DNA of 64,000 bases from Eledone cirrhosa (Eukaryota). The notes under the pieces were generated by a model, which worked only from the letters and a program-made list of their open reading frames with translations, searched no databases and was not told the origin of the DNA. Positions 1 to 64,000 of this stretch are shown piece after piece. The DNA lies in NCBI GenBank assembly GCA_964016885.1, contig OZ024763.1:3782001-3846000 (forward strand), given 5' to 3'. A program made the translations under genes and the position numbers. Positions within the stretch are counted from its first letter, which is position 1; each line of letters starts with the position of its first letter.

Positions 1-774
1 AAGGTAAAACCTTTACTGTGAAAATACAATAGTATATATAGAGTAATGTAAATATTATGTGAGATATTATGTAAGGTAAAACCTTTACTGTGAAAATACA
101 ATAGTATATATAGAGTAATGTAAATGTTATGTGAGATATTATGTAAGGTAAAACCTTTACTGTGAAAATACAATATTATATATAGAGTAATGTAAATATT
201 ATGTGAGATATTATATAAGGTAAAACCTTTACTGTGAAAATACAATAGTATATATAGAGTAATGTAAATATTATGTGAGATATTATGTAAGGTAAAACCT
301 TTACTGTGAAAATACAATAGTATATATAGAGTAATGTAAATATTATGTGAGATATTATGTAAGGTAAAACCTTTACTGTGAAAATACAATAGTATATATA
401 GAGTAATGTAAATATTATGTAAGGTAAAACCTTTACTGTGAAAATACAATAGTATATATAGAGTAATGTAAATATTATGTGAGATATTATGTAAGGTAAA
501 ACCTTTACTGTGAAAATACAATAGTATATATAGAGTAATGTAAATATTATGTGAGATATTATGTAAGGTAAAACCTTTACTGTGAAAATACAATAGTATA
601 TATAGAGTAATGTAAATGTTATGTGACATATTATGTAAGGTAAAACCTTTACTGTGAAAATACAATAGTATATATAGAGTAATGTAAATGTTATGTGAGA
701 TATTATGTAAGGTAAAGCCTTTACTGTGAAAATACAATAGTATATATAGAGTAATGTAAATGCTAAACAGTTAA
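1..774 (+). repeat. 72-bp tandem minisatellite (about 10 units, open at window start), ending in a piggyBac-MITE-like terminus
   Basis: Unit AAGGTAAAACCTTTACTGTGAAAATACAATAGTATATATAGAGTAATGTAAATATTATGTGAGATATTATGT, with one 60-bp unit at 361-420. The array ends in TAAATGCTAAACAG-TTAA, similar to the right end of the element at 38323-38575. Confidence 0.9.
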
Positions 775-885
775 AAAAAAAGGAAAAAACCCAAAGCCCC
801 CACTCCAGAACCCCTGCCCGCCCCAAAAAAAAACAAACCCCAAAACAGAAAGAAAAAGAAACAAGAAAGACAACTCCATCCTCAC

Positions 886-1062
886 CTCCAACTTCTTTGG
901 TTTCAATGACGCAAGACGCATTATGGGGGAAAGCGTAATCAGAACAATTTGCTGCAAATTTTGACTTTTCTTTCTTGGCAAATTCCTTAACGCTAGTCTG
1001 ACATTTGGAGCCAGGAAGAGTACTCTGACATTGGAAACACTGAAGACTGGACACACTCACAA
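886..1062 (-). CDS. Internal exon of a probable Ly6/uPAR (three-finger, quiver/sleepless-like) secreted or GPI-anchored protein
   Basis: Acceptor ttttccctccaattccag at 1063-1080 and donor GTGAG at 885. 177 bp, phase 1-1. Translates to VSVSSLQCFQCQSTLPGSKCQTSVKEFAKKEKSKFAANCSDYAFPHNASCVIETKEVG; the LxCxxC...C...C...C pattern right after a signal-peptide end is typical of LU-domain first exons. Other exons were not located. Confidence 0.65.
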
Positions 1063-1179
1063 CTGGAATTGGAGGGAAAATGGTTTCAGCTCGGATTTTG
1101 GTTTGGGGGTTATGTTATGTTAAAATCTATCACTGTTGCTGCTGTTGTTGGTAGCAACAACAGCAGCAACAGTCCCTAA

Positions 1180-1721
1180 GTAGTGGTAGTGGTAGTGGTG
1201 GTAGTAGTGTGGTGGTAGTAGTGGTGGCGGTAGTGGTAGTAGTAGTAGAGGTGGTTAGAGTAGTGGTATTAGTAGTAGTGTGGTGGTTAGAGTAGTGGTA
1301 GTAGTAGTGGTGGTGGTGGTTAAAGTAGTGGTAGTGGTGGTGGTGGTTAGAGTAGTGGTAGTAGTGTGGTGGTAGTAGTGGTGGCGGTAGTGGTAGTAGT
1401 AGTAGTGGTGGTTAGAGTAGTGTGGTGGTTAGAGTAGTGGTAGTAGTAGTGGTGGTGGTAGCAGTAGTGGTAGTAGTAGTGGTGGTGGTTAAAGTAGTGG
1501 TAGTGGTGGTGGTGGTTAGAGTAGTAGTAATAGTGTGGTGGTAGTAGTGGTGGCGGTAGTGGTAGTAGTAGTAGTGGTGGTTAGAGTAGTGGTATTAGTA
1601 GTAGTGTGGTGGTTAGAGTAGTGGTAGTAGTAGTAGTGTGGTGGTAGTAGTGGTGGTGGTGGTCCTAGTGGTGGTAGTGGTAGTGGTTGGGTTGCTGGTG
1701 GTAGAAGTAGTGGTGGTGTTG

Positions 1722-1764
<43 letters not shown>

Positions 1765-1770
1765 TAGTGT
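1180..1770. repeat. Compound (GGT)n/(AGT)n trinucleotide low-complexity tract
   Basis: Seen directly in the sequence. Confidence 0.95.
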
Positions 1771-1789
1771 AATAATCAGCCATTTTTCT

Positions 1790-1928
1790 TCAAGAGCCCA
1801 TGTTGGCTACAGATTATTCCAGACTTTCTTAGATTTACTAAGAGAGCCGAATGGGCAGGAATGTAGCCCATGTGGGTTGCAGACTGTTCCAGAATGGTTT
1901 AGATTTACTCAGAAAGCTGAATGGGTAG

Positions 1929-1986
<58 letters not shown>

Positions 1987-2545
1987 CAGCTCACACCTAT
2001 GCAGGCTTAGCTGGCCTCCTCCAAGGTATATCTCGTCGAAGGTCTCTTGAGTGATTTAATGATAGGGACTCCAGTCCCTATCATCTCCTTTCTACAGCTG
2101 AGTAAACTGGAGCAACGTGAAATAAAGTGTCTTGCTCAAGGAAACAACACATCACGCGGTCCGAGAATTGAACTCACAACCTTTCGATTGCAAGCCCAAT
2201 GCTCTAACCACTAAGCCATGCGCCTTCACTTGTGGGCTGCAGACTGTTCTAGAAGGGTTTAGATTTACTCATAAAGCTGAATGGGTAGGAGTGTAGCTCT
2301 TGTGGGTTGTAGACTGTTCTAGAATGTTCTAAATTTATCCAGAAAGCCGACTGGGCTGTGTGACCCATGTGTACTTTGGATGGTTCTAGAAAGTTCTAAA
2401 TTTACTCAGAAAGCTGAATGAGATGAAATGTAGCCATTGTTGGTTGTGGGTTGTTCTAGAAAGTTCTAAATTTACTCAGAAAGCTGAATGAGATGAAATG
2501 TAGCTATTGCTGGTCGTGGGTTGTTCTAGAAAGTTCCAGATTAAA
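1790..2545. repeat. Degenerate ~70-bp tandem repeat interrupted by (GT)n and a SINE fragment
   Basis: Recurring TGGGTTG..GACTGTTCTAGAA..TTTACTCAGAAAGCTGAATG..TGTAGC. Confidence 0.75.
2060..2227 (-). mobile_element. tRNA-derived SINE family A, 5' part
   Basis: Reverse complement of the head and core of the SINE at 3428-3766. Confidence 0.8.
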
Positions 2546-3427
2546 CTCAGCAATTCTTCTTTGTCATACATCAGTAGATACGAACAAAGATGTCACCAAG
2601 CCTTGAAATTATGTAATGATTAAGCTATTTCTTATATACCAGGATGTCTTTAATATTAGGTGTGTTTTCCTTGATATAAATAGCTAGCAGTTATTGTTGG
2701 TGGTGGTGGTATCGTGGTATTGTTGAGGATGTTTAACCCTAGGCCAGACCAGGTCACATTGACCTATGATCACAAAACAGTTTTTTTATGTAAGTAGCTA
2801 ACATTTGTTGTTGTTGTTGTTGGGGGTTGGTGGTGGTGTTGTCTTTACTGTGGTTGACACTACTACTATCACCACCATGTATATATATTTATACACATAC
2901 ATATAGGAAGGGCATCCAGCTGTAGAAATCAAGCCAGAATCAGTTCCTGAATGAGCAAGACAAGGTCAACCGACCGGACACTGCCTATATCAGGACAACC
3001 CATCTAACCCATGCTAGCATGGCAGAACGGACGTAAAATGGTGATGATGATGATGATGATGATGATGATATATGTATGTATATAAATAAATATATATATA
3101 CCTATATATATATACAAGCAGGAAAAAGCGGACATAAAATGATGATGATATATATATATACATACCTATATATATATATACATATATATATACCTATATA
3201 TATATGCATATATATATATTTATATACATACATATGTATATTTATATACATACATATATATGTATGTATGTAAATATATATATATATAAATGTGTGTAGA
3301 TAACTATATATATATGTATGTATATAAACATATATATAAATGTGTGTATATAAATATATATATATGTATGTATATAAATATATATATATATATAAATGTG
3401 TGTATATAAATGTGTCTATATATATAT

Positions 3428-3766
3428 GGAGGCACATGGCTTAGTGGTTAGAGCATTGGCCTTGCAATCAAAAGGTTGTGAGTTCAATTCTCAGACCGGG
3501 TGATGTGTTGTTTCCTTGAGCAAGACACTTTATTTCACATTGCTCCAGTTTACTCAGCTGTAGAAATGAGATGATAGGGACTGGGGTCCCTATCATTCCA
3601 CTGCAAAGTGGTCGTGGAGGTGCCACGGCAAAAAAGCACCCAGCACTCACTGTAAATGAGGTTGGTGTTAGGAAGGGCATCCAGCTGTAGAAATCAAGCT
3701 AGAATCAGTTCCCGTCCCACCCTTGCAAGCAGGGAAAAGCGTACGTAAAATGATGATGATGATGAT
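3428..3766 (+). mobile_element. tRNA-derived SINE family A, full length, with RTE-type 3' tail
   Basis: A-box TGGCTTAGTGG, B-box GAGTTCAATTC, central CCTTGAGCAAGACACTT (CORE-like) block, then a 3' end CCCACCCTTGCAAGCAGGGAAAAGCG.ACGTAAAA(TGA)n shared with RTE fragments in this window. Confidence 0.85.
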
Positions 3767-4541
3767 ATATATATATTATATATATATAAATGTGTGTATA
3801 TATATATATATAGCTCTGATTATGGAGTTAATTTAATTATTTTAATTATCTTGGCTGTTTTGGTCATCGAGCAAAACTTGTTAAGGTGGACACCACACAC
3901 ACACACATATACATATGAATATGTGTGAGTATTTCATTATTACATATATATATATTTATATACATATATATTTATATAGATACATATATATATATATTTA
4001 TATATATACATATATATATATTTATATACATACATATATATATATATTTATATACATAAATATATATACATACATATATATATATATTTATATACATACA
4101 TATATATACATATTTATATACATACATATACATATATATATATACATATGTATATAAATATATACATATATAAATATATATATATTTATATAGATACATA
4201 TATATATATATTTATATACATACATATATATATATATTTATATACATACATATATATACATATTTATATACATACATATATATACATATTTATATACATA
4301 CATATCATCATCACCATCATCATCATCATCGTTTAACATCCCTGTTCCACGCTTGTATGGGTTTGGACGGGGGTTTTCCCACTTGAGGCAAGAGTGGTTG
4401 TCTTGCTCGCATAGGACTGTCTGGCGGGTTTTCTACAGTTGGATGCCCTTCCTAACACCATATATATACATATATATATATACATATGTATATAAATATA
4501 TACATATATAAATATATACATATATAAATATATATATATAT

Positions 4542-4572
<31 letters not shown>

Positions 4573-4606
4573 CATATATATTTACACACACACATACACA
4601 CATACA

Positions 4607-4647
<41 letters not shown>

Positions 4648-4781
4648 ATTTATATACATACATATATATACATATTTATATACATACATATACATATATA
4701 TATATACATATGTATATAAATATATACATATGTATATAAATATATACATATATAAATATATACATATATAAATATATACAA

Positions 4782-4894
<113 letters not shown>

Positions 4895-4899
4895 TATAC

Positions 4900-4966
<67 letters not shown>

Positions 4967-5019
4967 TAGATAGATAGATAGATAGATACATATATATTTA
5001 CACACACACATACACACAT

Positions 5020-5066
<47 letters not shown>

Positions 5067-5499
5067 GGCTGTAAACTCTGCTAAAAGTATTGCAATCACT
5101 TGTCAGATTACAGAGTTTGGTGTACTTTTAGGCTATGGGAAGCTACCCAAACCTGGAACAGATCCTGAACAAGCAATGCCTCTGCTTTGAAGCTTTTTTT
5201 AACATATATACAGACATATAGATATACACATACATATATAGTCACATACAATATATTATATATACAGTTATATACACTCCAAATATATATACAACATATT
5301 CTATATACAGTCACATACAGACCAAATATATATACAATATATTATGTATACAGTTATATAGATACCAAATATATATACAATATATTATATATACAGTTAT
5401 ATACATACCAAATATATATACAATATATTATATATACAGTCACATACAGACCAAATATATATACAATATATTATATATACAGTCACATACAGACCAAAT

Positions 5500-6858
5500 A
5501 TCATCATCATCATCATCATCATCATCAGGTTTAGCGTCCGTGTTCCACGCTTGCATGGGTTTGGACGGGGGTTTTCCCACTTGAGGCAAGAGTGGTTGTC
5601 TTGCTCGCATAGGACTGTCTGGCGGGTTTTCTACAGTTGGATGCCCTTCCTAACACCAACCACATTTACAGTGTGGGGCTGGGAGGTTTTTACCATGTTG
5701 CCTACACGGCCACATTACAGCGTGGACTGTCTGGCGGGTTTTCTACAGTTGGATGCCCTTCCTAACACCAACCACATTTACAGTGTGGGGTTGGGAGGTT
5801 TTTACCGTGTTGCCTACACGGCCACATTTACAGCGTGGACTGTGTGTTTTTTGTCGTGACACCTACACGATCTCATTTGTTGCGGCCTGGATGTTGTGGG
5901 ACCAACATAACTGTACATTGAAAGGGGCGGTGTGGATGGGGTGGAGGTGGTGGGACGGGGGGGTGTTTTGATAGAGATGCCTACTAGGTTTTTACTTTGT
6001 ATTTAGGTAAGGCGGGTCTTCTCTATTACTGAGTACCGCCAAAGGTCTCGGTCCAGTGACATTGTCTTGGAGAGGTGTAAGCGTGTGAGGTCGGAATTTA
6101 TCAGCTCGTCCCATGTTTTTCTGGGTCTGCCTACTCCGTGGCTACCGTCTATCTTTATTGCCCTGCACTTTGTTATACAGCTGTCGTCTTTCATGCGCAT
6201 CACGTGACCGTACCAACGTAGCCTTCTCTCGAGTAAACAACATCTGATCCCTCTTATTTCTAATTTTTTCCTTAGTTCGTTTATGCTTTGCCGTTCACGT
6301 ATATTACTATTGCACATCCAGCGGAGCATGCAAGCTTCGTTCCTCTCTAGTCTGCATATATCCTCTGCACACAATGCCCAGGTCTCACTGCCATGCAGCA
6401 TTGCTGTTCGTATGCAGGCATCGTATAACCTGCCTTTCATTTTTAGGGAGAACCCTCTAGCGGCTAATAGTGGTATAAGCTCTCTGAACTTTTTCCATCC
6501 AGTTCTGACTCTAGCTACTGTACTTTCAGAGCACCCTCCCCCACTGCTGATTTTGTCACCCAGGTAACGGAAGCTGTCCACTATTTCTATAGAACCCTCT
6601 GCGCAGTTGAAGGAGCTAGTATTTTGTGGGCACTTGCTGCTACTTATTGCACCAGAGCACCGGCCACATGTAAAATCTATGTTCTTAGTTAGCTTACCTG
6701 TGATCCCACTACATCTTTTATGCACCCATACTTTGCATTTGGGACATAAAATGGAGTTTCTACCTACGCCTTTCCTACACACTGAGCATGGCCATTTCCC
6801 AGATGGGACTGCCGCCATATTTTCTTTCCTACAAACTAGAACTTTAGTCTTAGCCAGC
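5500..6858 (-). mobile_element. 5'-truncated RTE-clade LINE: C-terminal ORF (6003-6818), 3' UTR and (ATG)n tail
   Basis: Cys-rich insert CSVCRKGVG..C..C..WVHKRC, FRYLG, LHGSETW, RRLRWYGHV.R and GRPRKTW motifs are typical of RTE RT C-termini. The tail appears as (CAT)n at ~5500-5527. Confidence 0.9.
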
Positions 6859-8029
6859 TATATATATATATACAATACATTATATATACAGTTACATACA
6901 TACCAAATATATATACATTATATTATATACACGGTTATATATATACCAAATATATATACAATATATTATGTATACAGTTATGTACATACCAAATATATAT
7001 ACAACATATTCTATATACAGTCACATACAGACCAAATATATATACAATATATTATGTATACAGTTATATAGATACCAAATATATATATAATATATTATAT
7101 ATACAATACATTATATATACAGTTACATACATACCAAATATATATACAATATATATACAATATATTATATATACAGTTATATACATACCAAATATATATA
7201 TAATATATTATATATACAGTTATATACATACCAAATATATATATATACAATACATTATATATACAGTTACATACATACCAAATATATATACAATATATTA
7301 TATACACGGTTATATATATACCAAATATATATACAATATATTATGTATACAGTTATGTACATACCAAATATATATACAACATATTCTATATACAGTCACA
7401 TACAGACCAAATATATATACAATATATTATGTATACAGTTATATAGATACCAAATATATATATAATATATTATATATACAATACATTATATATACAGTTA
7501 CATACATACCAAATATATATACAATATATATACAATATATTATATATACAGTTATATACATACCAAATATATATATAATATATTATATATACAGTTATAT
7601 ACATACCAAATATATATATATACAATACATTATATATACAGTTACATACATACCAAATATATATACAATATATTATATACACGGTTATATATATACCAAA
7701 TATATATACAATATATTATGTATACAGTTATGTACATACCAAATATATATACAACATATTCTATATACAGTCACATACAGACCAAATATATATACAATAT
7801 ATTATGTATACAGTTATATAGATACCAAATATATATATAATATATTATATATACAATACATTCTATATACAGTTACATACATACCAAATATATATACAAT
7901 ATATTCTATATACAGTCACATACATACCAAATATATATACAATATATTATATATACAGTTACATACATACCAAATATATATATATACAGTTATATACACT
8001 CCAAATATATATACAATATATCATACATA

Positions 8030-8322
8030 CATGAATAATATGAATAACAACTTTATTTAGGTTATAATATTATTTTTGTTTAAATCGGGTTATCATTGTA
8101 TGCAAAGTTATATCATGAATGACAATTTATTATTAAACGGAAAGATAGAGTCTTTTAATTTTACAATATTAAAGAAAATATAAAGGAAGGGGTGAACAGC
8201 GGAGCCAACACCAGAGCAAAAGACAGCAACGTCGAGAGGAGTACTGGGCAACCTCTCTAATGATTTTTGAGGCAAGCCAGCACACTCACAGCGTTGCTTC
8301 GGGTGATGGCGAGGCTGATACC
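8030..8322 (-). mobile_element. Probable 3' end of a CRE-like (REL-endonuclease) non-LTR retrotransposon
   Basis: Minus frame reads GISLAITRSNAVSVLACLKNH*, resembling the CRE C-terminal consensus RISIAIQRGNAASVLG. An AT-rich 3' UTR follows, and the segment sits inside the minisatellite. Confidence 0.45.
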
Positions 8323-9018
8323 AAATATATATACAATATATCATATATACAGTTATATACAGTTATATACAGTTATATACACACCAATATATACACAATA
8401 TAATATAGATACAATATATATATACACTCCAATATATATATACAGTTACATACATACCAAATATATATACAATAGATCAATAGATCATATATTCAGTTAT
8501 ATACACTCCAAATATATATACAATATATATACATACCAAATATATATATAATATATATATACATACATACCAAATATATATACAATATATCATATATATA
8601 GTTATATACACTCCAAATATACAATATATATTTACAATCACATGAAGATCCACCAACATTCCAATAGAGAATACCAATCAATAAATATTAATAAATCAAT
8701 AAATATATATATATCTAGAAAATTCTTACCTATTGTTAGAAGTCCTAAAGTTATGAAGACCCAGTTTAAATGTTGGGGTGACATATTTAATATATGTCTG
8801 TTGCCTCTTAATTCTTCCTTGTACTAACAACCTAACAAAAAAAATCTAGCTTCTATTATCATATATAAATAAATATATATATATATATATATATAGATAG
8901 ATAGATAGATAGACGAATGTATATAAATATATATATATATATATGAATGTATATTTGTATGTATGTGAGTGTGTGTCTGTGTATAAATATTACACCCACT
9001 TTCCCTGCTAGCATTATA

Positions 9019-9067
<49 letters not shown>

Positions 9068-9155
9068 ATATATTACACAATATAGATATGTAAACATATG
9101 TGTATGTATATTTGTGGGTTTGTCTATGTTCTGGTGTGCACATATACAAAAGATA

Positions 9156-9235
<80 letters not shown>

Positions 9236-9238
9236 TAT

Positions 9239-9293
<55 letters not shown>

Positions 9294-9608
9294 TGTGTGT
9301 GTGTGTATGTATGCACGTGTGTGTATTTATGTGTATGACAATATGTATGTTTTATCACCTGATAAGCTTTTGATATGTCAGTGAAGTTTGTGGGTGTGGC
9401 TAGACTCCAGTTTATTTGATTGACAGTTGAGACTCAAAACATTAGATCATGATCTGGCTGACTAATACTCCACAGGATTTTGATTGACAGTCAGATTTCC
9501 CCATGATTGGGTATACATATATTAGTGATGGTTGATGGGTGTGGCTTTACACATTGCTAGATTGACATAATACACACACCTTCCATATACTGTGTTGTTA
9601 TTTCTGTT

Positions 9609-9656
<48 letters not shown>

Positions 9657-9699
9657 AAATATATATATATATTAAAATTCAAATATTAATTTTTTCTCT

Positions 9700-10190
9700 G
9701 CGTACAAAAAGTCGGTTATATGATGCATGTGTGAGGAGCGCGATGCTGCATGGTAGTGAGACATGGGCCGTAACTGCAGAGGATATGCGACGGCTGGAGA
9801 GAAATGAGGCAAACATGCTCCATTGGATGTGCAATGTCAATGTGCGTGAACGACCGAGCATGGATGTGTTGAGAGAGAAACTGTGTCTGAGAGGGATAGA
9901 TTGTAGTGTGCGGGAGAGGAGAGGGAGGTGGTATGGACATGTGATGCGCATGGAGGATGACCAATGGGTGAAGAAGTGCCAACAAATGCCAGTTGAAGGA
10001 AGACGTAGTAGAGGTAGACCACGAAAAACATGGGCGGAGGTGGTGAGAGCAGACCTCAGATCGCTGAGGCTCACAGTCGAGATGACGAAGGACCGTGACA
10101 AGTGGAGAGATGCTGTGCTGAATATGACCCGTCCCACCCTTGCAAGCAGGGAAAAGGGGAAAAGCGGACGTAAAATGATGATGATGATTA
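9700..10190 (+). mobile_element. RTE LINE 3' fragment with (ATG)n tail
   Basis: LYDACVRSAMLHGSETW...WYGHVMR...GRPRKTW..., ending AAAAGCGGACGTAAAA(TGA)n. Confidence 0.9.
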
Positions 10191-10236
10191 TATATATATG
10201 TATATATATACAAATATATTATAAATATTATATATA

Positions 10237-10303
<67 letters not shown>

Positions 10304-10418
10304 TATATATATATATTATATATTATATATATATATATATTATATATATATATAATATATATATATAATATATATATTATATATTATATATATATATAAT
10401 ATATATATTATATATATA

Positions 10419-10466
<48 letters not shown>

Positions 10467-10506
10467 TATATAATATATATATTATATATTATATATATAT
10501 ATAATA

Positions 10507-10561
<55 letters not shown>

Positions 10562-10650
10562 TATATATATATATAATATATATATTATATATATATTATC
10601 TATATTATATATTATATATATATATATTATATATAAATTATTTATATATA

Positions 10651-10845
10651 TATGAAAAGAGTTAGGACCCTCACAGCTGAGTTCCGGCCGTTTTGACTGG
10701 TTTAGTTCAAATCTAGCTGACTTAACGGCCGGAGCTCAACCGTCGGGGTCCTGACTCTTTTCATATTATCCACCCTACTACCCTAAGTATTGAGTACTCT
10801 GGTGCATTATGGTTCACCTGGTATCTTACCACCCTTCTTTGTTAT
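10651..10845 (+). mobile_element. Hairpin-plus-tail element in (TA)n, Penelope-like terminal fragment
   Basis: Inverted arms ATATGAAAAGAG.AGGACCC / GGGGTCCTGACTCTTTTCATAT, followed by the family tail CTACCCTAAGTATTGAGTACTCTGGTGC. Confidence 0.55.
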
Positions 10846-11084
10846 ATATATGTTGGTCACAAGATAAAAGGTTTGTAGCCCACACATTAACTGCAGTTAG
10901 CATTAGGCAGAGCTCACAGGTGTGGAAACAAAGAGCCAAAATGAGTTCTCTGTGAGCAGGCCACAGTCATCTGAATAATTTTTGACAATTTGCTGCTCAA
11001 TGTCAGTGCTAGATGCCAAGGTAACTATGTAGTTTTGCTTGTGTTTGTCTGATATTACAGGTATGTAGGGTAAGTATACAGGTG

Positions 11085-14000
11085 TTCAGGTAGTTAAGTA
11101 GGTGTATAGAGGTAGGTAGATATGCAGGTATATATAGATGTATAGAGGTAGGTAGATATACAGGTGTATATAGATGTATAGAGGTAGGTAGATATACAGG
11201 TGTATATAGATGTATAGAGGTAGGTAGATATACAGGTGTATATAGATGTATAGAGGTAGGTAGATATACAGGTATATATAGATGTATAGAGGTAGGTAGA
11301 TATGCAGGTGTATATAGATGTATAGAGGTAGGTAGATATACAGGTGTATATAGATGTATAGAGGTAGGTAGATATACAGGTGTATATAGATGTATAGAGG
11401 TAGGTAGATATACAGGTGTATATAGATGTATAGAGGTAGGTAGATATGCAGGTATATATAGATGTATAGAGGTAGGTAGATATATAGATGTATAGAGGTA
11501 GGTAGATATACAGGTATATATAGATGTATAGAGGTAGGTAGATATACAGGTGTATATAGATGTATAGAGGTAGGTAGATATACAGGTATGTATAGAGGTA
11601 GGTAGATATACATGTATATATAGATGTATAGAGGTAGGTAGATATACAGGTATATATAGATGTATAGAGGTAGGTAGATATACAGGTGTATATAGATGTA
11701 TAGAGGTAGGTAGATATACAGGTGTATATAGATGTATAGAGGTAGGTAGATATACAGGTGTATATAGATGTATAGAGGTAGGTAGATATACAGGTATATA
11801 TAGATGTATAGAGGTAGGTAGATATACAGGTATATATAGATGTATAGAGGTAGGTAGATATACAGGTGTATATAGATGTATAGAGGTAGGTAGATATACA
11901 GGTATATATAGATGTATAGAGGTAGGTAGATATACAGGTGTATATAGATGTATAGAGGTAGGTAGATATACAGGTATATATAGATGTATAGAGGTAGGTA
12001 GATATACAGGTGTATATAGATGTATAGAGGTAGGTAGATATACAGGTGTATATAGATGTATAGAGGTAGGTAGATATACAGGTGTATATAGATGTATAGA
12101 GGTAGGTAGATATGCAGGTATATATAGATGTATAGAGGTAGGTAGATATACAGGTGTATATAGATGTATAGAGGTAGGTAGATATACAGGTATATATAGA
12201 TGTATAGAGGTAGGTAGATATACAGGTGTATATAGATGTATAGAGGTAGGTAGATATACAGGTGTATATAGATGTATAGAGGTAGGTAGATATACAGGTG
12301 TATATAGATGTATAGAGGTAGGTAGATATACAGGTGTATATAGATGTATAGAGGTAGGTAGATATACAGGTATATATAGATGTATAGAGGTAGGTAGATA
12401 TACAGGTGTATATAGATGTATAGAGGTAGGTAGATATACAGGTGTATATAGATGTATAGAGGTAGGTAGATATACAGGTGTATATAGATGTATAGAGGTA
12501 GGTAGATATGCAGGTATATATAGATGTATAGAGGTAGGTAGATATATAGATGTATAGAGGTAGGTAGATATACAGGTGTATATAGATGTATAGAGGTAGG
12601 TAGATATACAGGTATATATAGATGTATAGAGGTAGGTAGATATACAGGTATATATAGATGTATAGAGGTAGGTAGATATACAGGTATATATAGATGTATA
12701 GAGGTAGGTAGATATACAGGTGTATATAGATGTATAGAGGTAGGTAGATATACAGGTGTATATAGATGTATAGAGGTAGGTAGATATGCAGGTATATATA
12801 GATGTATAGAGGTAGGTAGATATATAGATGTATAGAGGTAGGTAGATATACAGGTGTATATAGATGTATAGAGGTAGGTAGATATACAGGTATATATAGA
12901 TGTATAGAGGTAGGTAGATATACAGGTATATATAGATGTATAAAGGTAGGTAGATATACAGGTGTATATAGATGTATAGAGGTAGGTAGATATACAGGTG
13001 TATATAGATGTATAGAGGTAGGTAGATATACAGGTGTATATAGATGTATAGAGGTAGGTAGATATACAGGTATATATAGATGTATAGAGGTAGGTAGATA
13101 TACAGGTATATATAGATGTATAGAGGTAGGTAGATATACAGGTGTATATAGATGTATAGAGGTAGGTAGATATACAGGTATATATAGATGTATAGAGGTA
13201 GGTAGATATACAGGTGTATATAGATGTATAGAGGTAGGTAGATATACAGGTGTATATAGATGTATAGAGGTAGGTAGATATACAGGTATATATAGATGTA
13301 TAGAGGTAGGTAGATATACAGGTGTATATAGATGTATAGAGGTAGGTAGATATACAGGTATATATAGATGTATAGAGGTAGGTAGATATACAGGTGTATA
13401 TAGATGTATAGAGGTAGGTAGATATACAGGTATATATAGATGTATAGAGGTAGGTAGATATACAGGTGTATATAGATGTATAGAGGTAGGTAGATATACA
13501 GGTATATATAGATGTATAGAGGTAGGTAGATATACAGGTGTATATAGATGTATAGAGGTAGGTAGATATACAGGTGTATATAGATGTATAGAGGTAGGTA
13601 GATATACAGGTATATATAGATGTATAGAGGTAGGTAGATATACAGGTATATATAGATGTATAGAGGTAGGTAGATATACAGGTGTATATAGATGTATAGA
13701 GGTAGGTAGATATACAGGTGTATATAAATGTATAGAGGTAGGTAGATATACAGGTATATATAGATGTATAGAGGTAGGTAGATATACAGGTATGTATAGA
13801 GGTAGGTAGATATACATGTATATATAGATGTATAGAGGTAGGTAGATATACAGGTATATATAGATGTATAGAGGTAGGTAGATATACAGGTGTATATAGA
13901 TGTATAGAGGTAGGTAGATATACAGGTGTATATAGATGTATAGAGGTAGGTAGATATACAGGTGTATATAGATGTATAGAGGTAGGTAGATATACAGGTA

Positions 14001-17000
14001 TATATAGATGTATAGAGGTAGGTAGATATACAGGTATATATAGATGTATAGAGGTAGGTAGATATACAGGTGTATATAGATGTATAGAGGTAGGTAGATA
14101 TACAGGTGTATATAGATGTATAGAGGTAGGTAGATATATAGGTATATATAGATGTATAGAGGTAGGTAGATATACAGGTATATATAGATGTATAGAGGTA
14201 GGTAGATATACAGGTTTATATCGATGTATAGAGGTAGGTAGATATACAGGTATATATAGATGTATAGAGGTAGGTAGATATACAGGTGTATATAGATGTA
14301 TAGAGGTAGGTAGATATGCAGGTATATATAGATGTATAGAGGTAGGTAGATATACAGGTGTATATAGATGTATAGAGGTAGGTAGATATACAGGTGTATA
14401 TAGATGTATAGAGGTAGGTAGATATACAGGTGTATATAGATGTATAGAGGTAGGTAGATATGCAGGTATATATAGATGTATAGAGGTAGGTAGATATATA
14501 GATGTATAGAGGTAGGTAGATATACAGGTATATATAGATGTATAGAGGTAGGTAGATATACAGGTGTATATAGATGTATAGAGGTAGGTAGATATACAGG
14601 TATGTATAGAGGTAGGTAGATATACATGTATATATAGATGTATAGAGGTAGGTAGATATACAGGTATATATAGATGTATAGAGGTAGGTAGATATACAGG
14701 TGTATATAGATGTATAGAGGTAGGTAGATATACAGGTGTATATAGATGTATAGAGGTAGGTAGATATACAGGTGTATATAGATGTATAGAGGTAGGTAGA
14801 TATACAGGTATATATAGATGTATAGAGGTAGGTAGATATACAGGTATATATAGATGTATAGAGGTAGGTAGATATACAGGTGTATATAGATGTATAGAGG
14901 TAGGTAGATATACAGGTATATATAGATGTATAGAGGTAGGTAGATATACAGGTGTATATAGATGTATAGAGGTAGGTAGATATACAGGTATATATAGATG
15001 TATAGAGGTAGGTAGATATACAGGTGTATATAGATGTATAGAGGTAGGTAGATATACAGGTGTATATAGATGTATAGAGGTAGGTAGATATACAGGTGTA
15101 TATAGATGTATAGAGGTAGGTAGATATGCAGGTATATATAGATGTATAGAGGTAGGTAGATATACAGGTGTATATAGATGTATAGAGGTAGGTAGATATA
15201 CAGGTATATATAGATGTATAGAGGTAGGTAGATATACAGGTGTATATAGATGTATAGAGGTAGGTAGATATACAGGTGTATATAGATGTATAGAGGTAGG
15301 TAGATATACAGGTGTATATAGATGTATAGAGGTAGGTAGATATACAGGTGTATATAGATGTATAGAGGTAGGTAGATATACAGGTATATATAGATGTATA
15401 GAGGTAGGTAGATATACAGGTGTATATAGATGTATAGAGGTAGGTAGATATACAGGTGTATATAGATGTATAGAGGTAGGTAGATATACAGGTGTATATA
15501 GATGTATAGAGGTAGGTAGATATGCAGGTATATATAGATGTATAGAGGTAGGTAGATATATAGATGTATAGAGGTAGGTAGATATACAGGTGTATATAGA
15601 TGTATAGAGGTAGGTAGATATACAGGTATATATAGATGTATAGAGGTAGGTAGATATACAGGTATATATAGATGTATAGAGGTAGGTAGATATACAGGTA
15701 TATATAGATGTATAGAGGTAGGTAGATATACAGGTGTATATAGATGTATAGAGGTAGGTAGATATACAGGTGTATATAGATGTATAGAGGTAGGTAGATA
15801 TGCAGGTATATATAGATGTATAGAGGTAGGTAGATATATAGATGTATAGAGGTAGGTAGATATACAGGTGTATATAGATGTATAGAGGTAGGTAGATATA
15901 CAGGTATATATAGATGTATAGAGGTAGGTAGATATACAGGTATATATAGATGTATAGAGGTAGGTAGATATACAGGTGTATATAGATGTATAGAGGTAGG
16001 TAGATATACAGGTGTATATAGATGTATAGAGGTAGGTAGATATACAGGTGTATATAGATGTATAGAGGTAGGTAGATATACAGGTATATATAGATGTATA
16101 GAGGTAGGTAGATATACAGGTATATATAGATGTATAGAGGTAGGTAGATATACAGGTGTATATAGATGTATAGAGGTAGGTAGATATACAGGTATATATA
16201 GATGTATAGAGGTAGGTAGATATACAGGTGTATATAGATGTATAGAGGTAGGTAGATATACAGGTGTATATAGATGTATAGAGGTAGGTAGATATACAGG
16301 TATATATAGATGTATAGAGGTAGGTAGATATACAGGTGTATATAGATGTATAGAGGTAGGTAGATATACAGGTATATATAGATGTATAGAGGTAGGTAGA
16401 TATACAGGTGTATATAGATGTATAGAGGTAGGTAGATATACAGGTATATATAGATGTATAGAGGTAGGTAGATATACAGGTGTATATAGATGTATAGAGG
16501 TAGGTAGATATACAGGTATATATAGATGTATAGAGGTAGGTAGATATACAGGTGTATATAGATGTATAGAGGTAGGTAGATATACAGGTGTATATAGATG
16601 TATAGAGGTAGGTAGATATACAGGTATATATAGATGTATAGAGGTAGGTAGATATACAGGTATATATAGATGTATAGAGGTAGGTAGATATACAGGTGTA
16701 TATAGATGTATAGAGGTAGGTAGATATACAGGTGTATATAAATGTATAGAGGTAGGTAGATATACAGGTATATATAGATGTATAGAGGTAGGTAGATATA
16801 CAGGTATGTATAGAGGTAGGTAGATATACATGTATATATAGATGTATAGAGGTAGGTAGATATACAGGTATATATAGATGTATAGAGGTAGGTAGATATA
16901 CAGGTGTATATAGATGTATAGAGGTAGGTAGATATACAGGTGTATATAGATGTATAGAGGTAGGTAGATATACAGGTGTATATAGATGTATAGAGGTAGG

Positions 17001-17345
17001 TAGATATACAGGTATATATAGATGTATAGAGGTAGGTAGATATACAGGTATATATAGATGTATAGAGGTAGGTAGATATACAGGTGTATATAGATGTATA
17101 GAGGTAGGTAGATATACAGGTGTATATAGATGTATAGAGGTAGGTAGATATATAGGTATATATAGATGTATAGAGGTAGGTAGATATACAGGTATATATA
17201 GATGTATAGAGGTAGGTAGATATACAGGTTTATATCGATGTATAGAGGTAGGTAGATATACAGGTATATATAGATGTATAGAGGTAGGTAGATATACAGG
17301 TATATATAGATGTATAGAGGTAGGTAGATATACAGGTGTATATAG
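11085..17345. repeat. 36-bp satellite (~6.3 kb) with a 3,014-bp higher-order repeat
   Basis: Unit GATGTATAGAGGTAGGTAGATATACAGGT(G/A)TATATA. Rare variants recur exactly 3,014 bp apart (11581/14595, 13727/16741, 14221/17235). Confidence 0.95.
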
Positions 17346-17864
17346 GTAGTTATGTATGAAGGTATACAGGTAGGTATGGATATTTATACAGACTGTATGT
17401 TCATACAGGTAGGTGTGTATGTGTGTACAGGTATACATGTAAGCAGGTATGTATACAAGTATATATGTATATATAGGCGTGTACAGGTAAACAGGTATGA
17501 AGCATTGTCAGTGTGAGTTTTTGTGATTTCAAACATAAAAAAACATATGGTGTCTTTATTCACAATTTTACACCTGAGCTGTTATATCCTGATTCAATTT
17601 GAATGGCTCAGGTAAATTACCTGTTGATTCGTCAGAAAACTGTTTCTTTAAAGATTCTTCTAATTTTTATTGTAAGTTATTTTCATGTTTCTAGGAAGTT
17701 TCCAGTCTTCCCGGTCGGTCAGTCTTGTGGTAACAATGTTTCACTTCATATTGCTCTAATCAACCCAGCTGAAAGAGTTGGGGTGCAGGTGGAGTGGAGG
17801 GGCTGATGTGTAAAACTCAATGAAAATATTGTTTTCTTGGTCAGATATTACAATTTGCTTATCA

Positions 17865-18060
17865 TCATCATCACCATCACCATCACCATCTTTTTACGAC
17901 CATTCTACCATCCTTGCATAGGTTGGATGGATCCTCCTCAGCACAACATTTCTCCCCTCACCATGGTCCTTTGTTATGTTCTCTGCAAGTCTCAACAATT
18001 TGAGATCACCTCTCACCACCTCTGCCCGGGTCTTTCTTGGTCTACTTCTACTGCAGCTTC
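17865..18060 (-). mobile_element. Diverged RTE 3' fragment
   Basis: Similar to the reverse complement of 10000-10190, with a (CAT)n tail. Confidence 0.65.
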
Positions 18061-18154
18061 TTTCCAATCTCTGTCTATCTATATCTCTCAGTCTGTCTAT
18101 CTATCTACCTACCTATTCATTTATTTATCTCTCTCTCTCTATATATATATATAT

Positions 18155-18370
18155 ATAGGAACGAGTAGGACCCCGACGGCTGAGCTCAAGCCGTTTCAAC
18201 GGCTAATTCTGGACTAAAAATCTATTTTTTAGTCCAGAATTAGCCGTCGAAACGGCTTGAGCTCAGCCGTCGGGGTCCTACTCGTTCCTATTACCCACTC
18301 TACTACCCTAAGTATTGAGTACTTTGGTGCGTTATGATCCACCTGGTTCCTTACCACATTTCCTTCGTTA
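18155..18370 (+). mobile_element. Near-perfect 137-bp hairpin plus conserved tail in (TA)n; Penelope-like terminal fragment with a hammerhead half-motif
   Basis: Arms 18155-~18220 and ~18225-18291. GAAACGGC-TTGAGCTCA-GCCGTC at 18249-18271. The tail is shared with copies at 10651, 30449 and 46280. Confidence 0.6.
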
Positions 18371-18389
18371 TATATATATATATATATAC

Positions 18390-18727
18390 CATCATCATCC
18401 TCATCACCATTTTACGTCCGCTCTTCCATGCTAGCATGGGTTAGACGGGTTGTCCTGTTGTGGGCAGTGTCCAGTCGGCTGACCTTGTCTTGCTCATACG
18501 GGAACTGATTCTGGCTTGATTTCTACAGCTGGATGCCCTTCCTAACACCAACCTCATTTACAGTGAGTGCTGGGTGCTTTTTTGCCGTGGCGCCTCCACG
18601 ACCACTTTGCAGTGGAATGATAGGGACCCCAGTCCCTATCATCTCATTTCTACAGCTGAGTAAACTGGAGCAATGTGAAATAAAGTGTCTTGCTCAAGGA
18701 AACAACACATCACCCGGTCTGAGAATT
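18390..18727 (-). mobile_element. SINE family A, 5'-truncated
   Basis: Near-identical to the reverse complement of the 3428-3766 body. Confidence 0.85.
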
Positions 18728-19974
18728 TGGAGTCGATAAAAGAAAGTACTTGTCAAGTACTGGGGCCGTTATAACCAACTCTCTTTCACCTGTCATCATC
18801 TCTGGCCTCCTGTCAAAATTAGAAACCATTAATCCTTCTCTTCCTCTTTGGGGTCCGAATATTGTTATTATCCCTTTTATCCATCGGGCCCAACACCAGG
18901 GCTAGTGGGGTAGTCATTGGATGGCACTGCTCCCCCTCTCTACTTTTCAATGGTCCACCCTCAGATTTCTAAAAAGAAATTACGGAGATATACCTTTATT
19001 TCGAAATCTCTCCTTAGACTTATTGTGAGTTAGGGTGTCCTCCCAGATTGTTCTGAAACCCCACCAAGCACCAAAGCCTGATGAGAGGCCACCTTGTGTC
19101 CCTGTTTGGGCCCTCGTATTGATATTAAACCTAACGTTAATCCCTGGTTTCGCTATGCGACATGTAGTTCTGGATCTTTACGTTTTGGGTTCAAATTCTA
19201 CCGAGATCGACTTTGCTTTTCATCATTCCGAGGTCGATAAAATAAAGTACCAGTCAAATACTGAGGTCGATATACTCGACTCTCGCCCTCCCTCCATAAA
19301 TTGCTGGCCTGGTGCCGAAATTAGAAATCATTATTCTTTCTGTCCATCCCTGGGCCCTCGGCTCAAGTCTGAAGCCGGGGGACCGCCGTCGTGATAAATG
19401 ATATGAATCGAATATTTGAATCTAGCGAACCCTATCCTTTTATATCTCTGGCCCCAATGAATGTCTCCCAGAGAGAAAGAAAGAAAGAGAGAGAGAGAGA
19501 TCCCAGTACTGGATTGGTCCTTTATTTTGTTGAACGTCGAAAAGACGAAAGACAAAATTAGCGGATTTTCTACTCAGAGTACAGAGAACCGGAACAAATA
19601 CCGCAAGACATTCTATCCGACGCTCTAACGACTCAACTAATTCACCGCCTTAGAAAACTGTTTCACCCTCTATGTAATGTTATCAGGTGATTATTGTTAT
19701 CTAAATGGCACTTTCCAAAATTGATCACACTAAACGGTTTCTACTGTATTTATATATGGGTATCTATTTCTATCCCATTTCGTATTTTTTTTCGTTTCAC
19801 TGCTTCATTTATTCTTTATAACACGTAACAAATGCATTAAATATCGTCTATCTTGATAAAAAAATAAAAAAAAAATAGGCAGAATTCCGAAATGAAAAAA
19901 ATAACCCGACTAAACTGTTTTTTAAAAAACTCTATTTAACAAACCACCTTTGGTCCTAAGATATAACTGTATAT

Positions 19975-19998
19975 ATTTAAGTAAATATATATATATAA

Positions 19999-20049
<51 letters not shown>

Positions 20050-20055
20050 ACTCTA

Positions 20056-20091
<36 letters not shown>

Positions 20092-20120
20092 ACTGTATAT
20101 ATTTAAGTAAATATATATAA

Positions 20121-20157
<37 letters not shown>

Positions 20158-20158
20158 A

Positions 20159-20193
<35 letters not shown>

Positions 20194-20226
20194 ACTGTAT
20201 ATATTTAAGTAAATATATATATATAA

Positions 20227-20267
<41 letters not shown>

Positions 20268-20268
20268 A

Positions 20269-20324
<56 letters not shown>

Positions 20325-20356
20325 CTGTATATATTTAAGTAAATATATATATATAA

Positions 20357-20401
<45 letters not shown>

Positions 20402-20402
20402 A

Positions 20403-20437
<35 letters not shown>

Positions 20438-20438
20438 A

Positions 20439-20481
<43 letters not shown>

Positions 20482-20514
20482 ACTGTATATATTTAAGTAA
20501 ATATATATATATAA

Positions 20515-20553
<39 letters not shown>

Positions 20554-20575
20554 ACTGTATATATTTAAGTAAAAA
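19975..20575. repeat. Compound (CT)n(AT)n microsatellite blocks repeated in higher-order units
   Basis: The spacer AACTGTATATATTTAAGTAAATAT recurs between blocks. Confidence 0.9.
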
Positions 20576-20934
20576 CCTTCCATCGTAATTCTATGTCAGA
20601 ACATTTTGTTAAGTTATCTTACAAGCACGAACTTAATGGTTATATTAGTAAATTCCTTCAAATTTATGACTATCTTGAAAATTCTAAGCAGTGTATTGCA
20701 TTAGAAGTATAGTCACGAAAGGGTTTAAAAACATTGAGACAAGGCAGGCAAATTGTAGGGAGGGAAAGTTGATTATATCGACCCTATACTAAACTGGTCC
20801 TTTATTTTATCGACCCTGGAAGGATGAAAGTTAAAGCTGACCGTCGGTGGGATTTGAACCTAAAGTCGTACCTAAGCATTTTGTTCGACGCCCTACTAAT
20901 TCTTCCAATGCACTGCTCACTATTTAAAATAATG

Positions 20935-21145
20935 ATTTCTAGTATAGGCACAAGGCCAGTAATTTGGGGGGAGCGGCGGAAAGTCGATTAAATCGATGCC
21001 AGTACGTTACTGGTACTTTATTTTATCGACCCCGGAAGGATGAAAGGCAAAGTTAACCTCAGCGAGATCTAAATTCAGAAAGTAAAGGGCTGTAACTCTA
21101 TGCTGCAAAGCATATTGTCCGACGCTTTACCGATACTGCCAATCC
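20935..21145 (-). mobile_element. tRNA-derived SINE family B (other copies near 19180, 19500, 20740, 21460, 25185, 25675, 45660, 61370)
   Basis: Shared core GAGTTCAAAT.CCGCCGAGGT..ACTTTGCCTTTCATCC..CGGGGTCGATAAAATAAAGTACCAG...AATTGCTGGCCTTGTGCC (sense strand). Confidence 0.75.
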
Positions 21146-22728
21146 TGTGCTTCCATTTAAAAAAAGGTAATAATAAAAATTAGAACTTTCTAGATTAAAG
21201 AATGTCTGCAATATCAGAATGGATAATGAGCTAATCAATCAAGTATGCGAAGGAAACAAACGAAAAGAGAGACACATAATTTCATGGTGGTTGGATATGG
21301 AGAGAAGTGAAATGGTGATAGTGATACATGAAATATTAAACATGGGAGGTATTTAAACCCCACTGTGTATATTACATGTTGATTAGCCCTCCCCCTACTT
21401 TCTCCATCGCTGGCTCGTGTATAATTCTTTTTAATTTAGACCCAAGTCTATCAATGCTGGTGGGAAGAGGGGATCGATTATGCCGACCCCAGTACTTGAT
21501 TGGTACTTTATTTTATCGACCCCAGAATTATGAAAAGCGATGTTAACCTCGGTGGAGTGTGCACCAGAACGTAAAGGGTCGTACTTGATTGGTACTTTAT
21601 TTTATTGACCCCGGAATTATGAATAGCAATGTTAACCTCGGTGGGATGTGAAACCAGAACGTAGAGGGCCGTAACGAAATACTGCAATACATTTCATCAT
21701 TTCATACAACACACAAATGTTTCTGTCATTCCATCGCCATCTTTCTCTTGTACAGTACGTATATGGTGTTTTTGTTTCGTCTCAGATCAACCCTGATTTA
21801 TCTGCCCAGATCGAATGACAGTTCCGGCTGCGGTAAACCCACCTTTTAAAGATATCGATGACTACATTATTTAACATGGCCTCGAGCAGGGTGGGGGTCA
21901 AACTCATGGACTCAAAAGAGACATTACAGCCCAATGGACCAAACGTGTGATGATATGGGAGATGGCATGATGTCCACCTGTTATAATGTTCATCTGCAAT
22001 ACAGCTGATAGGCTGCTTGTTTTTTCATAAAAATGAATACGTATTTGATAGTAAGTACAGATCTGCCAACCTCTAAAAACCCGAACGGGGAGTACCATGA
22101 AAAAAGGGTCGCAAAATGGGGAGATTCTACATAATGAAATCTATACGCATTTTCACGAGAGAAGATATGTCTCACTCACCCCAAAGTGGGTGGGAGATCT
22201 CCCCGTCCGGCGGGGAGAGTTGACAGGTCAGTAAGTGGTATATGTAAATTAGTACAAAATATAGGGGAAGACATTTTTGATGCAAATTTTCCTTAATTAA
22301 TCGCGAAAATCGTTCTGTCGTGGGTTATAGAAACTGCCTTAGAGACCCAAATGGCCTTGTGCCATAAGTAGAAACAATTATCTAAAATAGCAAATCTCCC
22401 AGGTAGTTCCAATGTTTGCTTCCATAAACAAAAACATCCGACTCTATAGGGACGATAGATATGTGGCTTGTATCATGTAGGAAAGCATGTTTTACTCTGT
22501 GCTATCTGAAATCGTTGCTGCTTACTATTTATTAGTACCAGTAATGCTCTGGGAAATTTCTGGCCTTGTACCAAACGTAGAAACAATTATATTATTTTAC
22601 AGTGAAATATTAGTTCTTAATCCCTAAAAACCCAGTGAAGCTTGTTAATAAAATGCTTGTATTAAACTCAACCAGCACGTCCATATATTGTGTGTGTATA
22701 CAAACACACATATAGATACATATACACA

Positions 22729-22799
<71 letters not shown>

Positions 22800-23944
22800 G
22801 TTTTTGCAAAGTTTTTGAAATGAAATCGTGTGACATTTGTAGCAAGAGTCACCTCCCCTGTTATGACGATGACATCAGCAGCAGCGCTGGTACAAATAAA
22901 GGAGTCTGACTGCATCGTCCGAAGAAACTAGACGTCAATAGCTTCGCTTTGGCGATTGAGCATGTGATGAGATCCCCACCATGGGACCTTCACGTGATAA
23001 TCACTGCAGTCTATTCTTCGGAACATTAAACATTCCAGGTATAACCAAAGCATTTATTCTTATTGTTATTTCATCGAATAACCGTGTCTTCTGAAATCCT
23101 TAATTCGTTCCTTGTTTTATAACGCTTAGCATGCCTGCCCTACTCAGCTCTACATGGCTCAACCTTGTTAAATAGATAATGTAAACAAGCCAAAGTCGTT
23201 GTCGATGTTCTTACCACATCTTTCTACAGAACTGGTCTCTCGTGGCGCTACTACCAACAACTTGTGCGGCCTTTATAATGATAAACAGACAACCGTGTGA
23301 ATCACTGATTATGATATGACCAAGAATTGTTTCTCTCTCTCTCCCTCTCAAGTCGGGTAAAGATTCCACGGTATTTACAAGAATATTTTCGTTTGTTTTA
23401 CCCAGTGACGAGAAAGTCTTATATTGGTAATTCTCCACTTTGCATGGTCCGCTCAACTTGTGTTTCTTAATTACGAAAGCAAGTAAACTTGGCTAAATTC
23501 CTTCCTTTTTTCTTTCTTTCTTTTCTTTTTTTCTTTTTTTACGATGCTCTCTTCTCTCTAATCATGGCCTGTCGTCTTATAAATTTCAGATCGATGACAT
23601 GCATGTGTATGCAATGACAGATATATACTGATATACATAGTGTGTCGGTGTGTGGAGGTAGAAATGTGTATCTGTGTAGCTGTATGTGTGTGTGGAGCTA
23701 GACATGTGTATGTTTGTGTGTGTAGCTGTATGTGTGGGGAGCTAGAAATGTGTATGTATGTGTGTGGGCAGCTGTATGTTTGTGTGTGTGCGCGTGCTTT
23801 ACACCTGACGTTTATGCAAGGTACGTATAAGTTACAATACTATAGATTATTGTACACACATGTATATACAGTATATATATCTATATATAGAGTATCTATG
23901 ATTCTGTATATCTACAGCCTATGTATGTATGTATGTATTTATGT

Positions 23945-24622
23945 CAGGTCACCAGTTGGTGCTACTGGTAACATGTATCCCAGTACAACCTGTCTCATGG
24001 TCGGGTCATTGGCGACTAAACTGGCAACCCCACCAAGGTTTCTTGGTGAGGAGGGTGACTTTGGACATCCTGCAGGACTAAAAACAAAACCTGTCAAAGG
24101 GCAAAGGAGCTCTTAAGAGTCAATGGCCATCCAAAATCACCGGGAGAGATGACCCCTTCGCCTTTGTCAAGGCAGAATTCTAGGAGAAGGAAAACTCTGA
24201 TATAACACCTGCAGCCCTGATGGTATCCAATGATGTTGACTTGTTCTTCTTTTTGGTAAATATCATCTTGGTTAAGAGAGTGGGACTGGCTTTGTGCAGT
24301 GCCTTTGCTCACTATAAAAGCTTCACGGCACAGGCATTGCTTTATATCTGGAGATCTCTCTGCACTTATCGTCACATGTTACCATGGGTCCAGCACTATG
24401 TGTCAATAATTGTCACAAGTGTAGTGTTTGTACCAGAGTTTTAAAGTCGCTGGCTGGACTAAAAAGTCACTCTCGTTCAGCGTATCGGTAGGGGTTCTCC
24501 TAGATGGAGATCCAGCCAGATCAGTTGGAGACAGTTGCTTCAGACAGGGCCTGCTGGAAGGAGTGTTTGAGGACTCTGTCCCAACAACCCTCTCAGGAAT
24601 AAGATGGAGGAGAAGAAGAACC
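23945..24622 (+). mobile_element. Degraded, internally deleted RTE-like element with (GAA)n tail
   Basis: The 3' frame LETVASDRACWKECLRTL* resembles an RTE C-terminus. The 3' end matches 26605-26670. Confidence 0.5.
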
Positions 24623-25839
24623 CTCAAAATTCTTCATTAATTAATTGAAATAGAGAATATGTCATTAAGAATATGAGGTTAACTCATCTTTCTCTTGTGC
24701 TAAGAGTGGGGGAAGGTGGTAGTTTGCTACCCTGCCCCCCCCCCCCCCCCCCAGCTAATTATCTCCCTACCGCTCTCCAGTTTCTTTCTATTTCCTGTCT
24801 TATTTTCTCCACCACCACCCACACACACCTTGCCTTCCTTCTCAATATTTCTCTTCCTTTTTTCTCTTTCTTTTTTTTTTTGTTTCAGTATCTTTTTTTA
24901 TTTTGCTTTTACTTTTTCTGTGCCTTTCTTTCCCTTTTTCTACTCCCCCCCCCCCCCCCCTCTCTCACTCTTGCTTTCATTTCCCTCCTCTTCTTTCTTG
25001 CTGATTTCATTCAGAGATGAGATAGGGGTATATATATATATAGGAAAATGTTTAACCCCGACGGCAGAGCTCAAGCCGTTTCGACGGCTATATGGTGGGT
25101 TAGAAATATATAGAGAGAGAATCAACCCCACTAATGGAGAGGATGAAACAGACATAAGAAACAACAACAACAACAATAATAATGGGTTCTACTTGAGGCT
25201 CAAGGCCAGCAATTTGGGGGAGGGGAAAGTCGATTAAATCGACCCGAGTGCATTACTGGTACTTTATAGTAGCGACCCCCGTAAGGATGAAAGGCAAAGC
25301 TAACCTCAGCAGGATTAAAACTCAGAACGCAAAGGGCCATAACTCTATGCCACAAAGCATGGTGTCTGACACTCTACTGATTCTGCCAATCTATTATGGA
25401 GAATACAAGCAACAGGGACATATGAAAATGTGTAAAAGAAAATAACAGGTAGCAATAAAGAACAAAAAAAAAAAGAAACCCTCAATAGGGAGGGGGGGGG
25501 AACACCACCCAGGGGTCATTTCAGAACCCTACAGATCCAAAACAGCCCACAACACCAGGTGCACCATCAGAAAGTGGCCCTCTCCTCTCTCTCTCTGCAC
25601 TCTTCAGTTTACAGGTGCATGCTCAGAGTAGGTCCATTCACTTGGGTGATCCTTAATAAATGTACTGTGGAGGGAAGGTGGCAAATTGGCAGAGATGTTA
25701 GAACATCGGATAGAATACTTTGTGCTGTTTGTTTCCTCTCTCTGCTCTCTGAGTTCAAATCCCGTCACGGTCAACTTTGCCTTTCATCCTTTTGAGATCA
25801 ATAACAGTACCAGTCTAATATTTGGATCGATTCTTCCTC

Positions 25840-26000
25840 TATATCTCTTTCTCACTTCCTCTCTTCCTCATTCTCTCTTTCTCACTTCTTCTCTTCCTCA
25901 TTCTCTCTTTCTCACTTCTTCTCTTCCTCATTCTCTCTTTCTCACTTCTTCTCTTCCTCATTCTCTCTATCTCACTTCCTCTCTTCCTCATTCTCTCCAT
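25840..26000. repeat. 30-bp pyrimidine-rich tandem repeat (about 5 units)
   Basis: Unit TTCTCTCTTTCTCACTTCTTCTCTTCCTCA. Confidence 0.9.
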
Positions 26001-26189
26001 CCATCTAAATATAAATAATAATGAAATTTTTATGTACAGTGCTCAGGTGCACTACAACTAACCAAAGGTGCATGTATAGTACATAGAATAATTGTTTCTA
26101 CTATTGGCACAAGGCCAGCAATTACCCCAGTACATTACTGGTACTTTATTTTATTGTGATATCACAACTGTATTTTATTGTGATATCAC

Positions 26190-26670
26190 AACTGTCAGAT
26201 GTAGAATCAGTTGGTTGGAGTTTGCAGATGATGGTGTTACTTAACTTGACAGAAGGTGATCTCCAACTTGCACTTGATAGGTTTGATGCCGAATGCTGCA
26301 TGGCTGGAATGAAAATCAGTGCTGTGAAAACTGAGACACACATCCTCTCAAAGAATCCTGCACAGTGCACTCTACATGTGAATGGAGTTCCACTGAAGTT
26401 CAAGTGTCTTGGGGCTGTGTTCACAAGTGATGGAAAGCAGGAGGTTGGTTTAAGAGCAAGAATTGCAGGAGCTGGTGCAGTAATGTGCCAGCATTCGGTA
26501 GTCAGAAGAATGGAGATAGCTGAAAAAGTGAAACTCACTACCTTCAATTCAGAATCCTTACTTGGGGTCATGGTTAAATTGGAGATTTGCTTTTGACAGG
26601 ACCCACAGGAAGTAGTGTTTGAGGACTCTGCCCCCACAATAATCTCGGGAATAAGTGAGTGAAGAAGAAC
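26190..26670 (+). mobile_element. Degraded RTE RT fragment
   Basis: DLQLALDRFDAEC..AGMKIS..KTE...FKCLGAVFTSDGKQE...ARI..A.AVM is the RTE RT thumb region. Confidence 0.75.
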
Positions 26671-26917
26671 TTTGCCTTTCGAGGTCGATAAATAAAGTAG
26701 CAGTCCAGCACAGACGTCGACCCTTCCTTGAGAGCATTTTTAGTTAATAATATCTACCCCAATACTTATTTTTTTCATATCTAGTATTTATTTTATCGCA
26801 CTTTTTTTTTTTTTTTGTTGAATTGTTAAGTTACAAGACAAAAACACAGACGCATTCATAAATGTATACACAGACAGACATTCACACTCACACACACACA
26901 CACACATATATATATAT

Positions 26918-27460
26918 TAAAGTTATATCTGTATAAATAGAGTGTGCAACCGAGACTGCACCAACATATATAAATATAACACCTACCTAATATGTAGCCT
27001 TGTAAACCTGCCAGAAAATACAAGTTTCCCTTTAATCGATTTTCGGATCTAATTTTCTGGTATGTTTATATGCCTATATATCAGATATGTGTATATATTT
27101 ATAAGAGGGTGTTAAAGTTTGCTTGAAGCATTGTGAAATGTGTAAAATACGTATTTAAGAAAGCCACAACAATGCAGAGGGAAATCTCGAGGTAGGAAGT
27201 GAAAGATAGATAGGAAAAACAGGTGAAAGTGAAAATTGAGAGAGACAAAGATGAAAACAAAACAACCCTTCTACCTTTGTTTTGTTTTCATCTTTGTCTC
27301 TCTCAATTTTCACTTTCACCTGTTTTTCCTATCTATCTTTCACTTCCTACCTCGAGATTTCCCTCTGCATTGTTGTGGCTTTCTTAAATACGTATAGTAT
27401 ATATTTATATACATTGGTGCAGTCTCAGTTACATACTCTATTTATACAGATACAATTTTA
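26918..27460. repeat. Nested inverted repeat: perfect 119-bp arms (27147-27265 / 27277-27395, 11-nt loop) inside imperfect ~60-bp outer arms; probable Penelope-like inverted terminal structure
   Basis: Arm symmetry was read directly. The intervening 26980-27146 has PCKPARKYKF, weakly like the CRH..K(Y/F) end of Penelope GIY-YIG ORFs. Confidence 0.7.
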
Positions 27461-27512
27461 TCATACACTTTGGCTGCTAGCACACTTCTTACTATATATA
27501 TATATATATATA

Positions 27513-27555
<43 letters not shown>

Positions 27556-27852
27556 ATCTAAGGCGGGTAAAATTCCCGAGATCCATGGACGAGTTCTCTC
27601 CAGCGGTTTCTGTCCCTCATTATCGCTGCCATATCCTGCATCTCCAACAGACCAGTGTCTGTCCTTAGGGCATCAACATATGTTAACCTTGGTCTTCCTC
27701 TTCTAGTGTGTCCATGTAGTGTATCATCATCATCATTTAACGTCTATCTTGCACGCTAGCATGGATTTAGATGGGAGCATATATATATATATGTGTGTGT
27801 GTGTGTATATGTATGTGTGTATATATATATATATACACATACATACATAGAC

Positions 27853-27885
<33 letters not shown>

Positions 27886-27924
27886 TAGACATATATATAT
27901 ATACACACACATAAATAATTGTTT

Positions 27925-28100
27925 CTACTTTTAGGCACAAGGCCAGCAATTACCCAGTGCATTACTGGTACTTTATTTTATCGACCCCGTAAGGATGAAA
28001 GGCAAAGTCAACCTCGGCGGGATTTGAACTCAGATCGTAAAGGGACGTAACTATGCTGGAAAGCATGGCGTCCGACCCTCTACTGATATTGCCAATCCAC
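27925..28100 (-). mobile_element. SINE family B, well-preserved copy
   Basis: Full family B core in reverse orientation. Confidence 0.8.
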
Positions 28101-28527
28101 CAATCCACACATAAATAATGAGATTCTGCAGTTTCTGTCTCTGTTCATCTCTGTTGGGTGTCAGGGCTTGGGTTGTGAAATCTTTACTAGTCAATTCCTG
28201 AATGTCATTCACCCATTTCTTGTTCAGACATCCTTGCCCCTCAACTGCTCCTTAGAGGATGGTCTTGATTAATCCATCAGCTCATATCACATGACCAAAC
28301 TATAAGAAAGAGAATACAAGCTTGTTAGAAAAAGCTATAACTTTGTTTATGCAACATGTCATTGAAAAGTTTCTGTTTTTTATGATGTAATTTGTAAGTT
28401 GTGATTTATAAGATGTTTCAAAGATGTCTGTCCTACAAGATGTCATTGAAAAGTATCTGTTTTACAAGTTGTTATTTAAAGATTTGTTTTACAAGATGTT
28501 ATTTAAAGAATTGTTTTTAACAAGATA

Positions 28528-28988
28528 TTCATCATCATCATCGTTTAACGTCCATCTTCCACGCTAGCATGGGTTTGGACGGGAATTTTCCAACTTGAGG
28601 CAAGATTGGTTGTCTTGCTCGTATAGGACTGTCTGGCGGGTTTTCTACGGCTGGATGCCCTTCCTAACACCAACCATTTTACAGTGTGGACTGGGAGGTT
28701 TTTACCGTGTTACCTACACGGCCACATTACAGCGTGGACTGTGTGTTTTTTTGTTGTGACACCTACACGACCTCATTTGTTTCAGACTGGATGTTGTGGT
28801 ACCAACATAACTTTACATTAAAAGGGGTGGTGTGGATGGGGTGGGGGTAGTGGGACGGAGGTGTATTTTTGTTAGAGGTGCTTACTGACTGTAGGTTTCG
28901 CTTTGTACTTAGGCAAGTCGGGTCTTCTGTATTACTGTGTAGCGCCAAAGATCTCGGTCCAGTGACATTGTCTTGGAGAGGTGTAAGT
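28528..28988 (-). mobile_element. RTE 3' UTR and ORF end, same family as 5500-6858
   Basis: Close similarity to 5520-6080, with a (CAT)n tail. Confidence 0.85.
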
Positions 28989-30181
28989 TTCAATTTTCAT
29001 TTTTATTTATATATATATATATATGTTTCTCTGTCTTTTTTTTCTTTTCTTATATAAATAATAAAAAAATATTTACACGCACAAAACTCACATCGTACCG
29101 TCCTGTACCGTCTGTAATGTTTTTCTTGATGTCAGCCCTTGTGGCCAATAAAGAAATCATTATTATTATTATTATTTATTCTAATATATATATAGGGAGA
29201 GAGAGATAGAGAGATAGATAGATAGATAGATAGATAGATATTTATCCATATATATATAGGGTAAGGTTAAGTGTAAAGATCCCCCTTCTGTAACACATGG
29301 TCATGGGATTTGCACCTAAAAAGTTCCCCTCCGTGGCACAAGTTTGGGCAAGCTTATTTGTATACCTTTCTCCCTTCTCCACGCCACCAATTTTGTTCAA
29401 AGAAAGGGAGCAGGTTGATATAGCTTGGCACCAGTGATGTCGAACGTATTTCTACAACTGAGTGAAGTTTAGCAACGTGAAATAAATTATCGTGCTGAAA
29501 GCACGATGAAAACCCGGTCCGATAATCGAACTCACAACCTTACGATGTTATGCCTGACTCTCCGAAACTCGCGAGCCATCTTCGGATCAAGTATATTCTA
29601 TATTCTCTGTCTGTGTTTGACTCCGTTCCTGCACTAGTCACGGGATTCAACATCTACGATGGATGAGATGCATAATGTAGAGTTCTTTTCTGACTCATGA
29701 GAAGCCGTGAACATGTCTCAATAAAAAACACAGGTGTTTGTTTGCTTATTTTTATATCTATATATCCATCTCTCTCTATATATATATAGATATATAATGT
29801 GTGTGTTGTGTGTGAGAGAGAGAGAGATATGTAATTGTACTAGATACAGACACCAATCTCTCTCTTTCTCTCAGACACATGATTCTGGGGTGTGACGGAG
29901 TTGTAGTCATGGAGCATTTTAAACGTTAAAATAACAAGAGATTAACTTCTATGTTTCTCTTGTGTAACCAATATTCCCCCTCCTCCGTATGTGACCGGTC
30001 GATTTGCTAAAAAGGTGCGGCCAAATAAAGACATACATGAGTGAGTGTGTTATGTATAACTATATAAGGTATAGACACTAATAGGGACCTTGTACGAAGT
30101 CAGCCAAAATGAATGTGTGTTATGCGTAACTATAGTAGATATAGACATATCTCTCTCTCTTTCACACTTCTTCATGTGACG

Positions 30182-30420
30182 CTAAACTCCGCCAGTTGCA
30201 GACTGCGCATTAACATGTGCTATCTCTCTCGACAATGTTCGATCACCAGCAGCAGAGTTCAAAGAGCAAAGATCAAGTCCAGTCCATAAGTTGACGTTGT
30301 CAAGCCATCGTTTTGGCTGCCGGGCTCTGCTTCTCTTATCAGCCAACCTTCCTACCAAGCATAGCCTCCTCCCACCACGAGTTGATCTTTTTATATGGTC
30401 GTATAGTTTGAGTACTCTTG
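30182..30420 (-). mobile_element. RTE C-terminal fragment (different subfamily)
   Basis: LKLYDHIKR...GRLADKRSRARQPKRWLDNV..W motif. Mostly deleted in the second tandem unit at ~46205, with ACG microhomology. Confidence 0.65.
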
Positions 30421-30448
30421 ACTTACACACACACATATATATATATAC

Positions 30449-30608
30449 ATAGGAGAAAGTATGACACCGACGGCAGAGCTCAAGCCGTTTCGACGGCTAT
30501 TTCTGCCGTCGGGTTCATACTTTCTCCTATTACCCACTCTATTACCCTAAGTATTGAGTACTCTGGTGCGATATGGTCCATCTGGTTCCTTACCACAACT
30601 CCTTCGTT
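30449..30608 (+). mobile_element. Hairpin-plus-tail (Penelope-like) element; hairpin collapsed in the unit-2 copy at 46280-46390
   Basis: ATAGGAGAAAGTATGA...TCATACTTTCTCCTAT followed by the family tail. Confidence 0.55.
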
Positions 30609-31259
30609 ATATATACATATATATGAATGACGCATGGCAAATTTAATTTACGATACATTAGTGCAGTACTGCCAATCCCGTTGTTGTGGCATCGAATAAA
30701 CACTAAACTGTTAAGAAGGAAGTTTGAAAATGTGTCTTAATATATTAAAAAGCACATTCGTGTGTGTGTCTGTGTGTAACTATACTAGATATAAACACTA
30801 ATTTCCCTCTTTAAACTATCTCACATACACACGTTTTCACGCATTCTTATGTATATAGGTATTGTAGTTATGAAGTAACTACATACTGTATGATCAAATA
30901 TATTCGAAGTCCTGTCAATCACGTTGTGGTTTCCACTAAACATTAAACTCTTAACAAAAAAGTCTGAAAATGTCTTAATATAATCAAAGGCATACTTGTG
31001 TGTGTGTGTCTGTGTTATGCATAACTATACTAGATATAAACACGGATCTCCCTTTCTCACACAAACACACCCTTTGTATAGGAATGACGCAATGACAGGA
31101 GTTGTATTTATGAAGCATCTGTAACTACATATTGTATGTTCAAATATTCGAAGTTGAAATCAACGTTAGTTCGATGAGATATGAACTTATGGAGGTAACA
31201 TGGAACCCATATGTAACCGGTCGACTTGCTCACAAGGACGACCAAATAAAACACATAAA

Positions 31260-31810
31260 TGTGTGTGTGTGTTATGTATTTATATACTAGATATCCACGT
31301 CAACAGGAAGACTGTAGATGGCCAATTGAAAGTTCGAATCAACTATAAACCAATGAGGAGTTTTGAAAAACTTTAAATAAAACTCATAAATGTGTGTGTG
31401 TCTGTGTGTTATATATAACTATACTAGATATAGACGTCAACAGGAAGACTGTAGATGGCCAATTGAAAGTTCGAATCAACTATAAACCAATGAGGAGTTT
31501 TGAAAAACTTTAAATAAAACACATAAATGTGTGTGTGTCTGTGTGTTATATATAACTATACTAGATATAGACGTCAACAGGAAGACTGTACATGGCCAGT
31601 TGTAAATTCGAATCAACTATAAACCAATGAGGAGTTTTGAAAAACTTTAAATAAAACACATAGATGTGTGTGTGTCTGTGTGTTATATATAACTATACTA
31701 GATATAGGCGTCAACAGGAAGACTGTAGATGGGTAATTGTAAGTTCGAATCAACTATAAACCGATGAAGAGTTTTGAAAAACTTTAAATAAAACACATAA
31801 ATGTGTGTGA
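31260..31810. repeat. 137-bp tandem repeat (4 units; 2 units at 46680-46950 and 62070-62340)
   Basis: CAACAGGAAGACTGTA at 31301, 31438, 31575 and 31712. Confidence 0.9.
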
Positions 31811-32244
31811 GTCTGTGTGTTATGTATATAAGATATGGGAACCCCCCTACGTTGTCGATCGACTTGCTCGAAATAGTAGCCAAAGACTGCTATTTCTAGC
31901 AGGTTTACTGCTGTCCTGTAGACGCACAAGAAAAACCGGAAGTGGACGCCATTAAAAAACTTTGGCTTAAAATCAGGCAAAAGTTTTTAAACAATAGAAA
32001 ATTTAATGTAAACAAACCAGGGCGTTTTTGCCAAGAAAGATAACTCTTGTCTTACTTAATGGCAAAAATCGAGACAATAATTTTGTGTGTGTGTCTGTGT
32101 GTTATGTATACAAGATATAGACGCCATTTTGAAGCCCGTACGTGGTCGGTCGACTTACTCGAAATAGTAGTCAAAGAGAGGAGATTTTTTTTCACCCGAT
32201 ACAAAAAGTAGGTTTATAAATATTAATTTTCACTATATTTTTAA

Positions 32245-32351
32245 GGCGGTCTCGTTGGCCGAGTGGTCCGGTGCGTTGAGTCTGCTGAGATACTGGTCGG
32301 GGGTTCGATTCCGGCCAACGTCTACACATAGGGGGTCTTATTAAACTTTTT
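32245..32351 (+). ncRNA. Putative Pol III tRNA-derived small RNA unit (~105 nt)
   Basis: TATAAATA at 32215 (about -30), A-box TGGCCGAGTGG at 32256-32266, B-box GGTTCGATTCC at 32302-32312, T5 terminators at 32347 and 32355. No canonical cloverleaf. Confidence 0.55.
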
Positions 32352-32384
32352 CAGTTTTTATACTAAGAGATAAAATAAAAACTG

Positions 32385-32491
32385 AAAAAGTTTAATAAGA
32401 CCCCTTATGTGTAGACGTTGGCCGGGATCGAACCCCCAACCAGTATCTCAGCAGACTCAACGCACCGTACCACTCGGCCAACGAGACCGCC
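32385..32491 (-). ncRNA. Mirror-image Pol III tRNA-derived unit, convergent with 32245-32351
   Basis: Same TATA/A/B/T5 elements on the minus strand. Confidence 0.55.
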
Positions 32492-32881
32492 TTAAAAATA
32501 TAGTGAAAATTAATATTTATAAACCTACTTTTTGTATCAGGTGAAAAAAAATCTCCTCTCTTTGACTACTATTTCGAGTAAGTCGGCCGACCACGTAGGG
32601 GCTTCAAAATGGCGTCTATATCTTGTATACATAACACACAGACACACACACAAAATTTTTGTCTCGATTTTTGCCATTAAGTAAGACAAGAGTTATCTTT
32701 CTTGGCAAAAACACCCTGGTTTGTTTACATTAAATTTTCTATTGTTTAAAAACTTTTGCCTGATTTTAAGCCAAAGTTTTTTAATGGCTGCTTCTTCCGG
32801 TTTTTCTTGTGCGTCTACAGGACAGCTGTAAACCTGCTAGAAATAGCAGTCATAGCAACTCACTCACATATATTTATTTAT

Positions 32882-33215
32882 GAGGGATTCTCAACCGGGG
32901 GTGCACACCCCACGGGGAACAATTTGAATATAATAGGGGTCAATTTGAAAGTGATATTATACGACCTAACCTCCTGTTACACTTCGTCTACACATGCTAT
33001 CGTGTATCTGGCAGCATCTACGAGAAGTTTGTTTACACTTTGCGGTTTGCTTTGATCATCGCTGAATCGCAGCTTTGTTTAAATAAAGGGTTTCTACTTT
33101 ATATTACAGTAATAACACTTTTACAAGACTCGGATTGTTTTTATATTAAAGGGGGACATAAACATATTTTAAATGTTGAGGTGGGGCATGGTGCAGAGAA
33201 GGTTTTGAACCACTG
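32882..33215. mobile_element. Degenerate hAT(Charlie)-like MITE (also at ~48011 and ~63411)
   Basis: Ends AGGGATTCTCAACC ... GGTTTTGAACCACTG. Confidence 0.5.
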
Positions 33216-34956
33216 ATATATATATATTCTTTCTGTTGTTTTTTAAACTCTGAACTCAGCATTTTTCTATTGTTCTCCGGGATTCTAGCATGTATGTATT
33301 TTATATATATATATATATATATGGCAGTCAACCTCACTTGGCACAGACTCGAAAAAGCCGCCGCTAATCGTAGTCGTTGGGGTTATAATTAGACTAAAGT
33401 GCTTCCACTGGACACCATTAGCTGGTTGTGATCATTGGAGAATTCTTTCTGCACTGAAAGAGCCTAGAACTAAAAGATATATATATAGATGTCGAAACGG
33501 CACTAGCACAGCCGTTGGGGTCCTGAATATTTTCACATATATATATGTGTGTGTATTCTGCGACATTTATAATTACATAAGTAAATATATTTGTATAAAA
33601 AAATTTGAGGTTTAAATACTTTATTTTTTATATCACCTACCGGTTGGCGATTTAAACTGTTGGCTGGGACAATGACCAACTAGTCAGTAAGATTCGAACT
33701 CACTATGTCTGGCGATATATAGTCATAATTTGTTTCAAACTTCGATCGCGGTTTCAAAACAAGCTTGCTTTCATATATGTGTGCATGTATGTTCAGCGGC
33801 ATTTATATTTACAATCATATAAATAAGTATCTATTTATTTAAATTTAAATACTTTATATTTGAATGAAGTTCTGTAAGTAACCTGGTGGCTTAGTTGGCA
33901 AGACTGCTCAAATATGTGGCTTCTATTATGAAGTTATAAGTTCATTCCCTACCCAGGATTGTAGAATTAATTTTATTTAGTTATTATTTAATCAATTATT
34001 TTAACAAACAAATTATATCTATAAAACGCCAAATATAGTGAGTTCAAACCTGACTGATATGCATGGTATATGTATATGTTTCATTATACAGCGACACAAT
34101 ACACAGGAACTTATAAAGATATATATATATATATATATATATATTGTCCAGGAGCTTCGAATTTAGTGGGAATTGGTACAACTCTCAATTGGAGCTAGTC
34201 CCTGCAAGATAACACCCGATATTTTATACATGATTATTTAAAGGTGAACAAAAACCAAAGAACATTGAGCAGTGTTTCTCAACCTTTTTACCCATGTCGA
34301 TCCCTTGAAATAGTTTATGTCTAATGGGAAGCCCTGCATAAAATATACTTTTTCTATCTCTAGAGCAGTGGTTCCCAAATCATGTGCTGCGAGATGAAAC
34401 AAGATGAGCTGCAAAAGACTAAGATTCAGTTTTAAGATGTGAAAAATATAAAACTGAAATTTCATATAAAAGTTCAAATATAGCTACAGCCACAAACCTA
34501 GGCTCCACACCCCGCAATGCAGAGGCGAGTAAGATAGTACCGAGGCCTGACTCACCTCTTCCACTCCATTGAGACCTCTGCCATACTTGGTCTCCATACT
34601 GCTGATTTCCTCCATAAAGTCGGGAGGAAAGATGGCAGGAGCCTCGTGAGGAGGGGCGACTATTGTAGCAGGTGTCTCTGGCCTTGCTCCGAGGTAACGC
34701 TTTTACGTTTCTTCCACGGGTTGCAGCTGAGGGACCACTTAGACTGGGGGTGAAGTGTCTGTTCCTCCCCCGACTTGTTACTTCTTTTTTTTTCTCCTTT
34801 TCATTTTCTTTTCTCTTCTTGCTTATCTCTGCTATACCATGGCATCAAAAACATATATGGTATATGTATGTATGGTATAGGTGTATTTATATTTAGGATA
34901 GTTATCGAAGGTAAATAGACTGGTTGGAGCAATAACAGTCTTGTTTATGTATATAC

Positions 34957-35290
34957 ATCATCATCATCATCATTTCATTTTACGTCAGCTTTTTCCCTGC
35001 TTGCAAGTGTGTGACGGGAACTGATTCTGGCTTGATTTCTACAGCTTGATGCCCTTCCTAACACCAACCTCATTTATAGTGAGTACTGGGTGCTTTTTTT
35101 CCGTGGCACCTCCACGCCCACTTTTGCAGTGGAATGATATGGACCCCAGTCCCTATCATCTCATTTCTACAGCTGAGTAAACTGGAGCAATGTGCAATAA
35201 AGTGTCTTGCTCAAGGAAACAACACATCTACCCGGTCTGAGAATTAAACTCACAACCTTTTGATTGCAAGACCAATGCTCTAACCACTGG
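34957..35290 (-). mobile_element. SINE family A, inserted only in unit 1
   Basis: The equivalent unit-2 site (~50445) is an empty (TA)n. Confidence 0.85.
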
Positions 35291-35408
35291 TCTCATATAT
35301 ATATGTTTGTGCTTGTATTTCCATAGAAAAGGTAAAGAAAAGAAGAGTGCTCTATGTATTGTACAGAGCTATTTAATTACATAATAAACAACAGAATATA
35401 ATTAATCC

Positions 35409-37790
35409 ATGCAAATAGACTTAGAATGGAAAACATTCAGACAGAGAAGAATGGATAATGAGCGTCGTAGGAGAAATTGCCCAGCAATTAATATTAATGG
35501 AAATGTAGAAGAATTTCATATTAGTGATATGAATGTTTCGTGTGATCACTGTGGAGCTTTGAGATTTAGAAATGAAAATTGTAACTGTTGTAATAAAGGA
35601 AAGGTTGTGTTGTCTCCATTGCAAATATACCCTGAGAGACTGAGAAATCTCTTTGAAAGAGGCCAGGAAGCAGTTGATTTCACAGAAACATCTGCAATTA
35701 AAACTACATTTCTTTCACTTCATTTGGTGTTAAACTTGCCTTACCACCTGGCAGAGGCCCGTATAGCTTTCATATTCAGGGTCAAACATATCACTACACC
35801 CCACCTCTGTAACCTGCAGAAAATACACTACAATATGGCCAGTTATATATTATTGATGGGAATGAAGCTGTGTAGCACAGATTGGAAGTAGCACCAAATA
35901 ATTGTTTCTGGCACAAGGCCAGCAATTACCCCAGTATATTACTGGTACTTTATTCTATCGACCTCATAAGGATGAAAACTAAGTCAACCCAGAACGTAAA
36001 GGGTCATAACCCTATGCTGCAAAGCATGGTGTCTGACGCTCTAGCGATACTGCCAATCCACCACCCTAGTACTGACAAATAATGACTGCTCACCACAAAA
36101 AATGACTATGATAAGAGAGGTGTTGCATGAATGTAATCCATATGTCGAAGTGTACAATACAATGCATGGCATCAAACAGCAAAGAGCAAGAAGAGAAAAT
36201 TGTTGTGTACAGAACTGTGAATTTAGATTTAGAAGAGGATCAGATATGAGCTGCTATAATTTACCAACTAGTAATGATAGCTGTTGTTTTGTGGGGGATT
36301 GAGGGCACACCACCTATACAAAGAGATATTATCATCTTTCCTAAAGACTATCCTCCTCAGAAAATACCACATAATTCATGCCACTTGGACCTCATGACCG
36401 ACCCATAATGGTGAATTTTGGTGGCATAGTGACATGGAGAGGAATGCAGGACCTGTGTTTGCAATAGACTGACAATGCAGGAGTATTACATATACTGTAT
36501 AGCATATAGAGGAGGATTTAGTGCGATATATAGGGCAGGCAAATTATTTTAGCAGTATTTAGTGGATGCCTATATGAAAGTAGAGGAATGCAGGCTTCAA
36601 TATTTGAGGAACAATCAAGCCCAATTGTGAGTGGATGAGTATAATGGTTTAATGAATTATCTAAACAGATGATAACACTGAGCCTTAAGAAATGAAGACA
36701 AGATAAGAAACAGAGAAGACATTGACAGAATTGTGTCAGCAGAAATACCTGCATTGGAAGATGATCCAGTACTACATGAGCAGGTTTAAAAGTTTATGAT
36801 CCATGGGCCATGTGGTTCTGGAAACCCTTTTTCCCCATTTATACAAAATGGATTTTTCCAAAAGAACTATCCAAAAACCTACAGAAGGAAAACATTATTG
36901 AATCTAAATGGATACCCAGAGTACATGAGGTGCAAGACAGGAACTGCAGTGTAAATTGGATGACATTCAGTAGATAACAGGAATGTTGTGCCATTTAATG
37001 CCATTTTGCTTAAGAAATATTGTGCACATATTAATGTTGAAGTTTGCCTTTCTGTAAAAAGTGTCAAGTACCTCTTTAAATATGTTACATAGGACATGAT
37101 TGTGCATCTATAGAAGTAACGAATAATGCATTACCTAATGAGGCTCAGAACCAACACAACCATGATGAAATAAGAACCTATCTTTGTTGCAGGTATGTGT
37201 TTCAGCCAGAAGCAGTGTCGTGTCTCTCGGAATTTAAGCTTCATGGTACATCACATACAGTATACAGACTAGCCACACACCTGGAGAACAAATAGAGTTT
37301 ACTTTCAAAGAGGCAATGTTCAGGTTGCGGTAGAAATGCAGGGACACCGAGACACTACCCTTGCTGCCTGGTTCAAGCTAAATGAACTTCTGAACTTGCT
37401 TACACCTTCTGGGATGCCGCCTCACAAACTCCAATTAAAAGCAGGATCAATAATAATGCTTCTATGGAATATTTCAATCCAGAACAGATTATGTAATGGC
37501 ACAAGATTAGAAGTAGTGGAACTGCATCAACATTTTATCGAAGCTTCTCATATCTATGGTCCTTTGATAGGCAGGTGTGTTTTGATCCCAAGACTGAAGT
37601 TAGCCCCCAGTGGTGCCAACATCCCTTTTACTTTGGAAAGACCCCAGTTGCCATTAAGACTGTCATATGCCATGACAATCAACAAGAACCATGGTCAAAT
37701 ATATGATAAAGTGGGTCTGTTCCTCCCTGAGCAAGTATTTAACCCTGGACAATTGTATATGTTGCTTTTTCAAGAGTTCACAGACAAATG
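35409..37790 (+). pseudogene. Decayed, internally deleted Helitron RepHel (Rep plus Pif1-like helicase)
   Basis: Motifs in order: C..CGALRF..E...CC.KGKV.L; GRGPY.F.I.GQ.YH; NPY; YNLPT; LF*QYLVDAY.KVE..RL; IDRIVSAEIP; MIHGPCG; VDNRNVVP; HINVE.C.SVKSVKYLFKYV; TTL.AWF.LN; then PSGMPPHKL.LK.G..IMLL.N...LCNGTRL..AMTINK..GQ...GQLY. Many stops and frameshifts, and a SINE B insertion at ~35900-36065. Confidence 0.93.
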
Positions 37791-38322
37791 TAAAAATTAA
37801 TCCTACCAACCCCACCACTCCTACAACTGTTAGCCCACCCCCAGCACCACCCAACCTCCGTTCTAGTCCTACCGTTAGAACCAATGCTGCTTACCCTGCC
37901 TCTTTTACTAGTTCACTCCCTCGCTCGAATTTCAAAGTTGGCCCTCTACAGTTGGTCGTTGCCAGCTCACCACCTGATTGTGCTCTCTGTGTCCGCACTA
38001 GCCGGTACCTAAACAATAAAATGTCACCTGTGCTACCAAAACTACCACAGGAACTGTTTCGGCATCAGCAAGGCTCAAACCGAAAGGCTTCAATACTAGA
38101 CCTGTAATCAGGGCCGCTTTAGCTCCGACGACCAGCTATCTACCGAGTGTGTCTCGATGGAGGGGACACGAGACCAGCAAAGTCCAAGGAGTAGAGACTA
38201 CTAAATGAGATACGGTCCTAGCTATGTTAAGAATATATATAAGAAACATGTTCTATACATTTAAGAAGACAAGAGAAATAAATATTTATATCATATGCTT
38301 CACAAATGACTGGCTCACTGAT

Positions 38323-38575
38323 TTAACCCATTAGCATTTAAACCGGCTGTATCCGGCCAGAATTATCTGGCTGTATCCGGCTAGAATTATCTCACCTCTT
38401 CCTGTTCAAACTGGCTGTAATGAGCCACTCAAACTTATGTTAAGGTATTGTTCTTAAAATAAATAATATCAAAATCTCATAGATTCGATATTATGTAAGA
38501 TAACTATGTGAAGTAAAGTCTTTACCGTGAAGATATAATAGTAAATATAGATTACTGTAAATGCTAAAGGGTTAA
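38323..38575. mobile_element. piggyBac-like MITE with TTAA target-site duplication
   Basis: TTAA-CCCATTAGCATTTA ... TAAATGCTAAAGGG-TTAA. Confidence 0.8.
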
Positions 38576-38819
38576 TCAGTTGAATTCAGCTTGACTCTAG
38601 AATCGATTTGCTCATTAAATGCAATGGAGATTAGAATTAGAATATGTGTATGTCCATTGTTGTTATACAGTTATACAAGATTTTTGTGATCCACAAAATC
38701 TACAAAATCAAGGCAGATCCAAAAAGATTTACAAAAATCCCACAAAAATTCCACAAAAATCCTACAAAAATCTCGCCAAATCCTACAATTCCACAAATCT
38801 GAGAAATCTGTCAACTTAC

Positions 38820-38888
38820 TTGAAATCCCCATTATCACCTTCTGGTTTTATGTCAGTTTCCTCACCTTTGAAAGCCTTGACTTTATAT
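38820..38888 (-). CDS. SLC7 cationic amino-acid transporter fragment, exon C (unit 1)
   Basis: Pyrimidine tract with ttttag acceptor and GTAAGT donor, 69 bp. Continues exon B in frame: (R)YKVKAFKGEETDIKPEGDNGDF, completing the CAT LRY motif. Confidence 0.65.
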
Positions 38889-39027
38889 CTAAAACTCCAG
38901 AAAACAAAACAAGAGACACAAAGAAACAAGAAAATATAATGAACAAGAGAAAACAAGATCTTCACCTCCTCTAATGATTTAGTCAGAAAATATCTATAAA
39001 GAGGTTTGTTAATTCGAATGTTTACAG

Positions 39028-39364
39028 CAGAGGTTCTCAAAATGGGCATTAAGTGGGGACATTGAGAAGGTCTGAGTGGACGCTGGGGCCTCCAGTGGCG
39101 GTAGATATGATATAATAGTATATTAAATATCAAATGATACATATTATATATAAATATAGTAAAATATAAAATATATAATATCTATTTATACATAGTATAT
39201 ATTATATTATATTATTATATATAAATTAACGATTTCATTTATTATATATTATTTACAATTTGTGTGTAGGTAAGTCTCTCTGTAAATATGGTTGGGGTCG
39301 TGCTGAGTGTATTACATGACCATGAGGGGGCGGGGTAGTGGCCCAAACAGTTTGACAACCTCTG
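39028..39364. mobile_element. hAT(Charlie)-like MITE in the SLC7 intron (unit-2 copy 54284-54618)
   Basis: TIR CAGAGGTTCTCAAA / TTTGACAACCTCTG; 8-bp TSD GTTTACAG / GTTTACAC. Confidence 0.85.
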
Positions 39365-40118
39365 GTTTACACTATCTTTACTAGTGGATAGATCATTGTG
39401 AATATTTGCAGTGATAGAATAAAGACTTTAATATTTAATGTCATGCTATCATAATACTGTTTTCTACTTTTCAAGAATGTCTTGCTAATGGGGTTTATGT
39501 GGTTTGTTAATTCAAATGTTTATAGCATCTTTACTAGGGTACAGATCATTGCGAAAATGTGTTGTATAAAAGTAAAAACTTCAATATTTATTAATGTGAT
39601 ACAGTAATAATGTTATTTTATATGTTTAAGCAATATTTTGCTAATGTGGTTTGATGTGGGACAGGACGTTAAGAGCCAATCTATCTCTATATTACTAAAT
39701 GTCTGCGATTGCTTGCTGTGATTGCAGTAGGTGATAAGAAAGCGGAAGTAACAGTAGTAACAGTGGCAAAAAGAAAGGGAGGCGACAGTGGAAAATACAA
39801 AAATAGATAGAGTGAAGGAGAGAAAAAGAGACAAAATAAGTAGATAGATAAAAATGTAAAGTATTGTAGGAAGCTGATGATTCAGATGATGCTAAAGTTC
39901 CATTTTCTTGTTAGTTTACTCTCTCGGAGAATAAATGATGTACGAATGTGACAAGTAGAGAGATGCTGTGCTTAAAAGTACCCATCTAACCCATGCAAGC
40001 GTGGAAAAACAGACACAAAAATGATGAGGACGATGATGATATATGTATATGTATGTATATATATATGAGACCATACATACATACATATATACCTATATAC
40101 ATATATAGATATACTCAC

Positions 40119-40218
40119 CGTAAGATGACACACTTGGCCACAAATGTGTAGGCTAGAAGGGTTCCTATAGACATCATATTCACCAGTTCAGTGAGATCAA
40201 ACATGAGAGCTGTCAAAC
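40119..40218 (-). CDS. SLC7 cationic amino-acid transporter fragment, exon B (unit 1)
   Basis: AG/GTGAGT boundaries. GLTALMFDLTELVNMMSIGTLLAYTFVAKCVILR matches the CAT motif FDL..LVD.MSIGTLLAY.LV..CV..LR. Confidence 0.85.
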
Positions 40219-40269
40219 CTACATTGATGGTGTTTTGGGTGAGGTAGAACAAAGAGAGAAAGTTTGATA

Positions 40270-40510
40270 TTAAGTTGGGTCACAAGGTTACAGAGAAGGG
40301 GGCTGTATTAAAGTTGAGGTCACAAGGTTACAGAGAAGGGGGTGGTGGTGGCTGTATTAACGTTGGGATCACAAGGTTACAGAGAAGGAGAGACTGTATT
40401 AAAGTTGGGATCACAAGGTTACAGAGAAGTGGGGGGGGGGCTGTATTAAAGTTGGGGTCACAATGTTACAGAGAAGGGCGGGGGACTGTATTAAGGTTAG
40501 GATCAGAGTG
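40270..40510. repeat. ~42-bp G-rich intronic minisatellite (expanded at 55530-55980 in unit 2)
   Basis: Unit AAGTTGGGATCACAAGGTTACAGAGAAG(G)nCTGTATT. Confidence 0.85.
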
Positions 40511-40534
40511 TATGGGGTGATATATATATATATG

Positions 40535-40886
40535 CAGTGTAAATGTGCGTGAACGACCCAGCATAAATGTGTTGAGAGAGAAACTGTGTCTGAGAGGGAT
40601 AGAATGTAGTGTATGGGAGAGGAGACTGAGGTGGTATGGACATGTGATGCACATGGAGGATGACTGATGGGTGAAGAAGTGCCAGGAAATGCCAGTTGAA
40701 GGAAGACGTGGTAGAAGTAGACCATGAAAAACATGGGCGGTGGTGGTGAGAACAGACCTCAGATCATTGAAACTCACGGTGGAGATGACGAAGGACCGTG
40801 ACGAGTGGAGAGATGCTGTTCTGAATAAGACCCGTCCCACCCATGCAAGCAGGGAAAAGCGGACGTAAACTGATGATGATGATGAT
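40535..40886 (+). mobile_element. RTE 3' fragment (unit-2 copy ~56005-56360)
   Basis: Near-identical to 9830-10190, with an (ATG)n tail. Confidence 0.85.
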
Positions 40887-40895
40887 ATATATATA

Positions 40896-40964
<69 letters not shown>

Positions 40965-41179
40965 TAGTATTAGTTTAACTTAGAGCCACAAGATCACAGA
41001 GAAAGGTTGTAGTGGTGTAAAGAGGCAGGCAGACAGGCAGCCAACTACACAGACAGACAGACAGATAGCTAATCAGATAGACTGATAGACAAACAGATGG
41101 ACATCTAAGCAGACAAACAAATAGTCAGACAGGCAGACATACAGATATGGCCCTAAAGGAACAAAAGAAATGGAATGAC

Positions 41180-41319
41180 CTGAAAACAATCCAGCTACCA
41201 GTGTTGCTAAAACAGGGGTCTTGAATCTTTCGGACACACTTGAGAGTTGACCAAAGATGATTCGGTCCTCTGCCATGGCATATACCACCCTGGGTAGGGG
41301 AAATATTGAACCAACCATG
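41180..41319 (-). CDS. SLC7 cationic amino-acid transporter fragment, exon A (unit 1)
   Basis: Acceptor tatttcag, weak donor GTCATT, 140 bp. MVGSIFPLPRVVYAMAEDRIIFGQLSSVSERFKTPVLATLVAGLFS matches the CAT motif GSMFP.PR..YAMA.DG..F.......KTP..AT. Confidence 0.85.
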
Positions 41320-41729
41320 CTGAAATATAATGGGGTGGATATATAGAGTAATACAACGGTTGACATACTATATATCCCTTGTATAATGTATTATATGAAT
41401 CGATATATAGTATATATATATATAGATATATTTATTTTTTTATGTGGTCTACCCCTGGTGGTAGGGTCCGTACCGTAGATAGAACTCAATGTAATCTGAT
41501 GGCGAGTAATCCAGTGAAATCCATCGAAAGGTTCCGTGTTCCACTGAGTTAATTCCTTAGATACAGAGTCAGAGATTAGGTATTAATTTAACAATGAAAA
41601 TAAGGAGATGGTCTGATCGAACCTATATATGAAGTCTGATAGTATACAGTAATATAACTGCTATAGATCAGACAATATGATCAACCCTCTGAAATGATTG
41701 TAAAACAATGATAAATAGGTAAAATAACC

Positions 41730-42680
41730 TGACTTGATTTTGGCTTGGTTTCTACGACTGGACATCCTTCCTAACGCCAACCACTTTACAGTATGTACTG
41801 GGTGTTTTTTTCTGCTCACCTACACGACCACTTTACAGTGTGTATTGGGTGTTTTTTTGCTGCTCGCCTACATGACCACTTTATAGTGTGTACTGGGTAT
41901 GTTTTGCTGCTCGCCTACACGACCACTTTACAGTATGTACTGGGTGTTTTTTACTGCTCACATACACGACCACTTTACAGTGTGTACTGGGTATGTTTTG
42001 CTGCTCACCTACATGACCACTTTACAGTGTGTACTGGGTGTGTTTTGCTGCTCGCCGACACGACCACTTTACAGTGTGTACTGGGTGTGTTTTGCTGCTC
42101 GCCTACACGACCACTTTACAGTGTAGACTGGACGCTCACTTTTGTCATGACACCTATATGACCACTACAGTGTGGGCTGGGCTCTTTTGGTGTGACTCCA
42201 GGGGGTGGGGGATCACTTTATAGAGGAGGTGGGAAACTTGGGAGGGGTAGAGAATATGCTTTGGCAAATTGGGGACGTAGGTACAAGAGAGGTTTATGAG
42301 AGGAGAGATGGTAGGGAATGGTGTTGCCAGCTAAGTATAGAGGGCGGGTCTTCTGTAATACTTCACAATACCAGAGGTGACGGTCCTGTGAGGTGTAATT
42401 GTGAAAGGTCAGCTCTTATTACCTCATCCCAAGTTTTCCTAGGCCTGCCTACTCCATGGCTACCACCAACTTTGAGTACTCTGCATCTTTTTATACAGTT
42501 GGCATCCTTTATACGCATCACATATCCTTACCAACACAATCTCCTCTACTTCACACAACATCTGATCCCTCTTATGTCTAATTTATCGCGTATTTCATTA
42601 ATGTTTTGTCATTTGCGTATATTGCTATTACACATCCATCGAAGTATGGAGGCTTCATTTCTGTCCAATCTTCGCAGGTC
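41730..42680 (-). mobile_element. Decayed RTE 3' fragment with a 47-bp tandem expansion in its 3' UTR (unit-2 copy ~57530-58380)
   Basis: Minus-strand RL.RNEAS.LRWMCN..GRPRKTWDE motifs; repeat unit ACCACTTTACAGTGTGTACTGGGTGTGTTTTGCTGCTCGCCTACACG. Confidence 0.8.
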
Positions 42681-42690
42681 CTATTTGTTC

Positions 42691-43016
42691 GCAATATTAG
42701 GACAACATGACCCTCCCCAAATATAACATTAAGTTTAGAATATTCGTAACTTGTGTGTGTCTACGTTTAATTAAGACATTGCCTTGTTTACTGCTATCGT
42801 CACACATTAAAATATGGCTGTGATTGTCTTTGCTTTCGTCTGTTTGTTTTAAATCATTTAATACTGTTTGTTTTTCTTCAAATATTGTTTACTTTTTATA
42901 AAACTAAATTTAGATTAACGGCGTTATTTGTTTTGAAGGTTTTTTTTTAAATATGAAATCGTGTGTTGAAAGAGATATTGTTATATTCGGGAAAGGTCAT
43001 GTTGTCCTCATATTGC
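42691..43016. mobile_element. MITE with ~38-bp TIRs (unit-2 copy 58391-58716)
   Basis: GCAATATTAGGACAACATGACCCTCCCCAAATATAACA ... TGTTATATTCGGGAAAGGTCATGTTGTCCTCATATTGC. Confidence 0.75.
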
Positions 43017-43861
43017 CCCCAAAATATATCAATAAGTTTATATTATTCGTAATTCGTCCGTGTGTCTACGTTTCATTAAGACACCGCTTTATTTACTGGT
43101 GTTGACACTTTTGTTGTAAACAGGTTAAATTTGATATATTAACACATCAGACATTTTTCTTCAAAATTTGGTTTGTCTTATATTCCAAATATTACTGCTA
43201 GATGTCTCTGTAAAGGTTCCATTTCAATCAATTTCTAATTTCAATTGTATACTGTTGAAGATGAAGTCATTTGTCCTTATAATCACCAGCTTGTCTCAAA
43301 TTAATTCATTTTGTTGCTTCCTTCATTCCACGTTCTATATTAATTTAGGATTTTGTTCTAATGTAATAACATTTTTATTTTCAAAGACTTACATTCTGTT
43401 TGATTCTTTCTCGTGTGTATTTTTATCTGTTGTATAAAAAATGTATGTGAAGGGGAAAAAAAATAACACGACTTTCTTTAACCGCTGCACAAAGCTAACT
43501 GACGGTGTTTAGTAAGACTGGTAAGTACTCGACAGTGGTAAACATCATTTATATACCGTGTAAATCGGAGAGATGAACCAAACCTGGATATATTACTCTT
43601 TTTTCCCCCAACATTTTCCGAGGCCCTGTCCTTCATGATTCAGCAGTGAGACAGTGACAGGGTTTCAAGCGCTACCAACAATTGCAATAGGCTATATTTA
43701 ACAAGAAACTGTTATGTCGTGGTTATTGCTATAATGTGTAGTGTGTGTTTCCATCTTTAGCTGGGATTGTAGAATTACTTTTATTTAATTGTTAACAGAG
43801 ATATGATGTATATAGCGTTGTTGTACGTTTAAATCATACAGACACACTTACTTACGTATGT

Positions 43862-43940
<79 letters not shown>

Positions 43941-44045
43941 AAGAGAGAGAAATGATTGCGGGATGACAGAATTGGGGAGAAATATTTGCTGAGCACATCA
44001 CTGTAGCATCAATTCTACAACACACACGTATATATTTAGGGGCAC

Positions 44046-44720
44046 GGCAGATCAGATTGTTGTGAAATCAAGGAAATCAACCCTTAAAAGATGACAAATT
44101 GAATCGAGTTATGTTTTATCAAAGCCCCAGATAATTAAAACCCAATGTTGGCCCCTTTTGTAGTATGAATTAGACGGAGAATGCCATGAACATCATCACG
44201 TAATTTTTGCTTTGAAATAGAAAGTAGGTTTATAAATATTAATTGTCAGTATGTATTTGAAGTTGTCTCGGTAGCCTAGTGGTATCAGGGACGGTGGAGA
44301 TCCTGGTCTGGAGTTCAATCTCGGGTAAGATCTACACTGAACATTTTAATTTTTTGTCTCATAAGATAAAAAAAATATTAACAATTAATAACATCCTCTA
44401 AATGTAGTTGTGGACCAAGCTTGAACCCCCGGCCAAGTTTCCCACCATCTCTTATATTTACCACTACGCCACCAAGGCGCTTTTAAAAACCGACTACATA
44501 TTATTATATATAAACCTACTTTCTGTTTCGAAGCGAAATTGATGTGGTGGCCTTCATGGCTTTCCCGTCTCTGTTAGTCTCGCAACAAAGGGGTCGACCA
44601 TGTCTTTCATCCCACCGGAACTTTGATAAATTATAACTTGCTTTTGTTATTCATAGCTCTAGGGTTTATTTGAACCTACATTGACTATCTGCAATAATCT
44701 CTACTAACTTCAAATCTGCC
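44046..44720. repeat. Old, imperfect palindrome with two convergent tRNA-derived cassettes (unit-2 copy ~59763-60438)
   Basis: Ends GGCAGAT...ATCTGCC. Both arms carry AAAGTAGGTTTATA(A/T)ATA upstream of an A-box (TAGCCTAGTGG / TGGCGTAGTGG) and a B-box (GAGTTCAATCT / GGTTCAAGCT). The centre TAAGATAAAA resembles that of the 32-kb palindrome. Confidence 0.75.
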
Positions 44721-47014
44721 ATACCTAAGTATTGTGTGGGAGAAAGATTTGAACTTGATGCGACGTTCTCGTAAATTGATAAACCTGATTCCTATATAAT
44801 ATAATAGACATATAATTATAATATGTATATAATTGTAATGAAAAATAACTTATTAAACAAACTTTAATTATATTTAAAAACAATAACAAAAACAAATGAA
44901 TGAAAGTAAGGAATTATTTTTATTTAGTAATTATATTTTTATTGTTTGTTTTACTGCATTAACTGCTGAATGTGTCTTTTATTTTTGTTTTTTCTTACCA
45001 TTTACCATGGCTGCAACGAAACTGGATTATTATCAAGGATTACTAGATGATGGCATTTCTTTATTGTACTATTTTTCAAAACAATGGACATCGAGACATT
45101 TGTCAAAATACCTAGGATAAAGGTAACGTCTGTCTGTATGCAACATTTCATTTTTAAATTCTTGTGTTCTTATGGGTTAAATTTAAGCCGCCCAGAACAG
45201 CAATGCCAGAACCAATAATCAAGGCAGGGAGTCAGTATCGAAAGTAACCATATTCAGGAGGTACGAATAATCTAAAAAGAATTTTTTTTAATAAGTTAAA
45301 CAATGTTCTTAAAAAAAAAAAAGAAACGATTAAAGTTTCATTATTGCTGAACAGACCTCCATAGCATCAAATCTACAACACTCACACACAAAAAGATTTG
45401 AATCAAACACTCTAATGTAAAGACAATCGTAGCCACAATTTAATGTCTGACAACATTTCACGATATAAATAAAGCCACATAAGTAGAGTTTAATGATTCA
45501 CAATTTATTTGCTCATATCTATTTTAATCATACATATGCTGCAGATATATATTTTCAATGGTTTACGTTTACATTATGATTTTGTTGAAAGTTTCTGATG
45601 TATTTAGTGTCTTAGAGTTACGTCCCTTAGTGTCTTCGCGGCGTGGAGTTGTCCTTTTAAATTCTGAGTTCAAATCCCGCCGAGGTTAGCTTTGCTTTTC
45701 ATCTTTAAGCAATCCATAAAATAAAGTACCAGTAACGCACTGGGGTCGATTTAATCGACTTCCCTTCCCCCCCAAAAAAAATTGCTGGCCTTGTGTCTAT
45801 TGTAGAAATCAATATTTCTTATAAGCAGCCAAATAGATTTACACTTTCTTTTGGAATAATGTATTAACATTTACAAGTTTATTCAGAATTCGTAGTTATA
45901 GAAATGACATTATTTCGTGTAATCAACGTTAGTTCAATGAGATATGAACTTGTGTAGGTAACCTGGAACCCATATGTAACCGCTCGACTTGCTCACAAGG
46001 ACGACCCAAAAGAACACACAGATGTGTATGAGTTATGTATAACTATACTAGATATAGACGTCAACAGGGAGACTGTACATGGCCAATTGTAAGTTCGAAT
46101 CAACTATAAACCGATGAGGAATATTGAAAAACTTTAAATAAAACACAAATGTGTGTGTGTGTGTGTGTGTTAAGTATCCCCCTCTCTCACACTTCTTAAT
46201 GTGACGAGTTGATCTTTTTATATGGTCGTATAGTTTGAGTACTCTTGACTTACACACACACATATATATATATATACACATAGGAGAAAGTGGTCATACT
46301 TTCTCCTATTACCGACTCTGTTACCCTAAGTATTGAGTACTCTGGTGCGATATGGTCCATCTGGTTCTTTACCACAACTCCTTCGTTATATATATTTATA
46401 CATATATATGAATGACGCATGGCAAATTTAATTTACGATACATTAGTGCCGTACTGCCAATCCCGTTGTTGTGGCATCGAATAAACACTAAACTGTTAAG
46501 AAGAAAGTTTGAAGAAGAAAGTATTTATGAAGCATCTGTAACTACATATTGTATGTTCAAATATTCGAAGTTGAAATCACCGTTAGTTCAATGAGATATG
46601 AACTTGTGTAGGTAACATGGAACCCATATGTAACCGGTCGACTTGCTCACAAGAACGACCAAATAAAACAGATAAATGTGTGTGTGTGTGTTATGTATTT
46701 ATATACTAGATATCCACGTCAACAGGAAGACTGTAGATGGCCAATTGAAAGTTCGAATCAACTATAAACCGATGAGGAGTTTTGAAAAACTTTAAATAAA
46801 ACACATAAATGTGTGTGTGTGTGTTATATATAACTATACTAGATATAGACGTCAACAGGAAGACTGTAGATGGCGAATTGTAAGTTAGAATCAACTATAA
46901 ACGGATGAGGAGTTTTGAAAAACTTTAAATAAAACACATAAATGTGTGTGTGTATGTGTGTTATGTATATAAGATATGGGAAGCCCCCTACGTTGTCGGT
47001 CGACTTGCTCCAAA

Positions 47015-47980
47015 GACTGCTATTTCTAGCAGGTTTACTGCTGTCCTGTAGACGCACAAGAAAAACTGGAAGTGGCAGCCATTAAAAAACTTTGGCTTAA
47101 AATCAGGCAAAAGTTTTTAAACAATAGAAAATTTAATGTAAACAAACCAGGGTGTTTTTGCCAAGAAAGATAACTCTTGTCTTACTTAATGGCAAAAATC
47201 GAGACAAAAATTTTGTGTGTGTGTCTGTGTGTTATGTTTACAAGATATAGACGCCATTTTGAAACCCCTACGTGGTCGGTCGACTTACTCGAAATAGTAG
47301 TCAAAGAGAGGAGATTTTTTTTCACCCGATACAAAAAGTAGGTTTATAAATATTAATTTTCACTATTTTTTTAAGGCGGTCTCGTTGGCCGAGTGGTACG
47401 GTGCGTTGAGTCTGCTGAGATACTGGTCGGGGGTTCGATTCCGGCCAACGTCTACACATAGGGGGTCTTATTAAACTTTTTCAGTTTTTATACTAAGAGA
47501 TAAAATAAAAACTGAAAAAGTTTAATAAGACCCCCTATGTGTAGACGTTGGCCGGAATCGAACCCCCGACCAGTATCTCAGCAGACTCAACGCACCGTAC
47601 CACTCGGCCAACGAGACCGCCTTAAAAATATAGTGAAAATTAATATTTATAAACCTACCTTTTGTATCGGGTGAAAAAAATCTCCTCTCTTTGACTACTA
47701 TTTCGAGTAAGTCAACCAACCACGTACGGGTTTCAAAGTGGCGTCTAAAAATTGTAAACATAACACACAGACACACACACAAAATTTTTGTCTCGATTTT
47801 TGCCATTAAGTAAGACAAGAGTTATCTTTATTGGCAAAAACACCCTGGTTTGTTTACATTAAATTTTCTATTGTTTAAAAACTTTTGCCTGATTTTAAGC
47901 CAAAGTTTTTTAATGGCTGCTTCTTCCGGTTTTTCTTGTGTGTCTACAGGACAGCAGTAAACCTGCTAGAAATAGCAGTC
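47015..47980. repeat. Near-perfect palindrome, copy 2 (arms 47015-47491 / 47505-47980)
   Basis: Same loop and convergent tRNA-like cassettes as copy 1. Confidence 0.97.
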
Positions 47981-48434
47981 ATAGCAACTCACTCACATAT
48001 ATTTATTTATGAGGGATTCTCAACCAGGGGTGCACACCCCACGGGGAACAATCTGAATATAATAGGGGTCAATTTGAAAGTGATATTATACGACCTAACC
48101 TCCTGTTACACTTCGTCTACACATGCTATCGTGTATCTGGCAGCAACTAAGAGAAGTTTGTTTACACTTTGCGGTTTGCTTTGATCATCGCTGCATCGCA
48201 GCTTTGTTTAAATAAAGGGTTTCTACTTTATATTACAGTAATAACACTTTTACAAGACTCGGATTGTTTTTATATTAAAGGGGGACATAAACATATTTTA
48301 AATGTTGAGGTGGGGCATGGTGCAGAGAAGGTTTTGAACCACTGATATATATTTATTTATGCCCTTCTTTCTGTTGTTTTTTAAACTCTGAACTCAGCAT
48401 TTTTCTATTGTTCTCCGGGATTCTAGCATGTATG

Positions 48435-48476
<42 letters not shown>

Positions 48477-50572
48477 GTCAACCTCACTTGGCACAGACTC
48501 GAAAAAGCCGCCGCTAATCGTAATCGTTAGGGTTATAATTAGACTAAAGTGCTTCCACTGGACACCATTAGCTGGTTGTGATCATTGGAGAATTCTTACT
48601 GCACTGAAAGAGCCTAGGACTAAAAGATATATATATAGATGTCGAAACGGCACTAGCACAGCCGTTGGGGTCCTGAATATTTTCACATATATATATGTGT
48701 GTGTATTCTGCGACATTTATAATTACATAAGTAAACATATTTGAATGAAAATATTTGAGCTTTAAATACTTTATTTTTTACCAATAACATTAAGAAAGGC
48801 ATGAACAACACCACATGTTAATTACTTTAATATTGAAAGTAGGCTTATAAATATTAAATTCAGCAGATTTTTGTAGCCTTCATGATTGTCTGGTGGGAGA
48901 TTCCAGAGATGGTGGAGGTCCTGGTTTGGGGCTCAATTCTGGTTATGGGTTACATATAGGGTTTCATGCTTTTTTTTTTCTTTTTTTTTCTCAGCTCTAG
49001 ATATAAATATATATATAAGGTAATTTGGTAGAATTGTTAGAACATCAGATAGAATTCTTTGCAGTATTTTTTCCAGTTCTTTCTACCCATTCGGGGTCGA
49101 TAAGTCTTGAATATGTCTAACGTAGCAATAACTGGAGCTACTTAACCAAGTTTTCCCAACCTAGTCGATATCACCTACTGGTTGGCGATTTAAACTGTTG
49201 GCTGGGACAATCACCAACTAGTCAGTAAGATTCAAACTCACTATGTTTGGCGATATATAGTCATAATTTGTTTCAAACTTCGATCGCGGTTTCAAAACAA
49301 GCTTGCTTTCATATATGTGTGCGTGTATGTTCTGCGGCATTTATATTTACAATCATATAAATAGGTATCTATCTATTTAAATTTAAATTAAAATTAAAAT
49401 ACTTTATATTTGAATGAAGTTCTGTAAGTAACCTGGTGGCTTAGTTGGCAAGACTGCTCAAATATGTGGCTTCTATTATGAAGTTATAAGTTCATTCCCT
49501 ACCCAGGATTGTAGAATTAATTTTATTTAGTTATTATTTAATCAATTATTTTAACAAACAAATTATATCTATAAAACGCCAAATATAGTGAGTTCAAACC
49601 TGACTGATATGCATGGTATATGTTTATCTTTCATTATACAGCAACACAATACACAGGAACTTATAAAGTTATATATATATTGTCCAGGAGTTTCGAGTTT
49701 AGTGGGAATTGGTACAACTCTCAATTGGAGCTAGTCTCTGCAAGATAACACCCGATAGTTTATACATGATTATTTAAAGGTTGAACAAAAACCAAAGAAC
49801 ATTGAGCAGCGTTTTTCAACCTTTTTACCCATGTCGATCCCTTGAAATAGTTTTTATGTCTTGGTTCCCAAATCGTGTGCTGCAAGATGAAACAAGATGA
49901 GCTGCAAAAGACTACGATTAAGTTTTAAGATGTGAAAAATATAAAACTGAAATTTCATATAAAAGTTCAAATATCGTTACAGCCACAAACCTAGGCTCCA
50001 CACCCCGCAATGCAGAGGCGAGTAAGATAGTACCGAGGCCTGACTCACCTCTTCCACTCCATTGAGACTTCTGCCATACTTGGTCTCCATACTGCTGATT
50101 TCCTCCATAAAGTCGGGAGGAAAGACGGCAGGAGCCTCGTGAGGAGGGGCGACTATTGTAGCAGGTGTCTCTGGCCTTGCTCCGAGGTAACGCTTTTACG
50201 TTTCTTCCACTGGTTGCGTCTGAGGGACCACTTAGACTGGGGTGAAGTGTCTGTCCCTCCCCCGACTTCTTACTTCTTTTTTTTTCTCCTTTTCATTTTC
50301 TTCTCTCTTCTTGCTTATCTCTGCTATACCACGGCATCAAAAACATATATGGTATATGTATGTATGGTATAGGTGTATTTATATTTAGGATAGTTATCGA
50401 AGGTAAATAGACTGGTTGGAAGAATAACAGTCTTGTTTATGTATATACATATATATATATATATATATGTTTGTGCTTGTATTTCCGTAGAAAAGGTAAA
50501 GAAAAGAAGAGTGCTCTATGTATTGTACAGAGCTATTTAATTACATAATAAACAACAGAATATAATTATTCC

Positions 50573-52358
50573 ATGCAAATAGACTTAGAATGGAAAACAT
50601 TGAGACAGAGAAGAATGGATAATGAGCGTCGTAGGAGAAATTGCCCAGCAATTCATATTTATGGAAATGTAGAAGAATTTCATATTAGTGATATGAATGT
50701 TTCGTGTGATCACTGTGGAGCTTTGAGATTTAGAAATGAAAATTGTAACTGTTGTAATAAAGGAAAGGTTGTGTTGCCTCCATTGCAAATATACCCTGAG
50801 AGATTGAGAAATCTCTTTGAAAGGGACCAGGAAGCAGTTGATTTCACAGAAACATCTGCAATTAAAACTACATTTCTTTCACTTCATTTGGTGTTAAACT
50901 TGCCTTACCACCCGGCAGAGGCCCGTATAGCTTTCATATTCAGGGTCAAACATATCACTACACCCCACCTCTGTAACCTGCAGAAAATACACTACAATAT
51001 GGCCAGTTATATATTATTGATGGGAATGAAGCTGTGTAGCACAGATTGGAAGTAGCACCAAATAATTGTTTCTGGCACAAGGCCAGCAATTACCCCAGTG
51101 TATTACTGGTACTTTATTCTATCGACCTCATAAGGATGAAAACTAAGTCAACCTTGGAGGGATTTGAACCCAGAACGTAAAGGGCCATAACCCTATGCTG
51201 CAAAGCATGGTGTCTGACACTCTACCGATACTGCCAATCCACCGCCCTAGTACCAACAAATAATGACTGCTCACCACAAAAAATGACTATGATAAGAGAG
51301 GTGTTGCATGAATGTATTCCATATGTCGAAGTGTACAATACAATGCATGGCATCAAACAGCAAAGAGCAAGAAGAGAAAATTGTTGTGTACGGAACTGTG
51401 AATTAAGATTTAGAAGAGGATCAGATATGAACTGCTATAATTTACCTAATGATAGGTGTTGTTTTGTGGGGATTGAGGGCACACCACCTATACAAAGAGA
51501 TATTATCATCTTTCCTAAAGACATCCTCCTCAGAAAATACCACATAATTCAAGCCACTTGGACCTCATGACCGACTCATAATGGTGAATTTTGGTGGCAT
51601 AGTGACATGGAGAGGAATGCAGGACCTGTGTTTGCAATAGACTGACAATGCAGGAGTATTACATATACTGTATAGATTATAGAGGAGGATTTAGTGCGAT
51701 ATATAGGGCAGGCAAGTTATTTTAGCAGTATTTAGTGGATGCCTATATGAAAGTAGAGGGATGCAGGCTTCAATATTTGAGGAACAATCAAGCCCAATTG
51801 TGAGTGGATGAGTATAATGGTTTAATGAATTATCTAAACAGATGATAACACTGAGCCTTAAGAAATGAAGACAAGATAAGAAACAGAGAAGACATTGACA
51901 GAATTGTGTCAGCAGAAATACCTGCATTGGAAGATGATCCAGTACTACATGAGCAGGTTTAAAAGTTTATGATCCATGGGCCATGTGGTTCTGGAAACCC
52001 TTTTTCCCCATTTATACAAAATGGATTTTTCCAAAAGAACTATCCAAAAACCTACAGAAGGAAAACATTATTGAACCTAAATGGATACCCAGAGTACATG
52101 AGGTGCAAGACAGGAACTGCAGTGTAAATTGGATGACATTCAGTAGATAACAGGAATGTTGTGTCATTTAATGCCTTTTTGCTTAAGAAATATTGTGCAC
52201 ATATTAATGTTCAAGTTTGCCCTTCTGTAAAAAGTGTCAAATACCTCTTTAAATATGTTACATAGGGCATGATTGTACATCTATAGAAGTAATGAATAAT
52301 GCATTACCTAATGAGGCTCAGAACCAACACAACCATGATGAAATAAGAACCTACCTTT
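50573..52358 (+). pseudogene. Helitron RepHel remnant, unit-2 copy, truncated before the helicase part
   Basis: Near-identical to 35409-37185, breaking after NHDEIRTYL. Confidence 0.9.
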
Positions 52359-54075
52359 GAGGAGTTTGGCCCCCTCAGCCCGACGTGCAGCAGAACCTGG
52401 GTCAGTCGTAGACTACACCAGGTTGCGGCTGCAGAAGGTGTCGGTGCAAGTGGCATCCCACACGAGGGGTTTGCTGTATACTACCAGTAATATGTACAGT
52501 GTATATACACTATAATTAGTAAAAAATACACATTATTTTCCTGCAAAAATTTGATTGCAATGTTTTGTTTTCACTGATGTATTTTTTGAAAATGTTATTT
52601 ATTCATTATTAAAATTAAATGATAGCATTCTATATGTGGGTGGGTCCCCTTTATCTCCTGGCAACCAATATTTTTAGACCCAGTCTGCCACTATATATAT
52701 ATATATGACGTATAGGCACCAAGGAAAAAAAGCACCCAACACTCACTGTAAATGAGGTTGGTGTTTGAAGGGCATCCAGCTGTAGAATTCAAGCCAGAAT
52801 CAGTTCCCGTATGAACAAGGCATGGTCAGCCGACCGGACACTGCCCACAACAGGACAACCCATCTATCCCATGCTAGCGTGGAAGAACGGACGTAAAATG
52901 GTGATGATGATTTATATATATTGAGCTTGTTTATCAAGAAACACAAAATTCTAACATATTTGATGTTTTGAATCATTACATTTGTATATAACAGCTCCAA
53001 ATCTCTTGTTGGGATGGGGTGACTATAATTTCCACACCTATCTCTAGTGGAAAGAATGCAGGGAAAAGCAGACGTAAAATGATGATGATGACACCATGTG
53101 GTCTTCAACATGGTGGTTACGTTAGCAGTCTCTATGGATATTGGCAAGTATATTGTATTTTGATTCTATATTTCTCTTAGAATTCTGAGACTATAACCTC
53201 TGATGATAATTCTGAGTCTCCTGTGGTTTAATTATAATTGATAGTTTGTCTTCGATGATCGATTACATAGATTGATTTTCAACCACACTCTACAGAATAT
53301 GAAATAGTACTATAAGGTCTCTCTAATGACTCCACCGTAAGTACATATTCCTATCTGAAATATATATTTAGTACATATACAATATACTATGTTTCCTCTA
53401 AGGTATATGGCTCTTTCTCTCTATATATACATATATATTTTTCATTTGATTTATTATGGCTCTGGATAATGATAATAATAATAATAAAAGATCAATCTGA
53501 TTAGTTTCAATTTTTATTAACGACTCATCAGCTGTCAAGGAAAAAGTGTGTGTGTGTGGGGGGGGGGGGGGCAGAGAGGAATGGTGCTTCCTTAATCAGC
53601 TTTTCATGGGAATGAGGCTGGGGTATATAGCATTTACTCCTTCCCTATCAGACTCTCATGGACATTAGAGTAGTGAAGGGCATACTAACCCATACTGGGG
53701 TCACCAAGGCTTTTAGATATTTTAGGAGCTGTCTGGCATTTCAATCATTCTCCCCCCACCAAAAAAAAAAAAAAATAATCATAATGTTCTACATGTGAAT
53801 GGAGTTTCACTGGAGCAGAAAGAGAAGTTCAAGTACCTCGGGGCTGTGTTCATGAGTGATGGAAGGAAGGAGGCTGAATTTAGTACAAGTATTGCACTTA
53901 TTAGAATATGTGTATGTCTATTGTTGTTATACAGTTATACAAGATTTTTGTGATCCACAAAATCTACAAAATCAAGGCAGATCCAGAAAGATTTACAAAA
54001 ATTCCACAAAAATCCTACAAAAACCTCGCCAAATCCCACAACAATTCCACAAATCTGAGAAATCTGTCAACTTAC

Positions 54076-54144
54076 TTGAAATCCCCATTATCACCTTCTG
54101 GTTTTATGTCAGTTTCCTCACCTTTGAAAGCCTTGACTTTATAT
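54076..54144 (-). CDS. SLC7 fragment, exon C (unit 2)
   Basis: Same 69-bp exon and splice sites as 38820-38888. Confidence 0.65.
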
Positions 54145-55371
54145 CTAAAACTCCAGAAAACAAAACAAGAGACACAAAGAAACAAGAAAATATAATGAAC
54201 AAGAGAAAACAAGATCTTCACCTCCTCTAATGATTTAGTCAGAAAATATCTATAAAGAGGTTTGTTAATTCGAATGTTTACAGCAGAGGTTCTCAAAATG
54301 GGCACTAAGTGGGGACATTGAGAAGGTCTGAGTGGACGCTGGGGCCTACAGTGGCGGTAGATATGATATAATAGTATATTAAATATCAAATGATACATAT
54401 TATATATAAATATAGTAAAATATAAAATATATAATATCTATTTATACATAGTATATATTATATTATATTATTATATATAAATTAACGATTTCATTTATTA
54501 TATATTATTTACAATTTGTGTGTAGGTAAGTCTCTGTAAATATGGTTGGGGACATGCTGAGTGTATTACATGACCGTGAGGGGGCGGGGTAGTGGCCCAA
54601 ACAGTTTGACAACCTCTGGTTTACACTATCTTTACTAGTGGATAGATCATTGTGAATATTTGCAGTGATAGAATAAAGACTTTAATATTTAATGTCATGC
54701 TATCATAATACTGTTTTCTACTTTTTAAGAATGTCTTGCTAATGGGTTTATGTGGTTTGTTAATTCAAATGTTTATAGCATCTTTACTAGGGTACAGATC
54801 ATTGCGAACATTTGTAGTATAAAAGTAAAAACTTCAATATTTATTAATGTGATACAGTAATAATGTTGTTTTATATGTTTAAGCAATATTTTGCTAATGT
54901 GGTTTCATGTGGGACAGGACGTTAAGAGCCAATCTATCTCTATATTACTAAATGTCTGTGATTGCTTGCTGTGATTGCAGTAGGTGATAAGAAAGCGGAA
55001 GTAACAGTAGTAACAGTGGCAAAAAGAAAGGGAGGCGACAGTGGAAAATACAAAAATAGATAGAGTGAAGGAGAGAAAAAGAGACAAAATAAGTAGATAG
55101 ATAAAAATGTAAAGTATTGTAGGAAGCTGATGATTCAGATGATGCTAAAGTTCCATTTTCTTGTTAGTTTACTCTCTCGGAGAATAAATGATGTACGAAT
55201 GTGACAAGTAGAGAGATGCTGTGCTTAAAAGTACCCATCTAACCCATGCAAGCGTGGAAAGACATACACAAAAATGATGAGGACGATGATGATATATGTA
55301 TATGTATGTATATATATATGAGACCATACATACATACATATATACCTATATACATATATAGATATACTCAC

Positions 55372-55474
55372 CGTAAGATAATGACACACTTGGCCACAAA
55401 TGTGTAGGCTAGAAGGGTTCCTATAGACATCATATTCACCAGTTCAGTGAGATCAAACATGAGAGCTGTCAAAC
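55372..55474 (-). CDS. SLC7 fragment, exon B (unit 2)
   Basis: 103 bp, ending CVIILR; unit 1 has an in-frame 3-bp deletion here. Confidence 0.85.
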
Positions 55475-56367
55475 CTACATTGATGGTGTTTTGGGTGAGG
55501 TAGAACAAAGAGAGAAAGTTTGATATTAAGTTGGGTCACAAGGTTACAGAGAAGGGGGCTGTATTAAAGTTGAGGTCACAAGGTTACAGAGAAGGGGGCT
55601 GTATTAACGTTGGGATCACAAGGTTACAGAGAAGGGGGGACTGTATTAAAGTTGGGATCACAAGGTTACAGAGAAGGGGGGACTGTATTAAAGTTGGGGT
55701 TGCAGGTTACAGAGAAGGGGGGGGACTGTATTAAAGTTGGGGTTGCAGGTTACAGAGAAGGGGGGGGACTGTATTAAAGTTGGGATCACAATGTTACAGA
55801 GAAGGGGGGGGGGGCTGTATTAGAGTTGGGATCACAATGTTACAGAGAAGGGGGGGGGGGGGGGGCTGTATTAGAGTTGGGATCACAATGTTACAGAGAA
55901 GGGGGGGGGGCTGTATTAGAGTTGGGATCACAATGTTACAGAGAAGGGGGGGGGGGGCTGTATTAAAGTTAGAATCAGAGAGTATGGGGCGATATATCTA
56001 TGCAGTGTAAATGTACGTGAAAGACCCAGCATAAATGTGTTGAGTGAGAAACTGTGTCTGAGAGGGATAGAATGTAGTGTATGGGAGAGGGCACTGAGGT
56101 GGTATGGACATGTGATGCGCTTGGAGGATGACTGATGGGTGAAGAAGTGCCAGGAAATGCCAGTTGAAGGAAGACGTGGTAGAGGTAGACCATGAAAAAC
56201 ATGGGCGGAGGTGGTGAGAACAGACCTCAGATCATTGAAACTCACGGTGGAGATGACGAAGGACCGTGACGAGTGGAGAGATGCTCTTCTGAATAAGACC
56301 CGTCCCACCCTTGCAGGCAGGGAAAAGCGGACATAAAATGATGATGATGATGATGATGATATATATA

Positions 56368-56705
56368 TCATCATCATTTCATTTTACGTCCGCTTTTTCC
56401 CTGCTTGCAAGGGTGGGACGGGAACTGATTCTGGCTTGATTTCTACAGCTGGATGCCCTTCCTAACACCAACCTCATTTACAGTGAGTGCTGGGTGCTTT
56501 TTTGCCGTGGCACCTCCACAACCACTTTGCAGTGGAATGATATGGACCCCAGTCCCTATCATCTCATTTCTACAGCTGAGTAAACTGGAGCAATGTGAAA
56601 TAAAGTGTTTTGCTCAAGGAAACAACACATCACCCGGTCTGAGAATTGAACTCACAACCTTTCGATTGCAAGGTCAATGCTCTAACCACTAAGCCATGTG
56701 CCTCC
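56368..56705 (-). mobile_element. SINE family A, full length, inserted only in unit 2
   Basis: The equivalent unit-1 site (~40886) is an empty (TA)n. Confidence 0.88.
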
Positions 56706-56738
<33 letters not shown>

Positions 56739-56957
56739 AAGAGAGAGAGTATTAGTTTAACTTAGAGCCACAAGATCACAGAGAAAGGTTATAGTGGTGT
56801 AAAGAGGCAAGCAGACAGGCAGCCAACCACACAGACAGACAGACAGATAGCTAATCAGATAGACTGATAGACAAACAGATGGACATCTAAGCAGACAAAC
56901 AAATAGTCGGACAGACAGACAGATATGGCCCTAAAGGAACAAAAGAAATGGAATGAC

Positions 56958-57097
56958 CTGAAAACAATCCAGCTACCAGTGTTGCTAAAAGAGGGGTCTT
57001 GAATCTTTCGGACACACTTGAGAGTTGACCAAAAATGATTCGGTCCTCTGCCATGGCATATACCACCCTGGGTAGTGGAAATATTGAACCAACCATG
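56958..57097 (-). CDS. SLC7 fragment, exon A (unit 2)
   Basis: 140 bp, open frame, same splice sites as unit 1. Confidence 0.85.
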
Positions 57098-59550
57098 CTG
57101 AAATATAGTGGGGTGGATATATAGAGTAATACAACGGTTGACATACTATATATCCCTTGTATAATGTATTAAATGAATCGATATATAGTATATATATATA
57201 TATATATATAGAGATATATTTATTTTTTTATGTGGTTTACCCCTGGTGGTAGGGTCCGTACCGTAGATAGAACTCAATGTAATCTGATGGCGAGTAATCC
57301 AGTGAAATCCATAGAAAGGTTCCGTGTTCCACCGAGTTAATTCCTTAGATACAGAGTCAGATATTAGGTATTAATTTAACAATGAAAATAAGGAGATGGT
57401 CTGATCGAACCTATATATGAAGTCTGATAGTATACAGTAATATAACTGCTATAGATCAGACAATATGTCAATATGATCAACCCTCTGAAATGATTGTAAA
57501 ACATTGATAAATAGGTAAAATAACCTGACTTGATTTTGGCTTGGTTTCTCCGACTGGACATCCTTCCTAACGCCAACCACTTTACAGTATGTACTGGGTG
57601 TTTTTTTGCTGCTCGCCTACACGACCACTTTACAGTATGTACTGGGTATTTTTTACTGCCCGCCTACACGACCACTTTACAGTATGTACTGGGTGTGTTT
57701 CACTGCTCGCCTACACGACCACTTTACAGTGTGTTCTGGGTGTGTTTTGTGCTCGTCTACACGACCACTTTACAGTGTGTACTGGGTGTTTTTTGTGCTC
57801 GTCTACACGACCACTTTACAGTGTAGACTGGACGCTCACTTTTGTCATGACACCTATATGACCACTACAGTGTGGGCTGGGCTCTTTTGGTGTGACTCCA
57901 GGGGGTGGGGGATCACTTTATAGAGGAGGTGGGAAACTTGGGAGGGGTAGAGAATATGCTTTGGGAAATTGGGGACGTAGGTACAAGAGGGGTTTATGAG
58001 AGGAGAGATGGTAGGGAATGGCGTTGCCAGCTAAGTATAGAGGGCGGGTCTTATGTAATACTTCACAACACCAGAGGTGAAGGTCCTGTGAGGTGTAATT
58101 ATGAAAGGTCAGCTCTTATTACCTCATCCCAAGTTTTCCTAGGCCTGCCTACTCCATGGCTACCACCAACTTTGAGTACTCTGCATCTTTTTATACAGTT
58201 GGCATCCTTTATACGCATCACATATCCTTACCAACACAATCTCCTCTCCTGCACACAACATCTGATCCCCCTTATGTCTAATTTATCGCGTATTTCATTA
58301 ATGTTTTGTCATTTGCGTATATTGCTATTACACATCCATCGAAGTATGGAGGCTTCATTTCTTTCCAATCTTCGCAGGTCCTATTTTTTCGCAATATTAG
58401 GACAACATGACCCTCCCCAAATATAACATTAAGTTTAGATTATTGGTAACTTGTGTGTGTCTACGTTTAATTAAGACATTGCCTTGTTTACTGCTATCGT
58501 CACACATTAAAATATGGCTGTGATTGTCTTTGCTTTCGTCTGTTTGTTTCAAATCATTTAATACTGTTTGTTTTTCTTCAAATATTGTTTACTTTTTATA
58601 AAACTAAATTTAGATTAACGGCGTTATTTGTTTTGAAGGTTTTTTTTAAAATATGAAATCGTGTGTTGAAAGAGATATTGTTATATTCGGGGAAGGTCGT
58701 GTTGTCCTCATATTGCCCCAAAATATAACAATAAGTTTATATTATTCGTAACTTGTCCGTGTGTCTACGTTTGATTAAGACACCGCTTTATTTACTGGTG
58801 TTGACACTTTTGTTGTAAACAGGTTAAATTTGATATATTAACGCATCAGACATTTTTCTTCAAAATTTGGTTTGTCTTATATTCCAAATATTACTGCTAG
58901 ATGTCTCTGTAAAGGTTCCATTTCAATCAATTTCTAATTTCAATTGTATACTGTTGAAGATGAAGTCATTTGTCCTTATAATCACCAGCTTGTCTCAAAT
59001 TAATTCATTTTGTTGCTTCGTTCATTCCACGTTCTATATTAATTTAGGATTTTGTTCTAATGTAATAACATTTTTATTTTCAAAGACTTACATTCTGTTT
59101 GATTCTTTCTCGTGTGTATTGTTATCTGTTATATAAAAAATGTATGTGAAGGGGAACAAAATAACACGACTTTCTTTAACCGCTGCACAAAGCTAACTGA
59201 CGGTGTTTAGTAAGACTGGTAAGTACTCGACAGTGGTAAACATCATTTATATACCGTGTAAATCGGAGAGATGAACCAAACCTGGATATATTACTCTTTT
59301 TTCCCCCCAACATTTTCCGAGGCCCTGTCCTTCATGATTCAGCAGTGAGACAGAGTGACAGGGTTTCAAGCGCTACCAACAATTGCAATAGGCTATATTT
59401 AACAAGAAACTGTTATGTCGTGGTTATTGCTATAATGTGTAGTGTGTGTTTCCATCTTTAGCTGGGATTGTAGAATTACTTTTATTTAATTGTTTAATTG
59501 TTAACAGAGATATGATGTATATAGCGTTGTTGTACGTTTAAATCATACAG

Positions 59551-59670
<120 letters not shown>

Positions 59671-61929
59671 GATTGTGGGATGACAGAATTGGGGAGAAAT
59701 ATTTGCTGAGCACATCACTGTAGCATCAATTCTACAACACACACGTATATATTTAGGGGCACGGCAGATCAGATTGTTGTGAAATCAAGGAAATCAACCC
59801 TTAAAAGATGACAAATTGAATCGAGTTATGTTTTATCAAAGCCCCAGATAATTAAAACCCAATGTTGACCCCTTTTGTAGTATGAATTAGACGGAGAATG
59901 CCATGAACATCACCACGTAATTTTTGCTTTGAAATAGAAAGTAGGTTTATAAATATTAATTGTCAGTATGTATTTGAAGTTGTCTCGGTAGCCTAGTGGT
60001 ATCAGGGACGGTGGAGATCCTGGTCTGGAGTTCAATCTCGGGTAAGATCTACACTGAACATTTTAATTTTTTGTCTCATAAGATAAAAAAAATATTAACA
60101 ATTAATAACATCCTCTAAATGTAGTTGTGGACCAAGCTTGAACCCCCGGCCAAGTTTCCCACCATCTCTTATATTTACCACTACGCCACCAAGGCGCTTT
60201 TAAAAACAGATTACATATTATTATATATAAACCTACTTTCTGTTTCGAAGCGAAATTTATGTGGTGGCCTTCATGGCTTTCCCGTCTCTGTTAGTCTCGC
60301 AACAAAGGGGTCGACCTTGTCTTTCATCCCACTGGAACTTTGATAAATTATAACTTGCTTTTGTTATTCATAGCTCTAGGGTTTATTTGAACCTACATTG
60401 ACTACCTGCAATAATCTCTACTAACTTCAAATCTGCCATACCTAAGTATTGTGTGGGAGAAAGATTTGAACTTGATGCGACGTTCTCGTAAATTGATAAA
60501 CCTGATTCCTATATAATATAATATACATATAATTATAATATGTATATAATTGTAATGAAAAATAACTTATTAAACAAATTTTAATTATATTTAAAAACGA
60601 TAACAAAAACAAATGAATGAAAGTAAGGAATTATTTTTATTTAGTAATTATATTTTTATTGTTTGTTTTCACTGCATTAACTGCTGAATGTGTCTTTTAT
60701 TTTTTCTTACCATTTACCATGGCTGCAACGAAACTGGATTATTATCAAGGATTATTAGATGATGGCATTTCTTTATTGTACTATTTTTCAAAACAATGGA
60801 CATCGAGACATTTGTCAAAATACCTAGGATAAACGTAACGTCTGTCTGTATGCAACATTTCATTTTTAAATTCTTGTGTTCTTATGGGTTAAATTTAAGC
60901 CGCCCAGAACAGCAATGCCAGAACCAATAATCAAGGCAGGGAGTCAGTATCGAAAGTAACCATATTCAGGAGGTACGAATAATCTAAAAATAATTCTTTT
61001 TAATAAGTTAAACAATGTTCTTTAAAAAAAAAAAAAAAACTATTAAAGTTTCATTATTGCTGAACAGACCTCCATAGCATCAAATCTACAACACTCACAC
61101 ACAAAAAGATTTGAATCAAACACTCTAATGTAAAGACAATCATAGCCACAATTTAATGTCTGACAACATTTCACGATATAAATAAAGCCACATAAGTAGA
61201 GTTTAATGATTCACAATTTATTTGCTCATATCTATTTTAATCATACATATGCTGCAGATATATATTTTCAATGATTTACGTTTACATTATGATTTTGTTG
61301 AAAGTTTCAGATGTATTTAGTGTCTTAGAGTTACGTCCCTTAATGTCTTCGCGGCGTGGAGTTACGTCTCTTTAAATTCTGAGTTCAAATCCCGCCGAGG
61401 TTAGCTTTGCTTTTCATCTTTAAGCTATCCATAAAATAAAGTACCAGTAACGCACTGGGGTCGTTTAATCGACTTCCCTTCCCCCCAAAATTGCTGGCCT
61501 TGTGTCTATTGTAGAAATCAATATTTCTTATAAGCAGCCAAATAGATTTCAACTTTCTTTGGGAATAATGTATTAACATTTACAAGTTTATTCAGAATTC
61601 GTAGTTATAGAAATGACATTATTTCGTGTAGAAAATCTATGATATTATCCCGATTAATATTATACGTTGTCAATATGAAATAGGAAGGCATGGTGAATAA
61701 ATGTCCGACTTTATATTTAGCCTACTACAAACACACATCGAAAGTATTCAGTAAATAAAAGGCACTATCGAACGGAACTGTATACAATTGTAAGCTGTAT
61801 CATAGCAAAATTATCTCTGTAAAATATCATTAAAAAATTATGAGGAAATAGTTTAATAGAGCGTAGACTAAACCATAGGCATGTCCAAGACAGTTGAAGT
61901 GTTGCGAGATTCACTTTGCTTTTTCCTTT

Positions 61930-63825
61930 GAAACTACATATTGTATGTTCAAATATTCGAAGTTGAAATCACCGTTAGTTCAATGAGATATGAACTTGTG
62001 TAGGTAACATGGAACCCATATGTAACCGGTCGACTTGCTCACAAGAACGACCAAATAAAACACATAAATGTGTGTGTGTGTTATGTATTTATATACTAGA
62101 TATCCACGTCAACAGGAAGACTGTAGATGGCCAATTGAAAGTTCGAATCAACTATAAACCGATGAGGAGTTTTGAAAAACTTTAAATAAAACACATAAAT
62201 GTGTGTGTGTGTGTTATATATATAACTATACTAGATATAGACGTCAACAGGAAGACTGTAGATGGCGAATTGTAAGTTCGAATCAACTATAAACGGATGA
62301 GGAGTTTTGAAAAACTTTAAATAAAACACATAAATGTGTGTATGTGTGTTATGTATATAAGATATGGGAAGCCCCCTACGTTGTCGGTCGACTTGCTCTA
62401 AATAGTAGCCAAAGACTGCTATTTCTAGCAGGTTTACTGCTGTCCTGTAGACGCACAAGAAAAACCGGAAGTGGCAGCCATTAAAAAACTTTAGCTTAAA
62501 ATCAGGCAAAAGTTTTTAAACAATAGAAAATTTAATGTAAACAAACCGGGGTGCTTTTGCCAATAAAGATAACTCTTGTCTTACTTAATGGCAAAAATCG
62601 AGACAAAAATTTTGTGTGTGTGTCTGTGTGTTATGTTTATAATTTTTAGACGCCATTTTGAAACCCGTACGTGGTCGGTCAACTTACTCGAAATAGTAGT
62701 CAAAGAGAGGAGATTTTTTTCACCCGATACAAAAAGTAGGTTTATAAATATTAATTTTCACTATATTTTTAAGGCGGTCTCGTTGGCCGAGTGGTACGGT
62801 GCGTTGAGTCTGCTTAGATACTGGTCGGGGTTTCGATCCCGGCCAACGTCTACACATAGGGGGTCTTATTAAACTTTTTCAGTTTTTATACTAAGAGATA
62901 AAATAAAAACTGAAAAAGTTTAATAAGACCGCCTATGTGTAGACGTTGGCCGGAATCGAACCCCCAACCAGTATCTCAGCAGACTCAACGCACCGTACCA
63001 CTCGGCCAACGAGACCGCCTTAAAAATATAGTGAAAATTAATATTTATAAACCTACTTTTTGTATCGGGTGAAAAAGAAATCTCCTCTCTTTGACTACTA
63101 TTTCGAGTAAGTCGACCGACCACGTAGGGGCTTCAAAATGGCGTCTATATCTTGTAAACATAACACACAGACACACACACAAAATTTTTGTCTCGATTTT
63201 TGCCATTAAGTAAGACAAGAGTTATCTTTCTTGGCAAAAACACCCTGGTTTGTTTACATTAAATTTTCTATTGTTTAAAAACTTTTGCCTGATTTTAAGC
63301 CAAAGTTTTTTAATGGCTGCTTCTTCCGGTTTTTCTTGTGCGTCTACAGGACAGCAGTAAACCTGCTAGAAATAGCAGTCATAGCAACTCACTCACATAT
63401 ATTTATTTATGAGGGATTCTCAACCGGGGGTTCACACCCCACGGGGAACAATTTGAATATAATAGGGGTCAATTTGAAAGTGATATTATACGACCTAACC
63501 TCCTGTTACACTTCGTCTACACATGCTATCGTGTAACTGGCAGCATCTACGAGAAGTTTGTTTACACTTTGCGGTTTGCTTTGATCATCGCTGAATCGCA
63601 GCTTTGTTTAAATAAAGGGTTTCTACTTTATATTACAGTAATAACACTTTTACAAGACTCGGATTGTTTTTATATTAAAGGGGGACATAAACATATTTTA
63701 AATGTTGAGGTGGGGCATGGTGCAGAGAAGGTTTTGAACCACTGATATATATATATTCTTTCTGTTGTTTTTTAAACTCTGAACTCAGCATTTTTCTATT
63801 GTTCGCCGGGATTCTAGCATGTATG

Positions 63826-63887
<62 letters not shown>

Positions 63888-64000
63888 GTCAACCTCACTT
63901 GGCACAGACTCGAAAAAGCCGCCGCTAATCGTAATCGTTGGGGTTATAATTAGACTAAAGTGCTTCCACTGGGCACCATTAGCTGGTTGTGATCATTGGA
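61930..64000. repeat. Large tandem duplication, start of unit 3 (runs off the window)
   Basis: Collinear with ~46540-48590. Confidence 0.92.
62414..63380. repeat. Near-perfect palindrome, copy 3 (arms 62414-62889 / 62903-63380)
   Basis: Same loop and convergent tRNA-like cassettes as copies 1 and 2. Confidence 0.97.

Follow-up and report, generated by a model that had tools for sequence, protein, structure and literature searches.

Results

A palindrome within a tandem segmental duplication

The window analysed here, a stretch of 64,000 nucleotides of Eledone cirrhosa DNA, contains a palindrome of about 1 kb at positions 31885..32851. Self-alignment and comparison of the duplicates defined two arms of 477 nt each (31885-32361 and 32375-32851), which flank a 13-nt loop and are 97% complementary, with mismatches at 14 out of 477 positions. 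The palindrome that had been predicted from the sequence alone is therefore real. Two further copies, both 97% identical to the first, are found at 47015..47980, in the next duplication unit, and at 62414..63380. All three were located where the original prediction had placed them, but they cannot be counted as independent because they lie in register within one tandem segmental duplication and represent a single local expansion. The duplication unit that carries the first palindrome extends over 31500..46660 (plus strand); such units measure about 15.2-15.4 kb, are 93-97% identical to each other and occur five times consecutively on C24.

Upstream of the left arm, a 137-bp tandem array (31244..31828, plus strand) is common to the copies on C18, C24 and C25. 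Its repeat unit, which is also found at 46661-46957 and 62053-62364, contains B-box-like and weak A-box-like words, and related B-box-like upstream words are present in other subfamilies as well. The window also harbours a short element of very high copy number, which lies between TA repeats and has a long 5′ hairpin (30449-30608), and a 6.2-kb satellite with 176 copies of a 36-bp unit and a strong strand skew (11099-17345). The duplication unit contains broken Helitron RepHel pieces (Pif1_2B), found in the window at 35406-37800 and 50552-51570 and comprising a zinc-finger-like start and the Pif1 2B domain. A Helitron was rejected as the carrier, since only one other family region examined had a PIF1 match and the subtelomeric unit had nothing but common repeats in common with the window.

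The genome comprises 3.0 Gb in 1,796 contigs. A genome-wide search with a 24-mer from the unit body, allowing at most one mismatch, returned 38 matches, corresponding to 32 arms in 16 palindromes plus six solitary copies. Fourteen of the palindromes were located on C24, one on C18 and one on C25. The arm length of 477 bp holds for the window, but it is variable in the genome: the self-match spanned from 568 to 2,291 bp among the 16 copies, and inverted blocks stretched two copies to about 3 kb. Comparison of the outer ends of four long palindromes revealed neither a common terminus nor an evident duplication. Since arm length varies and these four copies share no terminus, the palindrome does not behave as a transposon with fixed ends. 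The long inverted arms, together with the outer tandem 137-bp repeats of some copies, would fit the proposal that the 1-kb palindrome is itself a foldback transposon or MITE. The observations on arm length and outer ends, and the fact that 14 out of 16 copies sit on one chromosome with kilobases of flank in common, largely refute this explanation, which we regard as extremely improbable. An assembly artefact was also ruled out, because the two arms differ at 14 sites, the 16 copies carry differing variants and older, diverged pairs are present.

Promoter and terminator elements

In the left arm (plus strand), a 29-bp TATA block (32204..32232), which is the most conserved part of the family, places TATAAATA some 28 nt upstream of the predicted start. 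It is followed by an A box (32256..32266) and a B box (32302..32312). The right arm repeats this arrangement on the minus strand, with the TATA block at 32504..32532, the A box at 32470-32480 and the B box at 32424-32434. The predicted Pol III transcript of the left arm, of about 108 nt, would cover 32243..32351 (plus strand), and that of the right arm, which has the same sequence, 32385..32493 (minus strand). Both would run into a two-way terminator block (32347..32389), in which tandem T5 runs on each strand surround an asymmetric loop; from copy to copy, this loop can point either way.

As predicted, all six arms of the window presented the TATA block, the A box, the B box and the double T5 run, and all of them carried TTTTTCAGTTTTT. 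In type-2 Pol III small-RNA genes, consensus A and B boxes are expected near +12 to +22 and near +54 to +64, respectively. Here, the A box was found at +14 to +24 and the B box at +60 to +70 relative to the inferred start, and both matched the consensus given in excerpts of PMC7279448, and the unit thus has the box layout of this class. An oligo-T terminator is provided by the T5 run at +105, in which five of the six solitary copies of the subfamily end. The combined pattern of TATA, A box, B box and T4 occurred six times in the window and was absent from each of 200 block shuffles. These results support the earlier view of a type-2 Pol III architecture that, unlike ordinary SINEs, has its own upstream TATA.

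The prediction that the unit lacks a tRNA cloverleaf was also borne out. ARAGORN found no tRNA gene in the window or in 54 loci, and Rfam returned no match at gathering score, RF00005 included, in the window and four loci. A scan by E-value below that threshold only gave miRNA-precursor matches, which were produced by the palindrome itself. In addition, the family profile met 16 loci with tRNA hits only at E=0.42, and a tRNA gene was rejected. Judging by its A and B boxes, the unit may be of tRNA origin. Separately, dispersed tRNA-like copies with a common upstream of about 70 bp and varied anticodons were observed on several chromosomes; they look like a mobile element with a tRNA cloverleaf.

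A vault RNA was rejected as well, since the unit did not match RF00006 and this model matches a separate cluster on C3 that lies outside the family profile. That cluster (221.18-221.25 Mb) comprises 14 tandem matches that score above the Rfam cut-off for vault RNA. Each of them has a T-run and is preceded by AT-rich, TATA-like sequence, and the cluster likely represents the vault RNA genes of the animal. Regarding U6-like type-3 promoters, the family profile had no match in 20 U6 loci of the genome, and the family upstream profile matched only simple repeats when run against U6 loci. Profile comparison thus rejected a promoter that the family would share with U6, vault-like or tRNA loci. About 33 U6 snRNA genes with 5′ variants are arranged in tandem on C19 (31.78-31.84 Mb) with a spacing of about 1.8 kb, and single U6 genes beside this array have a different upstream. 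Finally, the copies of a SINE would be expected to start where transcription starts, without any upstream DNA, and to end in one common 3′ tail. This class was rejected because 32 out of 38 subfamily copies retain the TATA and the partner, and the solitary ones end in different repeats.

Solitary copies and the transcript they imply

None of 24 solitary copies reached the TATA, and seven of them started within 2 nt of the predicted start. In the subfamily of the window, all six TATA-less copies began at or after this position; five ended in the first T-run and were directly followed by another repeat, while the remaining one ended 15 nt earlier. These copies appear to be retrocopies of a Pol III RNA of about 108 nt. 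Because their 5′ limits agree with the predicted start and their 3′ limits with the first T-run, we place this RNA at about 32243-32351, and the length of about 105 nt originally proposed agrees with the 105-110 nt supported by the retrocopy ends. Retrocopies of complete transcripts come from several subfamilies, and transcription of the family is well supported, although indirectly. One retrocopy (L046) was found at the loop position of an element of the type seen at 30449-30608. Three sequencing runs covered all 30 bins with a pattern like that of genomic DNA and hence give no measure of expression.

A one-base deletion in the B box was present at exactly eight genomic places, namely the six solitary copies and the two arms of the C18 palindrome, and was absent from the copies of the window. 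Moreover, all six subfamily retrocopies were closer to C18 than to the window. As the deletion is common to the solitary copies and the C18 arms only, C18 or its recent ancestor was the transcribed source of these retrocopies. The arms of the C18 palindrome are 100% identical, and three GCGCATGCGC motifs, which we take to be NRF1-like sites, lie directly upstream of each of its TATAs. The subfamily of the window has lost the distal upstream motifs found in the rest of the family. Several C24 copies carry substitutions in the A box or the B box, some of them on both arms, and thus at least some duplicated copies decay. For the window's own copies, transcriptional activity and silence seem equally plausible.

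A genome-wide family of convergent pairs

A 25-nt TATA block gave 440 exact matches in the genome and 3,986 when as many as two mismatches were tolerated, of which a sample was inspected, and its reversed control gave none. A profile search identified 175 units, distributed over 43 regions; neighbouring units were convergent in 62 cases, divergent in 34 and tandem in 21. TATA-bearing units form convergent pairs around a two-way T-run terminator, and T-runs on both strands are kept in many pair centres. Since regions picked by the TATA bias the estimate of conservation, a sample based on the body only was also drawn, consisting of the first 30 of 85 matches to an RNA-body pattern. Twelve of these belonged to convergent pairs with TATA, one of which was interrupted by a SINE; the remaining 18 stood alone and lacked the TATA. 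Apart from the palindromes, the window itself contains two pairs of unlike partners and one single unit. The pair at 44220..44523, whose partners are 63% identical, exemplifies the usual form of the family; its duplicate lies at 59937..60240 and the single unit at 48835..48957 (plus strand). The original reading of a small-RNA cassette is supported as regards a Pol III unit of about 105 nt, but it missed the family around this unit, which numbers hundreds to thousands of units.

In a set of 52 representatives, conservation of the TATA block was 87-100%, a figure inflated by the choice of most regions through the TATA pattern, and most B-box positions at 81-98%. The A box was intermediate, and many spacer and tail positions reached only 35-70%. 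TATA patterns were absent from viral and metagenome contigs. No description of such a family was found in the accessible literature, and face-to-face Pol III gene pairs of this kind apparently had not been described before; an unclassified-repeat entry may exist in Dfam/Repbase.

Origin of the near-perfect symmetry

Partner identity was 60-79% in 24 out of 28 pairs and 96-100% in the other four. The less similar partners had their closest resemblance in other pairs rather than in one another, and the near-perfect pairs fell in three separate clades, which suggests that near-perfect palindromes arose in three lineages. Two observations bear on arm-to-arm recombination. First, 11 palindromes could be oriented by their flanks, and the asymmetric loop pointed one way in seven of them and the other way in four. 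Second, 17 variants were found on both arms of one copy when 7.8 were expected (p=0.0012; arms permuted among 15 copies, with C18 left out). As three related copies supply much of this excess, the evidence that arm-to-arm recombination acts on the palindrome arms is only moderate.

The symmetry had also been read as a source of long dsRNA, generated by read-through or Pol II transcription. Under that explanation, the palindrome would be selected as a hairpin-RNA source for Dicer or ADAR. A hypothetical read-through RNA (32243-32494) indeed folds at -232 kcal/mol, near-perfect palindromes exist in three lineages and C18, the one source with evidence of transcription, has fully identical arms. 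However, the 24 pairs of unlike partners are too dissimilar to form a long clean stem, and tandem T5 runs guard both directions. The two arms also yield the same RNA rather than complementary RNAs, and both transcripts would stop before overlapping. The second T-run was reached in none of the six retrocopies, and only 1 of 100 A positions showed the A>G change that would indicate hyper-editing, although this sample is small. With both arms encoding the same RNA, no overlap and no read-through in the retrocopies, the dsRNA reading is unsupported. Long dsRNA as the purpose of the palindrome is unlikely, and we consider selection for such a hairpin source quite improbable.

Structure of the predicted RNA

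The 108-nt unit of the window folded no better than its shuffles (z = -0.61), and RNAalifold returned no consensus structure for 50 units. Single family units often fold as two hairpins. When a two-hairpin structure was specified by us, its 5′ helix was 86% paired in the 50 units, and transitions in this helix kept pairing in 44 cases and broke it in 8. The corresponding figures were 7 and 12 for the inner helix and 60 and 34 for the 3′ helix; all of them are counts of cells, which are not independent, rather than of events on a tree. Only one of the eight pairs of the 5′ helix showed a two-sided change. Among the helices of the proposed structure, there is modest support that selection may act on the 5′ helix only.

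Spread of the family

The family spreads as DNA, through segmental and subtelomeric duplication of unremarkable, repeat-rich DNA and, in its most numerous subfamily, as cargo of an element with terminal inverted repeats (TIRs). This subfamily accounts for 1,563 exact TATA matches, dispersed along chromosome C1 and beyond, and a convergent pair was present at all 30 sampled loci (25 distinct places). Its carrier element has a 14-nt TIR. Among 10 unit-containing spans from TIR to TIR, an 8-bp duplication was perfect in four, had one mismatch in three and was missing in three, and three of the four perfect duplications were not pure TA. Short TIRs with 8-bp target-site duplications were found for the carrier of this subfamily only, which we presume to be hAT-like on the 8-bp rule. 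The other end of the element had 676 matches genome-wide. Of 30 loci picked by the TIR, seven had units within 1.5 kb and five were complete and empty; since complete empty copies exist, the convergent pair is cargo rather than the core of the element. The pair block, of about 750 bp, ends discretely at TA repeats and occurs within the TIR element, in inverted orientation as well, or next to it. As a non-autonomous transposon family, the element has at least 676 ends and occurs empty or with a Pol III pair (L181:840-1825, L222-L251). No such TIRs enclosed the window palindromes, the nearest being a single end at 52693, with its duplicates, at a distance of 5 kb, and none flanked the C18, C21, C22, C25, C15, C26 and subtelomeric types on both sides (21 loci).

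Many exact TATA matches fell within 0.3 Mb of contig ends, in repeats of 15.7-21.6 kb. Such a repeat is common to C8, C9, C10, C11, C13 and C15 near their contig ends, where its units are nearly identical, and it carries three long-class Pol III units, some of them with duplicated B boxes. The subtelomeric unit and the window shared only common repeats.

This mobility raises the alternative that the pair is a selfish, non-autonomous mobile element. In that case, a block of about 750 bp would insert into TA microsatellites or travel within TIR elements, its Pol III promoters would serve to keep the block open or to prime its copying, and the RNA would be a by-product devoid of any host role. 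The dispersal of the most numerous subfamily with its transposon, the duplications that are perfect or differ at one position in seven of the ten spans and the discrete ends of the block at TA repeats all fit this explanation. There is also precedent in the TRIMp3 elements, which excerpts of PMC10886601 present as mobile DNA with Pol III promoters and no functional RNA. Against it, the TIR element is also found empty, the window and the seven types listed above lack such flanking TIRs, and the boxes and the 5′ helix are better kept than the spacers across subfamilies. We consider it rather unlikely.

Alternatively, the DNA itself could matter, with paired TFIIIC/TBP sites that delimit or anchor chromatin domains in, for instance, subtelomeric or duplicated regions. 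Boundaries made by tRNA genes and B boxes are known in yeasts; the promoter elements are the best-kept parts of the family, and the subtelomeric location of many matches would suit such a role. This explanation accounts neither for retrocopies of complete transcripts in several subfamilies nor for the pairing bias in the 5′ helix, and we judge it very improbable.

Discussion

Altogether, we favour, on balance, the interpretation that the palindrome belongs to a multi-copy family of convergent Pol III pairs and has recently been homogenised and locally duplicated; each arm would produce an RNA of about 108 nt with two hairpins. Transcription of each arm likely stops at the shared two-way T-run terminator. 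Very probably, Pol III is recruited to some members of the family by TFIIIC bound to the boxes and TBP/TFIIIB bound to the TATA. This would also happen in the germline or early embryo, in which the LINE machinery would occasionally copy the RNA by template switching. The near-perfect symmetry probably results from arm-to-arm recombination on an older pair of unlike partners, through conversion or inverted re-copying together with loop-flipping crossovers, and would be a by-product rather than a purpose. There is an even chance that the promoter and the 5′ hairpin are kept by selection and that the RNA is a structured, protein-binding molecule of the 4.5S/BC1 type, which would act neither as a tRNA nor as an siRNA precursor; a host function of the RNA is as easily argued for as against.

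The system closest in its working is that of the rodent 4.5SH and 4.5SI genes. As described in excerpts of PMC7279448, these also encode lineage-specific type-2 Pol III RNAs of about 100 nt from many copies within larger repeats. Their promoters combine A and B boxes with an element at -30 and with factor sites further upstream, and the 4.5SH genes number hundreds inside multi-kb tandem repeats. According to the same excerpts, animal type-2 non-coding RNA genes lack a canonical TATA, the TATA-like boxes of 4.5SH/4.5SI being non-canonical, and the 4.5S genes are arranged in tandem; here, a canonical TATAAATA lies in a conserved 29-bp block and the units form convergent pairs. No sequence relation between both families is implied.

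The family shares A and B boxes, a tRNA-like head and copies made by LINEs with tRNA-derived SINEs such as octopus OR1, OR2 and OK and the Ceph-SINEs (cited in PMC4758252 and PMC10886601). In contrast to these SINEs, most of its copies seen here retain both the terminator and the upstream DNA but lack a LINE tail, and its retrocopies are chimeras with several different repeats. In this respect they resemble the U6/LINE chimeras, in which template switching is held to fuse a piece of a retroelement to the 3′ end of a small-RNA copy, a process common to many LINE clades in the excerpted text of PMC4476161. They differ from them in that the passenger is an undescribed RNA, whose family does not match the type-3 promoter upstream of U6.

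Two parallels are looser than that with 4.5SH/4.5SI. Like the TRIMp3 elements Cassandra, Helenus and Ajax (PMC10886601, excerpts), the most numerous subfamily involves mobile DNA with two Pol III promoter copies derived from small RNAs; those elements have direct LTRs, a PBS, a PPT and 4-5-bp duplications, whereas the units here are inverted and, where a carrier is present, it has TIRs and 8-bp duplications. The C. elegans mir-1829 family also has type-2 Pol III units that are independent and combine box A and box B with a hairpin (PMC12487709, excerpts). Its pre-miRNA hairpin lies 3′ of box B and is processed, whereas the predicted hairpins of about 40 nt described here overlap the boxes.

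A bolder version of our interpretation seems unlikely. It holds that these units are a new class of Pol III genes, with thousands of members that always face each other in pairs and possess a 29-bp TATA element of their own, that they produce abundant structured RNAs with a host function, and that conversion into palindromes turns some of them into long dsRNA sources for editing or small-RNA pathways.

Lineage-specific Pol III RNAs, such as 4.5S, BC1 and snaR, are known mostly from mammals. If our interpretation is true, this family would add a class of Pol III units with a canonical TATA and a fixed convergent geometry that is missed by tRNA and Rfam scans. Since the retrocopies fix both ends of the RNA exactly and supply a diagnostic variant, expression, editing and function could be tested together in existing small-RNA data. 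In addition, the palindromes could serve as a small model for the formation of palindromes and their upkeep by arm-to-arm recombination.
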